A stretch of 64,000 nucleotides of DNA from Candidatus Saganbacteria bacterium. GTDB taxonomy: Bacteria > Margulisbacteria > WOR-1 > XYC2-FULL-46-14 > WPAF01. The translations under genes were made by a program, and so were the position numbers. Under the pieces are notes generated by a model. That model was not told where the DNA came from and did not search any database. It saw only the letters and a list, made by a program, of their open reading frames with translations. This document shows positions 1 through 64,000 of this stretch, piece after piece; positions within the stretch are counted from its first letter, which is position 1, and each line of letters starts with the position of its first letter. Location of the stretch: the NCBI GenBank assembly GCA_009772965.1, contig WPAF01000002.1:54199-118198 (forward strand). The letters run 5' to 3'.

Positions 1-1
1 G

Positions 2-391
2 GCCTCCGGCTATGTTAATCCGCTTTCGGCGATCGCAATTGGCGGAGTGGCTGCGGTCATTTCCTATTATATGATTGTCCTGCGTATGAAGTTTAGGATT
101 GACGAATCGCTTGATGCTTTTGCCTGCCATGGCATGGGTGGATTGTGGGGAGCGCTTGCGACCGGAATATTTGCCGAAAAAGCAATTAATCCGGCGGGGG
201 CAAACGGCTTGCTGTTTGGCAATCCTCATTTGTTTTGGGTACAACTGGTCTCCGTAATTGTTATTGCTTCTTTCTCTTTTGTCGCGAGCTATGTTCTTGC
301 GACCCTGATCGATCTATTTATCGGCTTAAGGGTTACAGAAAATGAAGAGCTGGTCGGGCTCGATATTTCGCAACACGCTGAAAGTATTTAA
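2..391 (+). CDS. amtB: Ammonium transporter Amt, C-terminal part (5'-partial at window edge)
   Basis: The frame is open from nt 2. The translation (GYVNPLSAIAIGGVAAV...HGMGGLWGALATGIFA...) matches conserved Amt/MEP C-terminal helices. It is followed directly by a PII gene. Confidence 0.85.
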   Translation, partial: ASGYVNPLSAIAIGGVAAVISYYMIVLRMKFRIDESLDAFACHGMGGLWGALATGIFAEKAINPAGANGLLFGNPHLFWVQLVSVIVIASFSFVASYVLATLIDLFIGLRVTENEELVGLDISQHAESI

Positions 392-403
392 GGAGGGACA
401 ACT

Positions 404-742
404 ATGAAAAAAATAGAAGCGATCATCCGTTCCGAAAAACTGGAAGAGATTAGGGAAGCGCTGGACGCGAAGAACCTAAGCCGCATGACGGTGACCGAGG
501 TCAAGGGGCGCGGGACGCAGAAGGGAATTACCCTTGAGTGGCGGGTGGGGGAGTATACAGTTGAATTCCTGCCGAAAATAAAAGTTGAGCTTGTAGTGAA
601 TGATGAGCAGGTCGATCAAGTGGTAAAGATTATCATTTCTGCCTGTCAAACCGGCAAGATCGGCGACGGAAAAATATTTATCTCGCCAATTGAGGAGGCG
701 ATAAGGATCAGGACAAATGAGAGAGGGGAGAAAGTATTATAG
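404..742 (+). CDS. glnK: Nitrogen regulatory protein P-II (GlnK-type, linked to amtB)
   Basis: 112 aa starting MKKIEAIIRSEKLEEIREAL..RMTVTEVKGRG.QKG, the canonical PII family including the T-loop region. AGGAGG RBS 8 nt upstream. Lies immediately downstream of amtB. Confidence 0.9.
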   Translation: MKKIEAIIRSEKLEEIREALDAKNLSRMTVTEVKGRGTQKGITLEWRVGEYTVEFLPKIKVELVVNDEQVDQVVKIIISACQTGKIGDGKIFISPIEEAIRIRTNERGEKVL

Positions 743-854
743 TTATGCCAACTATATATTTCGCAGCACGCTGAAAGCGTTTAAGGCGTTATAAATGCTT
801 TATAAATATTTAAAAACTGCTAAAATATACCCAATAGTTAAAAAGGGGGCAGTT

Positions 855-1310
855 ATGAAAATATCGGAGCTTATGACCAAAGAGGTTTTTACTATCCCTC
901 CAGACATGAGCGTAAAGGAAGCGGCAAGATTGCTGATGGATAAAGAGATCTCAGGCCTGCCGGTTGTTGACAAGGACAATAAAGTGATTGGCATGTTGAC
1001 GGAAAAAGACATTATCAGCATGGCTATGCCCAAATACCTTGAAGAAAAAGATCTGCATGATTTTGCTTATATTCTTGATGATGGCCCGTTTTGGAAAAAA
1101 GCGGAAGAAGCGGATAAATTAAAAGTAAAAGACATCATGAGAAAGGAAGTCCTCTGCGTCTCTGAAAGTACGCCATTGCCTGAAGTTGCGAGGCTGATGA
1201 TAAGCAAAAAAGTAAGAAGAATTCCGATAGTGACAGACGGAAAGCTTGTCGGGATAATTGCCAGAGCGGACATTGTTAAAGAAATCGCTAAAAAGACAGG
1301 AATTATATAA
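855..1310 (+). CDS. CBS-pair domain protein
   Basis: MKISELMTKEVFTI...VKEAARLLMDKEISGLPVVD and a second ..IMRKEVLCV...ARLMISKKVRRIPIV motif give two CBS motifs. AAGGGGG RBS precedes the ATG at 855. Confidence 0.75.
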   Translation: MKISELMTKEVFTIPPDMSVKEAARLLMDKEISGLPVVDKDNKVIGMLTEKDIISMAMPKYLEEKDLHDFAYILDDGPFWKKAEEADKLKVKDIMRKEVLCVSESTPLPEVARLMISKKVRRIPIVTDGKLVGIIARADIVKEIAKKTGII

Positions 1311-2626
1311 TGGTCGTGCAGATTGTCGCGGCAGTATTATTTTTATTAGTGTATATATTGCTAGCAACAGATAAAATCCACAGGACTATAGTTGCGTTAT
1401 GGGGAGCGCTTCTTTTTGCCACAATCCCGGTATTTACAAATCAAGGTATCCAGTATGGACTCCTTTCAAAAAGCGACCTTTTAAGATATGAAAACTGGGA
1501 AGCGCTGGGGCTGATTTTTGGCTTATTTACAATTGTCGCGGCGCTCCGCGAAAGCGGATTTTTTAGGTGGCTGGGTTTGGCCATACTTAAAGCGGCAAAA
1601 TTTGATCCGCTTCGCGTCTTTATTCTTTTTTCATGCACTGCCGCGATTCTTTCTGCATTTATGGATTCGGTAACTGTGTTAATGTTCCTTACGGTTTTAA
1701 CAATTGAAGCTTGCGGCATACTTCAAGTAAATCCATTGCCTTTTATCATAACCGAAATACTTTGCGCGAACATTGGCGGGACGTCAACCATAATCGGCAA
1801 TCCTCCAAATATCATTATTGGCACGGGGCTTCACCTTTCTTTTGCCGACTTTATTTTTAATGTCTTTCCTTTTGTTTTGGTGGTTTTGGCTATTAATCTT
1901 GTTTTAAGCTATTTATTTTTCAAAAAGATTTTTATCAATAGAAAAAAAATTGCCAGTGAAACGTTTGAAAAAAACAAGGATATAAAACCGGAATCGGCGA
2001 TTACCGATCCCCGGCTTATGAAAATATCTTCTATCATTTTTGGATTGGTTGTTGTTGCCTTGATGTTCCATAGTGTGTTTGGAATATCTCTGGCATTTAT
2101 AGGCATATTGGGCGCGTCTCTGGTCTTGCTATTGGGCGGCAAAAAGATGCCTGAAGTAATAGAGAGGATTGATTGGCATACGCTTATCTTTTTTGCCTGC
2201 CTTTTTATCATGGTGGGCGGGCTTGAAAAAACCGGAGTTCTTCAAGAAGTGTCGAAATGGATAGGAATAATATCGGGCGGAAATATAGTTATCGCTTCAT
2301 TTATAATATTGTGGTTTTCTGCTATTGCTTCCGCAGTAATTGATAATGTGCCTTTCGCGGCGGCAATGGTGCCTATTGTTTCTGATCTTGCGCATACATT
2401 TGCTATGCCTCTGCCGATTTTGACCTGGGCAATGGTGCTTGGAGTAAATATAGGCGGCAATGGCACGCCAATTGGAGCCTCGGCTAATGTGGTAGGCCTC
2501 TCAATATATGAAAAAAGAACCGGAAAAAAAGTTACATGGGCGGAATATTGTAAAACTGCCATTCCGCTGACATTAATATCAGTTATTGCCTGTACAATCT
2601 TATTTTTCTTCAGGTATTTATTGTAA
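1310..2626 (+). CDS. ArsB/NhaD-superfamily anion permease (SLC13/YbiR-like) membrane transporter
   Basis: 438 aa polytopic membrane protein with the hallmark GGTSTIIGNPPNIIIG and GGNGTPIGASANVV motifs of the ArsB/NhaD permease superfamily. Its ATG overlaps the upstream stop (TAATG). Confidence 0.7.
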   Translation: MVVQIVAAVLFLLVYILLATDKIHRTIVALWGALLFATIPVFTNQGIQYGLLSKSDLLRYENWEALGLIFGLFTIVAALRESGFFRWLGLAILKAAKFDPLRVFILFSCTAAILSAFMDSVTVLMFLTVLTIEACGILQVNPLPFIITEILCANIGGTSTIIGNPPNIIIGTGLHLSFADFIFNVFPFVLVVLAINLVLSYLFFKKIFINRKKIASETFEKNKDIKPESAITDPRLMKISSIIFGLVVVALMFHSVFGISLAFIGILGASLVLLLGGKKMPEVIERIDWHTLIFFACLFIMVGGLEKTGVLQEVSKWIGIISGGNIVIASFIILWFSAIASAVIDNVPFAAAMVPIVSDLAHTFAMPLPILTWAMVLGVNIGGNGTPIGASANVVGLSIYEKRTGKKVTWAEYCKTAIPLTLISVIACTILFFFRYLL

Positions 2627-2813
2627 TTTATTGATGTGTCATACCCGCGGAGGCGGGTATCAATGACAAAAATGTATAATATTGAAAGATATATACAATA
2701 ATGTATATGCCCTCATCATGAGTTTTTAGTTATTTGTTGTTATAAAGCCAAAAAGAAAATTCACAATCAAAGCATATAAATTGCTTCTAATGTTTCAAAA
2801 GGAGATGATTTAT

Positions 2814-4160
2814 ATGGCGACAAAGGCGACTACAAAAGAGGAAATATTAAAAACGATAAAAGATAACGATGTCCAATTTGTAAGGCTGTGGTTTACGGAT
2901 ATAAACGGGATATTAAAAAGTTTTGCGGTAGGATCCGACGAGATGGAAGAGGCATTAACGCAAGGGATGGGATTTGACGGGTCTTCGATTACCGGGTTCC
3001 AATCAATTGAAGAGTCCGATATGATTGCCATGCCCGATCCTGAAACTTTTTCAATTCTCCCATGGAGGCCGCAGGAAAAGGCGGTGGCAAGGATGATTTG
3101 CGATATCCTTACTCCATCTGCCGGCAAACATAAGCCCTATGAAGGTGATCCAAGATATGTTTTGAGGAGAGCGCTTGATAAAATGAAAAAAATGGGCTTT
3201 GACCATTTTTACGTTGGTCCCGAGCTTGAGTATTTCTATTTTAAATCCTCAAACAAACCCGAAATAATTGATGAAGGGGGATACTTTGACCTTACTCCGC
3301 TCGACATGGCATCAAATCTAAGAAGAGAAACCATTTTAGCGCTGAAAAAGCTTGGGGTAAGGGTTGAGTATTCTCATCACGAAGTTGCTCCCTCCCAGCA
3401 TGAAATTGATATGCGATATGATGATGCGTTGAAAATGGCGGACAATACAATTACTTATCGCTTAACTGTAAAAGAAATTGCCACTCAACAGGGTGTTTAT
3501 GCCACATTTATGCCAAAGCCGCTTTTTGGACAAAATGGTTCAGGAATGCATGTGCACCAATCACTCTTTAGGGGCAGTAAAAATGCTTTTTACGATGCGA
3601 ATGACAAATATAATCTTTCTGATATTGGAAAGTCATATATTGCCGGCATTTTAAAGCATGCGCCGGAAATGAGTTCTATTCTTGCTCCCTGGGTCAATTC
3701 CTACAAAAGATTAGTTCCGGGGTATGAAGCGCCGGTTTATATTGCCTGGTCGCGCAGGAACCGCTCTGCTTTAGTAAGAGTTCCGATGTACCAGCCGGGC
3801 AAAGAAGCCGCCACCCGCATGGAGCTTAGATGTCCCGATCCTTCCGGCAATCCTTATCTCCAGTTTGCGGTAATGCTGAACGCGGGATTGAAAGGAATTG
3901 AAGAAGGGTATAAACTGCCAGAACCGATGGAATTAAACCTTTACCACCTTACTGAAGAAGAAAGGGCGGAAAGGGGAATTAAATCTTTGCCTGCTTCACT
4001 TGGCGAGGCAATAGCAAAAACAGAAAAAAGCGAGCTTGTCAGGGAAGCCCTTGGCGACCACTGCTTTGAAAGATTCATTGCGATAAAAAAACAAGAATGG
4101 GATGAATTTAGGATCCAGGTGACAGAGTACGAAATAAAAAAGTATCTGCCAATTTTATAA
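2814..4160 (+). CDS. glnA: Glutamine synthetase type I
   Basis: MATKATTKEEILKTIKDNDVQFVRLWFTDINGILKSF... is a classic GSI N-terminus, with downstream GS catalytic motifs. AGGAG RBS upstream of the ATG at 2814. Confidence 0.9.
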   Translation: MATKATTKEEILKTIKDNDVQFVRLWFTDINGILKSFAVGSDEMEEALTQGMGFDGSSITGFQSIEESDMIAMPDPETFSILPWRPQEKAVARMICDILTPSAGKHKPYEGDPRYVLRRALDKMKKMGFDHFYVGPELEYFYFKSSNKPEIIDEGGYFDLTPLDMASNLRRETILALKKLGVRVEYSHHEVAPSQHEIDMRYDDALKMADNTITYRLTVKEIATQQGVYATFMPKPLFGQNGSGMHVHQSLFRGSKNAFYDANDKYNLSDIGKSYIAGILKHAPEMSSILAPWVNSYKRLVPGYEAPVYIAWSRRNRSALVRVPMYQPGKEAATRMELRCPDPSGNPYLQFAVMLNAGLKGIEEGYKLPEPMELNLYHLTEEERAERGIKSLPASLGEAIAKTEKSELVREALGDHCFERFIAIKKQEWDEFRIQVTEYEIKKYLPIL

Positions 4161-4187
4161 TTTTCTAAGGGCAGGGGTCTTGTTAAA

Positions 4188-7100
4188 ATGAATGAAAACA
4201 ATAAAGGTTTATATTCCCCGCAGTTTGAACATGACAGCTGCGGTGTTGGCTTTGTTGTTAACATCAAAGGCAGAAAATCCAACGAGATAGTAAAACAGGG
4301 TCTTGAAATATTAAAGCGGTTAGCGCATAGAGGGGCGGTGGGGGCTGACCCAAAAACCGGGGATGGGGCGGGGATACTCCTTCAAATTCCCCATGAATTT
4401 CTTACTGAGGTTTGCGATAAAATAAAACTTCCTCCTCCCGGGGCGTACGGCACCGGCATAATATTTTTTCCTCAGGATTTGTCAGAAAAAGAAAAATATA
4501 AAAAAGCCATAAAAAAATATATAGAGCTTGAGGGGCAAATATTTCTTGGCTTTAGGCCGGTGCCGGTTGATGATTCAGATATCGGCAAAAGCGCAAAAGA
4601 AACACAGCCGTCAATTGAACAGGTTTTTATCCAAAAAGGGCAAAAGGTAAACACCCAATTAGAATTTGAAAGAAAGCTGTATTTAATCAGGAAACAGGTT
4701 GAAATAAGCGGATTAACTTTGACCCATCTGTCGTCGCGGACAATTATTTATAAAGGGCTATTGATGCCGCACCAGGTGGAAAAATATTTTCTGGATCTTC
4801 AAAATCCAAAATTTAAAAGCGCAGTCGCGCTGGTACATTCAAGATACAGCACAAATACTTTCCCTTCGTGGAACCTTTCCCAGCCGTTCCGATTTCTGGC
4901 GCACAACGGAGAAATAAATACCCTTCGCGGCAATATTAATTGGATGAAGGCAAGAGAAGGGATTTTGCACAGTAAAGTATTTGATATCGCAAAATTAAAA
5001 CCCATAATTGTCCCAGAAGGTTCTGATTCCGCGTCGCTGGACAATATGCTGGAGCTTTTAGTGCTTTCCGGACGCACAATATCGCAGGCGATGATGATGC
5101 TGGTTCCCCAAGCTTGGGAGCGCAATAGGCAAATTCCAAAAAGTATTAAAGATTTCTATCAATTTAACTCTTGTTTTATGGAACCGTGGGATGGGCCTGC
5201 GGCTATAGCTTTTACTGACGGGGAAAAAATTGGGGCGATGCTTGATAGAAATGGATTAAGGCCGGCGCGATATATTATAACTAAAAGCGGAAACGCTGTG
5301 ATGGCTTCAGAGGCGGGAGTCCTTGATATTGAACCAAGCGAAATAATTGTTTCCGGCAGGATTGAACCGGGAAAAATGCTCTTTATTGATTTTGAAGAAG
5401 GAAGAATCATAGCTGATGAGGAAATAAAAGATACGGCGGCATCAGCTAAGCCCTATGGCGAATGGCTTAAAAAAAATATATTAGAGCTTAGCAAACTGCC
5501 AAAAATATCATCTTCCCAAAAAGAAATTCCGCCGCGGCTTTTTAATGCCTTTGGGTACACGAGGGAGGATTTCAAATTCATTATCAAACCAATGGCGGAA
5601 AAAGGAAAAGAGCCGATTGGGTCAATGGGAAATGATACTCCGCACGCGTTTTTATCAAAAAAACCACAACTTCTTTTTTCCTATTTTAAGCAGCTTTTTG
5701 CCCAGGTAACCAATCCTCCAATCGATCCGATAAGAGAAGAAATTGTCATGAGCCTTGAGTGTTTGATCGGCCCCCAGAAAAATATGCTTGATGAAACTCC
5801 CGAGCATTGCCGTAAATTGTTAATCAAAGAACCGATCTTATTGGATGAAGAGGTAGAAAAAATCCGCGGTTTGAACAAAAAAGGATTCAAAACCAAGACA
5901 ATAAATACATTTTTTAATTCCAAAAAAGATAACGGATTTATAGATGCATTAAATGATATTTGCCATGAGGCTGAAAAAGCAATTAATGATGGATATACTT
6001 TTATTGTTTTAAGCGACAGGGGAAATGAAAAAAATTCTCTCCCTATTCTTATGGCATGCGGGGCAGTGCACCATTATTTGGTTAATAAGTCACTAAGGAC
6101 ACAGGTTGGGATTATTATAGAAAGCGCGGAACCCCGCGAAGTACATCACTTTGCCCTGCTTTTTGGCTATGGAGCAGACTGTATTAACCCATATCTTGCT
6201 TATGAGGCTATTAGCCTGCTTGAAAAAGAAATAAATATTGACCATAAGACAGCTATAGGCAATTATCGCAGGGCGATTAACCACGGGATATTAAAAATTC
6301 TTTCAAAGATTGGTATTTCTACGCTTTCCAGCTACAAGGGGGCGCAGGTATTTGAAGCTTTGGGCTTGGCGGATGAAGTTATTGATAAATGCTTTGCAGG
6401 TACTGTATCAAGGGTTGGGGGATTGGATTTTAAAGCCATTGCCGACGAAACCATTATAAGACAGGAAATAACTAGTGATGTCCTTCTTCCTGCCGGAGGG
6501 ATTTACCAATGGAAAAGAGATGGGGAATTCCACCTTTTAAACCCAGACAGCATTTCAGCTTTGCAGGATTCAGTGAGGAAAGAAGATTTTACAAAATACA
6601 AAGAATTTTCTCGTATGATAAATGACCAAAAAGACAACCCGACAACTTTACGCGGATTATTAAAATTCAAAAAAGCTAGTCCTATTCCAATTGATCAGGT
6701 TGAACCAATTGAAAGCATCATGAAGCGTTTTGTTACTGGAGCGATGAGCTTTGGATCTATCAGCAGGGAAGCGCACGAAACACTTGCTATAGCAATGAAT
6801 AAAATCGGCGGAAAATCCAATACTGGCGAAGGGGGAGAAGATCCAGCCCGGTTTAAAGATGATCGCCGAAGCGCCGTTAAGCAAGTTGCTTCAGGCAGGT
6901 TCGGAGTTACCACTAATTATTTGGTTAACGCAGACGAATTGCAGATAAAAATTGCCCAGGGGGCAAAACCGGGGGAAGGTGGACAGCTTCCGGGATATAA
7001 AGTTTCCGCAATAATCGCGCGCACGCGTTATGTGACACCCGGGGTGACATTAATTTCACCTCCTCCTCACCACGACATTTATTCGATTGAAGATTTGGCT

Positions 7101-8603
7101 CAGTTGATCTTTGACCTTAAAAATGTAAATCCAACAGCAAGAATTAGCGTAAAACTGGTTTCTGAAGCCGGAGTCGGGACAGTTGCGGCAGGGGTGGCAA
7201 AAGGGCACGCGGATATGATTCTTATTTCAGGAGGAGATGGAGGAACGGGGGCAGCGCCTCAAACTTCCATCAGGTATGCAGGATTGCCGTGGGAGCTGGG
7301 GCTTTCAGAAACCCACCAAACTTTAATATTAAACGACTTGCGCGGCAGGGTGCGTTTGCAGACTGACGGGCAAATGAGAACCGGCAGGGATGTAGCAATT
7401 GCCGCGCTTTTAGGAGCTGAAGAATTTGGTTTTTGCACTTCGGTTTTAATTGTTTGCGGATGCGTGATGTTAAGGCACTGCCACTTAAATAATTGCTCGG
7501 TGGGTGTTGCGACGCAGGATGAATTTCTTGGCAAAAGGTTTTCCGGCCGCCCTGAATATGTAATTACTTATTTTAAATTTATTGCCCAGGAGCTGAGGGA
7601 AATAATGGCTGGCCTGGGGATAAAAACAGTAGATGAGATGATTGGGAGATCAGATCTTTTGGAGCAGGATAATATTTCCACGAAAGCTAAAACAATAGAT
7701 TATTCAAAAATATTATGGAAGCCGGAAGTTTCCCATCCAATACGTTTTTCAAAACTGCAGAAACATGAGCTTGAAAATGTCCTTGATCGCAAGCTTATTG
7801 AAGGATGCGCTGAAGCATTAAATAATAAAAAGCCAGTTAGATTACAGTATGGGATAAAAAATAATAACAGGGCGGTAGGCGCTATGCTTAGCGGAGAAAT
7901 TTGCCGGCGCTTTGGAGAAGCGGCATTACCAGAAAATACTATCAATGTAAAATTTAATGGAGTTGCCGGGCAGAGTTTTGGCGCCTGGCTCGTAAAAGGA
8001 GTGGTTTTTGAACTTGAAGGAATGGCAAATGATTATATAGGCAAAGGGATATCAGGCGGAAAAATAATAATCTATCCCGATAAAAAAGCTGGTTATGATC
8101 CATCAAAAAATGTCATCATCGGGAACACTTCTTTTTATGGCGCAATTGAGGGAGAGGCTTATATTAGAGGAATTGCGGGAGAAAGGTTTTGCATAAGGAA
8201 CTCAGGGCTTTATGCGGTTATAGAGGGAGTGGGCGACCACGGATTAGAATATATGACAGGCGGAAGGGTAATTGTAATTGGATCAACAGGAAGAAATTTT
8301 GCCGCGGGAATGTCGGGCGGGATTGCTTATGTATATGATAAAAACGCTGATTTTTCTGAAAAGTGCAATTTACAAATGGTCGAACTTGAATCATTGAAAA
8401 AAGACGACGAAAAAATTATCCAGGAATTATTGCACAACCATTTTAAATATACCGGAAGCACAGTTGCCAAAAAAATCATTGATAATTTCATGAAAGAAAA
8501 AAGAAAGTTTGTTAAAGTGATGCCCATTGAGTATAAACGGGTGCTTCAGGAAAAAGTATTGGAAGAAAAAGAGCTGGAGCTTATGGAGATATCAGATGGG
8601 TAA
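4188..8603 (+). CDS. gltB: Glutamate synthase large subunit
   Basis: 1471 aa. N-terminal Ntn amidotransferase (MNENN...CGVGFVVNIKG), FMN/Fe-S central domain and C-terminal GXGXG domain, in the order typical of GltB. Confidence 0.9.
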   Translation: MNENNKGLYSPQFEHDSCGVGFVVNIKGRKSNEIVKQGLEILKRLAHRGAVGADPKTGDGAGILLQIPHEFLTEVCDKIKLPPPGAYGTGIIFFPQDLSEKEKYKKAIKKYIELEGQIFLGFRPVPVDDSDIGKSAKETQPSIEQVFIQKGQKVNTQLEFERKLYLIRKQVEISGLTLTHLSSRTIIYKGLLMPHQVEKYFLDLQNPKFKSAVALVHSRYSTNTFPSWNLSQPFRFLAHNGEINTLRGNINWMKAREGILHSKVFDIAKLKPIIVPEGSDSASLDNMLELLVLSGRTISQAMMMLVPQAWERNRQIPKSIKDFYQFNSCFMEPWDGPAAIAFTDGEKIGAMLDRNGLRPARYIITKSGNAVMASEAGVLDIEPSEIIVSGRIEPGKMLFIDFEEGRIIADEEIKDTAASAKPYGEWLKKNILELSKLPKISSSQKEIPPRLFNAFGYTREDFKFIIKPMAEKGKEPIGSMGNDTPHAFLSKKPQLLFSYFKQLFAQVTNPPIDPIREEIVMSLECLIGPQKNMLDETPEHCRKLLIKEPILLDEEVEKIRGLNKKGFKTKTINTFFNSKKDNGFIDALNDICHEAEKAINDGYTFIVLSDRGNEKNSLPILMACGAVHHYLVNKSLRTQVGIIIESAEPREVHHFALLFGYGADCINPYLAYEAISLLEKEINIDHKTAIGNYRRAINHGILKILSKIGISTLSSYKGAQVFEALGLADEVIDKCFAGTVSRVGGLDFKAIADETIIRQEITSDVLLPAGGIYQWKRDGEFHLLNPDSISALQDSVRKEDFTKYKEFSRMINDQKDNPTTLRGLLKFKKASPIPIDQVEPIESIMKRFVTGAMSFGSISREAHETLAIAMNKIGGKSNTGEGGEDPARFKDDRRSAVKQVASGRFGVTTNYLVNADELQIKIAQGAKPGEGGQLPGYKVSAIIARTRYVTPGVTLISPPPHHDIYSIEDLAQLIFDLKNVNPTARISVKLVSEAGVGTVAAGVAKGHADMILISGGDGGTGAAPQTSIRYAGLPWELGLSETHQTLILNDLRGRVRLQTDGQMRTGRDVAIAALLGAEEFGFCTSVLIVCGCVMLRHCHLNNCSVGVATQDEFLGKRFSGRPEYVITYFKFIAQELREIMAGLGIKTVDEMIGRSDLLEQDNISTKAKTIDYSKILWKPEVSHPIRFSKLQKHELENVLDRKLIEGCAEALNNKKPVRLQYGIKNNNRAVGAMLSGEICRRFGEAALPENTINVKFNGVAGQSFGAWLVKGVVFELEGMANDYIGKGISGGKIIIYPDKKAGYDPSKNVIIGNTSFYGAIEGEAYIRGIAGERFCIRNSGLYAVIEGVGDHGLEYMTGGRVIVIGSTGRNFAAGMSGGIAYVYDKNADFSEKCNLQMVELESLKKDDEKIIQELLHNHFKYTGSTVAKKIIDNFMKEKRKFVKVMPIEYKRVLQEKVLEEKELELMEISDG

Positions 8604-9918
8604 TCCAAAAGGATTTATAAAATATAGCAGGAAAAAGACGGAATACAGGCCGTCTTGCGAAAGAATAAAAGATTATGATTTAGTATTTAAACACAGGGCT
8701 GAAGCCGATTCTAAGGAACAGGCATCCCGCTGTATGGACTGCGGAACGCCATTTTGCCACTGGGGCTGTCCGCTGGCGAATTACATACCCGAATGGAATG
8801 ATTATAATTCTTTCGGCTTTTGGAAAAAAGCTTATCAACTGCTCAGCCAAACAAATAACTTGCCTGAGATAACAGGAAGGGTTTGCCCCGCATTATGCGA
8901 ATTTGCCTGCGTGCTTGGCATTAATGATGATCCTGTGACAATAAGAGAAAACGAGCTTTCAATAATTGAATACGCGTTTAAAAAAGAATGGGTAAGGCCA
9001 AATCCCCCCAAAATCAGGACCGGAAAAAAAGTCGCGATTATTGGGTCTGGGCCGGCCGGGATTTCCTGCGCCGCACAGCTTAACCAAAAAGGGCATACAG
9101 CGGTAGTATTTGAAAAAGATAAAAAGATCGGCGGTCTCATGAGATATGGGATACCGGATTTTAAACTGGAAAAGAGCATTCTTGACCGCAGGATAGAAAT
9201 CTTAAAAGAAGAGGGGATAATTTTTAAGACAGGCATAAATGTTGATATTCAATCCGGAAAAATATTGGAAGAATATGACGCGGTATGCTATGCCGGAGGA
9301 TGCCGCACTCCGAGGGATTTGAAGGTGAAAGGCAGGGAATTGGACGGGATACACTTTGCCTTGGAATATCTTTCCCAAACAAATAAAATCATTTCTGGGG
9401 AACAAATAAAAAACGAAATTGAAGTCTGTGGAAAAAAGGTTGTTGTGATCGGGGGAGGGGATACCGGGTCTGATTGTGTTGGCACGGCTAATCGGCAGGG
9501 GGTGGCAAGCGTTGTCCAGCTGGAGCTTCTTCCCAAACCGCCGGAAAAAAGGCTTGAAAGCCAGCCTTGGCCTAAATATCCAAACTTGTTAAAAAATACA
9601 AGCAGCCATGAAGAAGGATGCGGCCGCAAATGGTCAGTTATGACAAAAGAATTTATTGGCAAAGGAACAAATATCTCAGGCCTTAGATGCGTTTTAGTTG
9701 ATTGTGATTTAAAAGAAATTCCGGGTTCGGAATTTGCAATTGAAGCAGATGTTGTACTTTTGGCGCTTGGATTTCTAAGTCCGGAAAAGATGGGATTTAC
9801 CAGCGAAAATGTTTTTGTTGCTGGAGACGCGCGCAGGGGACAGTCGCTTATCGTATGGGCGATACAGGAGGGCAGAAGCGCAGCTGCGGCTATTGATGCA
9901 TTTTTACTGCGAACATAA
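8596..9918 (+). CDS. gltD: Glutamate synthase small subunit (NAD(P)H-dependent oxidoreductase)
   Basis: Translation from the ATG at 8596 (MGNPKGFIKYSRKK...) has a Cys-rich Fe-S region and two Rossmann GXGXXG motifs (IIGSGPAG, VIGGGDTG). The start overlaps the gltB stop by 8 nt. Confidence 0.85.
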   Translation: MGNPKGFIKYSRKKTEYRPSCERIKDYDLVFKHRAEADSKEQASRCMDCGTPFCHWGCPLANYIPEWNDYNSFGFWKKAYQLLSQTNNLPEITGRVCPALCEFACVLGINDDPVTIRENELSIIEYAFKKEWVRPNPPKIRTGKKVAIIGSGPAGISCAAQLNQKGHTAVVFEKDKKIGGLMRYGIPDFKLEKSILDRRIEILKEEGIIFKTGINVDIQSGKILEEYDAVCYAGGCRTPRDLKVKGRELDGIHFALEYLSQTNKIISGEQIKNEIEVCGKKVVVIGGGDTGSDCVGTANRQGVASVVQLELLPKPPEKRLESQPWPKYPNLLKNTSSHEEGCGRKWSVMTKEFIGKGTNISGLRCVLVDCDLKEIPGSEFAIEADVVLLALGFLSPEKMGFTSENVFVAGDARRGQSLIVWAIQEGRSAAAAIDAFLLRT

Positions 9919-9957
9919 AGCTTTAAAAGTTGCAAATTTAATAATATAATAACCTCT

Positions 9958-11238
9958 ATGTTGTTCTTAACGCCAAAAATAGCAGCGCTTGCATTGTTTA
10001 TCGCCGCTTATGTCTTATTTGTTTTTTTTCCCGCACGAAGAACCCTTATCTCTGTTTCAGCGGTTATGCTGCTATTGCTTTTTAAAGCTATTTCTCCAAA
10101 CGACGCGCTGATGGCAATTAACTGGAATGTAATTGGGATATTCATTGGAACGCTCGCGGTGGCGGATATATTTATGGAAAGCCGCGCGCCTGCTTTTTTT
10201 GCCGAATTAATTGTGGACAGGGCAAAAAGCACCGCCTGGGCGATTTTATTTATTTGTTTATTGACCGGTTTTATATCCGCATTTGTTGAAAATGTCGCGA
10301 CTGTCCTTATTGTTGCCCCGATAGTTATAGCGCTTACCAAGAAACTTAAAATCAATCCAATCGGTCCCATGATAGCGGTTGCCATTTCCAGCAATTTACA
10401 GGGAACGGCTACTTTAATAGGAGATCCGCCCAGCATGCTACTTGGAGGTTTTGCTAAAATGAATTTTATGGATTTTTTCTTTTACCATGGCAAGCCCGGC
10501 ATCTTTTTCGCGGTTGAGCTTGGCGCGATTTTTTCCTTTTTTATACTTTACCTGATTTTTAAACACTACAAAGAAAAAAGCACTTTGTTGAAAGTAGAAA
10601 AAATAAAAGCGTATTTCCCGTCTTTTTGGCTGGTTCTTTTGATTTTTGTCCTTGCTCTTTCTTCTTTTTTTGATCCTGGATTTTCCTGCGTGGCAGGAAC
10701 AATCTGCTTATTTTTTGGGCTGGTGTCTTTAATTTATAAAATGTTTACTGAAAAAAAATCGCTGGGGTATGGTATTACGAATCTTGATTGGGATACTACG
10801 CTTTTCCTTATGGCGATTTTTATTTTAGTCGGAAGTTTGACTATTACTGGATGGATTGACACCTTTTCTATTTTCCTGGCTAATGTAATCGGCCAAAATA
10901 TTCTGGGCGGATATCTTTTAATTGTTATTACAGCCGTTGTCCTTTCATCTTTCATAGATAATGTCCCTTTTTTGGCGGCCATGCTGCCGGTTGCGCTCTC
11001 GGTATCGCAAAGAATAAATATTGATCCCCCCCTCTTGCTTTTTGGGCTTTTAATTGGCGCTAGTTTAGGCGGGAATATTACCCCAATTGGCGCGTCGGCC
11101 AATATTGTAGCTTGCGGGATATTAAAAAAAGAAGGATATCAGGTAAAATTCGGCGAATTTATAAAAATCGGCTTGCCGTTTACTTTGGTGGCAGTGACGG
11201 CTTCATGCCTTTTTGTTTGGCTAATTTGGCGTCCTTGA
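9958..11238 (+). CDS. Second ArsB/NhaD-superfamily anion permease
   Basis: 426 aa membrane protein carrying IGDPPSMLLGG and GGNITPIGASANIVA motifs. A paralogue of the 1310..2626 permease. Confidence 0.7.
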   Translation: MLFLTPKIAALALFIAAYVLFVFFPARRTLISVSAVMLLLLFKAISPNDALMAINWNVIGIFIGTLAVADIFMESRAPAFFAELIVDRAKSTAWAILFICLLTGFISAFVENVATVLIVAPIVIALTKKLKINPIGPMIAVAISSNLQGTATLIGDPPSMLLGGFAKMNFMDFFFYHGKPGIFFAVELGAIFSFFILYLIFKHYKEKSTLLKVEKIKAYFPSFWLVLLIFVLALSSFFDPGFSCVAGTICLFFGLVSLIYKMFTEKKSLGYGITNLDWDTTLFLMAIFILVGSLTITGWIDTFSIFLANVIGQNILGGYLLIVITAVVLSSFIDNVPFLAAMLPVALSVSQRINIDPPLLLFGLLIGASLGGNITPIGASANIVACGILKKEGYQVKFGEFIKIGLPFTLVAVTASCLFVWLIWRP

Positions 11239-11252
11239 AACAGGAGGTTAAT

Positions 11253-11579
11253 ATGAACAAGATAAAATTAGGCCTTTTGCTGGGTATTGCTGCCGGCGTT
11301 ATTGATGTGGCGCCGATGATTATGATGAAGCTTCCTTTGTCCGCGGATTTATCCGCTTTTTCGATGTGGGTAATTATTGGCTTTTTTATTGCCGCAACAA
11401 ATATTGGCATTAAAGGAGCGGTAAAAGGCATAGTGATATCTTTCCTTAACCTTCTTCCGGCCGCGATTATAATTTCTGCCGGCAATCCAATGGATATTAT
11501 TCCAGTTGTTTCAATGACTTTGATTCTGGGAAGCATGCTAGGGTTTTTAATTGAAAAAGCAGGGAAGGGATGCTACTAA
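11253..11579 (+). CDS. Small hydrophobic membrane protein (unknown function)
   Basis: The ATG at 11253 is preceded by a CAGGAGG RBS. The product is about 108 aa with 3-4 predicted TM helices. The longer 11112 ORF overlaps the permease and is less likely. Confidence 0.45.
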   Translation: MNKIKLGLLLGIAAGVIDVAPMIMMKLPLSADLSAFSMWVIIGFFIAATNIGIKGAVKGIVISFLNLLPAAIIISAGNPMDIIPVVSMTLILGSMLGFLIEKAGKGCY

Positions 11580-11636
11580 TGGCCTTGACTTGTATTCATT
11601 GTTGAGTAATAATTTACTCAAGGTTGAAAAATAGAA

Positions 11637-12215
11637 ATGATGCAATTGTTTGCAAAATCAAAAATCCGGCAAAGAATAATTTTATTATTCATTTATAACC
11701 AAAATAAGGAATTTTATTTAAGTGAAATTGCCAAAAAAGTTAGAACCTCTGCTGGTACGGCTCAGCGTGAGCTTAATCGGCTTTTAGGTAGCGATTTAAT
11801 CGTTTTTAAAAAGAAAGCCATTTTAAATATTTATGCTCTCAACCGGCATTATTCTTTACTCCCTGAAGTGGAGTCAATAATAAAGAAAACATTTGGGATA
11901 GAAGTTGAATTGAAAAAAGAATTAGGCAAAGTGAGAAATATATCTTTTGCTTTTCTTTTTGGCTCTTTTGTTAAGGGCGGATTTAAATCTGATTCTGACA
12001 TTGATCTTTTTGTGATTGGAGAAGTTGATGAAAATAGGATGTTTAAGATGGTACGGAAAGTAGAGGAAAAGATTGGGAGGGAAATAAATTATCATATTGC
12101 AACCGAAGGGGAGTTTTCCGAAAAGAAAAAAACAAATTATTTTCATAAAGATATTGTTAAAAACTGTATTTTGTTGAGAGGTGATGAGCATGAATTTAGG
12201 AAATTTATTAAGTAG
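11637..12215 (+). CDS. Nucleotidyltransferase (MNT/MntA-like) with an N-terminal winged-helix HTH extension
   Basis: The C-terminal half contains LFGSFVKGGFKSDSDIDLFVIG, the minimal NTase fold signature (GS...D.D). The N-terminal roughly 90 aa (LSEIAKKVRTSAGTAQRELNRL) resemble a wHTH regulator. Confidence 0.6.
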   Translation: MMQLFAKSKIRQRIILLFIYNQNKEFYLSEIAKKVRTSAGTAQRELNRLLGSDLIVFKKKAILNIYALNRHYSLLPEVESIIKKTFGIEVELKKELGKVRNISFAFLFGSFVKGGFKSDSDIDLFVIGEVDENRMFKMVRKVEEKIGREINYHIATEGEFSEKKKTNYFHKDIVKNCILLRGDEHEFRKFIK

Positions 12216-12620
12216 ATTGTTAAAAGAAGGAAAAATAAAGAGTCAGGTTGCTGATAATAACTATCTGGACAATTTGTTGGCTGCGGCCAAAAGGAATTTT
12301 GAAGCAGCCGCATTGCTTAGAGATAAGGTGGATGAGGCGGCATTTAAACTTGTCTATGATGGGCTGCTTCAAATCGGTCGCGTAATTGTTCTTTCTTTAC
12401 GGTTGCGGGAGAACTACTGGGCAATGAATATGGTGACTTAATTGAAAAGATACAAAAATTCCGCATAAAAAGGAATGACTGTATCTATGAACCGAGAGAT
12501 TTTATTGGCAAAGCAGAAACCGAAGCTATATTTAAAACTGCCAAAGAATTTTGGCATAAAGTGCGACATTATTTGGAAGAAAAGAGCCCGCAGTTGAAGC
12601 TTTTTAGGGATTTTAATTGA
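12190..12620 (+). pseudogene. HEPN-domain partner of the nucleotidyltransferase, interrupted by an apparent +1 frameshift near 12395-12410
   Basis: Frame A (MNLGNLLSRLL...VIVLSLRLRENYWAMNMVT*) stops at 12441. Frame A+1 continues without a stop as ...TVAGELLGNEYGDLIEKIQKFRIKRNDCIYEP...EFWHKVRHYLEEK, ending at 12620. Together they resemble a HEPN domain. The start overlaps the NTase gene by 26 nt, as is typical of MNT/HEPN pairs. Confidence 0.5.
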
Positions 12621-12677
12621 AAGGATAGAAAAAAACTTACATCGCTGAACTAATATTAACGGTTATGTGGATGATAT

Positions 12678-12720
12678 TATGTCAATGCCCATTGACATAA
12701 ATAGTGTGCAGCATTATGAT
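12678..12720 (+). promoter_or_regulatory. arsR promoter with overlapping perfect palindromic operator
   Basis: Perfect inverted repeat TATGTCAATG-cc-CATTGACATA (12678-12699). TTGACA (12692-12697), a 17-nt spacer and TATGAT (12715-12720). The arsR ATG at 12730 makes an almost leaderless transcript. Confidence 0.55.
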
Positions 12721-12729
12721 TAAACTATC

Positions 12730-13038
12730 ATGAAGCGGAAATCGAAATGTCTTTGCACCCAAAAAAAACTGACGCATATTTCTAAATTACTTAAAACAAT
12801 TGCCGAAGACAATCGCCTAAAAATTATCTGCCTGCTGCGCCAAAGGGAAATGTGCGTTTGCGAACTCGAGGAGGAGCTAAAACTGAAACATAATCTAATA
12901 TGCCACCACCTAAAGGCGCTAGGGAAAGCAGGCATATTAAAGATTAGGCAAGATTGCCAATACACATATTATCGAATGAATGATCAAGTATATAAAAAAG
13001 TGCTAGCAGATATTAATGCGTTGTTGGAGGGAGTATAA
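12730..13038 (+). CDS. arsR: ArsR/SmtB-family metalloregulator (arsenite-responsive repressor)
   Basis: 102 aa with the ELCVCEL metal-binding motif in the HTH region (..EMCVCELEEELKLKHNLICHHLKAL..). Lies upstream of ACR3. Confidence 0.85.
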   Translation: MKRKSKCLCTQKKLTHISKLLKTIAEDNRLKIICLLRQREMCVCELEEELKLKHNLICHHLKALGKAGILKIRQDCQYTYYRMNDQVYKKVLADINALLEGV

Positions 13039-13051
13039 GAGGGAGTATAAG

Positions 13052-14170
13052 ATGGAAAAAAATGATCAGTCAACAGATAATGTTAGCGCCAAGCTGCCGA
13101 TTTTTGAGCGGTATCTTTCGGTTTGGGTGATCCTCTGCATTATCGGCGGCATTATTTTGGGCAAGGTTTTTCCTCAGGCCATAAACTTCTTAAGCCGGAT
13201 TGAAATCGCACAGGTCAATATCCCTGTTGCCATTCTTATCTGGCTGATGATCTACCCCATGATGGTGCAGATAGATTTTTCAAGCATTATCAGGGTTGGC
13301 AAAAGGCCAAAAGGATTAATTGTAACCTTAGTGGTTAATTGGTTAATCAAACCATTCACTATGGCTATCTTTGCGGTTATCTTTTTGAAATATTTATTTT
13401 CCGCGTTTATAAATCCCGCCTTGGCTACGGAATATATTGCCGGAGCAATCCTTTTGGGGGCCGCGCCCTGCACGGCAATGGTTTTTGTCTGGAGCTATTT
13501 AACCAAAGGGAATCCTGCCCATACCCTAGTTCAAGTTGCGGTAAACGATCTGGTAATATTGGTTGCTTTTGTCCCGATCGTAAAATTCTTGTTGGGAGTA
13601 AACCAAATAATAGTGCCTTACGACACCTTGATATATTCGACGATTTTCTTTGTGGTTATCCCTTTAGCCGGAGGATACATTTCGCGGCAGCAGCTCATAA
13701 AACACATGGGCATAGAATGGTTTGAAAATGTGTTTTTGAAGATATTAAAACCGGTCACAATTATGGGGCTTCTTTCGACCTTGATTTTGCTTTTTGCTTT
13801 TCAAGGCAATATTATTATCAAAAATCCTTTGCACATCTTTTTAATTGCCATTCCCTTGACGATCCAAACCTATTTTATCTTTGCCGTTGGTTATTTATGG
13901 GCAAAGAAATGGCGGATTGAGCACGCGATCGCTTCTCCAGCCGCAATGATCGGCGCCAGCAATTTTTTTGAGCTGGCGGTAGCTGTTGCAATCGCTCTTT
14001 TTGGCTTAAAAAGCGGCGCGGCATTGGCTACCGTAGTAGGAGTTTTAACCGAAGTGCCTATTATGCTTAGTCTGGTCAATTTTTCAAATAAAACCCGGCA
14101 TTGGTTTGTTAAAGAGGAAACAAGAACAAAGATAAAAAATGCTTTAGGAAAAGGCCATGGTTGCTACTGA
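13052..14170 (+). CDS. acr3: Arsenite efflux transporter, ACR3 family
   Basis: MEKNDQ...KLPIFERYLSVWVILCIIGGIILG....PVAILIWLMIYPMMVQIDF is a canonical ACR3 N-terminus. About 10 TM helices. AGGGAG RBS before the ATG at 13052. Confidence 0.85.
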   Translation: MEKNDQSTDNVSAKLPIFERYLSVWVILCIIGGIILGKVFPQAINFLSRIEIAQVNIPVAILIWLMIYPMMVQIDFSSIIRVGKRPKGLIVTLVVNWLIKPFTMAIFAVIFLKYLFSAFINPALATEYIAGAILLGAAPCTAMVFVWSYLTKGNPAHTLVQVAVNDLVILVAFVPIVKFLLGVNQIIVPYDTLIYSTIFFVVIPLAGGYISRQQLIKHMGIEWFENVFLKILKPVTIMGLLSTLILLFAFQGNIIIKNPLHIFLIAIPLTIQTYFIFAVGYLWAKKWRIEHAIASPAAMIGASNFFELAVAVAIALFGLKSGAALATVVGVLTEVPIMLSLVNFSNKTRHWFVKEETRTKIKNALGKGHGCY

Positions 14171-14268
14171 TCTGTCCGAAAACTCCAACGAAGTTGTTTG
14201 TTGAATCTGGGCTGTTGAATCTGGGCTTGACAATGTCGTTTCAATAATCTACCATATGTGGTAGAAAA

Positions 14269-14865
14269 ATGAAACCGATAGAAATACAAAACAAACTAAA
14301 AGAAAGCGGCTTGAAGATATTTTCCAGATTTGAGTTTCGACGGTTGGTTGGGGCGTCGCCTATCGCTGCGCAAAAACTATTGGAAAGATACACGCAAAAA
14401 GGAGTATTTGCCCGGCTAAAGGGGGGCATGTACGCTTTAGAAATAAGCTTCCCCTCCAGTTATTTGATAGCAAATAAACTATATAAACCATCCTATATAT
14501 CCTTTGAAACGGCTCTTTCTTATTATCGCGTAATTCCCGAAGTGGTTTATTCTTTTACTTCTGCCACAACAAAAACAACGCGCGAATACGGGGTCAAGAA
14601 CATGGTTTTTAATTATCACAAGATAATGAAAAAGGCCTTTACCGGCTATAAATTGATCAAGCTGGGCGGTGAGAATATCCTCTTGGCAGAAAAGGAAAAA
14701 GCCTTAGCGGATTATCTTTATTATGTGTTTTTACATAAAAAAAAGCTTAATGACCGGTTGAATCTAAAAGGGATTGATCGCAAGAAATTGCTTGTTTTTG
14801 TATCTTTATTTGGAAAACCAAGTTTTATAAGGTGGGTTGAACATGATATCAGAAAAACAAATTGA
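14269..14865 (+). CDS. AbiEi-like antitoxin/transcriptional regulator (type IV TA, abortive-infection AbiE family)
   Basis: 198 aa. The N-terminal ..LVGASPIAAQKLLERYTQKGVFARLKGGMYAL region resembles the AbiEi wHTH domain. It is followed, with overlap, by an AbiEii-type NTase gene. Confidence 0.7.
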   Translation: MKPIEIQNKLKESGLKIFSRFEFRRLVGASPIAAQKLLERYTQKGVFARLKGGMYALEISFPSSYLIANKLYKPSYISFETALSYYRVIPEVVYSFTSATTKTTREYGVKNMVFNYHKIMKKAFTGYKLIKLGGENILLAEKEKALADYLYYVFLHKKKLNDRLNLKGIDRKKLLVFVSLFGKPSFIRWVEHDIRKTN

Positions 14866-15556
14866 AGAAATAGCGGTAAAAATGCAAACCTCTGCCATTA
14901 ATGTTGCCCGAGAGTACGCGCAAAACTTGTTTCTCCAGTATTTTTACGCGCAGGAAGGTTCAGAAGCAATTTATTTTAAGGGCGGAACCGCGTTAAGGAT
15001 ACTTTATCGGAGCCCCCGTTTTTCCGAGGATTTGGATTTTTCAACCTCCCATATAGATAAAAGTATAATTGAAAAACTTCTCCAGGAAACAGCGATAAAA
15101 ATTGACGAAGAGGGGGTTTTGATAGAAATTGAGGAAGCAAAGCCCACTTCCGGAGGATATTTAGGCGAGATCAAAGTTTCGATCGGCGCGATTAATTTTA
15201 ATATTATGATGGAAATATCAAGCCGGAAGAAAAAAACTTCCGGAGAAACAGTTGTGGTTGAAAACCCTTATGTAAGCACCTACACGGTTTTATCGCTCAA
15301 AAAAGAAGAATTGATCGCGGAAAAAATCGAAGCGCTCCTTGACCGGAAAAAGCCCAGGGACTTTTTCGATCTGTATTTTATGCTGAGAGCAAACCTTATC
15401 CCCAATAAAAAGTTTTTAAAACTAGTTATTCCTTTGCTAGGAAAAACAAAAATCGACTTTAAAAATGAGTTGGGCGAATTTTTACCGAGAAGTTTCCATC
15501 CCATAATCAAAAAATTCCCTGTTGCCCTGGCTCAGGAAATCCGCCGGCATCTTTAA
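14837..15556 (+). CDS. AbiEii/AbiGii-family nucleotidyltransferase toxin (DUF1814-like)
   Basis: MNMISEKQIEEIAV...FLQYFYAQEGSEAIYFKGGTALRILYRSPRFSEDLDFS matches the AbiEii NTase signature (GGTAL...R.SEDLDF). The start overlaps abiEi by 29 nt. AAGGTGGG RBS. Confidence 0.75.
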   Translation: MNMISEKQIEEIAVKMQTSAINVAREYAQNLFLQYFYAQEGSEAIYFKGGTALRILYRSPRFSEDLDFSTSHIDKSIIEKLLQETAIKIDEEGVLIEIEEAKPTSGGYLGEIKVSIGAINFNIMMEISSRKKKTSGETVVVENPYVSTYTVLSLKKEELIAEKIEALLDRKKPRDFFDLYFMLRANLIPNKKFLKLVIPLLGKTKIDFKNELGEFLPRSFHPIIKKFPVALAQEIRRHL

Positions 15557-15564
15557 GCTGATTA

Positions 15565-15819
15565 TCAGCCATGCTTGAGCTTTAAAATTATCAAATAAGC
15601 GCAAAGCATAATAGTAAGCGAGTTGGCTATAATTATCGGGAGCGACTGCAGGATGACGCCATAAGCAATCCAAAGCATTAAACCAATCGACATAACCACG
15701 TACATCCCCAGCGAAAGATCTTTTGTATGCTTGCTGTTATGTGCCTTGATTACCTGGGGGAGAAAGGCGGAGGTGGTTAAAATGGCGGCGAGAATACCGA
15801 TAATTAATTTAATGTCCAT
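15565..15819 (-). CDS. SemiSWEET-type (PQ-loop/MtN3) small sugar transporter
   Basis: 84 aa, three TM helices, with an LPQV PQ-loop motif in TM1 (ILTTSAFLPQVIKA). The size and topology are typical of bacterial SemiSWEETs. Confidence 0.65.
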   Translation of the reverse strand: MDIKLIIGILAAILTTSAFLPQVIKAHNSKHTKDLSLGMYVVMSIGLMLWIAYGVILQSLPIIIANSLTIMLCAYLIILKLKHG

Positions 15820-15899
15820 CCCTATACTATAATTTAAACTGGGATTGGTGGCAAGCGCTCATTGCTTTTTTGCCGTATAAAGATTAGGATTATAACGCC

Positions 15900-17444
15900 A
15901 TGCAGAAATATACGGATGCCGAAGTTTTGATCGCCAATAAGCGGCTTGGCAAAACCGCACTGCATGATCCGGTAATTATTTCTCGCTTATTTAAGCGCAT
16001 TACCAATAAAACACTGAAAAATATCCGCCCGGACAAGCGTCTTGTAATTACCCGCCCTTTCCGTCCTGCCAGTGAAATCCACACCGGAAATATTGTCAAC
16101 CGCATCCTGGCGCTGGACGAAAACGGAGCCAAATCTGTGCTCAAGCAAACGCTTAAGGATTTCGCGCACCGCCATAAGGATATTCAATCCATCCTGATGA
16201 GGAATTACCAGAAAATTTCCGGATATATCAAGGATCCGGCGGCGTTATCAGATGAAAGAAAGCTTTTGCTTGGCGCCTGTTTTACGATGGAATATTCCAT
16301 CGAATCGGCTGCCCTTTTTAATCCTTCGATTGTCATTTATCCCAAGCAGAACAATTTGAAGAGGGGACAAACCCGCGTTATTTTTAGCTTCCGTGCGACG
16401 GGCGAAGGGCATATCTCCTCGATCGTTTTTCGCAGCGCCCTGATCGATAAAGATAATTCGATCTTTCTGGAGCCAGTAAGCCCATTTTTGGGCGCGCCCG
16501 AAATTGTTTTGAACGCGACTTACGACCGGGAACTTTTTAAAGCCAAACTGAAAGAGATGGGGCAGTTTAGCGAAGCGGCAAATGCGATTTACCAACTATT
16601 GCCTTCGAGCTTTACGCTGGAAGAAATGGGGCAGGCAATTACCTCCGTCCGCAACAAAAATATTTTTTCCGACATGGATGACTCCATTATCCACATCAAG
16701 TGGCTGGCGGAATCGAATTATGAGGTCTTTTTTCCGCACGGGCAGTTGATTTCGGAAAGGGTCATTTTCCCTCTCTCTCAAAACGAAAGCAACGGCGTGG
16801 AAGACGCGCGCTTCGTCCGTTTTGTTGATGACGATGACAACGTTACCTACTACGCGACCTATACCGCTTATAACGGCAGGGAAATACTTCCGCAATTGAT
16901 AGAAACAAAAGATTTCCACCATTTTAAAATCTCGACCCTCAACGGCCCCATGGCGCGCAATAAGGGAATGGCTCTTTTTCCGCGCAAAATCAACGGGCAG
17001 TATGCCATGATCACGCGGACTGACGGGGAAAATCTCTATTTAAGCTATTCCAATAATATTCATTTCTGGTTTGAAGGGGTTAAAATTGAAGCGCCGGAAA
17101 ATCCCTGGGAGCTGGTTCAGATCGGCAATTGCGGGTCGCCGCTCGAAACGAAAAAAGGCTGGATCCTGCTGACCCACGGCGTAGGGCCGATGCGCAAATA
17201 CTGCATTGGCGTCGTACTCTTAGACTTGAAAGACCCCTCGAAAATAATAGGGCGGCTCAAAGAGCCCCTGCTTATGCCGCGGGAAGAAGAGCGCGAGGGC
17301 TATGTGCCGAACGTGGTTTACAGCTGCGGTTCCATCATCCTCAACAATGAATTGATTATTCCTTACGCCATTTCCGACTCCGATTCGCATGTAGCCAGCA
17401 TCCCTGTTGACGAACTGCTCGAGAAGCTTTTAAGACAGGTCTAA
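15900..17444 (+). CDS. GH130-family glycoside phosphorylase/hydrolase with an approximately 230-aa N-terminal extension
   Basis: The C-terminal 280 aa (..NGVEDARFVRFVDDDDNVTYYATYTAYNG..ALFPRKINGQYAMI..) match the GH130 beta-propeller (beta-1,4-mannosyl phosphorylase-like). The N-terminal domain is not recognised. Confidence 0.7.
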   Translation: MQKYTDAEVLIANKRLGKTALHDPVIISRLFKRITNKTLKNIRPDKRLVITRPFRPASEIHTGNIVNRILALDENGAKSVLKQTLKDFAHRHKDIQSILMRNYQKISGYIKDPAALSDERKLLLGACFTMEYSIESAALFNPSIVIYPKQNNLKRGQTRVIFSFRATGEGHISSIVFRSALIDKDNSIFLEPVSPFLGAPEIVLNATYDRELFKAKLKEMGQFSEAANAIYQLLPSSFTLEEMGQAITSVRNKNIFSDMDDSIIHIKWLAESNYEVFFPHGQLISERVIFPLSQNESNGVEDARFVRFVDDDDNVTYYATYTAYNGREILPQLIETKDFHHFKISTLNGPMARNKGMALFPRKINGQYAMITRTDGENLYLSYSNNIHFWFEGVKIEAPENPWELVQIGNCGSPLETKKGWILLTHGVGPMRKYCIGVVLLDLKDPSKIIGRLKEPLLMPREEEREGYVPNVVYSCGSIILNNELIIPYAISDSDSHVASIPVDELLEKLLRQV

Positions 17445-17464
17445 TCCACACTCGCAATTTCATA

Positions 17465-17484
17465 CCTGCCTGCCGGCAGGCAGG
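17465..17484. terminator. GC-rich perfect 20-bp palindrome between convergent genes; first copy of a repeated motif
   Basis: CCTGCCTGCC|GGCAGGCAGG lies between the GH130 stop (17444) and the GT4 stop (17502). A near-identical core GCCTGCCGGCAGGC recurs at 48159-48172. Confidence 0.4.
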
Positions 17485-17501
17485 TTCTTCGATCATATCA
17501 A

Positions 17502-19739
17502 TCAAACAACACTTGATATCTCATACTCTTCAATCATAGCTAGCAATGCCATTAGGAAAGAGACGGTGCTTTCGCCCCCCTGGTTTAAACTGACACCTTC
17601 CGGCATCAACCCGTCAGCACAGCCTTTGGTCTCATGGTCGTACAAAGACATTCCCATATCGTTTTCGCCCAGAAACCAGCCGAATGCCTGCCGCATCTTT
17701 TTTAAATATTCTTTTTCTTTGGTAACCCGGTAAGCCGACTGATAAGCTAGAACCATGGCTGCGGCATCAATTGGCTGTTGGTCATACTTTGCTTTTATCC
17801 CGCCTCTTTTATACCAGCCGCGGGAGCCGACAATGGAAAGGCGGCCATTATGGGTAATTGTTTTTTCTAAAAACTCCAGCGTTTCCTTTGCGGCCTTCAA
17901 ATATTTTTCCTCGCGGAGAATTGAATAGGTTTGAAATAATGCCATAGGCATAATCCCGTTATCGTAACAGATGATATCTTCAAACCAGCGCCAGTTATCA
18001 TCGGAAACATTTTTATATAAATCCAATAAATAATCGGCGCATTCGCGAAGCTTTGCCGCAACGCTCTCATCTCCCTGGTAGCAGCGCAGATAGGAGACCA
18101 AACCTAACATGGCCAGGGATTTTCCGCGCAGGTTTAATTCGCGCACGTGGGGCAACGCCTTCTGAAAACATTCATAAGCCAAAGAACGATAGGCGTTGCG
18201 CGGAGGCCGCCAGATGATGTAGCCAAGCGCCCAGAGCGCCCTGCCGCACGCGTCATCCGAACCGCTCTCATCCAGGAAGTGGCGCTGGTAATCGATAAAA
18301 TTGCGGAAGCGGCCGTCGGGATTTTGCATAAAATGGGTAAAGCTGAAATAAGTAGAGATTAGCTCTTTGGCGTCCTCGCCGCGTAAAAGGAAAAATGCCC
18401 AGGCGCACATCATCAGGGCGCGGGAGTTGTCATCAAGGCAATAACCGGTATGCCGGTCGGGGACAATATATTTCGCGTGTTGGATCAGTCCCGTATCATC
18501 GGTCAAACGTTTTAAGTGTGCCAGGTCAAAGGGTGGTTCGCGCAACAGCAGGGCGGGGGTTTTTAAAGTTAAGGATCTTTTAGCCGCGGTGGCCGCTGTT
18601 TTTTTAAATATTTCAAGATACTTTTCCGAAACTTTTTCCCAGCGCATCTGCCGCCCAAATTTATAGGTTTTATCGCGCAGAGACTTTAGCTTTGTTTTGT
18701 CCGACAACAGGTCGCGCAAGGAAGAAGCCAAGGCATTGCTGTCCCCAAAGTTTATTAATCGTCCCCTTCCTTCGGCGAGTATCTCTTTGGCATACCAGTA
18801 AGGCGTAGAGATTATGGCGTTCCCCGCCCCAATTGCATAGGACAGGGTTCCGCTGACTATCTGCGCCTCATTCAAATAGGGGGTGATATAAATATCCGCC
18901 GCCATAAGCCAGGCATAGAGCTCTTCCAAGCTGACAAATCGGTTGTCAAATATTACCTGTTCCTGTAATCCTAATTCCTCGACCAGCGCTACCAGGCTGG
19001 TCCGGTATTTTTCGCCGTACTCCCTAAGGACATTGGGGTGGGTTTTCCCAAGAACAACATAGATCAACTGGGGAAATTCCTGGACTATTTTTGGAAGGGC
19101 CTTTATGACTGTCTCTATACCTTTGTTTGGGCTGAGCAAGCCAAAAGTCAACAGTGTTTGTTTCCCTTCCACCTGGAAACGTTTTTTGTAGCGGTTGTTA
19201 TCAAGCGAGGTAAAATCGGGAGTGCCGTGATAAAGCATCCTGATCTTCTCGGCCGGTACGGAGTAAACCTCCTTCAATAAAGTGACAGCCAGATTGCTCA
19301 TCACTATGAGATAGCTGGCTCGTTGAGCCATCTCCTGGATGATCTTTTTTTGGTTGGGGGTGGGGTTTTTGAGCACTGTGTGCAGAACCACTACCGCCGG
19401 TACGCTGAGGCTTGAGATCAGGGAGAGGATGTAAATACCATCCCAGCCGCCGTAGATTCCGTATTCGTGCTGGATGCAAACCACATCGGCATTACTGGCA
19501 TTGATAAAGTTGGCCGCTTCAAAATAATCTTTCTGTTGCGTTTGCTGTATGATGAATTCAACTCTGCGCGGATAAGCGTACCTTCCATCAGTGTCGTTGA
19601 CGGCGATTGCAAACACGCTGGAGCGGGGCGAAAGTAATTTAGCGGCCGCCTCGCAAAGATCGGTTGTAAAAGTAGCGATTCCGCAAAGGCGAGGAGAATA
19701 ATTTCCGACAAAAACGATATTGAGCTCTGGTTTCAACAT
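17502..19739 (-). CDS. GT4-family glycosyltransferase fused to a C-terminal (alpha/alpha)6-barrel glycosidase-like domain
   Basis: 745 aa. The N-terminal 400 aa have the GT-B/GT4 fold (MLKPELNIVFVG...; EX7E-like region ..FGLLSPNKGIE..). The C-terminal roughly 340 aa are rich in the W/Y/D motifs of six-hairpin glycosidases. Confidence 0.65.
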   Translation of the reverse strand: MLKPELNIVFVGNYSPRLCGIATFTTDLCEAAAKLLSPRSSVFAIAVNDTDGRYAYPRRVEFIIQQTQQKDYFEAANFINASNADVVCIQHEYGIYGGWDGIYILSLISSLSVPAVVVLHTVLKNPTPNQKKIIQEMAQRASYLIVMSNLAVTLLKEVYSVPAEKIRMLYHGTPDFTSLDNNRYKKRFQVEGKQTLLTFGLLSPNKGIETVIKALPKIVQEFPQLIYVVLGKTHPNVLREYGEKYRTSLVALVEELGLQEQVIFDNRFVSLEELYAWLMAADIYITPYLNEAQIVSGTLSYAIGAGNAIISTPYWYAKEILAEGRGRLINFGDSNALASSLRDLLSDKTKLKSLRDKTYKFGRQMRWEKVSEKYLEIFKKTAATAAKRSLTLKTPALLLREPPFDLAHLKRLTDDTGLIQHAKYIVPDRHTGYCLDDNSRALMMCAWAFFLLRGEDAKELISTYFSFTHFMQNPDGRFRNFIDYQRHFLDESGSDDACGRALWALGYIIWRPPRNAYRSLAYECFQKALPHVRELNLRGKSLAMLGLVSYLRCYQGDESVAAKLRECADYLLDLYKNVSDDNWRWFEDIICYDNGIMPMALFQTYSILREEKYLKAAKETLEFLEKTITHNGRLSIVGSRGWYKRGGIKAKYDQQPIDAAAMVLAYQSAYRVTKEKEYLKKMRQAFGWFLGENDMGMSLYDHETKGCADGLMPEGVSLNQGGESTVSFLMALLAMIEEYEISSVV

Positions 19740-19810
19740 AGACTTTAACTCTAACCGATATCATACAGAGTTGCAACCTGATTGTTCCCGGGATCAACTT
19801 CAAGGATAAA

Positions 19811-19861
19811 TAGCCCAATCTTCTGAGAATCGAACCCCGATTTGTACCTTGAGAGGCTCGC
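19811..19861 (-). repeat. Decayed copy of the 3' half of tRNA-Glu (putative att remnant)
   Basis: The reverse complement GCGAGCCTCTCAAGGTACAAATCGGGGTTCGATTCTCAG...TTGGGCTAT aligns with the anticodon arm, T-arm and 3' end of the tRNA at 21471-21541. Both are followed by GGGCTAT(A/T)(A/T)AT. Confidence 0.5.
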
Positions 19862-19981
19862 ACTTAGCCGCCCCTCCGTTTCTCAACATAATGCGACCCT
19901 AAGATTACCTTTAACTTTACAAACCAAACCAAAGTAGTATAATTTCATCGGTGGATATTTAAGGATGGGGGGATAGCACAA

Positions 19982-20428
19982 ATGGCAAATTTATCACGAG
20001 CGAATTTATCCCGAGGCAAATCGAGGGAGTCGAGTGAAGCAAAAATAGATCAAGTACTTGAAAAGATAAGCGTTATAGAAAAGGATATTTCTTCATTAAA
20101 AAATGGTCAGCAATCGTTAGAAAAAGGCCAGAATACATTAGCGCAAGATGTTGTTTCATTAAAACAAGGCCAGCAGAAGCTTGAGGACGGCCAGACAAAG
20201 CACTATGATTTAATCCAAAAACAGGGCATCCTGTTGGAGCAGGTTGCGTCAGACGTCAAAGCAGTTGCGGAAGGGCATGCGGTAATAAGGAGTGAAATGC
20301 AAAGAGGATTTGAAGAAGTTAAAGAACAAATAAAATTCGTTGATGATAAAGTAACGTTTGTAGCCGACAAAGTAAATAAAATTGACCAAAAATTGGATGA
20401 GCATATCAGACTTCCAGCGCATGTGTAA
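19982..20428 (+). CDS. Coiled-coil protein with internal Q/K-rich repeats (unknown)
   Basis: 148 aa. N-terminal tandem ANLSR-ANLSR. Repeated SLKNGQQSLEKGQ/SLKQGQQKLEDGQ heptad-like units. No recognisable domain. Confidence 0.4.
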   Translation: MANLSRANLSRGKSRESSEAKIDQVLEKISVIEKDISSLKNGQQSLEKGQNTLAQDVVSLKQGQQKLEDGQTKHYDLIQKQGILLEQVASDVKAVAEGHAVIRSEMQRGFEEVKEQIKFVDDKVTFVADKVNKIDQKLDEHIRLPAHV

Positions 20429-20532
20429 TAAATGTTTTCCCTGCCGTAGCAACTCAAGATTTTTAGAGCATAGCCCCACGGGGAGCTAACCCTAAAGAAA
20501 CCACCCTAATTATACTGCATTATCCAAAGAGG

Positions 20533-21252
20533 TTAAAGGTGGGGGAAAGACCCGGGAGCACTATTTAGTTTGAGTTGAACCTTCTTGAAGCCTAAATAAC
20601 AAGGCGCCGTAAGAATAAAATCAAATAAACAATTTAATAATGCTATTGTGAATAACGCATAATAATTGGGCTCTACAAATATATCAACCTTGAAAAAATA
20701 CAAAACATAAACAATAATCAACCAGAAAAGGTTATTAATCCCCCAGCATATATGTTGGTCATATTTATCCTTTTTCCACCACCACTGCCTCGCTAAAATA
20801 AGGAGTAACCAAAACACATTTATTGCTAACAGCCCAAAGAACCATTGATAAAAGAGGTCATATCTAAATTCCCATATTGAATGGCACATTCTATAGTAGA
20901 TAAATGAATGTAAAAATAGCAGTGGAACATCAATAACAAAAATACCAATCTGGGCAAGCCATCTATATTGAGTCTGCCAAGCAATATTTGAGAGATTGCG
21001 CGCTGGGGCAAAGAAAAATCTGATTAATACTAACCCGGCGATTACTGAAGGCAATGCGTGTTTCAATTCAAATATGAAATTGCTTGCAACCAATGCAATT
21101 CCCCAAGCCATCAAAACCGCATAAAGCACATCCATAATGTTTATAAATTTTGCAAACTGAACCTCTTTTGCTTTTTTGTTTTGGCTTTCAGCAAAATATT
21201 GTTCTTTTATATAATTTATAGAATTAGTCAGGATGGATAATGCTTTTTTCAT
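20533..21252 (-). CDS. Polytopic membrane protein, unknown function (W/F/Y-rich)
   Basis: 239 aa ORF with about 6 hydrophobic helices and no recognisable motif. Located inside the tRNA-bounded islet. Confidence 0.4.
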   Translation of the reverse strand: MKKALSILTNSINYIKEQYFAESQNKKAKEVQFAKFINIMDVLYAVLMAWGIALVASNFIFELKHALPSVIAGLVLIRFFFAPARNLSNIAWQTQYRWLAQIGIFVIDVPLLFLHSFIYYRMCHSIWEFRYDLFYQWFFGLLAINVFWLLLILARQWWWKKDKYDQHICWGINNLFWLIIVYVLYFFKVDIFVEPNYYALFTIALLNCLFDFILTAPCYLGFKKVQLKLNSAPGSFPHL

Positions 21253-21470
21253 AGCACCCTAATTATACTCTTGTGAAAAACATGGTCAATAGTATGACTT
21301 CTTATTGCTAAGATCGAGTTTGGCGTGGAAGCGAAAGCATTGCATGTCTCACCGATAGAGACACCTTTAAGGAATTGCTTGAAATATATCTGGAAAATGT
21401 CCCGGATGAAAACCCAATAAAGAAAAAGATTATGCAAGAAGTGACGAAATACCAACAATAGCAAAATTTA

Positions 21471-21541
21471 TAGCCCTAACGGGGATTGAACCCGTATCTC
21501 GACCTTGAGAGGGTCGCGTCCTAGCCATTAGACTATAGGGC
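21471..21541 (-). tRNA. tRNA-Glu (anticodon CUC)
   Basis: The minus-strand sequence GGCCCTA-TA-GTCT-AATGGCTA-GGAC-G-CGACC-CTCTCAA-GGTCG-AGAT-ACGGG-TTCAATC-CCCGT-TAGGGCT-A folds into a cloverleaf with a 7-bp acceptor (one G.U pair), D-arm, anticodon loop C-U-CUC-A-A and TPsiC loop. CCA is not encoded. Confidence 0.7.
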
Positions 21542-21550
21542 CGCGCGGAA

Positions 21551-21886
21551 TTATCTCAGCTGTTCCTGCTTGAACATTTGCTCGCGGAGGAAGATGCTTT
21601 TTACTGTTGATTCAAGAGCGTAAGAGACTACAAATAATACTATCAGGCCAATCAGTATCCACCAGCCAAGATTGTGATGCTTAATCCATTTAATTGACAC
21701 GTAAATGGTCATTACTACCATCGCCGCGGTAAGGGTGATTCCAAAAAGCATCAATAGAGTAGTTATTAGCATGGGGAAAATTGGCTTAAAAAATATTACC
21801 AGGAGATAACAGGTGTTTGCCCAAACCAAAAGCAAAAGCAACAGATTAAAAACCGTAAAATGTTCTTCTTCAATATCAAAATTCAC
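21551..21886 (-). CDS. Small membrane protein at the 3' end of the V-ATPase operon
   Basis: 111 aa with 3 TM helices. The start overlaps the stop of the subunit D gene (21886). Confidence 0.4.
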   Translation of the reverse strand: MNFDIEEEHFTVFNLLLLLLVWANTCYLLVIFFKPIFPMLITTLLMLFGITLTAAMVVMTIYVSIKWIKHHNLGWWILIGLIVLFVVSYALESTVKSIFLREQMFKQEQLR

Positions 21887-22488
21887 TATTTTCCTCCCTT
21901 TCTTTTTAATATAGAAACATGGCTGCTTCTTTCAAGTTCATCCAGCTTCATTGTAACAAATTTTAAATTATCCTCAAGCTCAGGAATTAATATATATTCC
22001 AAGGCGTTTACCCGCCGCCTGGTTTCAATTATTTGTTTCGCGATAAAATTTAATGACCTTCCCGCTTCCGCAAGCTTAATAAGGGAGGGAAGGGCATTGT
22101 TAAAAGCATTTAATGCTTCGGGCAAATCTTCTGAAGCTAATATTTTAGAAAATTTTAACGGTTCGCCTGAAACCCTTAATTCATACGACGGAATTTCAAC
22201 CCCCATGATGCTTTGGGTTTTTATGTTTATCCGGGCGCTGGCCGTGGATTTATTTTTAAAAACTACAGGGTTTGATAAAGCATACGCAAAAACAGATTTA
22301 GTAAAAATATCTACCAATTCCGGCTCAAGCTTTTTATGGAGGCCAAAATAGCTGTTTTTGATGCTGTAAAACCTTTGCACCAGGCCGTCAAGCTTATCTT
22401 TTAAAAGCTTATGCCCCCTGCGGGCAAGCGCGGTTTGCTTCCTCAGGCGCAGAAGCTGCATCCGAGTGGGACTAATCCGCTTTTGCAT
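21886..22488 (-). CDS. atpD: V/A-type ATP synthase subunit D
   Basis: [36 protein letters not shown] is the canonical subunit D N-terminus. 200 aa. Confidence 0.85.
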
Positions 22489-23833
22489 ATTTGTTAAAAA
22501 TTTCGTCCTTGATGCGCTTTAATTCTTCCCTGGGCAGGATATTTAATAACTGCCAGGATATTTTTAAAGTTTCTTCTATTGTCCGGTTTTCATATTCGCC
22601 CTGCCTGATAAATTTGCCCTCAAACTCATCCGCGAATTTTAGGTAGGTTTTATCAAGGGGCGATAATGCCGCCTCTCCAAATATGACCATAAGTTCACGC
22701 ACTTCTTTTCCTCTTGCATAGGCGGCAAATAATTGGTTGGCAACGCTTGCGTGGTCTTCGCGGGTTTTCCCTTCGCCGATTGCCTTGTCCCTTAATCGGG
22801 AAAGGGAAGGAAGCGGATCAACCGGAGGATATATCCCTTTTCTTTCAAGCGGCCGGTCTAAAATAATTTGCCCTTCGGTAATGTAGCCGGTCAAGTCAGG
22901 GATCGGGTGGGTCTTATCGTCATCCGGCATGGTCAAGATGGGAATTAAAGTAATTGATCCTGACCTGCCTTTAATTCTTCCCGCTCTCTCATATAATGAC
23001 GCGAGATCGGTATATAAATAACCGGGATACCCGCGGCGGCCGGGGACTTCTTTCCTGGCGGCAGATACTTCGCGCAAACTTTCACAATAATTGGTCATGT
23101 CTGTCAATATTGTCAAAACATGCATATTTAAATCAAAGGCCAGATATTCCGCGGCGGTAAGCGCCATTCGCGGGGTTGCGATTCTTTCAATTGCCGGGTC
23201 GGTCGCCAGATTGATAAAAAGCACAGAGGTTTCAATAGCGCCGGTCTTTTTAAAGTTATCGATAAAAAATTCAGCTTCTTCGTAGGTAATTCCCATTGCC
23301 CCAAAAACAACCGCAAAGTTTTGTTCTTTTTTCAAAACTTTTGCCTGCCTGGCAACTTGGGCGGCGAGGTGGGAGTGGGGGAGGCCGGAGCCGGAAAAAA
23401 TCGGGAGCTTTTGCCCTCGCGAAAGTGTGTTTAACCCGTCAATTGTCGAAATGCCCGTTTGGATAAAATCATCCGGATAATCCCTTGCCACGGGATTGAT
23501 AGGGTTGCCGTTAATATCGATTTGCTTTTTTGGGATTATTGCCGGCGCCCCATCGATTGGTTTTCCAAGCCCGGAAAATATCCTTCCTAAAATATCTTCT
23601 GATACTGGAAGCTCGAGCCCTCTCCCTTTAAATTTTAGCTTTACAGTTTTTGAGTCCAATCCAACTGTTCCTTCAAACACCTGCACCAGCGCTTTATCGT
23701 CTTCAACTAATAGAGTTTTCCCTTGTCTTACTTCTCCGGTATTAAGGATTATTTCAACCAGTTCATCATATCCAACGCCTTTAACGCCATCAACCATCAT
23801 CAAAGGCCCTGCAATTTCTCGGATTTTACTCAT
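22472..23833 (-). CDS. atpB: V/A-type ATP synthase subunit B (regulatory)
   Basis: 453 aa. Homologous throughout to V-type B subunits (..[14 protein letters not shown].. degenerate P-loop region, ...[15 protein letters not shown]..). Confidence 0.9.
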
Positions 23834-25550
23834 GGCTCACCCTTCCTGTTAAAGCATGGAACTGGTCGATCAATTCAGTTTCAATAGCATCAGCTTTGTT
23901 TTCATCGGCAAACTTAAGGACGGGAATTTTTTTAATTGCTTCGATTTCTTTGATTTTAGAAAGTTCAACCCCCATTGAAAGCGCGTTTTTTGCCTGTCCA
24001 TAAAAAAGTATGATGGAGTTTAATATTTTAAATTGCTTTCTTAAGCTTGAGTATTGGTCAACCGGATCAAACGCGCTCTGGTATAAAAAATCCTCCCTGA
24101 TTGACTTGGCGGTAAATAAAATAAGCTGTTCAAGCGAGGAGAGGGATTCAACGCCGACTAACCTGGCAATTTCCTCAAGCTCGGCTTCCTTAGATAATAT
24201 TTCTAGGGCAATTCCGCGAACTTTGGGTAATTCCTTTGAAACATTGGCAAGCAAATATTCTTTAACGCTTTCGTTATAAAGCGAATATGAGTTTATCCAG
24301 TTTATCGCGGGGAAATGCCTTTTGTGGGCGAGGGCGTAATCAAGCCCCCAAAAAACTTTTGTTACCCTCAGTGTGTTTTGCACCACTGGCTCTGAAAGGT
24401 CTCCTCCGGGAGGGGAAACAGACCCGATGATAGTTAGAGATCCTTCTCTTTCCGGTTTTCCCATGCACTTGCCGAATCCCGCCCTTTCATAAAATTCCGC
24501 GAGACGGGTTCCAAGATAAGCGGGATATCCTTCTTCTCCCGGCATTTCTTCAAGCCGGCCTGACATTTCCCTGAGTGCCTCGGCCCAGCGGGAAGTGGAA
24601 TCGGCCATAAGGGCTACGTTGTATCCCATGTCCCTAAAATATTCAGCGATTGCCGCTCCGGTATAAACCGAGGCCTCCCTGGCGGCAATCGGCATGTTTG
24701 AAGTGTTGGCAATTAGAACCGTTCTTTCCATGAGCGGTCTTCCTGATTTTGGATCTTTTAAATGCGGGAATTCCAAAAGCACATCCGTCATTTCGTTGCC
24801 GCGTTCCCCGCAGCCGATAAAAATAATTATATCTGCGTCCGCCCATTTTGCCAGCTGGTGCTGGATAACGGTTTTTCCCGCGCCAAACGGTCCCGGCACG
24901 CAGGCCGCGCCGCCCTTGGCAATTGGGAAAAGAGAATCAATAATCCTTTGTCCGGTAACCAAGGGTACTTTTACGGGAGCTTTTTCAGCCAGCTGCCTTC
25001 TTTTCCTTACCGGCCATTTTTTTAGCATTGTAACTGCTTTGCCTGAAACAATAGCAATTGTGCCATCTATGTGAAAGCTTCCGCCTTTAATATCATCAAG
25101 GGTTCCTGAAATTTCAGACATTATCATATGTTTAACAAGGGGAGTTTCCTGCACGTAGCCGAGAATATCCCCCGGCAAAACTTTATCGCTTTTTTTCATA
25201 GTGGGTATAAATTCCCAGCTTTTTTCTCTTGAAAGCGGCAAAACATCAATTCCCCGCCCGATAAAATCCCCCGACTTTTTAAGCAATGTTTCAAGCGGGC
25301 GCTCAATCCCGTCAAAAATAGAAGAGATAAGCCCGGGGCCAAGCTCAACCATAAGAGGCGCCCCTGTTGTTTCTACAATATCTCCCACTTTAAGCCCCGC
25401 GGTTTCTTCATATACTTGGATGCTCGCGTAATCTCCTTTTAGCTCAATAATTTCTCCAATTAGTTTTTTTTCACCCACCCGCACCAGGTCTCCCATTTTC
25501 GCGTTTTCAATTTCCGCCACAACCAAAGGGCCTGCAACTTTTTTAATCAT
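23826..25550 (-). CDS. atpA: V/A-type ATP synthase subunit A (catalytic)
   Basis: 574 aa. Walker A GPFGAGKT. Includes the non-homologous insert region typical of A subunits. ..[22 protein letters not shown].. Confidence 0.9.
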
Positions 25551-25851
25551 TTTGCGACACTCCTATTGCTTCTTTAACTAGCTTATTTGTTTTTTCAAAA
25601 AACAAACCGACGCTTCCCTGATTATCGGGGATAAATACAAAATTAATTTTGCCCTGGTTGAGCTCAATTGATTCCATGCAATCCATTGCCAGGCGTTCGG
25701 TAATAAAAACAACCGCGTACTCATTCTTTTCTGAAATGGCTTCAATCCTAAGGCCGGCTTCATATCCGGAGTCTGCCGGAAAAATTTCTATTCCCGAGGA
25801 GGCGAGGGGCAAAACCATCTGGCTTGGGCCGATCAGCGCGATTTTAGACAT
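25543..25851 (-). CDS. atpF: V/A-type ATP synthase subunit F
   Basis: 102 aa (MSKIALIGPSQMVLPLASSGIEIFP...). The size and position between C and A match subunit F. Confidence 0.7.
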   Translation of the reverse strand: MSKIALIGPSQMVLPLASSGIEIFPADSGYEAGLRIEAISEKNEYAVVFITERLAMDCMESIELNQGKINFVFIPDNQGSVGLFFEKTNKLVKEAIGVSQND

Positions 25852-26542
25852 AGCTTATCCTAACCCTTTCTTTTATTTGTTCGGGGGGAACCTGGAGCAG
25901 TTTTGCGGTCAATACAAAGCGAAGGTTTTTTATTTCAATTTCTTTGGCAATGGCATAGCCGATAAGCGGCTCGATGCCAAAAACAAAATATTTCGCTTCT
26001 TTGATTATTTCCATTAAGTAGTTGTCGATTTCCCTTTCAAAAACGCTTAAGCTGCCGGTTTTTTGAAAGTGGCTTAAGCCTTTATTGACAGCTTTAAAGC
26101 AATCGTAATAACGGTATTTAGCAAGCGCTTGCTCAACCTCGGCTTGTTTAATGCTGGCTTTTAGGGAGTGCAAAACGATAAAACTCTCCGCGTATTTTGA
26201 AAAAATATTAACATTGTGTTTGTCGGCTGTTTGTTTAAGTTTTAATAAATAGTTTTTATCCTCCTCGCCGTCAATTTCATGTTTTTCCCAAATAACTGAG
26301 ATAATTTCATTTTGCGGGGCAAGCTGGTCCAGCAATTCTTTTACTCCCTTAAGCTCCAAACGGCACAAGGCTTCAAAGTCAAAAGGTTTTTCTAGCTTAG
26401 CAAGGTTTTCTGATGTCTCTGATAAAATATTAAAGGCCTGTTCAAAGCTATGGGAATCAACCATCCTTAGGATTTGAGCCTCACTAAGCATTTTGGATTC
26501 TATTGCCCTGATCCGGGCTGAAGCGTAAGCGAATTTAACCAT
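25844..26542 (-). CDS. atpC: V/A-type ATP synthase subunit C (V0 d-like), short form
   Basis: 232 aa. N-terminal YASARIRAIESKML and C-terminal GYAIAKEIEIKNLRFVLTAK match subunit C (d) signature segments. The position between E and F fits. Confidence 0.6.
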   Translation of the reverse strand: MVKFAYASARIRAIESKMLSEAQILRMVDSHSFEQAFNILSETSENLAKLEKPFDFEALCRLELKGVKELLDQLAPQNEIISVIWEKHEIDGEEDKNYLLKLKQTADKHNVNIFSKYAESFIVLHSLKASIKQAEVEQALAKYRYYDCFKAVNKGLSHFQKTGSLSVFEREIDNYLMEIIKEAKYFVFGIEPLIGYAIAKEIEIKNLRFVLTAKLLQVPPEQIKERVRISYV

Positions 26543-26858
26543 AAAGTATTTTTGCCGCCTCTATAAAATATTTTTCTTTGGTTTCTGCCGGCGCACCCGA
26601 AAAGACCGTATCTAAAATTTTGTGTTTTTCTTCGAGCAGTTTCTTTTTTGCTTCAAGGCGAACAGGGGTGATGATAGATCTTTTAAATGCTTCAGCCTTT
26701 TTTTTGCCTTCCTCAAGCATTTTAGCGGTAATTATTTCCGCTTTTTCTTTTGCTTCCCTTTCGATTTCGCGCGCGCCAGCTTCTGCTTTTTCTAAAATTT
26801 GCTTAGCTTCAATTTCAGCTTCTTCAAGTATTTTTGCTTTAATTTCGGCGATTCCCAT
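26535..26858 (-). CDS. atpE: V/A-type ATP synthase subunit E-like (short, 107 aa)
   Basis: K/E/A-rich helical protein (ILEEAEIEAKQILEKAEAGAREIEREAKEKAEII) typical of the peripheral-stalk E N-terminal region. Lies downstream of K. Confidence 0.5.
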   Translation of the reverse strand: MGIAEIKAKILEEAEIEAKQILEKAEAGAREIEREAKEKAEIITAKMLEEGKKKAEAFKRSIITPVRLEAKKKLLEEKHKILDTVFSGAPAETKEKYFIEAAKILYG

Positions 26859-27329
26859 CTATAACTTTATTCCCGATACCATCAGGATTGTGGCCAAAAG
26901 CCCCAATACCGCGTAAGTTTCAACCATTGCCGGCAAGATTATTGCTTTTCCTGATTCTTCTGGCCTTTTAGCAACTAGATGTATACCAGCCGCAGAGGCT
27001 CTTCCCTGGTAATAGCCGGAAATAAGCCCGACAACTCCTACCGGCAACCCGGCAAAGAAAAGCTGGAGGCCTGATGCAAGCGACACAGGAAATGCCCCCC
27101 CTAAAAGATTGATTTTCATCATAATATAAAAGGCGCCAAGAAAGCCGTAAAAACCCTGTGTTCCCGGAAGCGCAATCATAACCAAAAGTTTACCGAATTT
27201 TTCCGGATCCTCGGTTAAAACTCCCGCCGCGGCCTCAGAAGCAACCGCTATCCCCCAGGCCGATCCGCAAGAAGCCAAAAACGCGGCAAAAGCCGCGCCA
27301 GCCAGTGCCAAACCTATCCCAATTTCCAT
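26859..27329 (-). CDS. atpK: V/A-type ATP synthase proteolipid subunit K (duplicated, 4-TM c-subunit)
   Basis: 156 aa with two G/A-rich hairpins (GIGLALAGAAFAAFLAS.. and ..PVGVVGLISGYY). Typical of 16-kDa V-type proteolipids. Confidence 0.8.
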   Translation of the reverse strand: MEIGIGLALAGAAFAAFLASCGSAWGIAVASEAAAGVLTEDPEKFGKLLVMIALPGTQGFYGFLGAFYIMMKINLLGGAFPVSLASGLQLFFAGLPVGVVGLISGYYQGRASAAGIHLVAKRPEESGKAIILPAMVETYAVLGLLATILMVSGIKL

Positions 27330-27343
27330 AAAATCCCCCTTTT

Positions 27344-29275
27344 TTATTTTATCAAGACATACTTTGTTTCTTTTTTAAACGGCTTAAACTCTCGGCCTCC
27401 TCCCTCATAAAATTTACCAAAAAATTCGACAAGCTGCAATCGCATAGAATGAATAAAAGCCCCAAGCACCGAGATAACTAAATTAAATAAATGTCCCCCT
27501 ACAAGGATTATCACCATTATGACATATCCTACAAATGGGATGCCGGCAGTAATTCCGGCAATGATATTTACCACCATACCGATTATTGAGGTGGTCATCA
27601 TAAGCGCTAAAAGGCGGGAGTAGGAGAGGGTGTCGCCCAAATAACTTGTAGTCTTATAAAGGCTAAGGATGCCGGAAATAGTTTTTTTTATGAAGGTTGG
27701 CTCCTGTCTCCCTTGGGTTAATACAAGGAGCAGCGCCCCAATAATTGAAAGCTTTGAAAATGTGCCCGCCCAGATTGAGCCGGTGAACATTGTGCCGGAC
27801 ATAATAACAAGCGACATTAAAAAGAATATCCATAATCCGTGATTTAGTATTCCCTCTAGATACTGCTTGTTTTTAAACTGCCAGCACATTGCTATTACCA
27901 GCCCGCAGATATTTTGAAAAACGCCCAAAAGCAATGAAATCAACAAAACATTAATCGGGTTTTTGATGGGGTCAATTATCCTAAGGCCAATTAGCAGGTT
28001 TCTTATCCCGCCATGAGGAATGGCTTCAAGCGAAATGCTGAAATAACTGCCGGTTATTATGCCGATGGGTATGGTAAGCACTCCGCCCCAGATAAGAAGG
28101 AGCATGAGATTTTTACCGCCTTCGGACAACTGCAGTTTTTTTAATAGATAATATGAAGCAGCGGCAAGGATCAGCCCGTATCCGGCGTCAGAGAGGCAGA
28201 CGGCAAAAAATAAAAGGTAAAAAAATGACAGGGCAGTGCTTGGATCGATTTCGTTTTGTTTTGGGAGGCCGAAGATTTTTGTGATCAGTTCAAACGGGCG
28301 GAAGATTTTTGGGTTTTCAATAATAACCGGAGCAATTTCGCCTTCTTTGGGAGATATCTTTTGGACATCAATCGTATTGGATATGTTTGACAATATTTTT
28401 TTAAGCTTGTTGAAATTTGAGTTTTTAATCCAACCTTCAATAAAAAAGGCGCTTTTTGTTTTAAAAGCGCTTGCCTGCGCATCTTCCTCTGATTTTTTAA
28501 TAAAAAGAAAATCATAAACATAACCAAGCCGCGGCAAAACCTTTGCCATTTCCTTTGCTTTTTTTTCAAGGTTAAAAAGGTTTTCGCGCGACGTTTCCTG
28601 TAGTTGTTGATGCTGTTCCAGTTCTTCTTTTGCGGTATTTTTTGATGAGGGGAGGGGAATTTTGACAAATTCGTTTTTGGCAAGAAGCCCGTTGATAGCT
28701 TTTTCCTCTCTTTTCAAGAAAACAACAAGCAAATAGGTATCTGTCTTTTCTGAATTTACAACACTAATCTCAGCAAAAGGGGTTAATTTAGATAAATTGT
28801 TTTTAAACTCTTCAAGTTTTTTTGTTTTTATGCTTCCAGAAATTATACCGGCAGTTTTTGCGCCGGCCAAAATATTTAGGGGGGTAGTTAAGTTTTGCCA
28901 GGGGGAGAGAATTTCAATCTCTGATTTTAATTTGACCATAAAACTGCGGAGGTTGCCGATTTCCTGCTCAATGTCTTTCACGGATTTTATTATTTCTCCC
29001 CAGTTGAACTTTTTATAAGACATATTAAGTGTTTCCTCGTCAACAATTTCACGCGTTGGGGCAAAAGATTCCAAAAGGTTTTTCTTTTTATTCGCCGCTT
29101 TTTCAAGAAAGGTAATTGCCGCTTTGATTTCTGAAAGCTCCAATTCGCTTGTTTGCGGCTTTGCTCCCTGGCTGATAATCTGGATAATTTCTTCTTTGCT
29201 TAATTTTTCAATAACTGAGTTTTGCAGGCTTTTGTGCCCAATAATCAAAGTTTTAACAACTTCGGCTACTGCCAT
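27344..29275 (-). CDS. atpI: V/A-type ATP synthase subunit I (a-subunit)
   Basis: 643 aa. The N-terminal half is a soluble coiled-coil region. The C-terminal half has about 7 TM helices with a conserved R-containing helix (..HSMRLQLVEFFGKFYEGGG..). Confidence 0.8.
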   Translation of the reverse strand: MAVAEVVKTLIIGHKSLQNSVIEKLSKEEIIQIISQGAKPQTSELELSEIKAAITFLEKAANKKKNLLESFAPTREIVDEETLNMSYKKFNWGEIIKSVKDIEQEIGNLRSFMVKLKSEIEILSPWQNLTTPLNILAGAKTAGIISGSIKTKKLEEFKNNLSKLTPFAEISVVNSEKTDTYLLVVFLKREEKAINGLLAKNEFVKIPLPSSKNTAKEELEQHQQLQETSRENLFNLEKKAKEMAKVLPRLGYVYDFLFIKKSEEDAQASAFKTKSAFFIEGWIKNSNFNKLKKILSNISNTIDVQKISPKEGEIAPVIIENPKIFRPFELITKIFGLPKQNEIDPSTALSFFYLLFFAVCLSDAGYGLILAAASYYLLKKLQLSEGGKNLMLLLIWGGVLTIPIGIITGSYFSISLEAIPHGGIRNLLIGLRIIDPIKNPINVLLISLLLGVFQNICGLVIAMCWQFKNKQYLEGILNHGLWIFFLMSLVIMSGTMFTGSIWAGTFSKLSIIGALLLVLTQGRQEPTFIKKTISGILSLYKTTSYLGDTLSYSRLLALMMTTSIIGMVVNIIAGITAGIPFVGYVIMVIILVGGHLFNLVISVLGAFIHSMRLQLVEFFGKFYEGGGREFKPFKKETKYVLIK

Positions 29276-29559
29276 GCTTTTTTTGCCTCTTTGATTTTTG
29301 AAGGCGGAGTTTGTTTGATTTTTTCTATGTCGAGATTGAGCTGTTTTTCAATTGTTTGTTTTTCTTTTTCCGCAGATATTTCCGCGTCTTTAAGGTAAGC
29401 TTCAATCTTTACTAAAGCGTTATCTTGGGCTTCTTTTATCAGAGCTTCAGCGTTATTACGGGCTCTTTGCACCTTGAGGATCGCATTCTTTTTTGCCTCT
29501 TCAATTATCTGCGCGGCTTTTGCTTCGGCCTCTTGGATTGTTTTTATTGCTTCTTCCAT
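29266..29559 (-). CDS. V/A-type ATP synthase subunit G/H-like (stalk)
   Basis: 97 aa helical, E/K/A-rich (MEEAIKTIQEAEAKAAQIIEEAKKNA...). It is the first gene of the operon, in the same order as Thermus/Enterococcus G. Confidence 0.55.
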   Translation of the reverse strand: MEEAIKTIQEAEAKAAQIIEEAKKNAILKVQRARNNAEALIKEAQDNALVKIEAYLKDAEISAEKEKQTIEKQLNLDIEKIKQTPPSKIKEAKKAWQ

Positions 29560-29610
29560 AAATCTTATGGGAATTTTAACATGATATTAAAGCTTAGTCC
29601 ATTCAAGCGG
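29513..29610. repeat. Direct repeat copy 1 (5' end of the ATPase G gene plus upstream region)
   Basis: GCGGCTTTTGCTTCGGCCTCTTGGATTGTTTTTATTGCTTCTTCCAT...AATTTTAACATGATATTAAAGCTTAGTCCATTCAAGCGG. A near-identical copy lies at 31571-31670. Confidence 0.7.
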
Positions 29611-29622
29611 AGATAACTCTTG

Positions 29623-30891
29623 CTATTTAAACAAATCATCAAGCTCACACGAAAGTAACGCTGATTTGTTTAAAACTATCTGTTCTTTTTGGTTTAAATT
29701 ATCCGCCGTCATTCTAATCACTTTCGTGGAAATGCTGTTGCCAAGCATAACACGGTTTGTTTTCTTAAGATATGCCTCGACTTTATCGTAAAAAAGCGTC
29801 ACGTACTGTTTTAATTTATCGCTTAATTGGCCTTTTATATCGCTGATAACCAGCTGAACTACTTTGTCGTTTATTTTTGTTGGCAAATCTCCTTCCCGAT
29901 CAGTAATCCAATAATCGCTTATAATGCATCGAATTCGGGTGGATCTTTCTTCTTCGGTATTATAAGTATATATGAGAAAATAATTGTCGGTATCAAAATC
30001 CTGGTGTACCTCCATGCTTTCCAATTTTGTTGCCGTATTGATTTTATAATCTTCAAGAAGCCGTAAATAGCTTTCCCTCCAGTTTTTCAGCCAGTTTTCA
30101 ATAAAAATCTGGTTCACGAAAAGCGGCGTTAAGTCATGCTTGAGGTTCACATTATTTACTTTATTCATTTGCAAGGTAAGCTTGTCAAAAAGCGCCCGCA
30201 AATCTTTCACATCTATCTTTTTGGCGACGAGATAGTCAAGATCTGGAACAACCTTTTTTGTCATATACCAAAGGAGGTCGTAAATATCGCGGCCTTTTTC
30301 TTCATATACGGCGTCACCCACGCCACGCTGTCCACGCAGAAAAATAGCGGCGATTTTGCTAGCCATAAGCGCCGACATATTGTAGGTTGTAATAACAAAC
30401 GAGAGTTGGTCGCGGTTTATCGGCCTTCGCTCAACCACGGTCTTTGGCGCCGTGAAGTGATGCAGATCAATTTTAACATGCACTTGTTTTGAAGGATGCC
30501 CGAGGCCCAATTCATCGCCGATATGAAAGCGCAGAAGAAGCCCTCGGACGCCGGTTGTTTTTACCGTCAAAAAATCTGCCTCCGTGCCGTAGGTATTTGA
30601 GAAATGTTTCTCAATGGCTTCTTTTATTTCTCTGAGAAAGGGTGTAGTTATCTCGCTTTTAATTTCAAAATCCAAATCAACCGACATGCGATCAAGCCCA
30701 TGGCAAATGCGGAGCGCCGAGCCGCCGTACATTATCCAATCACTATATTGGGGATGGTGATAAATAAAATTGAGAACATAGTATTGCAAATCTTCTTTCA
30801 AGGCATTGCGTTTTATCTCCACATCCAATGTTTTATGGGTGGCGAGATCATCAATTTTTATTTTAAGTGCCGCGAGAATTTGGTTACTCAT
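29623..30891 (-). CDS. Large AbiEii/DUF1814-family nucleotidyltransferase (toxin-like)
   Basis: 422 aa. The N-terminal ..YVLNFIYHHPQYSDWIMYGGSALRICHGLDRMSVDLDF matches the AbiEii NTase core motif. The start overlaps the upstream AbiEi-like gene. Confidence 0.65.
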   Translation of the reverse strand: MSNQILAALKIKIDDLATHKTLDVEIKRNALKEDLQYYVLNFIYHHPQYSDWIMYGGSALRICHGLDRMSVDLDFEIKSEITTPFLREIKEAIEKHFSNTYGTEADFLTVKTTGVRGLLLRFHIGDELGLGHPSKQVHVKIDLHHFTAPKTVVERRPINRDQLSFVITTYNMSALMASKIAAIFLRGQRGVGDAVYEEKGRDIYDLLWYMTKKVVPDLDYLVAKKIDVKDLRALFDKLTLQMNKVNNVNLKHDLTPLFVNQIFIENWLKNWRESYLRLLEDYKINTATKLESMEVHQDFDTDNYFLIYTYNTEEERSTRIRCIISDYWITDREGDLPTKINDKVVQLVISDIKGQLSDKLKQYVTLFYDKVEAYLKKTNRVMLGNSISTKVIRMTADNLNQKEQIVLNKSALLSCELDDLFK

Positions 30892-31504
30892 GGCGTATAT
30901 ATTTTTTTATCATAGCGTACAATTTTTCTCGTTCTTGTTTGTCCATTTCATCAATATCTATGCGCAACTCAGGGATCAAGGCATCTATCGCTTCCTGCTT
31001 TACCCCGCGAAATTGGCGCGTTTTGAAATATAAAAGGTCAAAAAGTGCTTTTGAGGGCGAAGCGAGAAAAAAGTCAAATCTTCCTTTCACCAAAGAAAAG
31101 CCGGAAAAAAGTTCTTTTTTTATGGAATGATATTCAAAAATTCCCGCCTTAGTGGAATAGGTTTTTGTGATTTTAGGGGTGACTGAGGTAACGGCATGAA
31201 TTATTTCGGTGGCTAAATTATAATACTGCAAAGCCGCCCAAGAGCTTATATACGATGGCATGCGTAAAACATTGGCAAGATAAAACGAATAAGAGATGTC
31301 GCTTTTGTTTTTGTGGTAAAAATCCGCGGAAATGTATAACCCATTCTTGAGATGAATAATTTCTTTGTGCGCTAAAGAACGGTTGATGTAGGAATCAACG
31401 GTGGTGCTTTTAATCTCGTACTGCTTGCATATTTGGGAAATAGTCTCCTTATTGAAATATGGTAGGGCCTTTAGTTGTTCAAGTAATATTTCTCGATATT
31501 TCAT
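30884..31504 (-). CDS. AbiEi-like antitoxin/regulator partner
   Basis: 206 aa. The region ..ANVLRMPSYISSWAALQYYNL.. resembles the AbiEi family. It is operonic with, and overlaps by 8 nt, the NTase gene. Confidence 0.55.
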   Translation of the reverse strand: MKYREILLEQLKALPYFNKETISQICKQYEIKSTTVDSYINRSLAHKEIIHLKNGLYISADFYHKNKSDISYSFYLANVLRMPSYISSWAALQYYNLATEIIHAVTSVTPKITKTYSTKAGIFEYHSIKKELFSGFSLVKGRFDFFLASPSKALFDLLYFKTRQFRGVKQEAIDALIPELRIDIDEMDKQEREKLYAMIKKYIRHE

Positions 31505-31570
31505 AATTATGATGCAATCATATCATTTGTGAAACGACTTGTCAACGCCCATCACCGCGACAAAGTAGGC

Positions 31571-31670
31571 GTCGGCTTTTGTCTCGGCCTCTTGGATTAT
31601 TTTTATTGCTTCTTCCATGGTTATTTGTAGCAATTTTAACATGATATTAAAGCTTAGTCCATTTAAGCTG
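31571..31670. repeat. Direct repeat copy 2 (includes a truncated duplicate of the first 12 codons of the ATPase G gene)
   Basis: GTCGGCTTTTGTCTCGGCCTCTTGGATTATTTTTATTGCTTCTTCCAT...CAATTTTAACATGATATTAAAGCTTAGTCCATTTAAGCTG. About 90% identical to 29513-29610. Confidence 0.7.
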
Positions 31671-32047
31671 AGGAGGGTTAAAGGTTCTCGCAAATACTAT
31701 CTTAATTTAGGCCAAAAGTGGTCTTGACAATGGGGTCAAGCTTAATCCCGATTATGCTTCTGGTACAAAAGGAAAACATTCATTTTTGATTCCTCAAGAA
31801 GCAGTTGGTGGAGTTTTTCCCCAACTCCAATTAATGTTTGCTCCGGGAAAAATAGAAAGCGGCTCGATTTTACGCGTATATTTTGAATAATTTAATTTAA
31901 TGTATATTTGCCGCTCATAAGTTTTGTACACAAATATACTTATGGGCGGCAGCGTTTAAAGGCATACTCCTGCTACGGTTGGATTTTACATGGCGCAATA
32001 CGAATAATTGAATAAATAAACCAGTTATGATATTATAAAATCCCGTG

Positions 32048-33001
32048 ATGCTAATATTTATTCCTGCGTTTTTAATAGCCCTTTTTGTGACCATTCTTGC
32101 TACTCCTATTGTCTCAAAAATCGCCGTCCGCTTTGGCGCGGTAGATAACCCCGGCGAAAGAAAAGTACATACTAAAATTGTCCCAAGATTGGGTGGGGCG
32201 GCGATATATGCCGGCTTTATCTGTTCCCTGATTTTTGGGATTATATTCCTAAAATTATTGGGGAGGGGAATGGAGCCGCTCCATCTTTTGGGAATAATAA
32301 TAGGCGGCACTTTGATTTTTTTAGTCGGTATTTTTGATGACTTAACAGGATTAAAACCAATAACCAAATTAATCTGGCAGTTTATTGCCGCGGGCTTTGT
32401 GGTTTTTTCAGGCGTCACAATTGGCTTTATTTCCAACCCCTTTAATGGAATGCTTACGCTTGGTTTAGTCGGAATCCCGTTGACTTTAATTTGGATTGTG
32501 GGCATGACCAATGCTATAAATCTTATTGACGGGCTGGATGGCCTGGCGGCGGGGGTTACTGCCATATCTTCTGGGACGCTGTTTTTTGTGGCGCTAAGGA
32601 CTCACCAAATCGGAGCGGCTTTAATTATGCTTTCTTTATGCGGAGCGGCGCTGGGATTTTTGCGGTACAATTTTTTTCCAGCTAAGATATTTTTGGGTGA
32701 TTCAGGCAGTTACCTTTTAGGATTTCTGCTGGCGTCGGCATCAGTAATAGGGGTTTTCAAAACTACGCTGGTAGTAGCTCTTATTATTCCCATCATGATT
32801 TTAGGCGTGCCGATATTTGATACTATGTTTGCCATTACCAGAAGGTTGGGCGAGGGGCGGTCTCCCTTTGCGGCGGATAAAAAACATATCCACCACATGC
32901 TCTTAAGGGCGGGATTTACACAGAGGGAAGCGGTTTTGGCGATTTATATTGCCTGCTTTCTTTTAAGCATAGGAGCGCTTCTCATGGCGTTAAGCAAATG
33001 A
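32048..33001 (+). CDS. wecA: Polyprenyl-phosphate N-acetylhexosamine-1-phosphate transferase (WecA/TagO/MraY family)
   Basis: About 318 aa with 10-11 TM helices. Motifs ..NAINLIDGLDGLA.. and DSGSY are diagnostic of the MraY/WecA family. Confidence 0.8.
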   Translation: MLIFIPAFLIALFVTILATPIVSKIAVRFGAVDNPGERKVHTKIVPRLGGAAIYAGFICSLIFGIIFLKLLGRGMEPLHLLGIIIGGTLIFLVGIFDDLTGLKPITKLIWQFIAAGFVVFSGVTIGFISNPFNGMLTLGLVGIPLTLIWIVGMTNAINLIDGLDGLAAGVTAISSGTLFFVALRTHQIGAALIMLSLCGAALGFLRYNFFPAKIFLGDSGSYLLGFLLASASVIGVFKTTLVVALIIPIMILGVPIFDTMFAITRRLGEGRSPFAADKKHIHHMLLRAGFTQREAVLAIYIACFLLSIGALLMALSK

Positions 33002-34155
33002 TGAACCGTAAAAGAATAATGTTTGTTTTTGGGACTAGGCCAGAGGCCATCAAGATGGCTCCGGTTATACTTGAAGTTGAAAAACATCCCGATATTTTGC
33101 AGGGGATAATAGTTTCTACCGGCCAGCACCGCGAAATGCTCAACCAGGTTAACAGGATATTTGACATCCGCCCCGACTATGACTTAAGTATTATGGAGCA
33201 ATCCCAAACTCTTTTGCGAATTACAGTAAAAACAATCCAGGGGCTTGAAGGCATATTATTGCGAGAAAAACCGGATATGCTTCTTGTCCAGGGCGACACC
33301 ACTACCGCGTTTGCCGCCGGGCTTTGCGCCTTTTACAATAAAATTCCGGTTGGGCATGTTGAGGCGGGGCTTAGGACAGGGGATAGGACAAGGCCGTATC
33401 CTGAAGAAATAAACCGCCGATTAATTTCTGTGGCGGCGGACCAGCATTATGCCCCGACAAAAAGGTCAAAAGATAATTTATTAAAAGAAGCTGTCCCTGA
33501 GCCATCTATTTACCTTACCGGAAATACAGTTATTGACGCCCTGCTTAAGGTATCCCAAAGGGATTTCAATTTAAAGAGACATGGGTTAAACCTCGATTAC
33601 AATAAAAAAATTGTATTGGTCACAACCCACCGGCGCGAGTCTTTTGGCGGTCCCATGAAAGGCATATGTTCAGCAGTTGGCCGTCTGGCAAAAAAATACG
33701 AAAAAGAAATTCAAGTGGTTCTCCCCGCGCATAAAAATCCCATGGTAAGAGATGTTGTTAATGAAATGCTTGGCAATATCAGTAATGTTGAAATAATCGA
33801 GCCGCTGGATTATGAGCCGTTTGTTCATTTAATGAAAGCTTCATATATTATACTAACCGATTCCGGAGGGGTGCAGGAAGAAGCGCCTTCTTTAGGCAAG
33901 CCGGTTTTAGTGCTAAGGGAAAAAACCGAAAGACCCGAGGCAATTGAAGCGGGAACGGTAAAGTTAATCGGAGTTGACGAGGAAGCCATTTTTTCAGAAG
34001 CGGAAAAACTCATTCTTGATCAAAACGAATATAATAAAATGAAGCGATCAGTCAATCCTTATGGTGACGGCAAAGCCGCGATTAGGATAATTCAATCAAT
34101 ATTGTACTTTTTTGGTTTTACAGACAAAAAAGCCAAGGAATTTAACAGCCTATGA
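32998..34155 (+). CDS. wecB: UDP-N-acetylglucosamine 2-epimerase (non-hydrolysing)
   Basis: MNRKRIMFVFGTRPEAIKMAPVI...HVEAGLRT...DSGGVQEEAPSLGKPVLVLR match the conserved epimerase blocks. Confidence 0.85.
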   Translation: MMNRKRIMFVFGTRPEAIKMAPVILEVEKHPDILQGIIVSTGQHREMLNQVNRIFDIRPDYDLSIMEQSQTLLRITVKTIQGLEGILLREKPDMLLVQGDTTTAFAAGLCAFYNKIPVGHVEAGLRTGDRTRPYPEEINRRLISVAADQHYAPTKRSKDNLLKEAVPEPSIYLTGNTVIDALLKVSQRDFNLKRHGLNLDYNKKIVLVTTHRRESFGGPMKGICSAVGRLAKKYEKEIQVVLPAHKNPMVRDVVNEMLGNISNVEIIEPLDYEPFVHLMKASYIILTDSGGVQEEAPSLGKPVLVLREKTERPEAIEAGTVKLIGVDEEAIFSEAEKLILDQNEYNKMKRSVNPYGDGKAAIRIIQSILYFFGFTDKKAKEFNSL

Positions 34156-35432
34156 GAAGAATCCTGATTGTGGGGGGCAAACGGCTGGCAGGCGAGGTTG
34201 AGGTCTCAGGCAGTAAAAATGCGTCTTTGCCAATATTAGCCGCGACAATTTTAACCCGCGGGATGTCAACCCTTTCCTCTGTCCCTTGCCTTTTGGATAT
34301 TTTAACAATGATCAGGGTTTTAAGGGCTTTGGGGATAAGAGCCGAGTATTCTCCTCCAAACACAGTTAAAGTCTGGGTAAACGATCACGTCAAGCATATT
34401 GCCCCATATGAGTTAGTGACAAAAATGCGCGCTTCGTTTTTTATAATGGGTCCGCTTTTGGCTAGAACTGGTTTTGCCAAGGTTCCTCTTCCGGGAGGCT
34501 GTGCGATTGGATCCCGTCCGGTAAACATCCACATCAAAGGGCTTGAGGCGCTAGGCGCAAAGATTGAGCTTGAGCATGGGTTTGTCATTGCCAGAGCCAG
34601 CAAACTTAAAGGGGATAGGATAATCCTTGATTTCCCGTCAGTTGGCGCGACCGAAAATGTTATGATGGCGGCCACGCTGGCTGAAGGCGAGACAGTTATT
34701 GAAAATTCCGCAAGGGAGCCGGAAATTGTGGATTTGGCGAATTATTTAATCAAAGCTGGCGCAAAAATATCTGGAGCAGGAACTGATATTATCAAAATTG
34801 AAGGGGTAAAAGAATTAAATGCCGTAAACCATAAAATAATACCTGATCGGATAGAAGCCGGAACGCTGATGATTGCCGCCGCCATAACCCGCGGGGATGT
34901 AGTGATAAAAAATATAAATGCCGACCATATAGATTCAATCATTTTAAAACTCAGGTCAGCCGGAATAGAAATTTCTGTAAACGGGAATCAAGTAAGGGTG
35001 CATTCGCCGGATGGGATAAAGCCGGTTGATATTATAACCCAGCCTTTTCCCGGATTCCCAACCGATATGCAGCCGCAAATGGTGGCTTTGCTTGCTTTGG
35101 CATCCGGAACATCAGTTGTCACCGAAACAGTTTTTGAAAACCGGTTTATGCATGTGCATGAATTAAAAAGAATGGGCGCGGATATCCGGCTTGAAGGCTT
35201 GAGCGCGATTGTGAACGGGGTGAATAAACTTGAGGGGGCGCCGGTTAAAAGCCGCGACCTTAGGGCCGGGGCGGCATTGATTGTCGCCGGATTAGTCGCA
35301 GAAGGAGAAACCCTGATAGAAGATATGGATCGTTTTATTGAACGCGGTTATGAAGGGATTGATAAAAAACTTATTTCCCTCGGCGCCGACATCAGGGAAT
35401 TAAAAAACATTTCTGACTATGAAGATGAATAA
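34152..35432 (+). CDS. murA: UDP-N-acetylglucosamine 1-carboxyvinyltransferase
   Basis: MRRILIVGGKRLAGEVEVSGSKNASLPILAA... includes the active-site Cys region (..PGGCAIGSRPV..). 426 aa. Confidence 0.9.
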   Translation: MRRILIVGGKRLAGEVEVSGSKNASLPILAATILTRGMSTLSSVPCLLDILTMIRVLRALGIRAEYSPPNTVKVWVNDHVKHIAPYELVTKMRASFFIMGPLLARTGFAKVPLPGGCAIGSRPVNIHIKGLEALGAKIELEHGFVIARASKLKGDRIILDFPSVGATENVMMAATLAEGETVIENSAREPEIVDLANYLIKAGAKISGAGTDIIKIEGVKELNAVNHKIIPDRIEAGTLMIAAAITRGDVVIKNINADHIDSIILKLRSAGIEISVNGNQVRVHSPDGIKPVDIITQPFPGFPTDMQPQMVALLALASGTSVVTETVFENRFMHVHELKRMGADIRLEGLSAIVNGVNKLEGAPVKSRDLRAGAALIVAGLVAEGETLIEDMDRFIERGYEGIDKKLISLGADIRELKNISDYEDE

Positions 35433-35791
35433 TATAGAAATCTGCGCAAGCAAGGAGAGCTTTTTTGACGCCGGCATATTTAAATCAGTCAAAATCAGTG
35501 TTGTTAAAATACTAAAAGAAAATAAGTTGTCAGGTAAATTAGGCATAACTTTTATCGATGACAAAGAGATGAAAAAGCTAAATAATAAATATAGAAAGAA
35601 AAACAAATCAACGGATGTCTTGTCTTTTGAAATAAATGATAATGGGGTTTTAGGCGATGTTTATATCTCATATCCTCAGGCCGTAAAACAGGCAAAAGCT
35701 TTCAGCTGGAGCTTAAAAGAAGAAATTAACCGGCTGGCTTTACATGGGACGCTCCATGTATTAGGATATACGCATAAAGAAATGAGCAAAT

Positions 35792-35802
<11 letters not shown>
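35419..35802 (+). CDS. ybeY: rRNA maturation endoribonuclease YbeY
   Basis: 127 aa with the HGTLHVLGYTH zinc-binding H3xH5xH motif. Confidence 0.85.
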
Positions 35803-38712
<2,910 letters not shown>

Positions 38713-38743
38713 TTATTTTCTTTATTGTATAATCTAATCAAGT

Positions 38744-39181
38744 ATGAAAGTCCAAATAAAACGTTTGCCGCATAGTGAAAACATCCCTTTGCCAAAATAC
38801 ATGTCCGCCCATGCGGCGGGAATGGATTTATACGCGGCGGTTGATCCGGAAATGATTATTAAAGCTGGAGAGTGGAAGCTTGTCCCGACCGGCATTTCAA
38901 TCGCCCTGCCTGATGGATATGAGGCGCAAGTCCGCCCGAGGTCTGGTTTGGCGTTGAAGCAGGGGATTTCTGTCCTTAATACTCCTGGCACAATTGACGC
39001 GGATTACCGCGGCGAAGTAGGCGTCATTCTTATGAACCACGGCAAACAAGACCTGGTTATTAAGCGCGGCGACAGGATTGCCCAGATGATAATCAATGAA
39101 GTGGTCAGGATTGAATTTGAAGAAGTTGGTGAACTTTCTGAAACAACAAGAGGTGCAGGAGGCTTTGGACACACGGGATAA
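38744..39181 (+). CDS. dut: dUTP diphosphatase
   Basis: 145 aa with the conserved dUTPase motifs (..AGMDLYA.., ..RSGLA.., ..[11 protein letters not shown].., ..[10 protein letters not shown]). Confidence 0.85.
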
Positions 39182-39199
39182 CCCCTCAAGGAGTAAAAC

Positions 39200-39874
39200 A
39201 TGATAAAAGTAATTGTTAACGGGGCAAAGGGGAAGATGGGGCAGGAAACCGTGAAGGCGGTTGAAAAAGAATCGGATTTGAAATTGGCCGCAAAGCTGGA
39301 TGTAGGCGATAATTTAGCTGAAGCGATAAAAAAACATCAAGCCCAGGTTGTGATTGACTTCACCCACCCTGAATCGGTAATCAGCAATATCAGGACAATC
39401 CTGACTTCCGGTGCCCATGCCGTGATCGGCACAACCGGAATCTCAAAAGATGATCTCATGGAAATAGGAAAGCTTTGCGAAAAAAATAAAGTTAACTGCC
39501 TGATTGCCCCCAATTTTGCTATTGGGGCGGTGCTGATGATGCAATACGCAAAAGATGCGGCAAAGCACATGCGCCACGCGGAAATTATTGAAATGCACCA
39601 TCCTCAAAAAGTGGATCGTCCATCGGGAACCGCTCTAAAAACTGCCGAGATGATGAAGGAATCATTGGGTGAAGGCGCGGATGTTCCTATACATTCTGTC
39701 CGCTTGCCCGGGCTTGTAGCTCATCAGGAAGTGATTTTTGGCGGGCTGGGGCAAACCCTAACCATCCGCCACGACACTATAAATCGGGAATCTTTCATGC
39801 CTGGAGTAATTTTAGCTGTTAAAAAAGTAGCCCACCTAAAAGGGTTGGTTTACGGTTTGGAAAATATACTTTAA
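39200..39874 (+). CDS. dapB: 4-hydroxy-tetrahydrodipicolinate reductase
   Basis: MIKVIVNGAKGKMGQ... gives the NAD-binding N-terminus, and ..E.IEMHH..K.D.PSGTA.. is the DapB substrate-binding motif. Confidence 0.85.
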   Translation: MIKVIVNGAKGKMGQETVKAVEKESDLKLAAKLDVGDNLAEAIKKHQAQVVIDFTHPESVISNIRTILTSGAHAVIGTTGISKDDLMEIGKLCEKNKVNCLIAPNFAIGAVLMMQYAKDAAKHMRHAEIIEMHHPQKVDRPSGTALKTAEMMKESLGEGADVPIHSVRLPGLVAHQEVIFGGLGQTLTIRHDTINRESFMPGVILAVKKVAHLKGLVYGLENIL

Positions 39875-42241
39875 TTACCCAAGCTCTGCTTCTATATGAT
39901 GATCTTGCTGGTCGGTGAATATTGGTATTTTATTGCCCGCGTATTTTTTTCCGTCAACAGTTAAGCTTTTTATGCCTTTGTTTACTCCTTTTGGATTTCT
40001 AACGGTTATAAAATAATTTGATCCCCTAAAGTATTTTTTTACCTCAAAGCCTTTCCACTTGGCTGGAATACATGGATCAATTATAAGCCCGTCGTAGTCG
40101 GGCTTTATTCCCAGTATGTATTGGCTGACAGCCTGCATTGCCCAAGCGGCGGTTCCGGTAAGCCAGGAGTTCCTGCCTAGCCCGAATTGAGGGTGTTCTT
40201 TTCCTAAAATGTTTTGACAGTAAACATAGGGCTCAACTTCATAGTGGTCTGCCGTATCATTTTTTGCAGAAGGCAGTATTTGCTTGTAATATTGGAATGC
40301 TTTTTCTCCGTCTCCAACCAAAGTTTGCGCGATAATCTGCCAGGGGTTGGTTTGTAAAAATATTCCTCCGTTTTCTTTTGCACCCGGGGGATAGGTGGTA
40401 GTTCCTCCGATTTTCCAGTCAAAATGGTCATAAGCCGGCCAAATCAGTACAAGCCCGTATTTTGTATTTAATAATTTATGAGCTGAATCAAGCGCGGTTT
40501 TTGCTTTTTTACCAGTTGCAAAACCGGACATTACCGCCCAGCTTTGGGATAAAAGATATATTTTTGCCTTTTCATTTAAGTGGGTGCCGACTTTTTTCCC
40601 TTCGTCAGTATAAGCTCTTAAATACCATTTGCCGTCCCAGCCGGCGGAAGAATTTATTTTCTTTGAAAATTTCTTATGGATAAAATCATACTTTTGGGCG
40701 TGGGTTTCTTTTTTTAACGCCCCATATAGATGGGATATTTCTTTTAAAGCTACTCCTAAAAGCATAGTTGTCCAAACAGATTCGGCCTCGCCTTTTCCCG
40801 TGTCCAGGTTTAGGGTATCGTCCCAATCAGCCCAGCCGGCCAGGCACATGCCGTGCTTGCCGATATGGGTTGTGGAATAATTGATAGCGCTTTCTAAATG
40901 TTCAAGAACGCTTGTATTGCCGCCCTGTATATAAGGAATAGTTTCATTTAAAAAGCTAAAATTACCGGTTTCTTTAATATATGCGCAAACAGCCAGTACA
41001 ATCCACAAATGGTCGTCAGAATACCATTTTGCCGCTTTTTTAGTGCCCTCCGCGGCATCTCCGGCATCGATTTCTCCTGTTAGCGGGTAAAACTGGTGGG
41101 CGGCATAGCCTTCTTTGTATTGGATTTTTAAGAGTTTTATAAGAGTGTTTTTTGCTTCTTCAGGGATTGTGTGCATTACGCCAAGAGTGTCCTGGGCGGT
41201 ATCCCTAAATCCCTTGCCTCGATTGACTCCCAACTGGTATAAAGAAACGAATCTTGACCAATTAAAAGCGCATTTGCATTGGTATTGAGTCCACAAGTTA
41301 ACCATGGAGTTTAAATCTTTATCCGGAGTTTTTACCTGGAAGCGGTCAATATATTCCTTCATCCGGTTTTTTAAGGATTTAAACGCGGAGTTAACCTCTT
41401 TGGCGTCGCGGTATTTTTTTATAAGCGGCATTGCTTTATCTTTATTTTCTGTTGTGCCAAGGATGAAAATTGTTTCTTTTTCTTCATTAGGGTTTAATTC
41501 TATTTCAATGGCAACTGATCCTATGCCGTTTCCTCTTCTTGTTTCAGAATTAAAACAGCTTCCTTTAAGAACCGCGATTGGATTAGCCAGCGAGCGGTAT
41601 GCCCCGATAAATTTTTCACGGCTGGTATCAAAGCTATGGATTTTGCGGTTGGCGGCAAAAAAAGTACAGCCGAGCGTTTTCATGAATGGAGACCAAAAAA
41701 TAGTGTTATTTTTATAATTGGCCTGATTTATCTGCTGGCACCAGTCAACATTGGTTTGGTCTTTAACCGCGTCATAAAACGAAAACTCGCAGTATGAAAA
41801 TAATTTTATTTTTCTTTTATGGGCGCTTTTGTTTTTTATTTTTACCCTCCATATTTCCAAGGGGAGGGAGTCATCAGGGACAAAATAAGCAACCTCGCCC
41901 AATATTTTTTCTGATTCTGTTTTTATGGTTGTGTATCCCATACCATGGCGGCATTCGTATGAATCCATTTTATGGTAAGTAGGAGACCAGGTTAAGGACC
42001 AATATTTCTCTCCGTCTTTTATGTATATATATCTTCCCGGCTGGTCAGCGGGGATTGAGTTGTACCTGTAGCGGAGCACCCTTTTATTTTTTGGGTCTTT
42101 GTCAAACGAATAGCCTCCGCCAGTATTTGAAACAATCCCTCCATATTGTCCCCCGCCAATATAATTGATCCATGGGGTGGGGGTGTCCGGACGGGTTATA
42201 ACGTATTCCAGGTTTTCATTGTCAAAGTATCCGTAGCGCAT
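39875..42241 (-). CDS. GH94-family disaccharide phosphorylase (cellobiose/chitobiose phosphorylase-like)
   Basis: 788 aa. N-terminal MRYGYFDNENLEYVITRPDTPTPWINYIGG... is typical of GH94. The (alpha/alpha)6 catalytic region has conserved D/E positions. Specificity cannot be set from the sequence alone. Confidence 0.75.
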   Translation of the reverse strand: MRYGYFDNENLEYVITRPDTPTPWINYIGGGQYGGIVSNTGGGYSFDKDPKNKRVLRYRYNSIPADQPGRYIYIKDGEKYWSLTWSPTYHKMDSYECRHGMGYTTIKTESEKILGEVAYFVPDDSLPLEIWRVKIKNKSAHKRKIKLFSYCEFSFYDAVKDQTNVDWCQQINQANYKNNTIFWSPFMKTLGCTFFAANRKIHSFDTSREKFIGAYRSLANPIAVLKGSCFNSETRRGNGIGSVAIEIELNPNEEKETIFILGTTENKDKAMPLIKKYRDAKEVNSAFKSLKNRMKEYIDRFQVKTPDKDLNSMVNLWTQYQCKCAFNWSRFVSLYQLGVNRGKGFRDTAQDTLGVMHTIPEEAKNTLIKLLKIQYKEGYAAHQFYPLTGEIDAGDAAEGTKKAAKWYSDDHLWIVLAVCAYIKETGNFSFLNETIPYIQGGNTSVLEHLESAINYSTTHIGKHGMCLAGWADWDDTLNLDTGKGEAESVWTTMLLGVALKEISHLYGALKKETHAQKYDFIHKKFSKKINSSAGWDGKWYLRAYTDEGKKVGTHLNEKAKIYLLSQSWAVMSGFATGKKAKTALDSAHKLLNTKYGLVLIWPAYDHFDWKIGGTTTYPPGAKENGGIFLQTNPWQIIAQTLVGDGEKAFQYYKQILPSAKNDTADHYEVEPYVYCQNILGKEHPQFGLGRNSWLTGTAAWAMQAVSQYILGIKPDYDGLIIDPCIPAKWKGFEVKKYFRGSNYFITVRNPKGVNKGIKSLTVDGKKYAGNKIPIFTDQQDHHIEAELG

Positions 42242-44063
42242 TTTTCATCCTTTCTAGTAAATTATTACTCTCAAGCATACTGCTAAACATGCTGAATGCC
42301 GCGTAAACTATTTTCCCCTTTCCAATATTTCTTTCAATTATTGCCGGAAGTTCATCTGAAAACTTTAAAAGGACTTTTGACTTGGAATCCTTAAGTTTTA
42401 CGATATCCCTAAAACCATATGCCAGGGCTTTGATGTTTTTTAATTTCATGCTGTTGTTGATTATTTCAGTTGAAATGCTCTCCACGTTTAGCAATTTTTC
42501 AAATAATGGGTTCATGTGTAAGTGCCCATTTTCATCCTTTACTCCCAGCCGCGATTCTGAAATAACTTTTCCTCCGCCTTCAATAAAAGATTGTATATTT
42601 TCAAAATCGTTTGTGCTTAACAGGTATGGATTAGTCAAAAGCAAAAATTTACAGTTTAAAGAATTGAGGTCAAAAACAAAACTGAGGTTTCTGTTTTTAT
42701 TGGATGCCAGCCTATAGGCGCCGGCGATGGAATTGAGGCCAAAAAACAAGCCAAGATTTCCCCGTCCGGAAAACCATTTGGGAGAACAGGGGCGCGAAAA
42801 ACCTTCCTCTTGAAAAGTTTGTATTTCTGAATCTTTTGAGTAATAGATGCAAACCGAGGATGGGGCATCCTCGGTTACGCGTAGTCCAGATTGTCTCAAT
42901 CTGGATCCATATTCTTGGATGATCTTTATTATTGCCTGGTGCCTTTCAGTTGTTGAGCCATCAGGCTTTAATATCCCAAATCCGCCGGTTTCACTGCCAA
43001 AAAGCGGAGGCCTCCAATTGTGGAATAAAATAATTTTCGCGCCTTGTTTTGCTAAAAGATTTACCCATGAGCTAATATCCTTGCCGGAGACAGCTTCCCC
43101 GCATCCCCATCTGACAGTGGAGCCGCCCTGAAGCTCTGATACGATAAACTCTGAGCCGCTTGCCTGGCAAATACTTCTCCAATAGCTTGCAATTTGGGAA
43201 AGCGATTCTTCTGTATTCTCCGTGCCTTTAGGATAAATGTCCCAGCCAAACCAATCCATTTTATGGCTGATTATTGAATGGTCAACAATGCGGTTTGGAA
43301 TGGATGTAAAACTATTTGTCCCGACTTTGTGTTCTTTGTCATGTTCTCTTATTATTTTTTTAAGATTAATCAGCCATTTGGAAATATTTTCAGATTTAAA
43401 CCTGAACCAATCTAGATAAATATGGGGGTTCCCTGCGTCCCACATGCCGCCTTTGGGGGTAGATATTTCATCAAAAGCGGAAAAGGTTCCCGTCCAAAAT
43501 TTTGTCCCCCACGCATCATTTAATTTTTCAATTGAGCCATAACGCGACTTTGCCCATTCAATAAATGCCTGTTTAGTATGGAGGCAATGGCAGTAGTCTT
43601 TATTATCTGTTAAATCAAGCGGGGGATATCCCGGCTCGTTATCAATCTGCCACATGAAAAGGGCAGGGTGCTTTGCGTATTTTTGGGCTAAAACTTTTGT
43701 CAGGGTTTCCGCGTACTGTTTAAAAATAGGATTATCTCGGCAGGCGTTTGGGCGGGGTCCGTATTCTGGATGGATTGTGCCGTCATTTGCCGCGTGAAGG
43801 ATTTCCGGATGTTTTTTAACGAGCCATTGCGGGGCTTGAGCTACTGGCACGCCAAGCACAACTTTTAATTTGTGCTTTTCGCAAAGGTTGATGGCGTGGT
43901 CGAGATCGTCAAAGCTCCATTTTCCCTCAGCCGGCTCAATAAAATCCCAAGCCATTTCCAAGAAGCGAACAATTTCAAAGCCGGTTTTTTTTATTTTTGA
44001 AAACTCTTCATCCCAACTATCTCTTGGATGCTGGTCTGGGTAATAAGTAACTCCAAATTGCAT
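42222..44063 (-). CDS. GH42-family beta-galactosidase
   Basis: MQFGVTYYPDQHPRDSWDEEFSKIKKTGFEIVRF...WQIDNEPG. The TIM-barrel N-terminal half has the GH42 catalytic acid/base NEP motif. 613 aa with trimerisation and C-terminal domains. Confidence 0.7.
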   Translation of the reverse strand: MQFGVTYYPDQHPRDSWDEEFSKIKKTGFEIVRFLEMAWDFIEPAEGKWSFDDLDHAINLCEKHKLKVVLGVPVAQAPQWLVKKHPEILHAANDGTIHPEYGPRPNACRDNPIFKQYAETLTKVLAQKYAKHPALFMWQIDNEPGYPPLDLTDNKDYCHCLHTKQAFIEWAKSRYGSIEKLNDAWGTKFWTGTFSAFDEISTPKGGMWDAGNPHIYLDWFRFKSENISKWLINLKKIIREHDKEHKVGTNSFTSIPNRIVDHSIISHKMDWFGWDIYPKGTENTEESLSQIASYWRSICQASGSEFIVSELQGGSTVRWGCGEAVSGKDISSWVNLLAKQGAKIILFHNWRPPLFGSETGGFGILKPDGSTTERHQAIIKIIQEYGSRLRQSGLRVTEDAPSSVCIYYSKDSEIQTFQEEGFSRPCSPKWFSGRGNLGLFFGLNSIAGAYRLASNKNRNLSFVFDLNSLNCKFLLLTNPYLLSTNDFENIQSFIEGGGKVISESRLGVKDENGHLHMNPLFEKLLNVESISTEIINNSMKLKNIKALAYGFRDIVKLKDSKSKVLLKFSDELPAIIERNIGKGKIVYAAFSMFSSMLESNNLLERMKNALRIL

Positions 44064-44101
44064 GGAGATATTATATCAAAAAGGGAGCAAGAATTCGCTG
44101 T

Positions 44102-44425
44102 TTATTTATAAACAACTTTGCCGTTTTTTAAAATATTGCCGAGAAAACTGCGCGAGTCAGTATTTTTTGTTTCTTCTGTGGAAAAAGGAAGTGGTTCTAT
44201 TTTTGAGTTTATTTTAGCGGCTTCTGTCCAGAGCAATTTTAGATCTTTAAGATGGGTCTTCTCTGAAAACTTGGAGGAAATTACAGCTAAATCTATGTCG
44301 CTGTATTTATTGGGATTACCTGTAGCATACGATCCAAATAAAATGACTTTATTGATAGGGATTTTTTGAGAAATGGATTTGATATACTGGGAAATAAGCT
44401 TTTTTATATCATCTCTTTTAGGCAT
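44102..44425 (-). CDS. Minimal nucleotidyltransferase (MNT/MntA-like antitoxin)
   Basis: 107 aa. ILFGSYATGNPNKYSDIDLAVIS is the NTase fold signature. Confidence 0.7.
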   Translation of the reverse strand: MPKRDDIKKLISQYIKSISQKIPINKVILFGSYATGNPNKYSDIDLAVISSKFSEKTHLKDLKLLWTEAAKINSKIEPLPFSTEETKNTDSRSFLGNILKNGKVVYK

Positions 44426-44799
44426 TTTAATAACTCCTTTGTTTTTTGCAGATATTCAACTGCTAATTTTTTGTCCGCCAACTTAGACATTTTTTCTGTG
44501 TATTCAGCATAGCGGGTTTCAATGCAAAAGGGGGTTAAGATTGCTAAAAGATCTTTTTGTTTCTGATCTAATTTAGAATTAACTTTTGCTAGTTCGGATA
44601 GTCTTGTTAAGTTGTGTATTCGCGGAGGAAATTCTTTTGAAATAGTAGTAATGATTGCTTTTAATAACTTCTCAATTGCTTGCTGACACATAAAAGTTAC
44701 ATAAAGGTAACGGCAGCCGTCAAGCATAACCTTTGCGCTTTCAAGGTCGTAGGCAGCATGTTTAATCCAATATTGAGTGATTTTATCTGGTTTTCTCAT
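44404..44799 (-). CDS. HEPN-domain protein (HepT-like toxin partner)
   Basis: 131 aa helical protein immediately upstream of the MNT gene and overlapping it. Conserved R...(E/H) HEPN-like segment (..CIETRYAEYTE..). Confidence 0.6.
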   Translation of the reverse strand: MRKPDKITQYWIKHAAYDLESAKVMLDGCRYLYVTFMCQQAIEKLLKAIITTISKEFPPRIHNLTRLSELAKVNSKLDQKQKDLLAILTPFCIETRYAEYTEKMSKLADKKLAVEYLQKTKELLKCLKEMI

Positions 44800-44886
44800 C
44801 TATATTATTATATCATTCAAAATAATTTTAAAGAAGTAAAATATTTTCGTAAAAAAGAATAAATCCCTAAGGGTATATGTTCCGTA

Positions 44887-46731
44887 CTATTCTACTGTAA
44901 CCGATTTTGCGAGGTTGCGGGGTTGGTCAACATGACAGCCGCGTTTGACGGCAATATAATAGGCAAGCAACTGCAACGGGATAACAGCCAAAATAGGGGA
45001 TAGGGCTTCTGTAGTTTGGGGAATATAAATCACCTCGTCTGCTTTTTCGCAAACCATCGCATCTCCCTCAACAGCAACCGCGACAACAATTCCTCCCCTG
45101 GCTTTTACTTCTTCAATATTTCCCAGGATCTTATCATATCTTCTGCCGGCTAAGGCCAAAACTACAACCGGCATGTTTTCGTCAATTAGTGCAATTGGCC
45201 CGTGCTTCATCTCTGCCGCGGGATATCCCTCGGCGTGGATATAAGATATTTCTTTTAATTTTAGGGCTCCTTCAAGAGCGATAGGAAATCCTTTTCCCCT
45301 GCCAAGAAATAAAGTGTTTGAGCATTTGCTGAATCTTTCCGCCGCCGCCTCGATTTCTTTTTCGCGTCCAAGGAATTGTTCTATTTTATCCGGGATGGCA
45401 ATAAGGTCGGAAATCATTTTTTGCGCCTCAAGCTTGCTTATGCTTCCGCGCTTTTTTGCGAGAAATAATGCAAAAAGATAAATTACCGTAAGCTGGGTGG
45501 TAAAAGCCTTTGTTGAAGCGACGCCGATCTCAGGGCCGGCATAGGTGTAAATTATCCCGTGGGATTCTCGGGCAATGCTGGATCCCACAACGTTGCAAAT
45601 AGAAATTACTTTCGCGCCCTGGGCTTTTGCTTCCCACACTGCCCCTAAAGTATCAGCAGTTTCTCCAGACTGGGAAATGGCTATTACCAGGGTATTTTCA
45701 TCAACAATAGGGTGGCGGTACCTGAATTCCGCGGCATATTCAACTTCGGCGGGGATTTTTACAAACTGCTCAATTAAATATTCTCCTATCAGCCCCGCGT
45801 GCCAGCTTGTGCCGCAAGCGGTAAAAACCACGCGGTTAATTTGCCTTGCTTCTTCTTCGGTAAAATTCAGTTCATCAAAATGGATAAAAGATTCGTCCAC
45901 TTTGACCCGGCCGGAAATGGTGTCCCTTATGGCTTTGGGCTGTTCATGGATTTCTTTGAGCATAAAATGGGCGTAGCCGCCTTTTTCCGCCGATTCCGGA
46001 TCCCAGGAAATAAAGACTGCCTCTTTTTCTACTTTCTGTCCGTGGATTGTTTCTACCTTTACGCCGTCTTCTGTTATAGTTGCGATTTCGTAGTCGTTTA
46101 AATAAATTATCTGGCTGGTATACTTGAGCATTGCGGGGATATCGGACGAAATAAAAGTTTCGCCCTCTGAAATCCCGATTATAAGCGGGCTTCCTTTGCG
46201 GGCGGCGACAATTTTATTCGGCTGTTTTTCATATAAGACGGCAATAGAGTAGCTTCCTTCTACGGCAAGCATGGCCTGCCTTACTGCTTCTTCAAGGGGA
46301 ACATTTTGTCCGGCTTTGGTAAAATACTTTTCAATTAAATGGGCGATAACTTCTGTATCGGTGGTGGACAAAAATTTGTGCCCTTCATCAGCCAAGGCTC
46401 TCCTGAGCGGCAAGTAATTTTCAATAATACCGTTATGGACTACGGCTATCAGGCCGGTGCAGTCTTCATGCGGGTGGCTGTTTTGGTCTGATGGTTGGCC
46501 GTGGGTGGCCCAGCGGGTGTGGCCGATTCCAATGGGACCGCGGATCGGCCTTTCGTTTATTTTTTTTTCAAGGTCGGAAATCTTGCCGGCGCACTTTTCT
46601 ATGAATAGCCTGCCTTTATCTATGGTCGCAACGCCTGAGGAATCATACCCGCGGTACTCAAGCTTTTTTAACCCTTCAATTAGGAAGGGCAGGGCTTCTT
46701 TAGTCCCGATGTAGCCAAAAATCCCGCACAT
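44887..46731 (-). CDS. glmS: Glutamine--fructose-6-phosphate aminotransferase
   Basis: MCGIFGYIG... gives the N-terminal nucleophile Cys, followed by two SIS domains. The C-terminal ..KSVTVE matches the GlmS terminus. Confidence 0.9.
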   Translation of the reverse strand: MCGIFGYIGTKEALPFLIEGLKKLEYRGYDSSGVATIDKGRLFIEKCAGKISDLEKKINERPIRGPIGIGHTRWATHGQPSDQNSHPHEDCTGLIAVVHNGIIENYLPLRRALADEGHKFLSTTDTEVIAHLIEKYFTKAGQNVPLEEAVRQAMLAVEGSYSIAVLYEKQPNKIVAARKGSPLIIGISEGETFISSDIPAMLKYTSQIIYLNDYEIATITEDGVKVETIHGQKVEKEAVFISWDPESAEKGGYAHFMLKEIHEQPKAIRDTISGRVKVDESFIHFDELNFTEEEARQINRVVFTACGTSWHAGLIGEYLIEQFVKIPAEVEYAAEFRYRHPIVDENTLVIAISQSGETADTLGAVWEAKAQGAKVISICNVVGSSIARESHGIIYTYAGPEIGVASTKAFTTQLTVIYLFALFLAKKRGSISKLEAQKMISDLIAIPDKIEQFLGREKEIEAAAERFSKCSNTLFLGRGKGFPIALEGALKLKEISYIHAEGYPAAEMKHGPIALIDENMPVVVLALAGRRYDKILGNIEEVKARGGIVVAVAVEGDAMVCEKADEVIYIPQTTEALSPILAVIPLQLLAYYIAVKRGCHVDQPRNLAKSVTVE

Positions 46732-46734
46732 GTG

Positions 46735-48114
46735 TTATTTTCCCTGTTGGATAATAATTTCCATTTCTTTTTTAGCCAGGTCAAGTTGTTTGGCAATTTC
46801 ATTTTTATCAAGCACGGTATCCTTTGATCCCGTCACATAATCCCATAAAATGCCGAATCTCCTGGTTAGCATTGGCTCAAGTATTCCCCAAAATGAAACG
46901 CAGGGATATGACTTGCCGTATTTGATCGCTTCTTTAAAAACCCTTCTTGCCGGATCAACCGAGAAAAATGGCTCGTTAAATACTGAGAGCTTGGCCGGCA
47001 AAAAGCCCGATGCCTTGCAATAGGTGAGCTGGGCGTTGGTGTCAGTTGTCAGGTATTTAACAACTTTAAAAGCTTCTTCTTTATGTTTTGAATATTTAAA
47101 GATGGCAAGGTTTGATCCGCCGACAAAGGTATATTTGCCTTTTGGCCCCTTTGGATAGGGGACAACCGCGTAATTCCTGGCGGTTATGCTTTCAGACGCC
47201 CCTCCCTGGGCTGGAGGAGTGGTTAATGTGCGGACTTCATACGGGCCGTCAAACATCATTGCCACGGAGCCGTTGTTAAAGTTTGATGATACCTGCGCGG
47301 TATTTAGCTCAAGATATTCAGAAGGCACTAGCCCTTCTTTTGCCAGGTTTATATAGAAAGAAACCCCATCAAGCGCCTGGGTTGAGCTTACAGCGGATGA
47401 TTTATTGTCTTTGGCTAAATAGTCACCGCCGGCAGACCAGATCCAAGGGGAAAGGTTATGTACTACGTTCCAGTCGTTTTTGCCGGGCATGCCGAGAGGG
47501 AATATTTCAAGCCCTTCAATTGTGAGCTTGGCTTCTTTTATTTTCTTCAGTGTGTTTTTAAAACCGTCCCAGGTTTCAAGGTCTTTTGAGGAAAGGTTTA
47601 ACTTTTTAAATACGTCAGTGCGATAAAACAATGCCCGCGCGTCCACTATCCATGGGACAGCCGTAATCTGTCCGGAATCTGCAACCCCTGAGGTTTTCCA
47701 GGCGGCGGGGACAAATGAATCTGCGCCTCCAAGTTCCAGTTCTTTATCCTTTAAATCCAATAAAGCGCCCATGCTGGAGATTGATCCCACCCAGGTTGAT
47801 CCGAGCTGAGCGATATCAGGCACATCGCGGGATGTGGCGGCGGTTGTGATTTTTGACCAGGCGGCGCCCCAGTCAACAACTGTAATTTTAATTTTAATGT
47901 TCGGGTTGGATTCTTCAAACGGCTTTAAAGCTTCTTCAATATCTTTTAGCGGCTCAAGGGAATTAGGCATGACCCACATATTTAATGTAACAGGGCCACC
48001 TTCTTTGCTGGCTGGGGCACAGGAAATAAGGGACAACGATAACGCGGCTAAGCAAAAGAATGCAAGTATTTTACGCACAGTTTTTCTCCTTTTCACTGGA
48101 TAACTTAACACCAT
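46735..48114 (-). CDS. ABC-transporter extracellular solute-binding lipoprotein (family 1, carbohydrate-type), orphan
   Basis: 459 aa with a signal peptide and lipobox (LSLISC|A). SBP_bac_1-like fold features. No cognate permease or ATPase genes are adjacent. Confidence 0.7.
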   Translation of the reverse strand: MVLSYPVKRRKTVRKILAFFCLAALSLSLISCAPASKEGGPVTLNMWVMPNSLEPLKDIEEALKPFEESNPNIKIKITVVDWGAAWSKITTAATSRDVPDIAQLGSTWVGSISSMGALLDLKDKELELGGADSFVPAAWKTSGVADSGQITAVPWIVDARALFYRTDVFKKLNLSSKDLETWDGFKNTLKKIKEAKLTIEGLEIFPLGMPGKNDWNVVHNLSPWIWSAGGDYLAKDNKSSAVSSTQALDGVSFYINLAKEGLVPSEYLELNTAQVSSNFNNGSVAMMFDGPYEVRTLTTPPAQGGASESITARNYAVVPYPKGPKGKYTFVGGSNLAIFKYSKHKEEAFKVVKYLTTDTNAQLTYCKASGFLPAKLSVFNEPFFSVDPARRVFKEAIKYGKSYPCVSFWGILEPMLTRRFGILWDYVTGSKDTVLDKNEIAKQLDLAKKEMEIIIQQGK

Positions 48115-48158
48115 ATTATACCAATTTATGAGGGGGAATACAAATGAAAACGCAACTC

Positions 48159-48172
48159 GCCTGCCGGCAGGC
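48159..48172. terminator. Second copy of the GC-rich palindrome motif (GCCTGCCGGCAGGC)
   Basis: A 14-bp perfect palindrome between the stop of the 48184 gene and the start of the SBP gene. Flanks CGCAA..T...CTGCCGGCAGGCAGGT are shared with the copy at 17455-17485. Confidence 0.35.
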
Positions 48173-48183
48173 AGGTAACGCGG

Positions 48184-48825
48184 TTAGATGGAGGAGGTTT
48201 CCAGAAGATAGCCTTTTACTCTTTTTTCAAAATCTTTTTTAATAACAGGGAGGGCAACTTTATTTCCTTTGGTAAATAATATCTCAGTGTAGTTTATATC
48301 GTCGAAACTGACTAAAGCTTTCAGATAAACGGCGGCATCAAAGCTTGTGTACTTCTTTTTGCAGTTTTCTATTATTTCTTTTAGGGAAGTTTTCTTGAAA
48401 ATATAATAGAGATCTACATAATCTTTAAATTCTGCCCGGAGCAAAGCGCAAATTTTCATGCAGGCAATGTCCATTGGATCTGCAATATTAAAAACCCCAA
48501 AATCCAGACATGGCCTTAAAAGGTTTTCTTTGATACAAAAAAAAGAAACTTTTATTTCATCAGCAACAACTAGATTTAATGTTTTATTACTAGCCTGTAT
48601 GACTTCTATTGAATAACCATTGAAAATTTCCCTAATTTCCCTTAAAAGATCTTCGGGGTTAAAAACCTTGTTTGTAAAAAAGTCAAAATCGATAGAATCC
48701 CGATGTCCTAATTGTAATGCCAACCCTGTTCCTGCTGCAAGATAGAAGCGGTCTTTGAAATCCTTGAACAAAGGAAGGATCTCTTTTCTTTTTTTATCCA
48801 AGATTTCAAGGTGTTTTTCTGTCAT
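48184..48825 (-). CDS. Third AbiEii-like nucleotidyltransferase (short)
   Basis: From the ATG at 48825: MTEKHLEILDKKRKEILPLFKDFKDRFYLAAGTGLALQLGHRDSIDFDFF matches the AbiEii/DUF1814 core. About 213 aa. Confidence 0.6.
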   Translation of the reverse strand: MTEKHLEILDKKRKEILPLFKDFKDRFYLAAGTGLALQLGHRDSIDFDFFTNKVFNPEDLLREIREIFNGYSIEVIQASNKTLNLVVADEIKVSFFCIKENLLRPCLDFGVFNIADPMDIACMKICALLRAEFKDYVDLYYIFKKTSLKEIIENCKKKYTSFDAAVYLKALVSFDDINYTEILFTKGNKVALPVIKKDFEKRVKGYLLETSSI

Positions 48826-49084
48826 GTTTAATACCAAAAAATATCCGCCAGAGGTTATTGCTGCGTTTATCAAGCTGCTTGCCGCCAAAAGACAAAACGT
48901 AGTTTTTTATTGAGGATTTATCCGAATTTTTAAAAAGCCAATGGATTGCAGGTATGCTGCCGTAGCTTAAAATCCGGCTAAAAATAAGCTTATAATTTTG
49001 GGAAAAAGAAAGTTTATCCAGATTTACATCCCAGAAATATTTTTTAAATTCTTTAGGAAGCTTTTTTTCTCTTTTTAATGACAT
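48806..49084 (-). CDS. Small basic protein, putative cognate partner of the NTase (unknown family)
   Basis: 92 aa ORF directly upstream of, and overlapping by 20 nt, the AbiEii-like gene. No recognisable motif. Confidence 0.3.
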   Translation of the reverse strand: MSLKREKKLPKEFKKYFWDVNLDKLSFSQNYKLIFSRILSYGSIPAIHWLFKNSDKSSIKNYVLSFGGKQLDKRSNNLWRIFFGIKHDRKTP

Positions 49085-49231
49085 GGGACATCCTCTTTTA
49101 GAAAAATTTTTATTACCATATTATATCACCTCACCCTGTCCCTCGACAAGTTCCTCGATTCTGAGATCTTCGGGATCGAAGGAAAAATACTTTATCACTT
49201 TGTCTGGATCGTAAAATATCGGCGAGAGTTA

Positions 49232-49426
49232 TTGAGGGAGAAGCAACAGACAGAGGAGTTTGTGAAGATATTGCGAGAGATTGCGGAGCGATACCGATAC
49301 GTGATAGATACGGTGGGGACAGTAGACGATGGCAGGACAGAGGAAAGCATCAAGCAATACATCGAGAAACAAGGGAAGGAAGACAAGCATGCAAGATTCG
49401 AGCAAATGCGAATGTTTAAGTTGTAA
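49232..49426 (+). CDS. Small charged ORF in a purine-rich segment (uncertain)
   Basis: 64 aa E/K/R-rich ORF. The surrounding 250 nt have a strong A+G strand bias unlike neighbouring DNA. Could equally be non-coding. Confidence 0.2.
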   Translation: MREKQQTEEFVKILREIAERYRYVIDTVGTVDDGRTEESIKQYIEKQGKEDKHARFEQMRMFKL

Positions 49427-49428
49427 AG

Positions 49429-49472
49429 GGTGGGGTACCCAGGTTAAAGATACCCCACCGCTTGCGGTGGGG
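49429..49472. other. Overlapping alternative GC-rich hairpins (possible RNA switch or terminator element)
   Basis: GGTGGGGTA(49429-37)...TACCCCACCGC(49451-61)..GCGGTGGGG(49464-72). The middle segment can pair with either flank, giving mutually exclusive stems of 8-9 bp each. Confidence 0.3.
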
Positions 49473-49544
49473 AGTTAAGTCATTTGGCCAAAATTGGAAA
49501 TTATTTGGGTAAAAGGGGCTTCCTACACTAAATTTAAGTATAAA

Positions 49545-49579
49545 CAATGAGGGGATTCTATTCTTGGATTTTCAGAATC
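49545..49579 (-). terminator. Rho-independent-like terminator of the minus-strand cluster
   Basis: An 11-bp stem GAGGGGATTCT/AGAATCCCCTC with a 13-nt loop, 20 nt after the stop of the 49600 gene. Followed on the minus strand by a U-rich AUUGUUUAUACUU. Confidence 0.45.
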
Positions 49580-49599
49580 CCCTCAAAGTTATAAAGAAT

Positions 49600-50091
49600 T
49601 TATTTTACAATTTTTGCCCAAACGGCATCAATTGCGGCTTTATCTGCCGAAGAATTGACTTTATCTAATCCGTCTGTATCATTTCCTTTTTCTGCCCATC
49701 TAACAATAATGGCGTATTTTAATTCATATGGATCTATAGTTGCTCCCTTTTTAATGGGTTTGCTGCCACCATTAGTTAAAGTGCCGTTTATAGTTATTAA
49801 AGCTGGACGGGAACCTGAAAGCTTTTTATCTCCGAGCAAACGGGCAATGTTTGCTAGTAGGGTTGGGTAACCGCTGTAAGGATTTTGCATCCAGCTTCTC
49901 ATATTAAATTTTTGAGAAGGGGTGTCTGTTAAATTTATCCCTTTTGCCCGTGCCGCTTTCTCAATGTTATTATAAGCGCCACCCTTAGCTGCTTTAACTA
50001 TTTCACTTTCCTTGGTAATATCAACATTAGCTGCTGTTTTAGTTTGATACAGTATTGACTGTATAGATTGTATCCCGTTAATTTCACTCAT
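49600..50091 (-). CDS. Hypothetical 163-aa protein, last gene of the large minus-strand cluster
   Basis: Intact ORF. Gly/Ala/Lys-rich, no TM segment and no recognisable domain. Separated by 50 nt from the upstream GH116-like gene. Confidence 0.4.
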   Translation of the reverse strand: MSEINGIQSIQSILYQTKTAANVDITKESEIVKAAKGGAYNNIEKAARAKGINLTDTPSQKFNMRSWMQNPYSGYPTLLANIARLLGDKKLSGSRPALITINGTLTNGGSKPIKKGATIDPYELKYAIIVRWAEKGNDTDGLDKVNSSADKAAIDAVWAKIVK

Positions 50092-50141
50092 TTTTTTCCT
50101 CCTAATTGTTTATTGATTTAATCAACAAGTCGACCTTAGCG

Positions 50142-53028
50142 CTATTGCCCTTGCTGATTTCCTTTTAAAACCAAGTATACCTGCCAAATGGAAAGATAAC
50201 GATAATAAGTCCTAGCCCTGTATCCATACATAGGCCCGTTGCCAATACCGGGTTCAACGGTATAAGCTTCAGGCCATAATCCCCAATTGTTAGCTTGATT
50301 AACTGCTAAATTGTAAGTTCCATATACAGTTTGCCAACCCTCTCTTTTTAAACCATAGGCAAGGAGACATGCGCCTAGTGCATAACTGCTGCCGAGCCAA
50401 ACTTCCCTTTCTTGTTCGCCATTGATTAATTTACCGTTTCTGGTGCCATTTACTGCACCGATAAATCCCCTTGCAAATCCTCTAACGCCGAAATTTGCAA
50501 CATTGTTTTTAAAGATTGTTTGCAAATGGCTTATTAGCATATTTCTTGGGAGAATCTCTCCTAATCCAGATATTTTTCCATATAAAAACGGCAGGACATC
50601 CGAAAAAACATCAGTCGAATTTTGTGAAAGATTAAAGTATCCTTTTTGATTCCAAAGAGCTTTTGTAAAATTAGATTTACCTTTTTCGTACCAACTCGAC
50701 AGTTCTGCTTCAGTTTTTTTATCCCCCATAAGCTTTGCCATTTCAATGCCGGCTTTTAGGGCATAGAGCCACATTGCGCTGGTATAAGTCATAGCCCCTT
50801 TTACATTCCAGTTGTCATAGGTTTGATCTGGAATACCAAGGTGAATTGGAAGGCCTAATCCCTTTGTGTCGAATCTTTTCGCATACCTTAATGCGGCAAT
50901 AACTCCTCCGTAAACTGACTGGATAAAGGATGTATTTTTTTTGCCTGATAAAACAAAATTTCTCCAGGCTTCAAGCGGAACGCACATTGATAATTCAGAC
51001 CAGACATTGGGGTTTTGGTGGTCATAAGAATTGTAGTCCAAAGCCGGATCGCTGTCTGGGGCGCCTATGTCATGTGGTGTCGCGTCTTTAATTTTTTTGG
51101 CATCAATATATACCTGTGCTAATAATTTGGCCTCATCTGTGGGCTTGCCTGACCTTATGAAATATTGATAAATCGCTTCCTTTTTTTGCTCGGTTGTTTT
51201 TAGTTTGTCAAAATTGGGAATTTTTTGGGCAAACTCGTTATAAGCAATCAAAGTCAAATCTCTTTTTCCGATTGCTCTTGAGTAATGAGCCATTAAATTG
51301 TTATGGAGCTTTGGCCAGAGCAAAGCTCTTGCCGCGGCGTAAATGCCGACATCCCTGGTTTCAGTATGCCGATAATCCATGCGGTTGCTTTCTCCCATAA
51401 TATGGAGGTTCCCCGCATTTGGGATATTTCCCCAATAAACCGCGCCGCTTTGTAAAAGAGATAATGAATTTATCAGCTCGCCCTTGAACCAATTTGGAAG
51501 TTTGTTATCGGTTAATATGGTTTTTTGCCAATTGCGGATTTGGGTTTGCCAGTTATCATAATTATCCAGTGCGTATTTTGCGATTGCAACCGCATTTTGG
51601 CCGGAGTTCCCAAAATATTTTGTGTATTGCTTATCGTATACAATTCTTTCTTTTTTACTTGCATCTTTGAAGCCAAAAGCGGTTTTTGGAAAATCATAAA
51701 CAAAAGCAATCGGGATATTTCTAACTTCACCCGCTTTTAAGCTGAATTTTATCGCAATCGCGCCAGCCAGCGAATCATTTGCATTTGCTTTGGCTGTATT
51801 ATTTGTATTGGAAAGTTCGCCGTTTCTATAAAATCCTGATACTTCCCGTCCATTGCCATTTGCGTTAAAGCGAGAAACGTAGGTTATTTTAATGCCCGGA
51901 ACTTTTTTTATGGCAATTGCTATTTGCCCTTTACTGCTGATGGTTTGCGGGTTCCCCGTCAAAAATCAGGTAAAAATAATTTTGGTCTTCGACGATGCGG
52001 TTAAAATTTCCTAAATTGTTTGGCAAGAATTGTGTTTGGAGCATTTTCGATCTTGCACTGCCGGCAGGCTGGCCGGATTCTGGAAAAATTGAATTTATGC
52101 CGGGCAGAGTAACTTCTCTATATGCTTTTGGGTCCCAGGTATTTTCATTAGTATTTGCCCAGCCGACTAAATTTTGAAATGAAAGCATCACGGAAGATTC
52201 TACATTTTCTTTTGAGGTGTTATTCATTTGAACATTAAACATAAGCACTGGCAGAGATGATTCTTTGTGATTGCCTGGAATGATGGGGCTGCTGCTGCGG
52301 ATTGTTAAACGAACCGGGAACTCGCGGTAAACATGCCAGCTTAACGGGTAAAGAGAATGGAAGGTTGTCTTTTCAGCGTTTACGCCCCATTTCCAGCCGC
52401 TTAATTTTCCTTCCGGAGCCATTGTGTTTAATGTGCGCGAAACAACTCCTCTGCTGTTTTTAAAATATACATGGAATTGGCTGGCGGCATTTCCTTTGGG
52501 ATCAAAAATGTTTCTGCCGGGATTAATAAAATCAACAGTTGGAAATCCTCCTGCTGGCCAAAAAGTTATTCCCCCTGTACCCAGTCCGCCCAAGGGTAGG
52601 GCATATGGAATGGCGTTTCCCTTTCCATCAGTGGGAGTGCCTGTCATACGCATATATGCGATTCTATTATCACCATAGTTGCCATAAGGGATTAACCTAA
52701 CAGATGTGTCATGGGCGGCTTTTGGAATCCCTGCAGGGAGTGAAAGGCCTGGATATCCAAGTTTTTGTAAAATATATATAACAATTCGTTTTAGGTATTG
52801 TTCTTTTTCCTGGCCAGGAGTAAAAGACCTGCTTATTGCTTCTGCAATCAATTGGTTAAACTTGTTTTCATTAATTATTTTTCCGCCGGTTGCCTTTGGA
52901 GATAAATATCCTTTCTCAATTAAATGCTGTTTGTAAAATTTATTAAGAAGAAACGAAATTTGCTGGTTTATAGGAAGATTTTGGAAGTGCCTTAAAGGAA
53001 GATTGAAAACAATATTATTTATTCCCAT
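50142..53028 (-). pseudogene. GH116-family (GBA2/glucosylceramidase-like) beta-glycosidase split into two overlapping frames
   Basis: Upstream ORF (53028..51931) contains ..IPYALPLGGLGTGGITFW.., the signature of the GH116 N-terminal beta-sandwich. Downstream ORF (51962..50142, TTG start) looks like a GH116/DUF608-type catalytic (alpha/alpha)6 domain. The frames overlap by 32 nt around an A/T homopolymer-rich stretch. Confidence 0.55.
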
Positions 53029-53107
53029 TTATAACCTCCACGAATTTATAATAATACTTCGTAAGAGATTTTTGGAAATTTCAGGCTATTTTGGAATAAT
53101 AGTTAAT

Positions 53108-55291
53108 TTAAAAAGTTCCCTCAAACATTATACTATGGGATTGGCTGCTAGACCTGAATCTATCATCATAGTAATTGCCCTCATATTTGAGGGATAAATT
53201 TGGAAGTTTCCAAAATACTCCCCTAAGTCCCACCCCCCATTGCAAAGAGATAATATTTCCAAACCTGGAGTTGAAAAACGTGAATGCGGAAAACGGCTGG
53301 TTAAAAGCGGTAAATTGGTATTCTGCACCGAAGCCGAGTGAAATATAGTATCTCCAATAATTAATTTGTTCATAAGCGCCCCCGTCTTCAACCTTTTTTT
53401 CAGAATACCTCGGCCATAATCCATTGCCCGTAATCTCAAGAGGGTTATATTCAATCCCAAATCCAAGGTATGGGGAAATTTTTAATGTAGAATCATTGAT
53501 CCCAAAAGAATTTGCATATCTAAAAATAAATGGCTCAAAAGTCCAAGAAAAATTATCTTCTGGCCGGGATTCTGATGCATTTTTTAGGCTGTTTAATCTG
53601 TCTTCAGTTTTTACCTTTTTATTTGGGAATTCAGCAATATTCTGCTTGCTGGCTGTTACAAGAGGGCTTTCGCTGCCAACGGGTTTAAAAGCAAAACCCA
53701 TTGATCCCCCCGCTAAAATAAGGCCTTTTTCGCCGATAGGAAATTTATATTCACCAGCTGTTTTAACGCCAAGCACCAGGGAAGAAAATAATGAATTCTG
53801 CGGAGTTTGGGCTTGATATTTATTGCTTTCTTCGTCCCATGAATACCTATGTAATTTAATGCCAGCAAAAGTAAGCTGGGCAAACGGAGTAAACCTGAGA
53901 TTATAATGGTCCCTTTCTAATCCATATTCTGCACCAATTGATAAAGAATGGGTTTCACTAATATTAAGGCGGGGAATTTTAGCGCTGAGTGAGTCAGTTT
54001 GGAAATCAAAAGTCCTAGCGGGACTCATAGAATAATCAATATTAAGCTGTAAATTTTGGGAAAGCCTTGCCTTGCTGCTAATAGAAAAGGAAACCCCTTC
54101 TGTTAATGAAGAAGTTGCCTTCCCTGTTTGATATGAGTCTTTTACATAAGCTGTGCTAAAATTTATTTCAGCTAAAGTTCCAAAATCCTTATGTATAATT
54201 GCATACTGGGCGGCAATAAGCCTTTCTTCGATTTTACTGCGTTCCGCATCATAGGCGCTAATTGGAACTTTACTCAGTATACGCAGGGCTTTTTTGATTT
54301 CTCGTTTAGCTTCTTTGTATCTTCTAAGCTGGGCAAGGGCAGTGGCTCGCCCCGCATGCAGCTGTGCAAGTATTTTTCTGCTGTCATGGTCAAGATCATT
54401 ATGCCTAAAGAGGTTTATTCCGGCTGAGAAGTATCTTATAGCTTCCCGATAGTTTGATTTTCTAAGCCGTAAAATATCTCCCATTCCAAGAAAATATTGC
54501 ACAAAGTAACGGCGGAATGGCATTTTATCCCGCAGCATATCTGCGGTTCTTTTTGCCTGTTCATAATAATTGGTAGATTGCGGAATATTTCTCCTCCTGT
54601 AATTAAAAAGATCAGCGAGTGATAATAGGGCAGGAGTTATTATTTTTCTAAGCTTTAACCTGATATTTTTATTTGTTGGGTCTTCTAAGAAATCCTTGAA
54701 TACGGGATATTCGACGATTTTCCTATACTCAGCCAGGGCTGACCTGACTTTTCCGTTTTCAAGATAAAGCTTTCCAAAACCGTTTCTCAGCCGTAAATAT
54801 ATCTCAAGGAAAGTTTTATAAGCAGGGGTTATTAATTTATCCCCTTGGCTCTCAATATTTGCAATTGCCTTAATTAACTTTTGCTTTGCATCGCTTGACT
54901 TATCTTCACTTGGTTCTGGCTTGGTTCTTTTAAGTGCTTCTGAAATAACCATTAAAGCTTTATTGTAAATTGGTTCTGCTTCATCATATCTTGCCATTTT
55001 AAAACAATACACGTCGCCGATTGCAGAATGGATATTTGCCAAAAACTCAGATTCTTTGATTCCAAATCTTCTTATTTTTAAGGTTTTTAATGTTTTGTGG
55101 TATTCGTGAATGGCTTTATCGTATATTTTTGCCGCGATCAGGTTTCCAATAAAGCCAAAGCGAAACGCCCAGCGATTGGCGTTGATGGCAAAAAGAACTT
55201 CTTTGTTAAGCAGTTTTGGCTCGCCGTTTGCCCCTCGGCTTTTGGCAATGCTTCCCACCCAGGAGCGAGTAATATAAGAGCAGGGAGGCAA
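53108..55291 (-). CDS. TPR-repeat protein with C-terminal outer-membrane beta-barrel (BcsC/PgaA/PelB-like architecture)
   Basis: The N-terminal 380 aa form helical TPR-like repeats. The C-terminal 340 aa show an amphipathic beta-strand pattern with aromatic girdle residues and a terminal ...SIMFEGTF, typical of OMP barrels. The annotated start overlaps the upstream gene by 86 nt, so the true start may be internal. Confidence 0.55.
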   Translation of the reverse strand: MPPCSYITRSWVGSIAKSRGANGEPKLLNKEVLFAINANRWAFRFGFIGNLIAAKIYDKAIHEYHKTLKTLKIRRFGIKESEFLANIHSAIGDVYCFKMARYDEAEPIYNKALMVISEALKRTKPEPSEDKSSDAKQKLIKAIANIESQGDKLITPAYKTFLEIYLRLRNGFGKLYLENGKVRSALAEYRKIVEYPVFKDFLEDPTNKNIRLKLRKIITPALLSLADLFNYRRRNIPQSTNYYEQAKRTADMLRDKMPFRRYFVQYFLGMGDILRLRKSNYREAIRYFSAGINLFRHNDLDHDSRKILAQLHAGRATALAQLRRYKEAKREIKKALRILSKVPISAYDAERSKIEERLIAAQYAIIHKDFGTLAEINFSTAYVKDSYQTGKATSSLTEGVSFSISSKARLSQNLQLNIDYSMSPARTFDFQTDSLSAKIPRLNISETHSLSIGAEYGLERDHYNLRFTPFAQLTFAGIKLHRYSWDEESNKYQAQTPQNSLFSSLVLGVKTAGEYKFPIGEKGLILAGGSMGFAFKPVGSESPLVTASKQNIAEFPNKKVKTEDRLNSLKNASESRPEDNFSWTFEPFIFRYANSFGINDSTLKISPYLGFGIEYNPLEITGNGLWPRYSEKKVEDGGAYEQINYWRYYISLGFGAEYQFTAFNQPFSAFTFFNSRFGNIISLQWGVGLRGVFWKLPNLSLKYEGNYYDDRFRSSSQSHSIMFEGTF

Positions 55292-58200
55292 TAATTTCCG
55301 GCTGTTTTACGTCATCCGGAATATTTTCGATTTCGCTATTGATATTCCCCAAGCTGTTTAATGCCCAGGTGAGCGAACCAAATGCTCGAGTATTTATAGC
55401 TGCTAAGTTTAAAGTGTCAGGATTTCCCAACTTGATCAAATTTGTCATTATGGTATTTATTTGTTGCAAGATGGATTTGTATTGTGCCTGAGCTTTTGTT
55501 AATTCTCCATCTTCCTCAAATAATTGGCCAAGCATTACACTTGCCTCAATTCCTGCGATCTTAGCTTGGTGTTTTCCTATATCAATTAAATGTTTTATTT
55601 TGGTATTTGTATCTTTTGAGAAATCTAGAGAATTGAATAGTTCTATAACCTTAGAAAGTATAGCTTTTGTTTTTACACCGGCAGCTTTAATGACTTCGTA
55701 CGAATTGAGCTTGATCATATTTATGCTTGTTTCCGCGAGCAGAAGCAAATTATTGCTTGTTAATTGTGTGCTTTTGCTTCTTAGGGATTCTAGTAATTCA
55801 ACAGGATAGGCGGGTAATTTTGACTGATCAATTCCAGCAAAAATTATTCTATCTTGCCCTAAAACTGCCCTTAATATGTCTGAAGCAATTAGAAAGTTTT
55901 CCTTTCCTTTGCCTTCCTCAACCAATATATCTTGAATTCCGCCGCGCACTGCATAAATCATAGAGAGGATCTGAGCCCCGCGGAATGCCAGCCGGAATGA
56001 ACCTTTCTCCAATGCGCATTTTGTGTTGTTTATAATGCCATCCAATAAATCATTATTTTTCAGGAATGATTGAACTTTTCCTAATTCATTATTTCTTAAG
56101 AGAAGTTTTATTTTATATGCTGAGGTTTCAGCCAAGCCAAACATAGAAATTATCCCGCCGCGATCATTTTTTTCAGTTTTAAATTGGGTTTCTGCGGTTT
56201 TAAATGCGGTTTCAACCTGTTCTAGGTTTTCCAACTCGCGCTCAAACCTTATTTTCATGAGTTCTGCAATGCTGTATAAAAGGTTGCCTTTGGAGATGCA
56301 TAATTCGCTCAAGGCGTATTTTTGGCCGGCGTCAGGGCTATTTGCAAGCGCTCTAAATATATCAATTGCCTTGTCAAAACATCCATTTGCTTTTGTACGG
56401 TCAAGATTTTGAATATGCTGCCAGCCCGTGGTTCCATATATTTGTGCCTTAAGCATCAATAATTGCAGTTTTTGGGTTTTATTCAGCCTATTTGAAATCC
56501 CATTTGCCGCATTTTGAATATTGTTTAATTCATCAATAATAGTTTTTCCGGTTGAGGTAAAGGTGATTTTTGCAAGCGCGATTTTTGCCTCAAGGATTGA
56601 TATTTGAGCGTTATTATAATTTGTTTCATCAGAGCCGATCGTTTCAAAATCGGCAATTGCCTCACTATATCTCTCTAGATTTGCCAGCAACTCTGCCCGC
56701 CTTTGGGCAAGCGCTGAAGGAGTTAAATTTGTCTCAATTTGCATGATGAGTTTGCGATCTTCTCTTACGGGGCATTGAGATATCTTTTTATATAATTCCA
56801 ATGCGGCATTGAAATCGGCTTTTCCTTCGCCGGATTCTTCTTTTGCAATTGTTCCCCTAAACGAATGCGCCCAAGCAAGGGTTGAGAGAGATTGGTAATA
56901 GGCAAATAAGTTATGCTCTGTGCTGGTTGGCGAGCCGTTAATTCCGCAGATTGAAGTAGGAGAGCATGCATTTGGCTGTATATTCATTGTAGTATTGAAC
57001 CAGTCAACTGCCTTTTTTGCTAAAGCATATGCTTCATTTATTTTAATGAGTGTTTCTTCGGCATTTTTGGTAATTGGGTAAGATCTGCTTATCATTTGTA
57101 AAATAACATTAGCTTTTTTAGCTTGAATTCTTGCCAAAAATGACGGGCGCAATTGATATGTGCCATTTAATTTTGCTTTTGTAGAAATAATGTTGTCACA
57201 TTCATTGTTTGCTTCGGTAAAGCGCCTTGCCGTAGTTAGGGCATCAACTAAGCTCAATGAAAGCTCCATCTCGTTGGTCGCGTTTCTTTGGAGGATGTCT
57301 ATTCCTGAGATTCTAATTGGTTTTCCTTTACTTAGATTTTTATAATTATTCGAGATTTGCGACATGGCGCCGCTGAATTTATTCAGTATTGCCCAAAGAT
57401 CCGAAATAGAACCTTTAAGAGCGGTATCACTATTTAATTTGACTTCACCATGCAAAAGCCATGTGTATATTGCGGCCGCTTTTAAAGCTTCATTAGCGCC
57501 TGAGCCGGGCTCTGCTTTTTCTAGCAGGGATGCGCGCATATTGTACGCCCAGGCAAGGGTTGAGAAGAATGAATAAACTATGTCTGGCGCCATGTTGGGC
57601 GGCATATTTGACAACTGTTTTATGCATATGTCAATGGCACCCTTAATTGCGGTTTTGGCTAGGTCAGGATTTTTTAAGCTAAGTCGTTTCGCGATTTCAA
57701 TGAGTAAAAACGCGTGGATGCTGTAAGACCTGGTTTTATACATATACTTTGAAATAGTTACATCGTTATGGTCTTCAAGCCCGGTCCTTATGTTATTAAT
57801 AGTATTTGCTAAAGTGGATAGTTTTTGTTTAAGTGTGTTTTGATCAATTTTACCCGCGGCCATTTCATCGGTTATTATTTTGTCGGGGCGGAGCATTAAG
57901 AGCTTAATGTTTTCAATTTCCATCTTAAATTGCTGATAGAGTTCTTGATTTATTTCCGCGAGTAATTTCCCCCTTATAAGGCCATTAACATATTCTGGAG
58001 AAAATCTAATTTGTTGTCTTTTAATCCAATATGAAACACCAAAATGGTTAGACAAGTCGCCATTGATCAGCCCATTATATTTATTTAATGCGAGAGAAAA
58101 ATATTTTTCTGCTTCGTCATAGTTCCGTTGTTCGCGATAATGCCGGCCTTTGGTGGAATCAATAATAGTGCTATTGCTGGCATAGGCTATAATTTGAGAC

Positions 58201-58439
58201 AAGAACCAAGGAGAATTTGACATCGATCTTCTTACAATTGAATTTTTGGCGGTGTTTTCAAAAAGCGTGTTAGCAATTGATAGCTTGCAGTAATCCCCGT
58301 CTCTTGGAAGACTGGCGGATGCGTCAAGCAAAGCCTCGAGATTCTTCTTAAGGTCCAGGTCTGTGCGCTGTGCGTCAATGACGTTCGTACCGGGTTGGGC
58401 CAGTATATTACTATCTATTTTTGAAGTTCCCGGGGGCAT
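55206..58439 (-). CDS. Large (1077 aa) alpha-helical TPR-like repeat protein
   Basis: An uninterrupted ORF with pervasive helical-repeat composition (A/L/K/E-rich; W/Y-L-G/A-Y TPR-like periodicity). No catalytic motifs recognised. Confidence 0.55.
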   Translation of the reverse strand: MPPGTSKIDSNILAQPGTNVIDAQRTDLDLKKNLEALLDASASLPRDGDYCKLSIANTLFENTAKNSIVRRSMSNSPWFLSQIIAYASNSTIIDSTKGRHYREQRNYDEAEKYFSLALNKYNGLINGDLSNHFGVSYWIKRQQIRFSPEYVNGLIRGKLLAEINQELYQQFKMEIENIKLLMLRPDKIITDEMAAGKIDQNTLKQKLSTLANTINNIRTGLEDHNDVTISKYMYKTRSYSIHAFLLIEIAKRLSLKNPDLAKTAIKGAIDICIKQLSNMPPNMAPDIVYSFFSTLAWAYNMRASLLEKAEPGSGANEALKAAAIYTWLLHGEVKLNSDTALKGSISDLWAILNKFSGAMSQISNNYKNLSKGKPIRISGIDILQRNATNEMELSLSLVDALTTARRFTEANNECDNIISTKAKLNGTYQLRPSFLARIQAKKANVILQMISRSYPITKNAEETLIKINEAYALAKKAVDWFNTTMNIQPNACSPTSICGINGSPTSTEHNLFAYYQSLSTLAWAHSFRGTIAKEESGEGKADFNAALELYKKISQCPVREDRKLIMQIETNLTPSALAQRRAELLANLERYSEAIADFETIGSDETNYNNAQISILEAKIALAKITFTSTGKTIIDELNNIQNAANGISNRLNKTQKLQLLMLKAQIYGTTGWQHIQNLDRTKANGCFDKAIDIFRALANSPDAGQKYALSELCISKGNLLYSIAELMKIRFERELENLEQVETAFKTAETQFKTEKNDRGGIISMFGLAETSAYKIKLLLRNNELGKVQSFLKNNDLLDGIINNTKCALEKGSFRLAFRGAQILSMIYAVRGGIQDILVEEGKGKENFLIASDILRAVLGQDRIIFAGIDQSKLPAYPVELLESLRSKSTQLTSNNLLLLAETSINMIKLNSYEVIKAAGVKTKAILSKVIELFNSLDFSKDTNTKIKHLIDIGKHQAKIAGIEASVMLGQLFEEDGELTKAQAQYKSILQQINTIMTNLIKLGNPDTLNLAAINTRAFGSLTWALNSLGNINSEIENIPDDVKQPEIIASLLLYYSLLGGKHCQKPRGKRRAKTA

Positions 58440-58478
58440 TTTAACCCTCCCTTCTTTTCCTCTGCTGCTTATATATCG

Positions 58479-61400
58479 TTAAAAATGCCTTAGAATTTCA
58501 TTGATTATCTGGGTATCATAGAGGGAGATGGCCTTTTTCTTCCCAAGAAAGTTCTGTATACTCAAAATAGCGTTTTTTTGGTGTTGATCAAGCTTGCTTG
58601 TTTTTTTGTCTAAAGAAAACAAGCCGAATAGGCTGACCAGATCCCTTAGCTTGTTGTCTGGAATAAAACCTCCAGCCGCGGTCCTAACTGTTTTGACAAG
58701 GTAAGAGAATGCTTTGCGGTCATTTTGCAGGGAGCTATAAAGCATGACCGAACCGGCTAAAGCTTCAAGATTGTGGCGGTCATATTTTAATGCTTCGCGG
58801 TAATATTTTAAGGCCTTTATTATTGTTCTGTAGGTTTCTGTCTGTTGTCCTTTTTCACCTTTTAAAATGATCTTTTCCCCTGGTTCAATCATAAGCGTCC
58901 ACCAGGTAAAATTTCCTAAGAAAGCCAGGAATTTCGCATTGTTTGTGTTGTCCTTATTAAAAAGTTCCTCTATTTGGGGCGCGTATTGGCCTATTTTTTT
59001 TGCCAGTCCTAAAAAGGAATTTATAACATCGTTTGAATCTGAGTATATAAAGGAGTCTTTGTTAATCTCCTTCCCAATTACTCCTATTTTAAATGCGTGT
59101 ATAGAAATATAATTGTCACTAATAGTTTTTATTTTTTGCCCAATTCTTCTTATGTCATTATCAATGTTTGTTGTCGGCTGGTTATTGCCTTTGGCTAATA
59201 TCAAATTGTTGTTGGCTAGCATCAATTGGCTCCTGGCTGTGGAGAGTCTGTTGGTGTCCAGGACCAGGTGCATTATCTCGGTCATTAATTGGGAGATGAT
59301 TTCGATATCTTTTTTGTATTTGCTTTTTATTTTTGGATTATCTGATAGCCTATAATATTCATGAAGCGAAGCGTGGGCGGCAAGACAAACGTCTGATAGC
59401 TCGTTTATTACCCGGATTATGTGCATCGCGGGAAGGGTGGGGTTGGTAAATTTGATTGAAGGGATGCTGTTTAATAACAGGATGGCGTCCTTGAATTCTG
59501 TAAGTTTGTGAGCTTGCGCCCCCGCGCTAACCAAAACAGAACTTAACTTGAGGAGCCATTTTGTTTGAGCGACGTTCCTGGGGTCTGATGATTTGAAATG
59601 GTTAACCAATAAGCCGGCGGCTTGCGAAAAAAGCGTTTTGTCCGGCAGATCAAATCTGGCGCTGGGTTGGGAAGTAAAATTGTGTTCTAAGCTCGCGGTA
59701 ACACCCGTTATAATATTATTGAACCTGTTAAAAGTTGACAAAATAGAACTTGATATTTCTTTTAAGGTTTTTATGGCTGCTTCGTAATCCTTGCTGAAGC
59801 CAGTTACTACTATTTCTTTTTTCTTGTTTGCGGCTTCTTCTGTATAATCCCCTGTAAATTCATTATTATTCGCAAGATTGTTAATGCTTTGAATGTGTTC
59901 ATCTTTTTGTTTTTTTAATACATCAAGCTTAAACAGGAGGGTTCCCATCCAGCTATCGATTATCTCGGAAATGGATTGGTAGTTTTTGGTGGTGTTCACC
60001 TCTTCCACCAGCGCTTGTTTAAAAGCATATTCAGCAATAGAGCAGGCAGCAATAATCTTCTGGTATTCATTAACCAAATTTGCTTGTCTTTGCTCATATG
60101 ATTCTCCGCTGTTATGTATATCTTTTTGATTTAACCAGTAAAGATGAAACGGGTCGGAAAATTTCCTTCTCTGAAAATCATCATTTAAGTCAAAAATTCT
60201 TCTTTGCAGAATACGGGCAATTTTATATAAAATATGTGCTTTTGCTTGAGTAGGGAATTGGGATTTATAAATCTCAAAGACTTTTAGCAAATCTTTGATG
60301 GGAGGGTTGGAGGGAAGGTTTTTGATTAATCCTTTCTCTCTTAACTTTTCAATTACCGGATGGTTTTGCTCAAGGATAACTGCCGCGAGATTAAAAGCGT
60401 CTGAATAGTTGTATTGCTTTCGCGGGAATTCAATGGTTTTATTGTTTGGGAGCATAGTGAAATGATTTACAGAATAACCGCTGGCGGCAGTGTCAATAAT
60501 TTCACTTATGACCTGGACGATAAAAGCCTGCTGAGGAATAGGTGTGTTCCCATGTTCTCCGGAAAATCCAATGTTATATACATGCTCCATCAATTTATTG
60601 GGCCAGGAAGATAAGCTGTTCTTGCTGTTTTCTAATTCAACAAGCAGGAGGTTTTCCTGGCTTTGGGCCAGAGTAAAACGCCGGCTCCGGTTCAATTCTT
60701 GTATGTAAGCAAGGCGCAGGATCATTTTTATGCGCGTGCATTTGTGATCCAATTCAAGAAACCATTTGAACCGGTCTTCAATTTCAGTTGATAAGACATT
60801 TAGGGTTTCTAAAATATTTTTTAGGCGGTTTATGGCAAGGGTAAAGATAAATTGATCCGCGGGTCCTTTAAGGCTCTGGGTAAAAAGAATGAGGTTCCGG
60901 TAAGCCTCAGATGCTTCATCATAACGCCCAACACCCAGGCAAGATTCCGCAAAGTTAAACTGGGCAAGAATGGTTTTGTCATTAATTGCAGCCTTTTTAT
61001 AATAGTGGTATCTTCTTTCCGCCTCTATCGCCATAACTGGTTTTTCTTCTATATCGCTCTTAAAAACATGCCGAGCGATTAAAATTCCGGGGAACAATAT
61101 GTCATCTCTTGCCATTTTGGCAAAATAGTCAACGTCTTCCATGCCCAATAAAATATGATTAAACGGTTCATCTGAAAGGGGTTGGGGAGTACGATTAATT
61201 ATTTTACCACGCGCAACTATTGACGGGCTTATCTTCTTATTAAAAGCGAGCTCAAGCATTGAAGCGGCGCGCAAAAAAAGCATAGTATTGTAATATTGCG
61301 GCCCTTTTTTGCCTTTTGAATCAATATAATCGTAAACGCTCTTAGTTGATATATATTTGTTAAGTTCATTAATGAATTGAGTATAAGCTTCGGCTTTTTC

Positions 61401-63188
61401 TTCTTGGCTTGTGGTATTGAAAGAGCTCACTGCCGCGTGCGCCGCAAGATAACTTATTCGGGAGATTATGTTGCTGTAATTGCCCGCTTTAACGTCCTTT
61501 GGTTTTTTCTTGTCAATATATGAAGTGAGTAAAGCATACGCCTTGTGGGTGGTTTTAAACTTTTTAGCAACGCCATCCATAGCTTCATCGTTGTAATTTA
61601 ATAAATAGACCGCCAGTTCAATTAAAATCCTTATGGCGTCATATCCTTCTGTTGCGCCCAGATTTGCTGCCTTAACATTTGTTCTGATGGTTAACCTGCC
61701 GGTTTCCGGGTCAATTCCCAGCTCAACCTGGTCGGGGAAAAAGTTAGTTAACGAGTAAGCACCTATTTTTTTCATTATCAGATCATATATGTTTTTGTTA
61801 ATATCAAAAGAGCCGTCCTGGTTTTCAATGAAGGAGCGGTCCTGAATAAGTGAAAAATAGTAGCCATTATTGGTTAATTTTGGTTTTATAGCTTTGGATT
61901 TTTTATTGGCTTTGGTTCGGCTTAATCTAGTAAGGGCTAACAGCTCTTTGTCTGTCACAGGAATTTTGCGCATTAAACTTTCAAATATTTTATATTGGGG
62001 ACCGTCAAGCCGAACATATTTCCCGTCCCCGCTTGTTATTTTGCTGTCTTCAATTTGACGATATAAGTTGTGGGCAAAGTTATAAGAAGCTTTGATGATA
62101 TCAAAACTATCGGAAACCAGCTGATACCAGAAATCCTTGTCTTTGTTGTCATACGCGGCAATTTTCATAATGACATTCAGGCAGTTATATGAAGGGTTGA
62201 CGGTGTAATTGTGGTTGAATCCAGGGCCGCCCCAGGAGGGGAGATCTCCCACGCGGATAAACATTCTAACAATTTCATTGGACTTATTTTTGATCACTTC
62301 AACATCATATGTTTTTAGCCCTTCTATCATAAAATCGAGGAGGGAGCTGATAGTAAAATTGGGCCTACTGCCAAAGCTTCGCATTCGCAGCCCTGTCAAC
62401 TTATCCTTAATAGGATCCGGAAAGTTAAAGGCGGCCGAAGCACTGAATATCTTTAGATTTTGCAATTGTTTAATTGTCATGAGCGCGTCTATAAAAATTA
62501 GATCTGCGTCAGAAGCGGAGGTCTCTTCATCTTTGCTTTGAAAATATACCCCTTTTTGCTCCTGGCTATAATAACAGCGCCACCCCATATTCCCGTATTT
62601 GTTTAACATGGTGAGCGCCCCGCGGATCAAGCCAAAAGCGACAGTCTCATATTTCTTTATTAGTTCAGTTTTAGCATCTTCTTTCATATTCTTTGAATGG
62701 TGAATTAGTAAAGCGGCGTTTGCCACCGCCTGGAGGCCGTAGGCTATACCTTCTGAAACAATTTGTCCTCCCTGGGTGGGGGATTCAACATAATAAATTG
62801 GCTCATTGTCGCTTCCGGCTATCCTCAAAAAATAACCGCTGTAATTAATTTTGCTGTTGTTTATAACGACTTTACCTTCATCATTTATTTCAAAGTTTTT
62901 AAGCAGGCTCTGGTTGAGGCCTTGAGTTAAATGGGCCATTAGCTTTCCTTGATTGAGCGCGGATCTTCCTGTGTCTTTATTAATATCCATATTTTCTGTA
63001 TTTGGATCCCCAGCATCTATGGATTTACTGGTTATACTGCTTTGTTGGACTGGGGGATTAATAATTGACAGGACATAATTAATTCCCAGTCCGCCCGCGG
63101 CTACTCCGCCCGCGACCAGAATTGGTTTTATTACTTTCGTAAGTGTTATTCTGCCAACTGAAAGGCCCAAGCCTCTAAAAAACCCCAT
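58479..63188 (-). CDS. Giant (1569 aa) membrane-anchored protein: N-terminal GH8-like glycoside hydrolase domain fused to about 1100 aa of helical repeats
   Basis: N-terminal TM helix (ILVAGGVAAGGLGINYVLSII). GH8 signature blocks appear in the correct order and spacing: IVSEGIAYGL (SEGQxYGM, catalytic Glu), SASDADLIFIDAL (ASDADxxIAxAL) and TVNPSYN (NPSY). The rest is helical TPR-like. Confidence 0.6.
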   Translation of the reverse strand: MGFFRGLGLSVGRITLTKVIKPILVAGGVAAGGLGINYVLSIINPPVQQSSITSKSIDAGDPNTENMDINKDTGRSALNQGKLMAHLTQGLNQSLLKNFEINDEGKVVINNSKINYSGYFLRIAGSDNEPIYYVESPTQGGQIVSEGIAYGLQAVANAALLIHHSKNMKEDAKTELIKKYETVAFGLIRGALTMLNKYGNMGWRCYYSQEQKGVYFQSKDEETSASDADLIFIDALMTIKQLQNLKIFSASAAFNFPDPIKDKLTGLRMRSFGSRPNFTISSLLDFMIEGLKTYDVEVIKNKSNEIVRMFIRVGDLPSWGGPGFNHNYTVNPSYNCLNVIMKIAAYDNKDKDFWYQLVSDSFDIIKASYNFAHNLYRQIEDSKITSGDGKYVRLDGPQYKIFESLMRKIPVTDKELLALTRLSRTKANKKSKAIKPKLTNNGYYFSLIQDRSFIENQDGSFDINKNIYDLIMKKIGAYSLTNFFPDQVELGIDPETGRLTIRTNVKAANLGATEGYDAIRILIELAVYLLNYNDEAMDGVAKKFKTTHKAYALLTSYIDKKKPKDVKAGNYSNIISRISYLAAHAAVSSFNTTSQEEKAEAYTQFINELNKYISTKSVYDYIDSKGKKGPQYYNTMLFLRAASMLELAFNKKISPSIVARGKIINRTPQPLSDEPFNHILLGMEDVDYFAKMARDDILFPGILIARHVFKSDIEEKPVMAIEAERRYHYYKKAAINDKTILAQFNFAESCLGVGRYDEASEAYRNLILFTQSLKGPADQFIFTLAINRLKNILETLNVLSTEIEDRFKWFLELDHKCTRIKMILRLAYIQELNRSRRFTLAQSQENLLLVELENSKNSLSSWPNKLMEHVYNIGFSGEHGNTPIPQQAFIVQVISEIIDTAASGYSVNHFTMLPNNKTIEFPRKQYNYSDAFNLAAVILEQNHPVIEKLREKGLIKNLPSNPPIKDLLKVFEIYKSQFPTQAKAHILYKIARILQRRIFDLNDDFQRRKFSDPFHLYWLNQKDIHNSGESYEQRQANLVNEYQKIIAACSIAEYAFKQALVEEVNTTKNYQSISEIIDSWMGTLLFKLDVLKKQKDEHIQSINNLANNNEFTGDYTEEAANKKKEIVVTGFSKDYEAAIKTLKEISSSILSTFNRFNNIITGVTASLEHNFTSQPSARFDLPDKTLFSQAAGLLVNHFKSSDPRNVAQTKWLLKLSSVLVSAGAQAHKLTEFKDAILLLNSIPSIKFTNPTLPAMHIIRVINELSDVCLAAHASLHEYYRLSDNPKIKSKYKKDIEIISQLMTEIMHLVLDTNRLSTARSQLMLANNNLILAKGNNQPTTNIDNDIRRIGQKIKTISDNYISIHAFKIGVIGKEINKDSFIYSDSNDVINSFLGLAKKIGQYAPQIEELFNKDNTNNAKFLAFLGNFTWWTLMIEPGEKIILKGEKGQQTETYRTIIKALKYYREALKYDRHNLEALAGSVMLYSSLQNDRKAFSYLVKTVRTAAGGFIPDNKLRDLVSLFGLFSLDKKTSKLDQHQKNAILSIQNFLGKKKAISLYDTQIINEILRHF

Positions 63189-63189
63189 A

Positions 63190-63969
63190 TTATTTCACGC
63201 TCCCGTATGCCCAAATGTGGTTTTTCTCTTCCCATTGTTTCGCGTCTTCTATTGGGCTCACCCCTTGATTTAAACCATACCCCCTAATGGTGTAGTATGA
63301 TGCCAGGCCGATCCAAAAGATCATGGAAGCGATCCCCAGCTCATAAAAGTCAACATACTTGGCCCCAGAAAAAACATGCCGGCCCAACCTATAAATTGCT
63401 AAGAAGTTAAGAACAGTTAACAATTTGCTCCTGCCCATATATTCTTCACTAAAGAGTTTTTTTCCAAAGCTTTTTACCTTCATCGGCTGTTCTAACGGGT
63501 CGGTTACATTGAATCCGGCTTTTTCATTGTGCCAAAACCTTCTCATCACATAATTGTAGTTAAAATGAAGCATAACCTTTTCATACCCCATGTTTGAGGT
63601 AACTCCAGTCCAGGAAGATCCCGCGGATATCCTGGAATATCTTAATACCCCTTCAATCATCAGATAGTTGACAAAACCGGTTTCAATTATCCAGTTGAGC
63701 GGTTCTTTAAATGTGGTCCCAAAGGCGTTGGGATTGGGCATCATTATGGAAGGGTGCCCAAAAAAGATAAAACCCAGCGAAGCATAAGCATTGGCCAAAC
63801 CGGGCATCCCAAACATGTTGTATAGCGGCCCCTGTATAAGGTCAAACGCGGTTTTTGCCGGCATGACTTTGCGGTATTTCCAGCAGTATTTTACGGCCAT
63901 TCTAATAAGCGCGGCGTTCATTGCCATCCAGCGAAGTTTTTGGAACATATCAGCGTTAAATTCAAGCAT
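63190..63969 (-). CDS. Hypothetical 259-aa protein at the head of the cluster (aromatic-rich)
   Basis: ORF with an ATG at 63969. W/Y/F/G/N-rich and possibly beta-rich. Its stop is 1 nt from the start of the giant gene, consistent with translational coupling. The region upstream lies outside the window. Confidence 0.4.
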   Translation of the reverse strand: MLEFNADMFQKLRWMAMNAALIRMAVKYCWKYRKVMPAKTAFDLIQGPLYNMFGMPGLANAYASLGFIFFGHPSIMMPNPNAFGTTFKEPLNWIIETGFVNYLMIEGVLRYSRISAGSSWTGVTSNMGYEKVMLHFNYNYVMRRFWHNEKAGFNVTDPLEQPMKVKSFGKKLFSEEYMGRSKLLTVLNFLAIYRLGRHVFSGAKYVDFYELGIASMIFWIGLASYYTIRGYGLNQGVSPIEDAKQWEEKNHIWAYGSVK

Positions 63970-64000
63970 GGCGTCGTTTTGCTGGCGTAGTCCCCTAACG

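What the first reader, a model, noticed from the sequence alone, without database searches (positions are those of the whole stretch)
19811..21541. tRNA-Glu(CUC) plus a decayed direct repeat of its 3' half 1.65 kb away: remnant of a site-specific integration
The 3' half of the tRNA (anticodon stem to acceptor end) is partially duplicated at 19811-19861 in the same orientation (38 of about 50 positions match, including an exact CCTCTCAAGGT 11-mer). The duplication lies on the side of the tRNA 3' end, which is the geometry of attL/attR after integrase-mediated insertion into a tRNA gene. The bracketed 1.6 kb holds only a repetitive coiled-coil protein, a membrane protein of unknown function and a tiny ORF, with no integrase. 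This suggests an eroded island or a satellite-like element.
Basis: seen in the sequence. Interest (0 to 1): 0.55.

Follow-up and report, generated by a model that had tools for sequence, protein, structure and literature searches.

The report
tRNA-Glu-anchored array of small gene cassettes
Next to a glutamate tRNA gene of an uncultured Saganbacteria genome lie two tiny gene cassettes, each ending in a worn copy of the tRNA's tail; these are scars of repeated DNA insertion at the tRNA gene, and related bacteria carry much longer arrays of the same kind with no insertion enzyme in sight.

Summary
tRNA-Glu(CUC) is real (21471-21542, minus strand). A decayed same-strand copy of its D-loop-to-3'-end part lies at 19811-19869 (36/51 matches, P about 1e-4 window-wide).

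It is an exact TCCCCGTGGGGCTA, the 3'-end motif of relatives' tRNA-Glu. So the bracket holds two cassettes, not one element: a 6-TM membrane protein gene and a coiled-coil protein gene.

No integrase was found in the ORFs tested here or in relatives. No close relative exists, so no empty site could be found.

More distant relatives (V-ATPase D about 55% identical) also have tRNA-Glu(CUC) near the V-ATPase operon. There it is followed by 5-9 same-strand, intergenic repeats of its 3' end, which bound cassettes of 1-4 small genes. Two strains 99.7% identical in the flank differ by whole cassettes and in the tRNA's 3' half. Two 76%-identical homologues of the membrane gene sit directly behind such repeats in other contexts.

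Best reading: scars of successive site-specific integrations at the tRNA gene, with the recombinase acting in trans or lost. This resembles cis-mobilizable elements or tycheposon-built islands, with an integron-like layout. It is a new variant of a known kind and of moderate interest.

The parts
21471..21542 (-). tRNA-Glu(CUC), the intact anchor of the array (attL-like boundary). No CCA is encoded.
   Evidence: ARAGORN. Rfam tRNA 67.3 bits. Relatives also carry tRNA-Glu(CUC) within 3-5 kb of V-ATPase D.
21253..21470 (-). Spacer plus promoter and leader of the membrane-protein gene. About 100 nt next to the tRNA have no homologue. The next roughly 120 nt (about 21253-21372) are homologous to the upstream regions in L083 and L087 (TTGACC ... 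AGTATAAT, about 10 nt before the ATG).
   Evidence: Alignments.
20533..21252 (-). Cassette 1 cargo: a 239-aa protein with about 6 predicted TM segments and no known family.
   Evidence: ORF list. No Pfam, PHROG, PADLOC or NCBIfam hit. Only 8 homologue clusters among 5.8 billion proteins. Hydropathy.
20471..20493 (-). Site B: a short direct repeat of a tRNA-Glu T-arm and acceptor 3' end (GGGTTAGCTCCCCGTGGGGCTA). It marks the boundary between cassette 1 and cassette 2.
   Evidence: Exact TCCCCGTGGGGCTA is the only hit in the window at up to 2 mismatches, expected 0.21. It is intergenic, between the stop codons at 20533 and 20428.
19982..20428 (+). Cassette 2 cargo: a 148-aa coiled-coil protein with an internal 63-nt tandem repeat. 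The family is restricted to Saganbacteria.
   Evidence: Only generic coiled-coil hits. 18 homologues, found in other contexts in other Saganbacteria. Internal repeat D1.
19811..19869 (-). Site C: a long decayed direct copy of the tRNA from the D-loop to the discriminator base.
   Evidence: (D2). It is equally similar (43/64) to the window's tRNA and to relatives' tRNA-Glu(CUC). It is not a tRNA by Rfam.
20502..20516 (-). Exact 15-nt direct repeat of the -10 and leader segment of the membrane-protein gene (second copy at 21255-21269). It lies 8 nt before site B. Unexplained; possibly a recombination relic.
   Evidence: the repeat finder family D4, 100% identity.
17502..19739 (-). Presumed original downstream flank: a GT4 glycosyltransferase fused to a glycosidase-like domain (745 aa). 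A promoter-like sequence lies in the 71 nt after site C.
   Evidence: Pfam. No further tRNA-like repeats lie to its left.
21551..22488 (-). Upstream flank: a 111-aa membrane ORF and V-ATPase subunit D, at the end of the V-ATPase operon.
   Evidence: Pfam ATP-synt_D, E=5e-44. Gene calls on the identical contig L001.

Best explanation
The interval is a short accretion array anchored on tRNA-Glu(CUC). The intact tRNA gene is followed by two integrase-less cassettes. Each cassette is closed on its far side by a decayed direct copy of the tRNA's 3' part.
- Cassette 1: membrane-protein gene, closed by site B at 20471-20493.
- Cassette 2: coiled-coil gene, closed by site C at 19811-19869.

The repeats are scars of at least two successive site-specific integrations into the 3' part of the tRNA gene. 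Each incoming circular DNA carried its own tRNA-3'-like segment, which restored the tRNA. The previous 3' end was pushed outward.
- The older event crossed over near the D-loop or anticodon arm. This gave the long site C, which keeps the exact CCTCTCAAGGT.
- The later event crossed over in the T-loop. This gave the short site B.

The recombinase is not encoded in the array. It acts in trans from elsewhere in the genome or from a transient helper element, or it has been lost.

Shown: the three repeats, their strand, order and intergenic positions; the same architecture and strain-level cassette turnover in relatives.
Inferred: that integration was recombinase-mediated, the order of events, and that the enzyme acts in trans.
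For: 1. The tRNA is real and is the only one in the window.

2. Sites B and C are both on the tRNA's strand, on its 3' side and intergenic. Site C scores 20 against a null maximum of 13.0 +/- 1.0, P about 1e-4. Site B matches exactly a 14-nt motif defined independently from relatives, with 0.21 hits expected at up to 2 mismatches.

3. Relatives L092 and L093 (V-ATPase D about 55% identical) also have tRNA-Glu(CUC) downstream of the V-ATPase operon. It is followed by 7-8 hits of TCCCCNTGGGGCTA (tRNA included) on the tRNA's strand, all downstream of the tRNA. The null is about 0.7 per 20.6 kb. Against the L093 gene calls the repeats lie between genes. They bound cassettes of 0.06-2.7 kb holding 1-4 small ORFs, such as HEPN+MNT, DsrE-methyltransferase-SHOCT-ArsR, and LMWPc.

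4. L092 and L093 are 99.7% identical over the 13.5 kb up to the tRNA but differ by whole cassettes. A 2.7-kb L092-specific cassette is flanked by hybrid repeat junctions, and the shared flank resumes right after the repeat.

5. In those two strains the tRNA's 5' 41 nt are identical. Its 3' 31 nt differ at about 8 positions, including compensatory T-stem changes. This is as expected if incoming elements donate the 3' half.

6. The two closest homologues of the membrane gene (76% aa, about 80% nt identity) each sit 8-9 nt behind a tRNA-Glu 3'-end repeat in different contexts. L083 follows tRNA-Glu(UUC) plus a 205-nt module. L087 follows a divergent queE-like gene.

7. No integrase appeared in any ORF set tested. 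These were the ORFs around the locus and ten more window ORFs tested one by one, 30 ORFs of relatives tested one by one, the precomputed Pfam calls for L092/L093, and summary scans of the remaining window ORFs and of 130 ORFs near motifs.

8. Partial tRNAs as scars of tandem integrations, and att-flanked elements without an integrase, are established concepts: the tycheposon preprint and the CIME definition in PMC6323972.
Against: - No empty site or polymorphism is available for this organism. All three assemblies are 100% identical, and the nearest relative is far.
- No recombinase has been identified anywhere, so recombinase-mediated integration is inferred from geometry only.
- Site C is only about 70% identical to the tRNA and is equally similar to other tRNA-Glu(CUC) genes. 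Its history cannot be reconstructed.
- GC content of the bracket (0.33-0.41) resembles the V-ATPase D side, so it is not clearly foreign.
- Homologues of the coiled-coil gene in other Saganbacteria are not next to tRNA pieces.
- The window lacks the hairpin module that accompanies some repeats in relatives.
Confidence: 0.6

Rival explanations
1. A single eroded island. One larger integrase-bearing element integrated once at tRNA-Glu, giving attL at the tRNA and attR at 19811-19869. It then lost its integrase and most of its genes by deletion. Site B would be incidental or an internal secondary site.
For: The attL/attR geometry fits and the bracket holds no integrase. Degraded elements with fragmented integrases are known in tRNA islands.
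Against: Site B is an exact 14-nt match to the relatives' repeat motif, on the right strand and exactly between the two genes. Relatives show many cassettes of the same small size bounded by the same repeats and no integrase fragments. The membrane gene alone recurs behind a repeat in two other contexts.
Confidence: 0.13
2. A dedicated gene-capture system that works like an integron. The tRNA-Glu 3' end serves as the primary site (like attI). Circular cassettes carry a structured recombination module (like attC). A trans-encoded recombinase inserts and excises them. The window's array would be a decayed, module-less example.
For: Relatives have arrays of up to 9 co-oriented repeats. Nearly all ORFs in them point the same way, and they include toxin-antitoxin cassettes. 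A conserved hairpin-rich module ends in the repeat at some cassette ends and directly after tRNA-Glu in more than 20 metagenomic loci. That module shows covariation: 9 pairs with double changes against 4.1 +/- 1.2 in shuffles, 0 of 500 shuffles as high. The L092 insertion has hybrid module junctions.
Against: No recombinase was found next to the tRNA or in the arrays. Most repeats in the arrays lack the module. The window has no module at all. In many loci the tRNA plus module sits alone among housekeeping genes and seems vertically inherited. The module could equally be an RNA gene.
Confidence: 0.15
3. Non-integrative origin. The copies arose by local duplication or rearrangement of the tRNA gene region, or by homologous recombination with incoming DNA that used the tRNA end as a short anchor. 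No site-specific recombinase was involved.
For: No recombinase was found (same calls as above). The repeats are short and decayed, and an unexplained exact 15-nt repeat lies in the bracket.
Against: The copies are strictly 3'-part fragments in direct orientation on the 3' side. They recur as sharp cassette boundaries in several lineages. Swapping of the tRNA 3' half between near-identical strains is the hallmark of att-site recombination. Relatives have a single tRNA-Glu(CUC), not tandem genes.
Confidence: 0.1
4. Chance similarity: the copies are not related to the tRNA.
For: Site C is only about 70% identical and carries an indel.
Against: P is about 1e-4 for site C window-wide. Site B is an independent exact motif match. 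Both lie on the same strand, within 1.7 kb, and are intergenic.
Confidence: 0.02

Closest known systems
Tandem accretion at tRNA genes and cis-mobilizable elements (CIMEs) of the ICE/IME world
   Same: The segments are flanked by attL/attR-type direct repeats at the 3' end of a tRNA gene and carry no integration or transfer genes. Several such units are stacked at one site. The CIME definition is in PMC6323972.
   Different: The units here are far smaller (0.66-1.0 kb, one gene each). The att copies are decayed. No related ICE or IME with an integrase is known for this lineage. Cis-mobilization is untested.
Tycheposon-built genomic islands of Prochlorococcus (bioRxiv 10.1101/2020.12.28.424599)
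   Same: The islands sit next to tRNA genes. Partial tRNA copies separate successive insertions and remain as scars of older events, and cargo is left behind. Saganbacteria belong to the wider cyanobacterial neighbourhood (my own knowledge).
   Different: Tycheposons carry tyrosine or serine recombinases and replication modules. None was found here or in the relatives' arrays. The cassettes are much smaller and their ORFs are almost uniformly oriented.
Integrons (sedentary chromosomal integrons; CALIN clusters of attC sites without an integrase)
   Same: In relatives: arrays of many 1-4-gene cassettes, co-oriented ORFs, toxin-antitoxin cassettes, and a structured site conserved in shape more than in sequence at some cassette ends. 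The array starts at one fixed site, and strains differ by whole cassettes.
   Different: There is no IntI. The shared repeat is 14-27 nt of tRNA sequence, not a 7-nt GTTRRRY core. The inferred crossover must lie 3' of the integron G/TT position, or the T-loop would be destroyed. Most repeats lack the structured module, and the window has none.
Classical integrase-bearing genomic islands and prophages in tRNA genes (P4-like and related tyrosine integrases; sublocations in the anticodon loop or T-loop, from my own knowledge of Williams 2002)
   Same: The identity blocks start in the T-loop (site B and the relatives' motif) or the anticodon region (site C; the L092/L093 3'-half swap) and run past the tRNA 3' end. 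In several loci they extend 5-12 nt beyond it.
   Different: No integrase gene is adjacent to the tRNA or anywhere in the arrays.

Membership tests
Integrase-mediated tRNA-gene integrative element (genomic island or prophage type) | Intact tRNA gene at one boundary | tested here: met
   tRNA-Glu(CUC) at 21471-21542.
Integrase-mediated tRNA-gene integrative element (genomic island or prophage type) | Direct repeat of the tRNA 3' segment at the other boundary, on the 3' side and the same strand | tested here: met
   Site C at 19811-19869 and site B at 20471-20493.
Integrase-mediated tRNA-gene integrative element (genomic island or prophage type) | Integrase (tyrosine or serine recombinase) gene inside the element | tested here: not met
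   No recombinase domain in the two cargo proteins or in neighbours within about 12 kb. None in ten further window ORFs tested one by one. A summary scan of 37 other window ORFs listed only 25 of 51 families, none of them an integrase, so the rest of the window is not fully excluded.
Integrase-mediated tRNA-gene integrative element (genomic island or prophage type) | Presence/absence polymorphism against an empty site in related genomes | tested here: inconclusive
   No close relative exists (D subunit at most 60% identical). All three assemblies are identical. In the more distant species, L092 and L093 do show cassette-level polymorphism at the same tRNA.
Cis-mobilizable element (CIME) | Flanked by attL and attR, with no integration or transfer genes | tested here: met
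   Repeats flank each cassette and no such genes are present. The att copies are decayed, so 'intact' att sites are doubtful.
Cis-mobilizable element (CIME) | Mobilized in cis by a related integrase-bearing element that uses the same att site | not testable with these tools
   No related ICE, IME or phage with an integrase was found in any locus.
Integron | intI integrase gene next to the primary site attI | tested here: not met
   Upstream of the tRNA is the V-ATPase operon here. In L092/L093 it is polysaccharide and sugar-metabolism genes.
Integron | Each cassette ends in an attC site (imperfect palindrome with R''/R' boxes) | tested here: not met
   The covariance model of the relatives' structured module finds nothing in the window. 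Most repeats in the relatives' arrays also lack it. The module resembles attC only loosely.
Tycheposon | Element-encoded recombinase plus replication module, inserted at a tRNA island site | tested here: not met
   Only a TM protein and a coiled-coil protein are present.
Phage satellite (PICI or P4-like) | Integrase, replication/primase and helper-interference or packaging genes; found in viral particles | tested here: not met
   No such domains. No relatives in viral contigs.

The most novel reading that the evidence does not exclude
Saganbacteria, Margulisbacteria and co-occurring sediment lineages may have an integron-like gene-capture system. In it a tRNA-Glu gene plays the role of attI. 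Small circular cassettes of 1-4 genes carry a structured 110-215-nt module that ends in a tRNA-Glu 3'-end mimic and plays the role of attC. A recombinase encoded elsewhere inserts and excises them. The window's two cassettes would be a decayed array of this system.
Probability: 0.18. Interest if true: 0.8.

Novelty: new variant of a known kind. Interest (0 to 1): 0.45.

Why it matters
Insertion of mobile DNA at tRNA genes is textbook biology. What stands out here, and far more clearly in the relatives, is the form it takes: arrays of very small, integrase-less, mostly co-oriented cassettes bounded by copies of the tRNA tail.

Whole cassettes turn over between near-identical strains. The tRNA's own 3' half is swapped. 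A conserved structured module is tied to the repeat.

If a trans-acting recombinase services these arrays, this would be a second, independently evolved route to integron-like gene capture, in a poorly known phylum related to Cyanobacteria. It would also explain how small-genome uncultured bacteria shuffle accessory genes without carrying obvious mobile elements.

If instead the arrays are only scars of lost elements, the locus is an ordinary eroded island. It is still useful as a marker of a conserved hot spot.

Tried and rejected
- Empty site or intact element in related genomes. The GTDB genome scan with V-ATPase D gave at best 44-45% identity. The 5.8-billion-protein search gave nothing between 100% and 60%. 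The question is not answerable for this species.
- A hidden second tRNA or other known RNA at the copy. Rfam found none, either at gathering scores or at E up to 10.
- More repeats to the left of 19811, which would place the GT745/GH130/AbiE block inside the array. None were found.
- An integrase in the window, in the relatives' arrays or near 37 metagenomic motif loci. None was seen in any ORF set tested. One search listed only 25 of 51 families, so an integrase far from the tRNA in the window is not fully excluded.
- A phage or satellite origin. There were only weak coiled-coil PHROG hits, no informative PADLOC or NCBIfam hit, and no viral contig with the motif, the module hairpin or the membrane protein.
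- The membrane gene as a conserved native neighbour of tRNA-Glu. I rejected this as the simplest reading. Its three occurrences follow different tRNA-Glu isoacceptors or no tRNA at all, and have different upstream and downstream genes. More distant homologues are not tRNA-linked.
- Homologues of the coiled-coil gene as evidence for cassette mobility. They lie in other contexts without tRNA pieces, so this is uninformative.
- Whether the copy is closer to relatives' tRNAs than to the window's own tRNA, which would mark it as the displaced original. It is a tie at 43/64 each.
- Reading the module as an integron attC. I rejected membership because the crossover position and the repeat length do not fit.
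Full report
**1. Observation**

ARAGORN finds one tRNA in the 64-kb window: tRNA-Glu(CUC) at 21471-21542 on the minus strand. Rfam's tRNA model scores it at 67.3 bits.

The best non-self match of this tRNA anywhere in the window, on either strand, is at about 19829-19869 on the same strand. Its local score is 20, against 11 for the next best match.

The longest exact word is CCTCTCAAGGT.

In 200 shuffles of the window, the maximum score on both strands was 13.0 +/- 1.0 and never exceeded 17. This gives a Gumbel P of about 1e-4 (an earlier 40-shuffle run is). The copy is not a tRNA by Rfam.

**2.

A motif search built from relatives' tRNA-Glu 3' ends found a third site on the same strand at 20471-20493, GGGTTAGCTCCCCGTGGGGCTA.
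- Its last 14 nt, TCCCCGTGGGGCTA, are the only hit in the window at up to 2 mismatches, with 0.21 expected.
- It lies in the 104-nt gap between the stop codons of the two convergent genes.
- All three sites end in GGGCTAT and are spaced 1000 and 660 nt apart.

The bracket is therefore two units.
- Cassette 1 (21470-20471) holds a 239-aa protein with about 6 TM segments.
- Cassette 2 (20470-19811) holds a 148-aa coiled-coil protein on the other strand.

The 'tiny ORF' is not a called gene on the identical public contig.

Neither protein matches an informative family in Pfam, PHROGs, PADLOC or NCBIfam. No integrase domain occurs in the ORFs within about 12 kb on either side or in ten further window ORFs tested one by one. 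A summary scan of the remaining ORFs listed none among the 25 families shown.

**3. Organism and relatives**

The membrane protein is annotated in NCBI as a hypothetical protein of a Candidatus Saganbacteria MAG. The same locus, 100% identical, is on an ENA contig and a Logan contig.

No close relative is sampled.
- The best V-ATPase D match among GTDB species genomes is 44-45% identical.
- In the 5.8-billion-protein collection nothing lies between 100% and 60%.

**4. The same tRNA in more distant relatives**

In species whose V-ATPase D is 55-57% identical (subunit A 71-72%, subunit B 79-84%), tRNA-Glu(CUC) again lies 3-5 kb downstream of the V-ATPase operon. The tRNA's position in the window is therefore native.

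In two contigs of one such species (L092, L093), the tRNA is followed by direct repeats of its own 3' end.
- There are 7 and 8 hits (tRNA included) of TCCCCNTGGGGCTA at up to 2 mismatches. All are on the tRNA's strand and downstream of it, against a null of about 0.7 per 20.6 kb (looser scans).
- Set against the L093 gene calls, the repeats lie between genes.
- They bound cassettes of 0.06-2.7 kb with 1-4 small ORFs, almost all pointing toward the tRNA.
- The cargo includes HEPN plus nucleotidyltransferase, DsrE-methyltransferase-SHOCT-ArsR, a low-molecular-weight phosphatase, and many unknowns.

A JGI contig with the same array runs past its end into unknown genes and ychF, with no integrase.

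**5. Evidence that the repeats are recombination sites**

L092 and L093 are 99.7% identical over the 13.5 kb up to and including the 5' part of the tRNA. They share the first cassettes at 99% identity and then differ.

L092 has a 2.7-kb, three-ORF cassette that L093 lacks.
- Its left junction is the resident repeat.
- Its right junction is its own repeat, followed by the flank shared with L093 (CCAAACTTGATAATT).

This is the pattern expected from insertion of a circular unit at a resident site.

The tRNA itself differs between the two strains only in its 3' part. There are 0 differences in the first 41 nt and about 8 in the last 31 nt, with compensating T-stem changes. This is expected if incoming DNA supplies a new tRNA 3' half by crossing over near the anticodon arm. 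The window's long site C shows the same geometry.

Several contigs of this species break at the tRNA or just after it. That fits strain heterogeneity or repeats at this point.

**6. The membrane gene travels with such repeats**

The membrane protein has only 8 homologue clusters. The two closest are 76% identical in protein and about 80% in nucleotides. Each lies 8-9 nt behind a tRNA-Glu 3'-end repeat, where homology with the window's promoter region begins.
- In L083 the repeat is an exact 17-nt copy of the end of a tRNA-Glu(UUC) gene 205 nt upstream.
- In L087 it follows a divergent queE-like gene start (my reading of the sequence, not scanned against a family library).

The upstream and downstream genes differ in all three cases. 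More distant homologues (42-45% identical) are not tRNA-linked.

A poorly conserved type of protein at 76% identity, when V-ATPase D of every sampled relative is at most 60% identical, hints at horizontal spread. The organisms behind L083 and L087 are unknown, so this remains a hint.

Homologues of the coiled-coil gene occur in other Saganbacteria, in other contexts and without tRNA pieces.

**7. A conserved structured module (not present in the window)**

In L083, L092 and L093 the first 170-215 nt after the tRNA form a hairpin-rich module that ends in the first repeat.

A JGI metagenome scan with GTGAGAWTCCCNNTGGGGCTA returned 37 loci. In about 20 of them a tRNA-Glu (CUC or UUC) lies 110-225 nt upstream on the same strand. 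Often the neighbours are housekeeping genes. In several loci the direct repeat extends 5-12 nt beyond the tRNA end.

RNAalifold on seven modules predicts a closing stem plus 4-5 hairpins.
- The 5' strand of the closing stem is often GGGAATCGAAC, the complement of the T-loop.
- 95% of cells are paired.
- 9 pairs show changes on both sides, against 4.1 +/- 1.2 in shuffles (0 of 500 as high) and at most 1 in the slid controls.

A covariance model finds at least 30 instances in the fetched loci, including copies at cassette ends inside the arrays. It finds none in the window. Rfam has no family for it.

Whether the module is an RNA gene or a DNA recombination site is open.

**8. Explanation**

The best-supported reading is that the window holds a short accretion array at tRNA-Glu(CUC).

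Successive site-specific integrations into the 3' part of the tRNA gene each restored the tRNA and displaced the previous 3' end outward. This left site C (the older event, with crossover near the D-loop or anticodon arm) and site B (the later event, with crossover in the T-loop).

The recombinase is not encoded in the array, so it acts in trans or has been lost.

Rivals and my confidence in each:
- A dedicated integron-like capture system: 0.15.
- A non-integrative duplication or homologous-recombination origin: 0.10.
- Chance: 0.02.

**9. Comparison with known systems**

Partial tRNAs as scars of tandem integrations, and degraded remnants in tRNA-adjacent islands, are described for Prochlorococcus tycheposons. 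Att-flanked elements that have lost their integration genes are defined as CIMEs (PMC6323972).

The locus works like these but fails the membership tests that require an element-encoded recombinase.

It resembles integrons in layout, in the relatives. It fails the defining features of an adjacent IntI and an attC at every cassette.

No paper in the searched library links Saganbacteria, tRNA and integrases.

**10. Verdict**

The window's own feature is a modest, decayed example of a known phenomenon. The lineage-wide architecture it points to is an unusual variant that deserves follow-up: integrase-less mini-cassette arrays on tRNA-Glu, swapping of the tRNA 3' half, and a covarying module.

Interest is 0.45. 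The most novel reading, an integron-like system that uses a tRNA gene as its primary site, has a probability of about 0.18.

Noticed in passing
L093 13556-13730 and 15117-15331; L092 13524-13687 and 17648-17806; L083 9674-9854; L113, L114, L119, L136 and about 25 other loci: A conserved hairpin-rich module of 110-215 nt lies directly downstream of tRNA-Glu (CUC or UUC) in many metagenomic contigs and ends in a copy of the tRNA's 3' end. Its base pairs covary (9 pairs with double changes, 0 of 500 shuffles as high) and it matches no Rfam family. It is absent from the window. It could be an RNA gene or a recombination site.
   Followed up: partly
L088 13637-13710; L090/L091 11442-11516; L010 14084-14155; L015 14364-14437; L020 1727-1802: tRNA-Glu(CUC) lies within a few kb downstream of the V-ATPase D gene in Margulisbacteria-like relatives, and also in Spirochaetia and a Christensenella MAG (5 of 27 loci scanned). 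This is far more often than chance for a single-copy tRNA, which suggests an old linkage.
   Followed up: no
L092 and L093, 13442-13516: Two strains 99.7% identical in the flank carry tRNA-Glu(CUC) genes with an identical 5' 41 nt. Their 3' halves differ at about 8 of 31 positions, with compensating T-stem changes. The tRNA 3' half appears to have been replaced by recombination.
   Followed up: partly
window 20502-20516 and 21255-21269: An exact 15-nt direct repeat, CACCCTAATTATACT (AGTATAATTAGGGTG on the minus strand). One copy is the -10 and leader of the membrane-protein gene. The other lies just after that gene's stop, 8 nt before site B. Unexplained.
   Followed up: no
window 20084-20195: The 148-aa coiled-coil gene contains two 49-nt copies (71% identical) spaced 63 nt apart, corresponding to a 21-residue repeat (...SLKxGQQxLExGQ...).
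   Followed up: no
window 14269-15556, 29623-31504 and 48184-48888: There are three AbiEii-type toxin genes in 64 kb. The first has a weak, below-cutoff AbiEi antitoxin match in the gene upstream (35.7 bits against a cutoff of 150). This is a high density of type IV toxin-antitoxin modules for a small genome.
   Followed up: partly
window 15800-19800: The GH130 and GT4-fusion genes just beyond site C have GC of 0.44-0.55, against 0.33-0.41 in the cassettes and the end of the V-ATPase operon. This may be a separately acquired block, but no tRNA-like repeat bounds it.
   Followed up: no
L141 about 9905-9940 and 10800-10835 (same in L142 and L143): In another Saganbacteria lineage, the homologue of the coiled-coil gene and an 85-aa ORF are bracketed by a direct repeat of about 35 nt (ccTYttaaacttgccaaactttttgctSgcc). 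This may be a different kind of cassette boundary.
   Followed up: no
L094-L098 contig ends; L139/L140 contig ends: Five contigs of the L092/L093 species end at or within about 200 nt after the tRNA-Glu gene. Two contigs with the closest coiled-coil homologue end in a (CT)n run about 90 nt after the gene. Assembly breaks cluster at these variable spots.
   Followed up: no
window 21471-21542 and the relatives' tRNA-Glu genes: All these tRNA-Glu genes have a G1-U72 wobble at the top of the acceptor stem (GGCCCYA / TRGGGCT). Most lack an encoded CCA.
   Followed up: no

What the first reader, a model, noticed from the sequence alone, without database searches (positions are those of the whole stretch)
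29506..31672. AbiEi/AbiEii module inserted at the head of the V-ATPase operon, bracketed by ~100-bp direct repeats that duplicate the operon 5' end
Two roughly 90%-identical repeats (29513-29610 and 31571-31670) flank a 2-kb segment carrying only the AbiEi-like and large AbiEii-like genes. Each repeat contains the ATG and first about 12 codons of the ATPase G-subunit gene plus about 55 nt of its upstream region. The distal copy is therefore a truncated pseudo-start. This is the footprint expected if a TA/abortive-infection cassette was acquired by recombination or insertion with target duplication. It would place the operon's original promoter region upstream of the cassette and a duplicated copy in front of atpG.
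Basis: seen in the sequence. Interest (0 to 1): 0.6.

Follow-up and report, generated by a model that had tools for sequence, protein, structure and literature searches.

The report
AbiE cassette inserted with 100-bp duplication
A two-gene toxin-antitoxin/phage-defence cassette (AbiEi/AbiEii) sits just upstream of the V-type ATPase operon of a Saganbacteria genome and is flanked by two imperfect copies of the operon's promoter and start codon; this is the "insertion with long target duplication" footprint known for restriction-modification genes, seen here for a toxin-antitoxin cassette.

Summary
Two direct repeats (29514-29612 and 31573-31672; 87 of 100 columns identical, one indel, no other copy in the window) bracket a 1,960-bp segment that holds only AbiEi (206 aa) and AbiEii (422 aa). 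Each repeat carries a promoter-like site, the ATG and 15 codons of the first V-ATPase gene. The distal copy is a 31-codon dead end.

The arrangement is identical in an independent 51-kb assembly, so it is not an assembly artefact. Two distant Saganbacteria relatives keep the same neighbours (glycosyltransferase | ATPase operon), with about 60 nt between them and a single operon head. This supports insertion.

The cassette family is 67-77% identical in protein across very different phyla. Related copies lose similarity about 41-51 nt before the AbiEi ATG and 1-6 nt after the AbiEii stop. No recombinase is present.

Long, imperfect, locus-specific flanking direct repeats recur in this family: 7 of 40 homologous loci (5 contexts) against 0 of 347 control segments.

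The closest known case is "insertion with long target duplication" of restriction-modification systems (Nobusato 2000; Furuta 2010). I file this as a new member of that kind. The mechanism is unresolved, and no close cassette-free genome was available.

The parts
31573..31672 (-). Distal direct repeat, a pseudo-head of the V-ATPase operon. It holds a promoter-like site (-35 TGGACT at 31661, -10 TAAAAT ending at 31633) and the ATG at 31618 with 15 codons. The reading frame then runs into foreign sequence and stops at 31523.
31546..31572 (-). 27-nt junction segment between the distal repeat and the cassette promoter. It matches neither the repeat nor the upstream flank printed for any homologous cassette.
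31517..31545 (-). The cassette's own promoter, TTGACA-17-TATGAT with an upstream TG (11 of 12 consensus positions), 12 nt before the AbiEi ATG. It is the leftmost sequence conserved across the cassette family.
30884..31504 (-). AbiEi-like antitoxin/regulator gene (206 aa). It overlaps AbiEii by 8 nt.
   Evidence: PADLOC AbiEi 1.7e-35. No Pfam hit at E<0.01, only weak HTH hits. It is paired with AbiEii in the homologous loci.
29623..30891 (-). AbiEii-like nucleotidyltransferase toxin gene (422 aa). The AbiEii domain covers about residues 16-274, followed by a conserved C-terminal extension of about 150 aa with unknown fold.
   Evidence: Pfam PF08843 6.7e-22; PADLOC 5.5e-30; conservation; low-confidence model
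29613..29622 (-). 10-nt junction between the AbiEii stop codon and the proximal repeat. No terminator-like site was found here.
29514..29612 (-). Proximal direct repeat, the working head of the V-ATPase operon. It holds a promoter-like site (-35 at 29601, -10 ending at 29573), the ATG at 29559 and the first 15 codons of the 97-aa gene.
21886..29559 (-). V/A-type ATPase operon: small G/H-like subunit (29266-29559), I (27344-29275), K (26859-27329), E (26535-26858), C (25844-26542), F (about 25543-25851), A (23826-25550), B (22472-23833), D (21886-22488).
31673..32044 (.). 372-nt non-coding spacer between the distal repeat and the divergent glycosyltransferase gene. It has no ORF, no Rfam hit and no similarity to any fetched locus. 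The equivalent spacer in relatives is about 60 nt at most.
32048..33001 (+). Divergently transcribed Glycos_transf_4 gene (WecA/MraY-like). It is the conserved left neighbour of the ATPase operon in relatives L086 and L091.

Best explanation
A horizontally acquired, self-contained AbiEi/AbiEii module (own promoter, two overlapping genes, no recombinase) was inserted between the divergent glycosyltransferase gene and the V-ATPase operon of a Candidatus Saganbacteria genome. The insertion duplicated about 100 bp of the target, namely the operon's promoter, start codon and first 15 codons. The copy next to the operon keeps promoter and gene start intact, so the ATPase operon was not disrupted. 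The other copy became a dead-end pseudo-start upstream of the cassette. This is the footprint called 'insertion with long target duplication'. Inferred mechanism: the cassette was captured at a break whose two ends overlapped by about 100 nt (widely staggered nicks, or a template switch at a replication fork that re-copied the target). Both overlapping ends were filled in, and the copies later diverged to 87% identity. Events that duplicate a gene start are the ones that survive, because the target gene stays intact. The addictive toxin-antitoxin pair then resists loss by recombination between the repeats. Inferred expression consequences: abiE can be read both from its own autoregulated promoter and from the duplicated ATPase promoter. 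With no terminator after abiEii, transcripts can continue into the ATPase operon, which also keeps its own promoter. Shown here: the repeats, the gene content, the absence of the cassette and presence of a single head in relatives, the mobility of the cassette family, and the recurrence of flanking repeats. Inferred: the break/fill-in mechanism, the selection argument and the transcription pattern.
For: The insert holds only AbiEi and AbiEii. Relatives L086 and L091 have identical synteny, no cassette and one operon head. The arrangement is 100% identical in an independent 51-kb assembly (L172). A 99.7%-identical contig (L001) carries the AbiEii->atpG junction, and the Logan contig L005 spans both cassette/repeat junctions. 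The cassette family is mobile: 1,709 homologues at E<=1e-20, the best 120 at 71-77% identity, from Parcubacteria, Aminicenantes, Atribacteria, Actinobacteria and other phyla. AbiEi is paired with AbiEii in the 80 fetched loci wherever the contig reaches far enough. Cassettes 84-97% identical in DNA but in different contexts lose similarity 41-51 nt before the AbiEi ATG and 1-6 nt after the stop in most pairs. Flanking direct repeats recur: 7 of 40 loci (5 distinct contexts; 29-383 nt, 82-94% identical) against 0 of 347 control 1.9-kb segments. These repeats are different in every locus, so they derive from the target and not from the element. They cover gene ends: a terminator hairpin in L129 and the 3' end with stop codon of an HsdS-like pseudogene in L126. 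The published precedent for restriction-modification systems has the same properties: variable duplications of 30 to over 400 bp, imperfect repeats, no mobility genes, and repeats that often span a translation start or stop (PMC2853133).
Against: No close cassette-free genome was found. The empty-site comparators are only 52-53% identical in subunit I and cannot be aligned at nucleotide level, so 'target duplication' is inferred from synteny rather than seen directly. The 13 differences between the copies are not spread evenly: 0 of 29 in the promoter, 8 of 14 between the -10 and the ATG, 4 of 48 in coding sequence (binomial P = 1.7e-4). Simple neutral decay of one copy does not predict this pattern; it would also fit two independently constrained orthologous heads (the Campbell-type rival). 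27 nt and 10 nt of unexplained sequence lie at the two junctions. A 372-nt spacer of unknown origin lies outside the distal repeat, whereas relatives have about 60 nt. Most homologous loci (33 of 40) show no flanking repeats.
Confidence: 0.62

Rival explanations
1. Campbell-type integration. A circular DNA (for example, excised from a related Saganbacteria genome by recombination between flanking repeats) carried the cassette plus a diverged copy of the ATPase operon head. It integrated by a single homologous crossover in the recipient's operon head. That automatically gives two chimeric, non-identical direct repeats around the insert.
For: The repeats are 87% rather than 100% identical, and all other flanking repeats in the family are also imperfect at 82-94%. 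A 32-nt perfectly identical core is about the length usually quoted, from my own knowledge, as the minimum for efficient RecA-dependent crossover. Differences cluster in the unconstrained stretch between -10 and ATG while the promoter and most codons are conserved, as expected for two orthologous functional heads. Furuta et al. suggested release and reinfection of repeat-flanked units, a step for which they say there is no experimental evidence (PMC2853133).
Against: It requires a donor that already had the cassette next to the same operon head, so the first insertion is still unexplained. 100 bp at 87% identity is a poor substrate for homologous recombination. No second lineage with this arrangement was found. 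Perfect repeats would break short-read assemblies, so the lack of 100%-identical cases may be a sampling bias.
Confidence: 0.22
2. Chance insertion between pre-existing repeats, or a local duplication unrelated to the insertion. The operon head was already tandemly duplicated, or was duplicated later, and the cassette landed between the copies.
For: Furuta et al. list 'chance insertions between repeated sequences' as a recognised class. The age of the duplication relative to the insertion cannot be measured here.
Against: None of four related loci has a duplicated head. Flanking repeats are strongly enriched around this cassette family relative to control segments, 7 of 40 against 0 of 347, which chance does not explain.
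Confidence: 0.08
3. Site-specific integration of a non-autonomous element. The repeats are attL/attR of a small island mobilised in trans by an integrase encoded elsewhere, with the element carrying a replacement copy of the gene start, as tRNA-targeting islands carry a replacement gene end.
For: An identical 32-nt core is flanked by diverged arms. Related cassettes have sharp, recurrent ends.
Against: There is no integrase, transposase or terminal inverted repeat in or next to the insert. Flanking repeats in other genomes are unrelated to each other and of very different length, 29-383 nt, so there is no common att site. Most loci have no repeats at all.
Confidence: 0.05
4. Assembly artefact (mis-joined or expanded repeat).
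For: Logan contigs break exactly inside the 32-nt identical core.
Against: An independent k=119 assembly gives a 51-kb contig that is 100% identical over the 12,954 nt fetched, which span the whole region. A 99.7%-identical contig from another assembly covers the proximal junction. The Logan contig L005 reads from the distal repeat through the cassette into the proximal repeat. The copies differ at 13 positions, so reads place uniquely.
Confidence: 0.02

Closest known systems
Insertion with long target duplication of restriction-modification gene complexes (Nobusato et al. 2000, Gene 259:99; Furuta, Abe & Kobayashi 2010, NAR 38:2428, PMC2853133)
   Same: A small self-contained 'addiction' module with no mobility gene is inserted with a long direct duplication of unique target sequence. 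The length varies from case to case (30 to over 400 bp) and the repeats are often imperfect (for example 384/412). The repeats frequently span a translation start or stop, so the target gene stays intact. Flanking repeats are enriched relative to other genes.
   Different: The cargo here is an AbiE toxin-antitoxin/abortive-infection pair whose toxin is a nucleotidyltransferase, not a DNA-cutting enzyme. The published suggestion that the mechanism depends on double-strand breaks made by the restriction enzyme therefore cannot apply as stated. Here the empty site is known only from distant relatives. I found no paper applying this class to TA/Abi modules; the hits were citations only.
AbiE type IV toxin-antitoxin / abortive infection system (Lactococcus pNP40, Streptococcus agalactiae; Dy et al. 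2014; recalled from my own knowledge and cited in PMC8562856)
   Same: Bicistronic, overlapping abiEi-abiEii genes; an AbiEii (DUF1814/PF08843) nucleotidyltransferase; an upstream AbiEi with a weak N-terminal helix-turn-helix signal; a strong own promoter directly in front of abiEi.
   Different: AbiEii is 422 aa, with a conserved extension of about 150 aa absent from the models. AbiEi is not recognised by Pfam AbiEi families, only by PADLOC profiles. This subfamily was not found on catalogued plasmids or phages (best 31% identity on plasmids; none in phages or IMG/VR). No function was tested.
Chromosomal TA 'islets' inserted in intergenic or intercistronic sites (ccdO157 in folA-apaH, mazEF in relA-mazG; Fraikin et al. 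2020, PMC7167474)
   Same: A lone TA pair without mobility genes is inserted next to or inside a housekeeping operon that is intact in genomes lacking it. The insertion mechanism is acknowledged as unknown.
   Different: The passages I read do not describe a long target duplication for those cases. Here the duplication is explicit and includes a promoter and a start codon.
Single-crossover (Campbell) integration of circular DNA
   Same: It produces direct repeats of the homologous segment on both sides of the insert.
   Different: It needs a pre-existing homologous copy on the incoming DNA. There is no evidence here for a circular form or for a donor lineage.

Membership tests
AbiE (type IV TA / Abi) | Toxin with AbiEii/DUF1814 nucleotidyltransferase domain | tested here: met
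   PF08843 E=6.7e-22, 79 bits against a cut-off of 22.5; PADLOC AbiEii 5.5e-30
AbiE (type IV TA / Abi) | Cognate AbiEi antitoxin/regulator encoded immediately upstream, with genes overlapping | tested here: met
   PADLOC AbiEi 1.7e-35 over residues 7-201; 8-nt overlap. Pfam AbiEi families give no hit, only weak HTH matches. The pairing is seen in the homologous loci that extend far enough upstream.
AbiE (type IV TA / Abi) | Autoregulated promoter with AbiEi operator repeats | tested here: inconclusive
   A strongly conserved promoter block from TTGACA to the ATG is present in all 68 loci printed. Operator repeats and AbiEi binding were not analysed.
AbiE (type IV TA / Abi) | Toxicity neutralised by AbiEi; phage abortive infection | not testable with these tools
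   Needs expression and phage assays
Insertion with long target duplication (criteria of Furuta et al. 2010) | Complete system lies inside the inserted segment | tested here: met
   Both genes and their promoter lie within 29613-31572
Insertion with long target duplication (criteria of Furuta et al. 2010) | Insert shorter than 20 kb and free of integrase, transposase or phage genes | tested here: met
   The insert is 1,960 nt with two genes only. The neighbours are a glycosyltransferase and ATPase subunits.
Insertion with long target duplication (criteria of Furuta et al. 2010) | Direct duplication longer than 30 bp, not a high-copy repeat | tested here: met
   99/100 nt; only two copies in the 64-kb window. 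The rest of the genome is not available.
Insertion with long target duplication (criteria of Furuta et al. 2010) | An empty-site genome whose single sequence aligns with both repeats | tested here: inconclusive
   L086 and L091 have the same gene order, no cassette and a single operon head. They are too diverged (52-53% aa identity in subunit I) for nucleotide alignment of the site. No close relative was found.
Integrase-mediated genomic island / cis-mobilisable element | Tyrosine or serine recombinase in or beside the element, and a conserved att core shared between copies | tested here: not met
   No such gene is present. Flanking repeats differ completely between loci.
IS / transposon | Terminal inverted repeats, a transposase, and a short fixed-length target duplication | tested here: not met
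   The only inverted repeat found in 28500-33000 (22 nt, 77% complementary) is not at the insert ends. There is no transposase. The duplication is 100 nt here and varies from 29 to 383 nt across loci.

The most novel reading that the evidence does not exclude
This AbiEi/AbiEii family is a minimal, recombinase-free mobile unit with near-exact ends (about 10 nt before its -35 box to about 5 nt after the stop codon). It repeatedly enters genomes of unrelated phyla by insertion with long, variable target duplication. If so, that insertion mode is a general route for addiction modules (TA as well as restriction-modification systems) and does not depend on DNA cleavage by the cargo. It would give a concrete, testable footprint for the still-unknown way in which chromosomal TA systems integrate.
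Probability: 0.3. Interest if true: 0.7.

Novelty: new member of a known kind. Interest (0 to 1): 0.45.

Why it matters
How lone toxin-antitoxin and defence cassettes get into chromosomes without any recombinase is an acknowledged open question. Fraikin et al. 2020 (PMC7167474) write that the mechanisms 'remain unelucidated to this day', and Belot et al. 2026 (PMC13617665) still describe the mechanisms as poorly characterised. The window offers a clean, well-bounded example: a 1.96-kb AbiE module flanked by a 100-bp duplication that preserves the promoter and start of an essential-looking operon. The family survey shows the footprint is recurrent and statistically enriched. It links TA mobility to a phenomenon so far described for restriction-modification systems. 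Because the AbiE toxin is not a nuclease, it also argues against the idea that the cargo's own DNA cleavage causes the duplication. For the host, the insertion places an autoregulated toxin module in the transcriptional path of the V-ATPase operon and duplicates its promoter, which could couple their expression.

Tried and rejected
1. The genome-contig scan with subunit I gave only hits of 33% identity or less, so no close relative and no species match.
2. I looked for cassette-free strains through exact-protein look-ups of the small ATPase subunit, AbiEii and the glycosyltransferase. Every contig that reached the site carried the cassette or broke in the repeat.
3. I tested whether many about-2-kb contigs of homologues end in the same k-mer at both ends, which would signal perfect flanking repeats. 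Only the window's own Logan contig L005 does (28 nt); L176-L180 and the 80 metagenome loci do not.
4. Rfam found nothing credible in 28500-33000 (one match, mir-6 at E=0.29, taken as chance) and only one tRNA far from the cassette in six repeat-bearing loci, so the repeats are not known RNA genes.
5. The 372-nt spacer 31673-32044 gave no blastn or tblastx match to any fetched locus and has no ORF.
6. Vehicles: no close homologue on PLSDB plasmids (31% or less), none in INPHARED phages, none in IMG/VR.
7. The AlphaFold model of AbiEii was poor (pLDDT 64, pTM 0.41). Foldseek gave only weak nucleotidyltransferase-fold hits (NF90/NF45, CdnC, OAS-like), all above E=1e-3, and nothing for the C-terminal extension, so no hint of a DNA-processing domain.
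8. Genes inserted at the same GT4|ATPase junction in other Saganbacteria (L089 342 aa; L087 68 and 63 aa) have no informative Pfam hit.
9. I rejected the transposon, integron-cassette and att-site readings, for the reasons given in the membership table.
10. No microhomology was evident by eye at the two junctions.
Full report
**What is in the sequence**

All relevant genes lie on the minus strand. Reading 5'->3' on that strand, the order is as follows.
- A 372-nt non-coding spacer (32044->31673) lies next to the divergent glycosyltransferase gene (32048-33001, + strand).
- The distal repeat runs 31672->31573.
- 27 nt of unassigned sequence follow.
- A strong promoter comes next: TTGACA-17-TATGAT with an upstream TG, 31545->31517.
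- abiEi runs 31504->30884 (206 aa).
- abiEii runs 30891->29623 (422 aa) and overlaps abiEi by 8 nt.
- 10 nt follow the abiEii stop.
- The proximal repeat runs 29612->29514.
- The V/A-type ATPase operon follows: a small G/H-like subunit of 97 aa starting at 29559, then I, K, E, C, F, A, B, D down to about 21886.

**The repeats**

The two repeats share 87 identical positions in 100 aligned columns, with one indel. The longest perfect run is 32 nt. They occur nowhere else in the window.

Each repeat contains the following:
- a promoter-like site, TGGACT-17-TAAAAT preceded by TG;
- 13-14 nt between the -10 hexamer and the ATG;
- the ATG, 15 further codons' worth of sequence in total (46 nt of coding sequence).

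The proximal copy continues into the 97-aa gene. The distal copy runs into foreign sequence and ends after 31 codons.

**Identity of the genes**

- AbiEii matches Pfam PF08843 (6.7e-22) and PADLOC AbiEii profiles (5.5e-30). These matches cover only residues of about 16-274; the last 150 or so residues are an uncharacterised but strongly conserved extension.
- AbiEi is missed by Pfam but matches PADLOC AbiEi profiles at 1.7e-35.
- The 97-aa protein matches V-ATPase_G_2 only below threshold (E = 0.003). Its position as first gene of the operon is conserved in relatives.
- The host is a Candidatus Saganbacteria (WOR-1) genome. This follows from the source name attached to the 100%-identical subunit I protein.

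**Not an artefact**

- An independent ENA assembly (k=119, 51-kb contig, L172) is 100% identical over the 12,954 nt fetched, which run from the ATPase genes through the cassette to the glycosyltransferase side.
- A contig from another assembly (L001) is 99.7% identical and carries the abiEii->proximal repeat->ATPase junction.
- The Logan contig L005 reads from the distal repeat through both genes into the proximal repeat.
- Logan contigs break inside the 32-nt identical core, as expected for k=31 graphs (my own knowledge of that assembler).

**Evidence that it is an insertion**

The nearest available relatives of subunit I are only 47-56% identical.

Two of them (L086, L091; 52-53%) keep the whole neighbourhood. 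On one side are CTP synthase, CNNM, YbeY, MurA, epimerase and GT4. On the other side is the ATPase operon. GT4 and the first ATPase gene are separated by about 60 nt (L086) or lie back to back (L091), with no AbiE genes.

All four related loci tested have a single operon head.

Other Saganbacteria have unrelated genes at this junction (L089/L090) or different neighbours altogether (L087, L175). The site is therefore variable in the lineage.

No cassette-free close relative was found, so the empty site is known only at the level of gene order.

**The cassette family**

The 422-aa AbiEii has 1,709 homologues at E<=1e-20. The best 120 are 71-77% identical, and their source names include Parcubacteria, Aminicenantes, Nealsonbacteria, Kerfeldbacteria, Atribacteria and Actinobacteria. 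That level of identity across phyla implies frequent horizontal transfer.

In 80 metagenome loci, AbiEi precedes AbiEii wherever the contig reaches far enough upstream.

Sequence conservation begins exactly at the -35 TTGACA, 41 nt before the abiEi ATG, and stops at the abiEii stop codon.

Cassette pairs that are 84-97% identical in DNA but sit in different contexts lose similarity 41-51 nt upstream and 1-6 nt downstream in most cases. One example is L128 against the L111/L117 clade: 96% identical, with ends at -51 and +5. A third context, L105, also diverges after about 5 nt past the stop codon on inspection of the printed flanks.

There is no recombinase in or beside the window's cassette. 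The subfamily was not found on catalogued plasmids, phages or viral contigs.

**Recurrence of flanking repeats**

I compared 700 nt upstream with 700 nt downstream of each cassette.
- Significant direct repeats appeared in 7 of 40 testable loci, representing 5 distinct contexts.
- The repeats were 383 nt at 90%, 74+48 nt at 82% and 94%, 53 nt at 85%, 30 nt at 93%, and 29 nt at 93%.
- None appeared in 347 control segments of the same size taken from the fetched loci.

The repeats differ from locus to locus, so they derive from the target. Where interpretable, they cover gene boundaries: a terminator hairpin in L129, the 3' end with stop codon of an HsdS-like pseudogene in L126, and the promoter plus start codon in the window.

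**Comparison with the literature**

This is the pattern described for restriction-modification systems as 'insertion with long target duplication'. Its published features are:
- variable duplications of 30 to over 400 bp;
- often imperfect repeats;
- no mobility genes;
- repeats that frequently span a translation start or stop, so the target gene stays intact;
- enrichment over other genes (Furuta et al. 2010, PMC2853133; Nobusato et al. 2000 as cited there).

Those authors suspected a role for double-strand breaks made by the restriction enzyme. AbiEii is a nucleotidyltransferase, so that explanation does not transfer.

TA reviews state that the integration mechanism of chromosomal TA systems is unknown (PMC7167474; PMC13617665). 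I found no paper applying the long-target-duplication class to TA/Abi modules.

**Mechanism**

Two models fit the data.

Model 1: the duplication was made at insertion, by widely staggered breaks with fill-in or by a template switch that re-copied the target, and the copies later diverged.

Model 2: a circle carrying the cassette and a diverged copy of the operon head integrated by a single crossover.

The uneven spread of the 13 differences and the 32-nt perfect core lean towards model 2 or towards selection on both promoters. The differences fall as 0 of 29 in the promoter, 8 of 14 between the -10 and the ATG, 4 of 48 in codons and 2 of 11 upstream (P = 1.7e-4).

The family-wide recurrence with unrelated targets, the need in model 2 for a prior donor with the same arrangement, and the poor homology (100 bp at 87%) lean towards model 1.

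I prefer model 1 (about 0.6 against 0.2) but cannot decide between them without a close empty site.

**Consequences for the host (inferred)**

The duplication left the ATPase operon with its own promoter and an intact first gene. abiE has its own promoter and additionally lies downstream of the duplicated ATPase promoter. No terminator-like site follows abiEii, so read-through into the ATPase operon is likely.

**Verdict**

It is a clean new example, with a new kind of cargo, of a known but mechanistically unexplained insertion mode. The family-level enrichment is the most useful new lead.

Noticed in passing
window 22709-23888 (compared with L001): 28 of the 29 differences between the window and the 99.7%-identical contig L001 fall within this 1.2-kb stretch, which spans the end of the ATPase B gene and the adjoining start of the D gene. 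The cassette and repeats show none. This looks like a small imported recombination patch.
   Followed up: partly
window 31673-32044: A 372-nt non-coding spacer lies between the distal repeat and the glycosyltransferase gene, where relatives have about 60 nt at most. It has no ORF, no Rfam hit and no similarity to any fetched locus. Two hairpin + T-run sites are predicted on the + strand (31731-31750, 31809-31829). Its origin is unexplained.
   Followed up: partly
window 29623-30080 (AbiEii residues about 272-422): A C-terminal extension of about 150 aa, absent from AbiEii models, is strongly conserved to the last residues across phyla (for example the motif ...NKSALLSCELDDL). The AlphaFold model was too poor to assign a fold.
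   Followed up: partly
L110, L134, L139, L140, L155, L163, L168, L171 (3-4 nt after the AbiEii stop): In 17 of 59 distinct downstream contexts a co-oriented gene starts within 12 nt of the AbiEii stop. Eight of these encode a small protein of 60-67 aa with paired cysteines (for example MPKEIANKTKEETYYKCAHCGDEIFW). Several others have DNA-methyltransferase-like N-termini. The cassette often heads a composite operon.
   Followed up: partly
L111, L113, L116, L117, L118, L121, L176-L179 (directly after the AbiEii stop): One cassette lineage carries a short fragment resembling the 5' end of radC (MSMKIKDLPKIDRPREKL...) directly after the stop codon. No long ORF follows it in L111 or L117. It looks like a piece of a former neighbour carried along, mirroring the ATPase gene-start fragment in the window.
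   Followed up: partly
window 29573-29559; L086 7672-7701; L091 around 7700; L174 51-72: In Saganbacteria the -10 box of the ATPase operon (TGnTAAAAT) lies only 8-14 nt before the start codon. The cassette promoter is likewise 12 nt from the abiEi ATG. This suggests leaderless or near-leaderless mRNAs.
   Followed up: no
L089 11767-12999 (minus strand): In a WOR-1 relative, a 410-aa gene of unknown function on the opposite strand interrupts the V-ATPase operon between the F and A subunit genes.
   Followed up: no
L126 5185-5229: The upstream copy of the flanking repeat carries a 45-nt GC-rich insertion (ccttcgactgcgctcaggacaggccccttcgacaggctcagggcgg). I suspect it is a small repetitive element, but that was not checked.
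   Followed up: no

What the first reader, a model, noticed from the sequence alone, without database searches (positions are those of the whole stretch)
49600..63969. Co-directional cluster resembling a polysaccharide processing/export apparatus (GH8 fusion, TPR, TPR-beta-barrel, GH116), with no synthase in view
Six consecutive minus-strand genes with tiny intergenic gaps or overlaps encode the following, in order:
- an aromatic-rich unknown protein;
- a 1569-aa TM-anchored GH8-like domain fused to helical repeats;
- a 1077-aa TPR-like protein;
- a TPR + C-terminal beta-barrel OMP;
- a split GH116-like glycosidase;
- a 163-aa unknown protein.
The combination of a periplasmic glycoside hydrolase, TPR scaffold and TPR-porin is the defining logic of synthase-dependent exopolysaccharide systems: cellulose (BcsZ/BcsC), PNAG (PgaB/PgaA), Pel (PelA/PelB) and alginate (AlgL/AlgK/AlgE). 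Here the parts are arranged differently. The hydrolase is fused to over 1000 aa of repeats, the TPR is split over two genes, and no GT2 synthase or c-di-GMP receptor is present in the window. This may be an undescribed variant, or the synthase lies beyond the window edge.
Basis: partly seen in the sequence, partly recalled or inferred. Interest (0 to 1): 0.8.

Follow-up and report, generated by a model that had tools for sequence, protein, structure and literature searches.

The report
Divergent cellulose-synthase-like export cluster, Margulisbacteria
This gene cluster from an uncultured Saganbacteria genome looks like a very divergent, so far unannotated version of the bacterial cellulose synthesis-and-export machine. 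Its missing "synthase" is a 2,616-residue membrane protein whose tail is the first gene in the window.

Summary
The ORFs are real, but three details of the observation change.

2. The 1077-aa and 727-aa genes are one 1,807-aa TPR + probable β-barrel gene. The window lacks 92 nt that two other assemblies have.
3. GH116 is frameshifted, and it and the 163-aa gene are not conserved parts.

The 1569-aa protein has a membrane anchor, all four BcsZ/GH8 motifs including both catalytic residues, and about 900 aa of helical repeats. Proteins in the same gene position elsewhere hit Pfam GH8 confidently.

The order sugar-nucleotide enzyme, giant, GH8-repeat protein, TPR-barrel recurs in at least nine further distinct loci. 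Every named member is Saganbacteria or Margulisiibacteriota and is annotated hypothetical.

Best reading: a new variant of synthase-dependent β-glucan secretion. Two points stay open: no donor-binding half of the transferase was found, and the barrel protein has no signal peptide.

The parts
63190..64000 (-). C-terminal 269 residues (aa 2348-2616) of the 2,616-aa giant membrane protein FD145_282. This is the end of its BcsA-like half-domain: the QxxRW helix, aromatic-rich helices and gating-loop motif. The gene continues about 7 kb beyond the window.
63928..63942 (-). QKLRW, the QxxRW signature (giant aa 2367-2371). Q, R and W are nearly invariant in 22 family members.
   Evidence: The role of the motif in BcsA is taken from PMC6821405.
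63502..63513 (-). FNVT (giant aa 2510-2513). It aligns with the FxVTxK gating-loop motif of BcsA; the Lys is not conserved here.
58479..63188 (-). 1,569-aa protein FD145_281: N-terminal membrane anchor, BcsZ-like GH8 domain with about 190 aa of insertions, then about 900 aa of helical/TPR-like repeats.
63060..63125 (-). Hydrophobic signal-anchor (aa 22-43) preceded by R/K residues. Homologues carry twin-arginine-like or lipobox-like signals instead, so the bulk of the protein should lie outside the cytoplasm.
61209..62831 (-). GH8-like domain (about aa 120-660) with SEG (62748-62756), SDAD (62502-62513), NPSY (62187-62198) and YDAIR (61629-61643).
   Evidence: Motifs are collinear with E. coli BcsZ E55/D116/NPSY/D243. 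They are invariant in 6 homologues. PF01270 hits 2 of 6 homologues, best E 4.5e-7, and hits confidently in L025/L026/L027. hhalign against BcsZ: Prob 20.7%, E 0.0011.
53108..58439 (-). One gene for a 1,807-aa TPR-rich protein with a C-terminal β-rich, probable outer-membrane barrel domain. In this assembly it is broken into 1077-aa and 727-aa ORFs by a missing 92 nt between 55250 and 55251.
   Evidence: P0007 1807 aa against P0008 and P0009. TPR hits.
53111..54148 (-). C-terminal roughly 345 aa: probable β-barrel ending in ...MFEGTF.
   Evidence: Sub-threshold Autotransporter and OMP_b-brl hits. β-amphipathic windows exceed shuffles. Terminal Phe conserved in 3 of 3 complete homologues. No structure model was made.
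50142..53028 (-). GH116 β-glycosidase gene interrupted by a frameshift between 51965 and 51931. It has no signal peptide and is an accessory, non-conserved neighbour.
   Evidence: The same frameshift is in L001. GH116 is absent next to the cluster in L008, L009, L011, L013-L015, L025 and L026.
49600..50091 (-). 163-aa protein FD145_276. It has no detectable family and no counterpart in related loci. It is the last gene before a terminator-like hairpin.
49453..49472 (-). Terminator-like GC-rich hairpin about 130 nt after the 163-aa gene; a possible end of the transcription unit.
   Evidence: This is a single consensus match, no more frequent than in shuffles.

Best explanation
The region is the downstream two-thirds of an operon for a highly divergent, Margulisbacteria-specific synthase-dependent β-glucan (probably cellulose-like) synthesis and export system.

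**Proposed mechanism**
1. A UDP-sugar pyrophosphorylase-family enzyme, encoded just beyond the window, supplies UDP-glucose. In relatives it is accompanied by phosphoglucomutase. (Inferred.)
2. The 2,616-aa inner-membrane giant polymerises and translocates the chain through its C-terminal BcsA-like half-domain. That half-domain has the ED catalytic base, the QxxRW acceptor-stacking Trp, an FxVT gating loop and aromatic-rich helices. (Homology shown; activity and product inferred.)
3. The membrane-anchored GH8 domain of the 1,569-aa protein trims or releases the chain as BcsZ does. Its roughly 900-aa helical extension, together with about 1,400 aa of TPRs in the next protein, forms a periplasm-spanning scaffold. 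(Inferred.)
4. The C-terminal β-barrel of the 1,807-aa protein is the outer-membrane exit, following BcsC logic. (Inferred.)

The frameshifted GH116 and the 163-aa gene are local add-ons, not core parts.
For: **Synthase**
- In 22 family members the nearly invariant residues are E, D (ED), N, D, and Q, R, W (QxxRW).
- The spacing from the catalytic Asp to the Trp is 40 residues (D2331 to W2371). This equals Asp343 to Trp383 in R. sphaeroides BcsA (PMC6821405).
- hhalign of the family profile places ED on TED, QKLRW on QRxRW and FNVT on FxVT in one alignment. Against E. coli BcsA alone the support is weak.
- Against a 9-sequence BcsA profile hhalign gives Prob 68-82%, E 5e-5 to 1e-5. Reversed and 20 column-shuffled controls give Prob ≤0.5%.
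- 4 of 22 members hit Pfam PF13632 Glyco_trans_2_3, best E 2.8e-5, over exactly this stretch.

**GH8**
- Four motifs collinear with BcsZ are present, including the catalytic Glu55 and Asp243 equivalents. The catalytic roles are taken from PMC11379886.
- PF01270 hits occur in proteins at the same gene position elsewhere. These proteins are homologous to the window protein, E 7e-32.
- Export signals are present in GH8 homologues.

**Synteny**
- The order giant, GH8-repeat protein, TPR(-barrel) is found in the window and at least nine further distinct loci: L003, L008, L009, L011, L013, L014, L015, L025 and L026.
- Directly upstream are UDPGP (L008, L010, L014, L015, L025), PGM + UDPGP (L025) or NTP_transferase (L016, L026).

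**Barrel**.
Against: - No donor-binding half of the GT-A fold (DD, DxD) could be found by profile comparison anywhere in the giant. DTDN 2049-2052 is only a candidate.
- All Pfam GT2 hits are below the curated cut-off, and the window protein itself has none.
- No homologue of the TPR-barrel protein has a recognisable signal peptide.
- The barrel was not modelled, and it shows no similarity to BcsC.
- No BcsB, PilZ or other c-di-GMP module was seen in the proteins scanned.
- Catabolic and uptake genes lie nearby: SBP, GH42 and GH94 in the window; GH5, ABC permeases, LacI and GH116 in L010.
- The product and its linkage are unknown. GH8 also includes chitosanases, xylanases and licheninases (my knowledge of CAZy).
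Confidence: 0.65

Rival explanations
1. It is a β-glucan capture and degradation (utilisation) apparatus. GH8 and GH116 degrade external glucan, the TPR-barrel imports oligosaccharides, and the giant is an anchor or transporter rather than a synthase.
For: - Two glycoside hydrolases lie in the window cluster.
- Neighbours in the window include a sugar-binding protein, GH42 and GH94.
- L010 has GH5, two ABC permeases, a CBM-like protein, LacI and an intact GH116 within 10 kb.
- A LacI-type regulator lies upstream in L014.
Against: - The conserved neighbours are anabolic: UDPGP, PGM and NTP_transferase lie directly upstream of the giant in 7 loci.
- The catalytic synthase motifs ED and QxxRW are nearly invariant at 22-50% identity.
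- GH116 is frameshifted here and absent from most loci.
- BcsZ-type GH8 enzymes are themselves components of synthesis systems, and cellulase activity is needed for export (PMC11379886).
Confidence: 0.1
2. It is a trans-envelope machine in which the giant has kept only a BcsA-derived channel or acceptor module and is not itself a nucleotide-sugar polymerase. For example, it could be a translocase for a polymer made by another enzyme, or a pseudo-enzyme scaffold for a surface structure.
For: - No donor-binding half of the GT-A fold was detected.
- About 1,900 aa of the giant has no relatives outside the family.
- Some loci encode another glycosyltransferase (Glyco_transf_5) upstream.
Against: - Near-invariance of the catalytic base Asp and of QxxRW would not be expected in a pure channel.
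- A sugar-nucleotide enzyme is always adjacent to the giant.
- Remote GT-A halves are often invisible to sequence methods, and the model for aa 1975-2300 is of low confidence.
Confidence: 0.15
3. It is the same machine, but the product is not cellulose. It could be another polysaccharide: β-1,3 or mixed-linkage glucan, a chitin/chitosan-like polymer or a xylan-like polymer.
For: [quoted passage not shown]
- CslF6 and hyaluronan synthase also appear among the fold matches.
- GlmS lies 3 kb downstream in the window.
Against: - The best fold and profile matches are to BcsA/CesA.
- The GH8 motifs match BcsZ best: NCBIfam NF008305 is the only hit.
- PGM + UDPGP point to UDP-glucose.
Confidence: 0.25

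Closest known systems
Proteobacterial cellulose secretion system BcsA-BcsB-BcsZ-BcsC (E. coli, R. sphaeroides)
   Same: - Same logic and gene order: synthase, then GH8 endoglucanase, then TPR + β-barrel.
- ED, QxxRW and FxVT motifs in the synthase with the same Asp-to-Trp spacing.
- GH8 catalytic Glu and Asp conserved.
- A long TPR solenoid precedes a C-terminal barrel that ends in Phe.
   Different: - The synthase is 2,300-2,600 aa instead of about 750-870 aa, with about 1,900 aa of family-specific sequence.
- The synthase has no detectable donor-binding half and no PilZ.
- There is no BcsB.
- GH8 is membrane-anchored, carries about 190 aa of insertions and is fused to about 900 aa of helical repeats. 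BcsZ is a free 368-aa periplasmic enzyme.
- The TPR-barrel protein is 1,800 aa instead of 1,157 aa and has no signal peptide.
- A UDP-sugar pyrophosphorylase gene is built into the operon.
HlyD-linked BcsA-like glucan synthases (e.g. Agrobacterium/Rhizobium plasmid 'cellulose synthase catalytic subunit' genes next to HlyD; cyanobacterial CesA with HlyD/TolC, the latter from memory)
   Same: Divergent GT2 β-glucan synthases that use a non-Bcs export route. This shows the synthase module is combined with different envelope partners.
   Different: Those synthases keep a complete, Pfam-recognisable GT2 domain and a normal size. Export goes through a membrane-fusion protein, not through a GH8-TPR protein and a TPR-barrel.
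Cyclic β-1,2-glucan synthase Cgs/NdvB (about 2,800 aa)
   Same: A giant multi-domain inner-membrane glucan synthase. It appears among the Foldseek matches (8rf0).
   Different: Cgs has recognisable GT84 and GH94 domains and makes a periplasmic cyclic product without an outer-membrane porin. There is no sequence similarity outside the shared GT fold region.
Pel (PelA/PelB), PNAG (PgaB/PgaA) and alginate (AlgL/AlgK/AlgE) systems
   Same: The general synthase-dependent plan: a polymer-modifying hydrolase or lyase plus a TPR scaffold plus an outer-membrane barrel.
   Different: Their enzyme families differ (GH166/CE4, GH153, PL5) and so do their synthases. The enzymes here are specifically BcsZ-like and BcsA-like.

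Membership tests
GT2 processive β-glucan synthases (BcsA/CesA type) | ED (TED) motif with the catalytic base Asp on the finger helix | tested here: met
   PSED at giant aa 2328-2331. E and D are nearly invariant in 22 members. The motif aligns with TED of BcsA. It lies 17 residues outside the window.
GT2 processive β-glucan synthases (BcsA/CesA type) | QxxRW motif at the correct distance from the catalytic Asp | tested here: met
   QKLRW at aa 2367-2371 (window 63928-63942). Q, R and W are nearly invariant. Asp-to-Trp spacing is 40 residues, as for Asp343 to Trp383 in RsBcsA (PMC6821405).
GT2 processive β-glucan synthases (BcsA/CesA type) | FxVTxK gating-loop motif after the channel helices | tested here: inconclusive
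   FNVT at aa 2510-2513 aligns with FxVT of BcsA. The Lys is replaced by Pro or other residues (FNVTDP, FNVTG). The loop has pLDDT below 50 in the model.
GT2 processive β-glucan synthases (BcsA/CesA type) | Donor-binding half of the GT-A fold with DD and DxD motifs | tested here: inconclusive
   hhalign of giant aa 1975-2320, 1590-2000 and 560-780 against the BcsA profile gives Prob ≤0.4%. Invariant DTDN (2049-2052) and FNNDS (632-636) are only candidates.
GT2 processive β-glucan synthases (BcsA/CesA type) | Score above the curated family threshold (Pfam GT2 models) | tested here: not met
   The window protein has no hit. 4 of 22 relatives hit PF13632, best E 2.8e-5. The two whose scores were listed reach 17-20 bits against a cut-off of 27.
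GT2 processive β-glucan synthases (BcsA/CesA type) | BcsA-like fold of the catalytic and channel region | tested here: met
GT2 processive β-glucan synthases (BcsA/CesA type) | C-terminal PilZ domain (c-di-GMP control; specific to BcsA) | tested here: not met
   No PilZ hit in the giant or in 22 relatives, even at E ≤ 10.
GT2 processive β-glucan synthases (BcsA/CesA type) | Polymerisation of a UDP-sugar into a secreted glycan | not testable with these tools
   Needs biochemistry.
GH8 (BcsZ-like endoglucanase) | Catalytic acid Glu in the SEG motif and the Asp of the YDAIR motif (E55 and D243 of BcsZ) | tested here: met
   E146 and D517. Both are invariant in 6 homologues, together with SAxDAD and NxSY. 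Catalytic roles are taken from PMC11379886.
GH8 (BcsZ-like endoglucanase) | Significant match to the family model | tested here: inconclusive
   Window protein: no PF01270 hit; NCBIfam BcsZ E 0.002 over 46 aa. Homologues: PF01270 E 4.5e-7 and confident precomputed hits in L025, L026 and L027, which are linked to the window protein at E 7e-32. hhalign against BcsZ gives Prob 20.7%.
GH8 (BcsZ-like endoglucanase) | (α/α)6 barrel fold | tested here: inconclusive
   AlphaFold with a 2-sequence alignment failed (pLDDT 38.5), so no fold search was possible.
BcsC-type TPR + outer-membrane β-barrel exporter | N-terminal array of TPRs | tested here: met
   TPR_2, TPR_12 and TPR_8 hits lie just above their cut-offs at several positions of the 1,807-aa protein.
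BcsC-type TPR + outer-membrane β-barrel exporter | C-terminal transmembrane β-barrel | tested here: inconclusive
   Sub-threshold Autotransporter (E 0.0018) and OMP_b-brl (E 0.0044) hits. Ten to 15 β-amphipathic segments, 2.1-3.5 sd above shuffles. Terminal Phe in 3 of 3 complete homologues. No model was made.
BcsC-type TPR + outer-membrane β-barrel exporter | Sec signal peptide | tested here: not met
   By eye, there is no hydrophobic N-terminal segment in the window protein or in 8 homologues, and no upstream in-frame start is possible. A hydropathy scan of the window protein's first 1077 aa found no hydrophobic segment.
BcsC-type TPR + outer-membrane β-barrel exporter | Sequence similarity to BcsC | tested here: not met
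   No PF05420 hit. hhalign against E. coli BcsC gives Prob 0.1%.
GH116 | N-terminal and catalytic GH116 domains in one intact reading frame | tested here: not met
   The domains are present (PF12215, and PF04685 at E 1.5e-68). They are split by a frameshift between 51965 and 51931, in both assemblies that cover it.
UDPGP (UDP-sugar pyrophosphorylase) | Match to PF01704 above threshold | tested here: inconclusive
   The 490-aa protein beyond the window scores E 0.005, 16 bits against a cut-off of 22. It is 29% identical to the L008 protein at the same gene position, which passes, as do those of L010, L015 and L025.

The most novel reading that the evidence does not exclude
The giant defines a new class of processive glycan synthase. 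Only the acceptor, catalytic-base and channel half of the BcsA fold is retained. Donor binding would be supplied by unrelated, family-specific domains, or in trans by the always-adjacent UDPGP-like protein. The synthase would be coupled to an envelope-spanning assembly in which the cellulase is built into the scaffold, and in which a signal-less 1,800-aa TPR-barrel reaches the outer membrane by an unknown route.
Probability: 0.25. Interest if true: 0.8.

Novelty: new variant of a known kind. Interest (0 to 1): 0.62.

Why it matters
- Margulisbacteria and Saganbacteria are uncultured sister lineages of Cyanobacteria. Nothing is known about their surface polymers, and every protein of this cluster is annotated "hypothetical".
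- If the reading is right, the cellulose-synthase module has been rebuilt into a giant protein with new partners. That widens the known range of synthase-dependent secretion.
- It offers a natural fusion of the BcsZ-type cellulase to the periplasmic scaffold. This bears on the open question of why cellulase activity is needed for export. In E. coli no BcsZ-BcsC contact could be detected (PMC11379886).
- It raises a concrete puzzle about how a signal-less barrel protein would be targeted.
- The family is invisible to standard annotation, so such systems are probably undercounted.

Tried and rejected
- **Pfam, NCBIfam and PDB sequence searches** of the window proteins gave almost nothing for the three large proteins.
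- **The word-index homologue search** found only one relative of the 1569-aa protein and none for the giant. The giant's 90% cluster is represented by a 53-aa fragment. A repeat search with an alignment added nothing.
- **A GTDB genome scan** found only the already known Margulisiibacteriota contig. tblastn against plasmids found nothing.
- **AlphaFold of the GH8-like domain** with 2 sequences failed (pLDDT 38.5).
- **hhalign against single sequences** was too weak: for BcsZ, and for BcsA. A 9-sequence BcsA profile built from plasmid records fixed this for BcsA.
- **The search for the donor-binding half** of the transferase was negative.
- **hhalign of the barrel against BcsC, and a PDB profile search of the barrel**, were negative.
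- **The afdb50 fold library** was unavailable.
- **First metagenome scan attempt** failed because the alignment was too diverse.
- **Rejected ideas**: that the 259-aa ORF is a separate gene; that the TPR is naturally split in this genome; that GH116 and the 163-aa gene are core components.

Full report
**Source and check of the observation**

The window is from a Candidatus Saganbacteria MAG. The 1569-aa protein is NCBI FD145_281.

Pfam confirms GH116. PF12215 positions 1-156 fall in the 365-aa ORF. PF12215 positions 186-312 plus PF04685 (E 1.5e-68) fall in the 606-aa ORF. Pfam also gives TPR hits just above threshold in the 1077-aa and 727-aa ORFs. It gives no GH8 hit for the 1569-aa protein, even for fragments at E ≤ 10. 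The 163-aa ORF and the first ORF have no hits.

**What lies beyond the window, and two artefacts**

An independent ENA assembly of the same genome (L001) is 100% identical to the window and extends 10 kb further. It shows three things.
- The "259-aa aromatic-rich protein" is the C-terminus of a 2,616-aa protein (FD145_282, KAF0135144.1). That protein is preceded by a 490-aa protein with a weak UDPGP match (E 0.005).
- The 1077-aa and 727-aa ORFs are one 1,807-aa gene. The window lacks 92 nt between 55250 and 55251 that L001 and a third assembly (L002) both contain.
- The GH116 frameshift is present in L001 as well. The two frames can only be joined between 51965 and 51931, over G4 and C3 runs.

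**The giant is the missing synthase, at least its acceptor and channel half**

An exhaustive HMMER search with its last 1,199 residues found just 22 proteins among 1.84 billion representatives. About ten are 2,274-2,468 aa giants. Several are roughly 1,000-aa proteins that share only the C-terminal module. None has a Pfam domain above threshold.

In an alignment of the 22 (A3) the nearly invariant residues are E356/D357, N381/D382, Q393/R396/W397 and a few others. In the giant these are PSED 2328-2331, QQND and QKLRW 2367-2371. An FNVT motif lies at 2510-2513. ED, QxxRW and FxVTxK are the signature of processive GT2 β-glucan synthases. The ED Asp is the catalytic base, the Trp stacks on the acceptor glucose, and aromatic residues line the channel (PMC6821405). 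The Asp-to-Trp distance here is 40 residues, the same as Asp343 to Trp383 in R. sphaeroides BcsA.

Four independent tests support the link to BcsA.
- hhalign of A3 or of four full-length giants against E. coli BcsA puts all three motifs in register, though with weak statistics.
- With a 9-sequence BcsA profile built from plasmid records, hhalign reaches Prob 68% (E 4.8e-5). For the C-terminal 300 residues alone it reaches Prob 82% (E 1e-5). A reversed template, a reversed query and 20 column-shuffled templates give Prob ≤0.5%.
- Four of the 22 members hit PF13632 Glyco_trans_2_3 over this stretch. The best E is 2.8e-5, which is below the curated cut-off.

QKLRW and FNVT lie inside the window, at 63928-63942 and 63502-63513. 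So the synthase was partly in view.

Some things were not found. No donor-binding half (DD, DxD) is detectable by profile comparison in aa 1975-2320, 1590-2000 or 560-780. Invariant DTDN 2049-2052 and FNNDS 632-636 are only candidates. Hydrophobic helices (2266-2306) sit immediately before the ED strand. There is no PilZ. The N-terminal roughly 1,340 aa form a separate module: L010 carries a second copy of the giant that is split into two genes, and this module is one of them. It has no relatives outside the family.

**The 1569-aa protein is a BcsZ-like GH8 fused to helical repeats**

Its only close relative in the word-index database is a 1490-aa Margulisiibacteriota protein at 33% identity. 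Compared with E. coli BcsZ, four motifs are collinear:
- QIVSEG (E146, matching E55)
- SASDAD (D227, matching D116)
- NPSY (331, matching 179)
- YDAIR (D517, matching D243)

Glu55 and Asp243 are the catalytic residues of BcsZ (PMC11379886). The motifs are invariant in six homologues at 29-42% identity. Two of these homologues hit PF01270, best E 4.5e-7. hhalign against BcsZ alone gives Prob 20.7% with SEG and SDAD in register.

Proteins at the same gene position in a more distant clade (L025, L026/L027) carry confident PF01270 hits. They are homologous to the window protein over 960 aa, E 7e-32. About 190 aa of insertions explain why the family model misses the window protein.

The window protein has a signal-anchor at aa 22-43. 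Homologues have twin-arginine-like (RRxFL) or lipobox-like N-termini. The enzyme should therefore face the periplasm. AlphaFold with two sequences failed (pLDDT 38.5), so the fold was not verified.

**The 1,807-aa protein**

It has TPR hits along about 1,400 aa. The last roughly 345 aa are β-rich. Evidence for a barrel is:
- sub-threshold Autotransporter and OMP_b-brl hits;
- 10-15 β-amphipathic segments, 2.1-3.5 sd above shuffles;
- a terminal Phe in all three complete homologues.

There is no similarity to BcsC. No homologue has a signal peptide. A barrel is likely but unproven, and its targeting is unexplained.

**Conservation**

The order giant, GH8-repeat protein, TPR(-barrel) is kept in L003, L008, L009, L011, L013, L014, L015, L025 and L026/L027, besides the window. 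L010 has an extra split copy of the giant.

Directly upstream there is always a sugar-nucleotide enzyme:
- UDPGP in L008, L010, L014 (UGP3-like), L015 and L025;
- phosphoglucomutase plus UDPGP in L025;
- NTP_transferase in L016 and L026.

GH116 is adjacent only in the window and lies about 10 kb away in L010. The 163-aa gene has no counterpart. All named members are Saganbacteria or Margulisiibacteriota "hypothetical proteins". Literature searches found no description of such a system.

**Interpretation**

The best-supported reading (confidence 0.65) is a lineage-specific, strongly diverged Bcs-like system. UDP-glucose is supplied, polymerised and translocated by the giant, trimmed by a tethered GH8, and passed along a long helical/TPR scaffold to a barrel exit.

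Shown: the homology signals, the motifs and the synteny. Inferred: substrate, product, topology and the role of each part.

Rivals:
- a β-glucan utilisation apparatus (0.10), favoured by nearby catabolic genes but contradicted by the anabolic conserved neighbours and the invariant synthase motifs;
- a machine in which the giant is only a channel or scaffold (0.15);
- the same machine making a different polysaccharide (0.25, a sub-variant of the best explanation rather than an exclusive alternative, so the confidences are not meant to sum to 1).

It fails several formal membership tests for BcsA, BcsZ and BcsC: curated thresholds, PilZ, signal peptide and the donor-binding half. It should therefore be described as working like a Bcs system and as a new variant, not as a member of the curated families.

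**Verdict**

Three corrections apply: the synthase is in view, the TPR split is an artefact, and GH116 and the 163-aa gene are accessory. Novelty: a new variant of a known kind. Interest: 0.62.

Noticed in passing
window 55250/55251: This assembly lacks 92 nt that two other assemblies of the same genome (L001:17939-18030, and L002) contain. The gap splits a 1,807-aa gene into the NCBI proteins FD145_280 and FD145_279.
   Followed up: yes
window 51931-51965: A frameshift in the GH116 gene lies over G4 and C3 runs. It is identical in the ENA re-assembly. It could be a real pseudogene or an error from the shared reads.
   Followed up: partly
window 48184-48888 (-) and L001:24197-24475: An AbiEii-type toxin with a DUF6922-like partner lies directly downstream of the cluster.
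   Followed up: no
window 44102-44799 (-): A HEPN / minimal nucleotidyltransferase pair (toxin-antitoxin-like) sits between GlmS and GH42.
   Followed up: no
window 39875-48114 (-): A catabolic and uptake neighbourhood: GH94 phosphorylase, GH42 β-galactosidase, GlmS and a sugar ABC substrate-binding protein. It may recycle or feed glucan metabolism, but it is not conserved next to the cluster elsewhere.
   Followed up: partly
window 4188-8603 (+): Another very large ORF (1,471 aa) lies elsewhere in the window. It was not examined.
   Followed up: no
L010:17235-24393: This locus has a second copy of the giant, split into an N-module gene (1,352 aa) and a C-module gene (1,019 aa). Stand-alone roughly 1,000-aa C-modules also exist (P0016, P0017, P0019, P0021, P0023). 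The giant is therefore built from two separable modules.
   Followed up: partly
L026:510-9856 and L016:1112-5273: In a divergent clade the giant is preceded by NTP_transferase, a 940-aa Glyco_transf_5 (starch-synthase-like) protein, an NDK/guanylate-kinase fusion and a methyltransferase. This may point to a primer or a modified product.
   Followed up: no
protein database: The giant's 90%-identity cluster is represented by a 53-aa fragment, so word-index homology searches return nothing for it. This is a technical trap for annotating this family.
   Followed up: yes

What the first reader, a model, noticed from the sequence alone, without database searches (positions are those of the whole stretch)
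53108..55291. TPR + beta-barrel outer-membrane protein whose start overlaps the upstream 1077-aa TPR gene by 86 nt
The C-terminal 340 residues have alternating hydrophobic/polar beta-strand periodicity and end in ...MFEGTF, the aromatic C-terminal residue used by BAM substrates. The N-terminal part is TPR-like, as in BcsC, PgaA and PelB. No classical signal peptide is evident at the annotated start, and the 86-nt overlap with the upstream 3.2-kb TPR gene is unusual. The TPR-porin function may be split across two genes, or a frameshift or stop may have divided one very large BcsC-like gene.
Basis: partly seen in the sequence, partly recalled or inferred. Interest (0 to 1): 0.55.

Follow-up and report, generated by a model that had tools for sequence, protein, structure and literature searches.

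The report
Giant TPR-barrel gene broken by deletion
The "727-aa outer-membrane protein with an overlapping start" is the tail of one 1,807-residue gene, a long helical-repeat arm ending in an outer-membrane barrel, which this genome assembly has cut in two by a 92-base deletion; the intact protein belongs to an uncharacterised family in relatives of cyanobacteria that has no export signal.

Summary
The ORFs are real as described: 53108..55291(-), 727 aa, overlaps 55206..58439(-), 1077 aa, by 86 nt. The overlap is not a gene start. Public contigs that are 100.000% identical to the window on both sides (ENA ERZ27284377, Logan SRR8863440) carry 92 extra bases between window 55251 and 55250. With them the region reads as one intact 1,807-aa gene. 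The two window ORFs match its residues 1-1063 and 1095-1807 exactly. The missing 31 residues align with a conserved Trp and helix in every relative, so the window has a deletion. More than 11 distant relatives (1,700-2,065 aa; Saganbacteria, Margulisiibacteriota, one MAG labelled Omnitrophota) are also single polypeptides.

AlphaFold2 (pLDDT 84) predicts about 1,430 aa of TPR-like solenoid followed by a C-terminal beta domain of about 350 aa. That domain's Foldseek hits are all outer-membrane barrels (FadL, BcsC, PelB, OmpG). The gene sits in a conserved trio: a 2,300-2,600-aa polytopic membrane protein, a membrane-anchored or Tat-signal GH8-like TPR protein, then this gene. SBP-GlmS-GH42-GH94 usually follows.

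The best reading is a BcsC-like outer-membrane conduit of an uncharacterised glycan apparatus, inactivated or mis-assembled in this MAG. None of about 20 family members has a signal peptide, and I cannot explain that.

The parts
53108..58439 (-). One disrupted gene (GenBank FD145_280 + FD145_279). It corresponds to the intact 1,807-aa TPR-solenoid/beta-barrel protein P0072 found in otherwise identical public contigs.
   Evidence: blastn shows 100.000% identity on both sides of a 92-nt gap. The window ORFs equal residues 1-1063 and 1095-1807 of P0072. Relatives are single polypeptides.
55250..55251 (-). Deletion junction. 92 nt present in L005 (17939-18030), L006 and L007 are missing here. They encode KDQRTIDKLFTDKVKAWTKANLNGFTNFMN plus the first two bases of the next His codon.
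   Evidence: There is no microhomology and no repeat at the breakpoints. The missing residues align with a conserved Trp and helix in 13 relatives.
55251..58439 (-). Codons 1-1063 in the correct frame: the N-terminal all-helical TPR-like solenoid.
   Evidence: AF2 gives mean pLDDT 84 and pTM 0.81, helices only. Foldseek hits are TPR solenoids such as IFT-A, Ctr9, Ski3 and the OGT TPR domain. It is colinear with P0004, P0013 and P0020.
58445..58453 (-). Shine-Dalgarno-like AAGGGAGGG, 5 nt upstream of the true ATG at 58439.
   Evidence: Read directly from the sequence.
55206..55250 (-). Out-of-frame tail created by the deletion (HCQKPRGKRRAKTA + stop). It is not part of the native protein.
54173..55249 (-). 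Continuation of the solenoid (native residues 1095-1453), now in the +1 frame relative to the upstream part.
   Evidence: AF2 places helices at 19-358 of the 716-aa fragment. Pfam TPR_12, TPR_2 and TPR_8 match here.
53111..54172 (-). C-terminal beta-barrel domain (native residues about 1454-1807). It has roughly 14-16 long strands, a helical insert, and a C-terminal ...MFEGTF.
   Evidence: AF2 places strands at 363-715 with pLDDT mostly 80-95. All top Foldseek hits are outer-membrane barrels. The terminal aromatic residue is conserved in the family.
58479..63188 (-). Conserved upstream partner: a 1,569-aa protein with an N-terminal membrane anchor, a GH8-like (BcsZ-like) region and TPR-like repeats.
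   Evidence: TM segment at 25-43. Weak BcsZ hit. Orthologues hit Pfam GH8 and carry Tat signals.
63190..64000 (-). C-terminal 270 residues of the conserved 2,616-aa polytopic membrane protein (FD145_282). It runs off the window.
   Evidence: Orthologues stand in the same position in L001, L003, L004, L009 and L010.
39875..48114 (-). Conserved downstream block: SBP lipoprotein (46735-48114), GlmS (44887-46731), GH42 (42222-44063) and GH94 (39875-42241), with a HEPN/MNT pair inserted at 44102-44799.
   Evidence: The same order follows the TPR-barrel gene in distant relatives.

Best explanation
The 727-aa ORF is not a gene of its own. It is the last 713 codons of a single 1,807-codon gene. In this metagenome-assembled genome (GenBank 'Candidatus Saganbacteria bacterium', FD145_279/280) the gene has lost 92 nt between window 55251 and 55250. 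That shifts the frame by +1 and creates a false stop 45 nt downstream.

The intact protein has about 1,430 residues of TPR-like helical solenoid followed by a C-terminal outer-membrane-type beta-barrel of about 350 residues ending in an aromatic residue. This is the architecture of the exopolysaccharide export porins BcsC, PgaA and PelB.

The gene is the third member of a conserved trio:
- a 2,300-2,600-aa multi-pass membrane protein with no recognisable domain;
- a membrane-anchored or Tat-exported GH8-like (BcsZ-like) TPR protein of 1,175-1,600 aa;
- the solenoid-barrel protein.

My inference is that the three form an envelope-spanning apparatus that handles a beta-linked glycan. The barrel would be the outer-membrane pore, the solenoid would span and guide through the periplasm, and the GH8 domain would trim the polymer, as BcsZ does for cellulose.

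In the window allele the barrel part has no usable start and no ribosome-binding site. If the deletion is real, this is a null allele present in part of the population. If it is not real, it is an assembly error in the deposited MAG.
For: **Shown**
- The window is 100.000% identical to ENA contig k119_62277 over 8,750 + 20,364 nt on either side of a 92-nt gap. Logan contig SRR8863440_29365 also carries the 92 nt.
- With the 92 nt the region is one 1,807-aa ORF, present on 2 ENA contigs.
- The window ORFs equal residues 1-1063 and 1095-1807 of that protein.
- The 31 deleted residues align with a conserved Trp and helix in 13 relatives.
- An exhaustive phmmer search found relatives of 1,700-2,065 aa. 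At least 11 of them match both window ORFs colinearly within one chain.
- No candidate start of the downstream ORF has an RBS. The true start has AAGGGAGGG.
- AF2 gives pLDDT 84 for both halves. Residues 1-1062 are all helical. The 716-aa fragment has helices at 19-358 and long strands at 363-715.
- Foldseek hits for the C-terminal fragment are exclusively outer-membrane barrels. Three BcsC entries and PelBC are among them, and two of the BcsC alignments span 669-689 columns, covering the TPR part as well as the barrel.
- Most family members end in a C-terminal aromatic residue.
- The trio is syntenic in six loci from distant relatives.
- The partner protein has GH8 or BcsZ matches and Tat or TM signals.
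- Saganbacteria and Margulisbacteria have outer-membrane proteins (OmpM), according to bioRxiv 10.1101/2021.05.31.446380.

**Inferred**
- The glycan-conduit function. It is drawn by analogy with BcsC/BcsZ (PMC11379886).
Against: - No member of the family has an N-terminal signal peptide or any hydrophobic helix. The N-termini cannot be extended in five loci (window, L001, L003, L004, L009), because the upstream gene ends 3-92 nt before the start. Every characterised bacterial outer-membrane barrel uses Sec, so outer-membrane localisation is unproven.
- There is no sequence-level match to BcsC, PgaA or PelB family models and no PDB sequence hit.
- Foldseek TM-scores are modest (0.25-0.55).
- No glycosyltransferase domain was detected anywhere in the trio or next to it. 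A polymer synthase has therefore not been identified.
- Whether the deletion exists in cells cannot be decided without reads.
Confidence: 0.8

Rival explanations
1. The split is natural. The solenoid and the porin are two separate proteins, as with AlgK/AlgE, and the downstream one is translated from the overlapping TTG or GTG start.
For: Two ORFs are annotated in GenBank as separate proteins. Split TPR/porin systems exist in alginate export (PMC9734138, listed).
Against: Identical contigs carry one 1,807-aa ORF. All relatives are fused. No candidate start has an RBS or a signal peptide. The upstream ORF ends in 14 out-of-frame residues that are absent from the intact protein.
Confidence: 0.03
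2. The two halves are joined by programmed +1 ribosomal frameshifting or transcriptional slippage.
For: A +1 shift is formally what is needed to join the frames. The neighbouring GH116 gene also needs a shift.
Against: The difference from the intact allele is 92 missing bases that encode conserved residues, not a slippery site. Frameshifting would yield a protein lacking a conserved helix. No relative has a shift at this position.
Confidence: 0.01
3. The 92 nt is an artefactual insertion in the other assemblies, and the window shows the true sequence.
For: Only one ENA contig (held as three overlapping loci) and one Logan contig were read for comparison. They may derive from the same reads.
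Against: The 92 nt restores a 1,807-aa reading frame. It encodes residues that align with a conserved Trp and helix in relatives only 20-35% identical. Independent assemblers (MEGAHIT-style ENA contigs and Logan) agree.
Confidence: 0.02
4. The protein is a type Va autotransporter. The C-terminal barrel would translocate the helical solenoid to the cell surface as a passenger.
For: A weak Pfam Autotransporter hit (E = 0.0096, below threshold). Foldseek hits to the EstA, Hbp and NalP translocators at about 1e-6.
Against: The beta domain is about 350 aa with roughly 14-16 strands and a helical insert, not a 12-stranded domain of about 270 aa. FadL, BcsC and PelB score better, and the BcsC alignments cover the TPR part as well. 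There is no signal peptide. The constant GH8-like neighbour fits a BcsC/BcsZ-type arrangement.
Confidence: 0.08
5. The barrel is an uptake channel (FadL-like or porin-like) that feeds oligosaccharides cut by the GH8 domain to the SBP lipoprotein and the cytoplasmic GH94 and GH42 enzymes. On this reading the locus is a glycan utilisation locus, not a secretion system.
For: The top Foldseek hit is FadL. The conserved downstream genes are an SBP, a GH42 and a GH94 phosphorylase, which are catabolic types. No synthase domain was found.
Against: No ABC permease or ATPase genes accompany the SBP in any of the loci. GlmS is biosynthetic. A 1,430-aa periplasmic solenoid and a 2,600-aa membrane partner are unlike any known uptake system.
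Confidence: 0.2

Closest known systems
BcsC (cellulose synthase outer-membrane subunit; PDB 6tzk, 9b8a, 9b8h)
   Same: A periplasmic TPR solenoid fused to a C-terminal outer-membrane beta-barrel. It is encoded next to a GH8 endoglucanase-like protein (BcsZ). It is among the best Foldseek matches, with alignment over both the TPR part and the barrel.
   Different: No sequence similarity is detectable. The solenoid is about twice as long (about 1,430 aa, against about 19 TPRs in BcsC). There is no signal peptide. Here the GH8 domain is itself fused to a long TPR region and anchored in the membrane. No BcsA or BcsB homologue is nearby; a domain-less 2,600-aa membrane protein stands in that position.
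PelB / PelBC (Pel exopolysaccharide exporter; PDB 9h80) and PgaA (PNAG exporter)
   Same: The TPR-plus-porin architecture of synthase-dependent exopolysaccharide secretion. PelB is a Foldseek hit at 4.8e-7.
   Different: No sequence-level match to a PelB or PgaA family model was found in this protein, and none of the neighbouring genes examined was recognised as PelC/PelA/PelD-G or PgaB/C/D. There is no signal or anchor sequence. The lineage is different (Saganbacteria and Margulisbacteria, in the Terrabacteria).
FadL / TodX family and OmpG (14-stranded monomeric channels)
   Same: These give the best barrel-only superpositions: FadL at E = 4e-9, and OmpG with a target-normalised TM-score of 0.5-0.55.
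   Different: They have no TPR solenoid and are about 250-450 aa in total. They transport small hydrophobic molecules or sugars. They carry Sec signal peptides.
AlgK/AlgE (alginate)
   Same: A TPR protein plus an outer-membrane porin that work together.
   Different: In alginate export they are two genes by design. Here the two-gene state is an accident of a deletion in one assembly.

Membership tests
BcsC family (cellulose synthase operon protein C) | Sequence match to the BcsC C-terminal barrel model or BcsC family models | tested here: not met
   Pfam at E <= 0.1 and NCBIfam at E <= 1 list no BcsC model for the 727-aa ORF. NCBIfam at E <= 0.1 lists none for the intact protein. phmmer against PDB sequences finds no BcsC.
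BcsC family (cellulose synthase operon protein C) | Architecture: periplasmic TPR solenoid followed by a C-terminal outer-membrane barrel (16 strands) | tested here: inconclusive
   AF2 predicts the solenoid plus a barrel-like domain, and Foldseek matches BcsC at 4e-9 and 1.2e-8. The strand count of about 14-16 was estimated from the DSSP string only, because the coordinates were not inspectable.
BcsC family (cellulose synthase operon protein C) | Genomic association with the BcsA/BcsB synthase | tested here: not met
   No GT2, BcsA or BcsB domain was found in the genes examined in the window, in the 490-aa and 2,616-aa genes upstream in L005, or in the L001 genes examined. Only a BcsZ-like GH8 neighbour is shared.
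BcsC family (cellulose synthase operon protein C) | N-terminal Sec signal peptide | tested here: not met
   The best 10-residue hydropathy in the first 70 residues is 1.03 for this protein and at most 1.95 across about 20 relatives. The SBP lipoprotein control scores 2.94. This is my own crude measure; SignalP was not available.
BAM-dependent outer-membrane beta-barrel proteins (general) | C-terminal beta-signal ending in an aromatic residue | tested here: met
   The window protein ends ...IMFEGTF. 15 of the 19 relatives that are not visibly truncated end in F, Y or W.
BAM-dependent outer-membrane beta-barrel proteins (general) | Closed antiparallel barrel with a lipid-facing hydrophobic belt | tested here: inconclusive
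   The fold search returns only outer-membrane barrels. Many strands show dyad hydrophobicity, but the overall signal is modest. Membrane insertion cannot be tested with these tools.
Type Va autotransporters | Pfam Autotransporter beta-domain above threshold; 12-stranded barrel with a helix in the pore | tested here: not met
   The PF03797 score is 16.1 bits against a cut-off of 26. The beta domain is about 350 aa with more than 12 long strands.
Glycoside hydrolase family 8 (neighbouring 1,569-aa protein) | Match to the GH8/BcsZ models | tested here: inconclusive
   The window protein gives only a weak NCBIfam BcsZ hit (E = 0.0021). Its orthologue in L001 passes the Pfam GH8 threshold (27.1 against 24 bits). 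Other orthologues carry precomputed GH8 hits. Catalytic residues were not checked.

The most novel reading that the evidence does not exclude
The solenoid-barrel protein, the GH8-like TPR protein and the 2,300-2,600-aa domain-less membrane protein make up a previously undescribed envelope-spanning machine of Saganbacteria and Margulisbacteria. Its outer-membrane barrel subunit would reach the periplasm without a Sec signal peptide. It might be carried by its Tat-signal-bearing GH8-TPR partner ('hitchhiking'), or exported by the giant membrane protein. The giant protein's invariant SED-x35-QxxRW pair beside transmembrane helices could mark a cryptic processive glycosyltransferase.
Probability: 0.25. 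Interest if true: 0.75.

Novelty: new variant of a known kind. Interest (0 to 1): 0.4.

Why it matters
**For annotation.** Two 'hypothetical/TPR' proteins in GenBank (KAF0135141.1 and KAF0135142.1) are fragments of one gene. Their odd overlap should not be read as a sign of unusual gene organisation.

**For biology.**
- The intact gene defines a rare family. About 25 representatives were found among 1.84 billion protein clusters, all annotated as hypothetical.
- The family reproduces the TPR-plus-porin design of exopolysaccharide exporters in the non-photosynthetic sister lineages of Cyanobacteria.
- It has three unusual traits: a solenoid about twice the usual length, no signal peptide in any member, and constant linkage to two other very large envelope proteins of unknown function.
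- If the barrel really sits in the outer membrane, its route across the inner membrane is an open question. It could be tested once any member is expressed heterologously.

Tried and rejected
- **Word-indexed homologue searches.** Searches with the 727-aa ORF and with a 17-sequence alignment found nothing. Only the exhaustive phmmer search found the family.
- **First guess at the shift point.** I placed it at a frame-B Trp near 55260. That was wrong: the conserved Trp is encoded inside the missing 92 nt.
- **Related-locus searches.** The search for related loci with the broad alignment failed for lack of a conserved stretch. The narrower alignment gave two genome loci and one metagenome locus, all of relatives already found by the phmmer search.
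- **Junction search.** An exact search of JGI metagenomes for the 33-mer left of the junction found nothing. No independent copy of either allele was obtained from that collection.
- **Breakpoint repeats.** I looked for direct or inverted repeats at the deletion breakpoints as a mechanism and found none.
- **Logan contig end.** I considered whether the Logan contig ending 34 nt past the right breakpoint reflects a graph branch caused by two alleles. The position does not fit k = 31 exactly, so I treat it as uninformative.
- **Readthrough fusion.** I considered a readthrough fusion of the 1,569-aa and 1,807-aa genes, which are in frame in the window and separated by TAA plus 13 codons. I rejected it because the relative frames differ in L001 and L003, and a strong RBS precedes the ATG.
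- **Glycosyltransferase in the giant protein.** I searched with Pfam, NCBIfam, PDB phmmer, a PDB profile search and a profile search of 5.8 billion proteins. None gave a hit.
- **Literature.** The giant-gene papers on Omnitrophota do not describe this system. No paper mentions SRR8863440.
Full report
**1. The observation**

The window contains ORF 53108..55291(-) (727 aa, first start TTG) and ORF 55206..58439(-) (1077 aa, ATG). They overlap by 86 nt.
- The downstream ORF ends ...SIMFEGTF. Its N-terminal half has Pfam TPR matches above threshold. Its C-terminal half has only sub-threshold Autotransporter and OMP_b-brl matches.
- None of the six possible start codons in its first 114 codons has a Shine-Dalgarno sequence or a signal peptide.
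- The TPR_12 match begins upstream of the first ATG.
- The upstream ORF has a strong AAGGGAGGG 5 nt before its ATG.

The description is accurate, but the 'start' is only the point where the frame opens.

**2. The split is a 92-nt deletion in this assembly**

The neighbouring 1,569-aa protein is found, residue for residue, on other public contigs. blastn shows the following:
- Window 64000..55251 and 55250..34887 are 100.000% identical to ENA contig ERZ27284377:k119_62277 (L005, L007).
- That contig has 92 extra bases between window 55251 and 55250.
- Logan contig SRR8863440_29365 (L006) is identical to the window as far as 55251.

One search shows that L006 then continues through the same 92 nt. 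With them, the region is one uninterrupted 1,807-codon gene:

...LLGGK|KDQRTIDKLFTDKVKAWTKANLNGFTNFMN|HIAKSRG...

- The window's two ORFs equal residues 1-1063 and 1095-1807 of that protein.
- They also equal GenBank KAF0135142.1 (1077 aa) and KAF0135141.1 (716 aa, GTG start at 55258). Both come from a MAG named Candidatus Saganbacteria bacterium.
- 92 = 3n+2, which gives the +1 frame offset and a 14-residue out-of-frame tail before the false stop at 55206.
- The breakpoints show no microhomology and no repeat.
- In an L-INS-i alignment with 13 relatives, the 31 missing residues align with a conserved Trp and a following helix. The 92-nt form is therefore ancestral and the window form is a deletion.
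- I cannot tell without reads whether the deletion exists in cells or arose during assembly. In the collections I could query, the intact 1,807-aa product is on two ENA contigs and the 92 nt is also in a partial Logan contig. The truncated products appear only in the NCBI MAG.

**3. Relatives are always one protein**

- The word-indexed search found nothing.
- An exhaustive phmmer search over 1.84 billion cluster representatives found 71 hits. The best are 1,700-2,065-aa proteins in which the 727-aa query matches only the C-terminal ~700 residues.
- At least 11 of these also match the 1077-aa ORF colinearly in their N-terminal ~1,050 residues.
- The named ones are 'hypothetical protein' from Candidatus Saganbacteria and Candidatus Margulisiibacteriota. 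One MAG is labelled Omnitrophota.

**4. Structure**

- *C-terminal fragment.* AF2 on the 716-aa fragment with 16 relatives gave mean pLDDT 84. It predicts helices at 19-358, then long strands at 363-715 with a helical insert at 532-569.
- *Fold search.* Foldseek against the PDB returned only outer-membrane barrels among its top hits: FadL 4e-9, BcsC 4e-9 and 1.2e-8 (669-689 aligned columns, covering both the TPR part and the barrel), PelBC 4.8e-7, then OmpG, autotransporter translocators and OccK porins. TM-scores were 0.25-0.55.
- *N-terminal part.* The first 1,062 residues are predicted all-helical (pLDDT 84, pTM 0.81). They match TPR solenoids.
- *Composition.* The beta region is richer in aromatic residues and glycine than the helical part. 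Many strands show a hydrophobic/polar dyad pattern, although the overall statistic is modest.
- *C-terminus.* Most relatives end in F, Y or W.
- *Limit.* I could not inspect the coordinates. The strand number of about 14-16 is an estimate.

**5. Genomic context**

In six loci from relatives that are only 20-35% identical, the gene is preceded by the same two genes.

*The GH8-like TPR protein (1,175-1,603 aa)*
- Pfam GH8 is above threshold in the L001 orthologue. Other orthologues carry precomputed GH8 hits.
- The window protein and L009 give weak BcsZ hits.
- It has an N-terminal membrane anchor in the window.
- Three orthologues have a twin-arginine signal (SRRTFL, TRRGFL, and a TIGR01409 hit above its cut-off).

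*The polytopic membrane protein (2,284-2,616 aa)*
- It has no Pfam, NCBIfam or PDB match.
- Only two further relatives exist among 5.8 billion proteins.

*Downstream genes*
- An SBP lipoprotein, GlmS, GH42 and GH94 usually follow.
- In the window, a block of a frameshifted GH116 gene, a 163-aa ORF and a DUF6922/AbiEii pair is inserted between the barrel gene and the SBP.

**6. How it probably works**

Shown: the protein has the solenoid-plus-barrel architecture of BcsC, PgaA and PelB, and it is constantly linked to a GH8-like periplasmic protein.

Inferred: it is the outer-membrane conduit of an apparatus that moves a beta-linked glycan across the envelope. The GH8 domain would play the clearing role shown for BcsZ (PMC11379886). 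The host lineages are diderm, with OmpM homologues (bioRxiv 10.1101/2021.05.31.446380).

An uptake role, feeding the SBP and the GH94/GH42 enzymes, is a real alternative. An autotransporter reading is less likely.

In the window allele the barrel cannot be translated independently. The allele is null if the deletion is real.

**7. What does not fit**

- No member of the family has a signal peptide or any hydrophobic helix. The SBP in the same window has a textbook lipoprotein signal.
- N-terminal extension is excluded in five loci (window, L001, L003, L004, L009).
- No synthase domain was found.
- Two leads are unverified: the Tat signals on the partner protein, which raise the possibility of co-export, and an invariant SED-x35-QxxRW pair next to transmembrane helices in the giant protein. 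From memory, that spacing is the same as between the TED and QxxRW motifs of BcsA. Profile searches gave no support for this.

**8. Verdict**

The feature that drew attention, the overlapping start and split TPR/porin, is a 92-nt deletion in one deposited assembly and is ordinary. The gene beneath it is an uncharacterised, structurally BcsC-like family with some odd properties. I rate it a new variant of a known kind, of moderate interest.

Noticed in passing
window 50142-53028 (-): The GH116 beta-glucosidase gene immediately downstream is also split by a +1 frame change. ORF 51931..53028 carries GH116_N profile positions 1-156, and ORF 50142..51962 carries positions 186-312 plus the catalytic domain. 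The shift lies near GACGGGGAACCC. Unlike the TPR-barrel split, this one is also present in the ENA contig, so it is probably a genuine pseudogene or a frameshift in the organism.
   Followed up: partly
window 63190-64000 (-), QKLRW at 63928-63942; full gene in L005 2149-9999: The C-terminus of a 2,616-aa multi-pass membrane protein with no detectable domain. Across six orthologues, an 'SED' and a 'Q..RW' 36 residues later are among the few (near-)invariant positions: E, D, R and W are invariant and the Q is kept in five of six. They sit beside transmembrane helices and recall the TED/QxxRW motifs of processive GT2 synthases. Pfam, NCBIfam and PDB profile searches gave no support.
   Followed up: partly
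L001 5208-9986, L003 2511-6719, L009 5380-9984 (orthologues of window 58479-63188): The GH8-like TPR partner carries a twin-arginine (Tat) signal in three orthologues but a plain hydrophobic anchor in the window protein. Together with the signal-less barrel protein, this raises the untested idea of Tat co-export.
   Followed up: partly
window 48184-53028 (-): The block of GH116 (frameshifted), a 163-aa ORF of unknown function, a DUF6922 ORF (48806-49084) and an AbiEii toxin (48184-48888) is absent from the syntenic loci of relatives, where the SBP gene follows the barrel gene directly. It looks like an insertion.
   Followed up: partly
window 14269-15556 (+) and 44102-44799 (-): A second AbiEii toxin gene (14837-15556), with a 198-aa upstream ORF that may be its antitoxin, and a HEPN/minimal nucleotidyltransferase pair (44404-44799 and 44102-44425). 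That makes three toxin-antitoxin-like modules in 64 kb.
   Followed up: no
window 39875-48114 (-): The order SBP lipoprotein - GlmS - GH42 - GH94 is conserved next to the trio in distant relatives, but no ABC permease or ATPase genes accompany the SBP in any locus examined. The SBP may not be part of a conventional importer.
   Followed up: no
window 21886-29275 (-): A V/A-type ATPase operon (subunits I, A and B, among others). A tRNA gene lies at 21471-21542 (-).
   Followed up: no
window 58479-58481 vs 58439: The TAA stop of the 1,569-aa gene is in the same frame as the next gene's ATG, 13 codons downstream. This is coincidental: the relative frames differ in L001 and L003, and a strong RBS lies between them.
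   Followed up: yes
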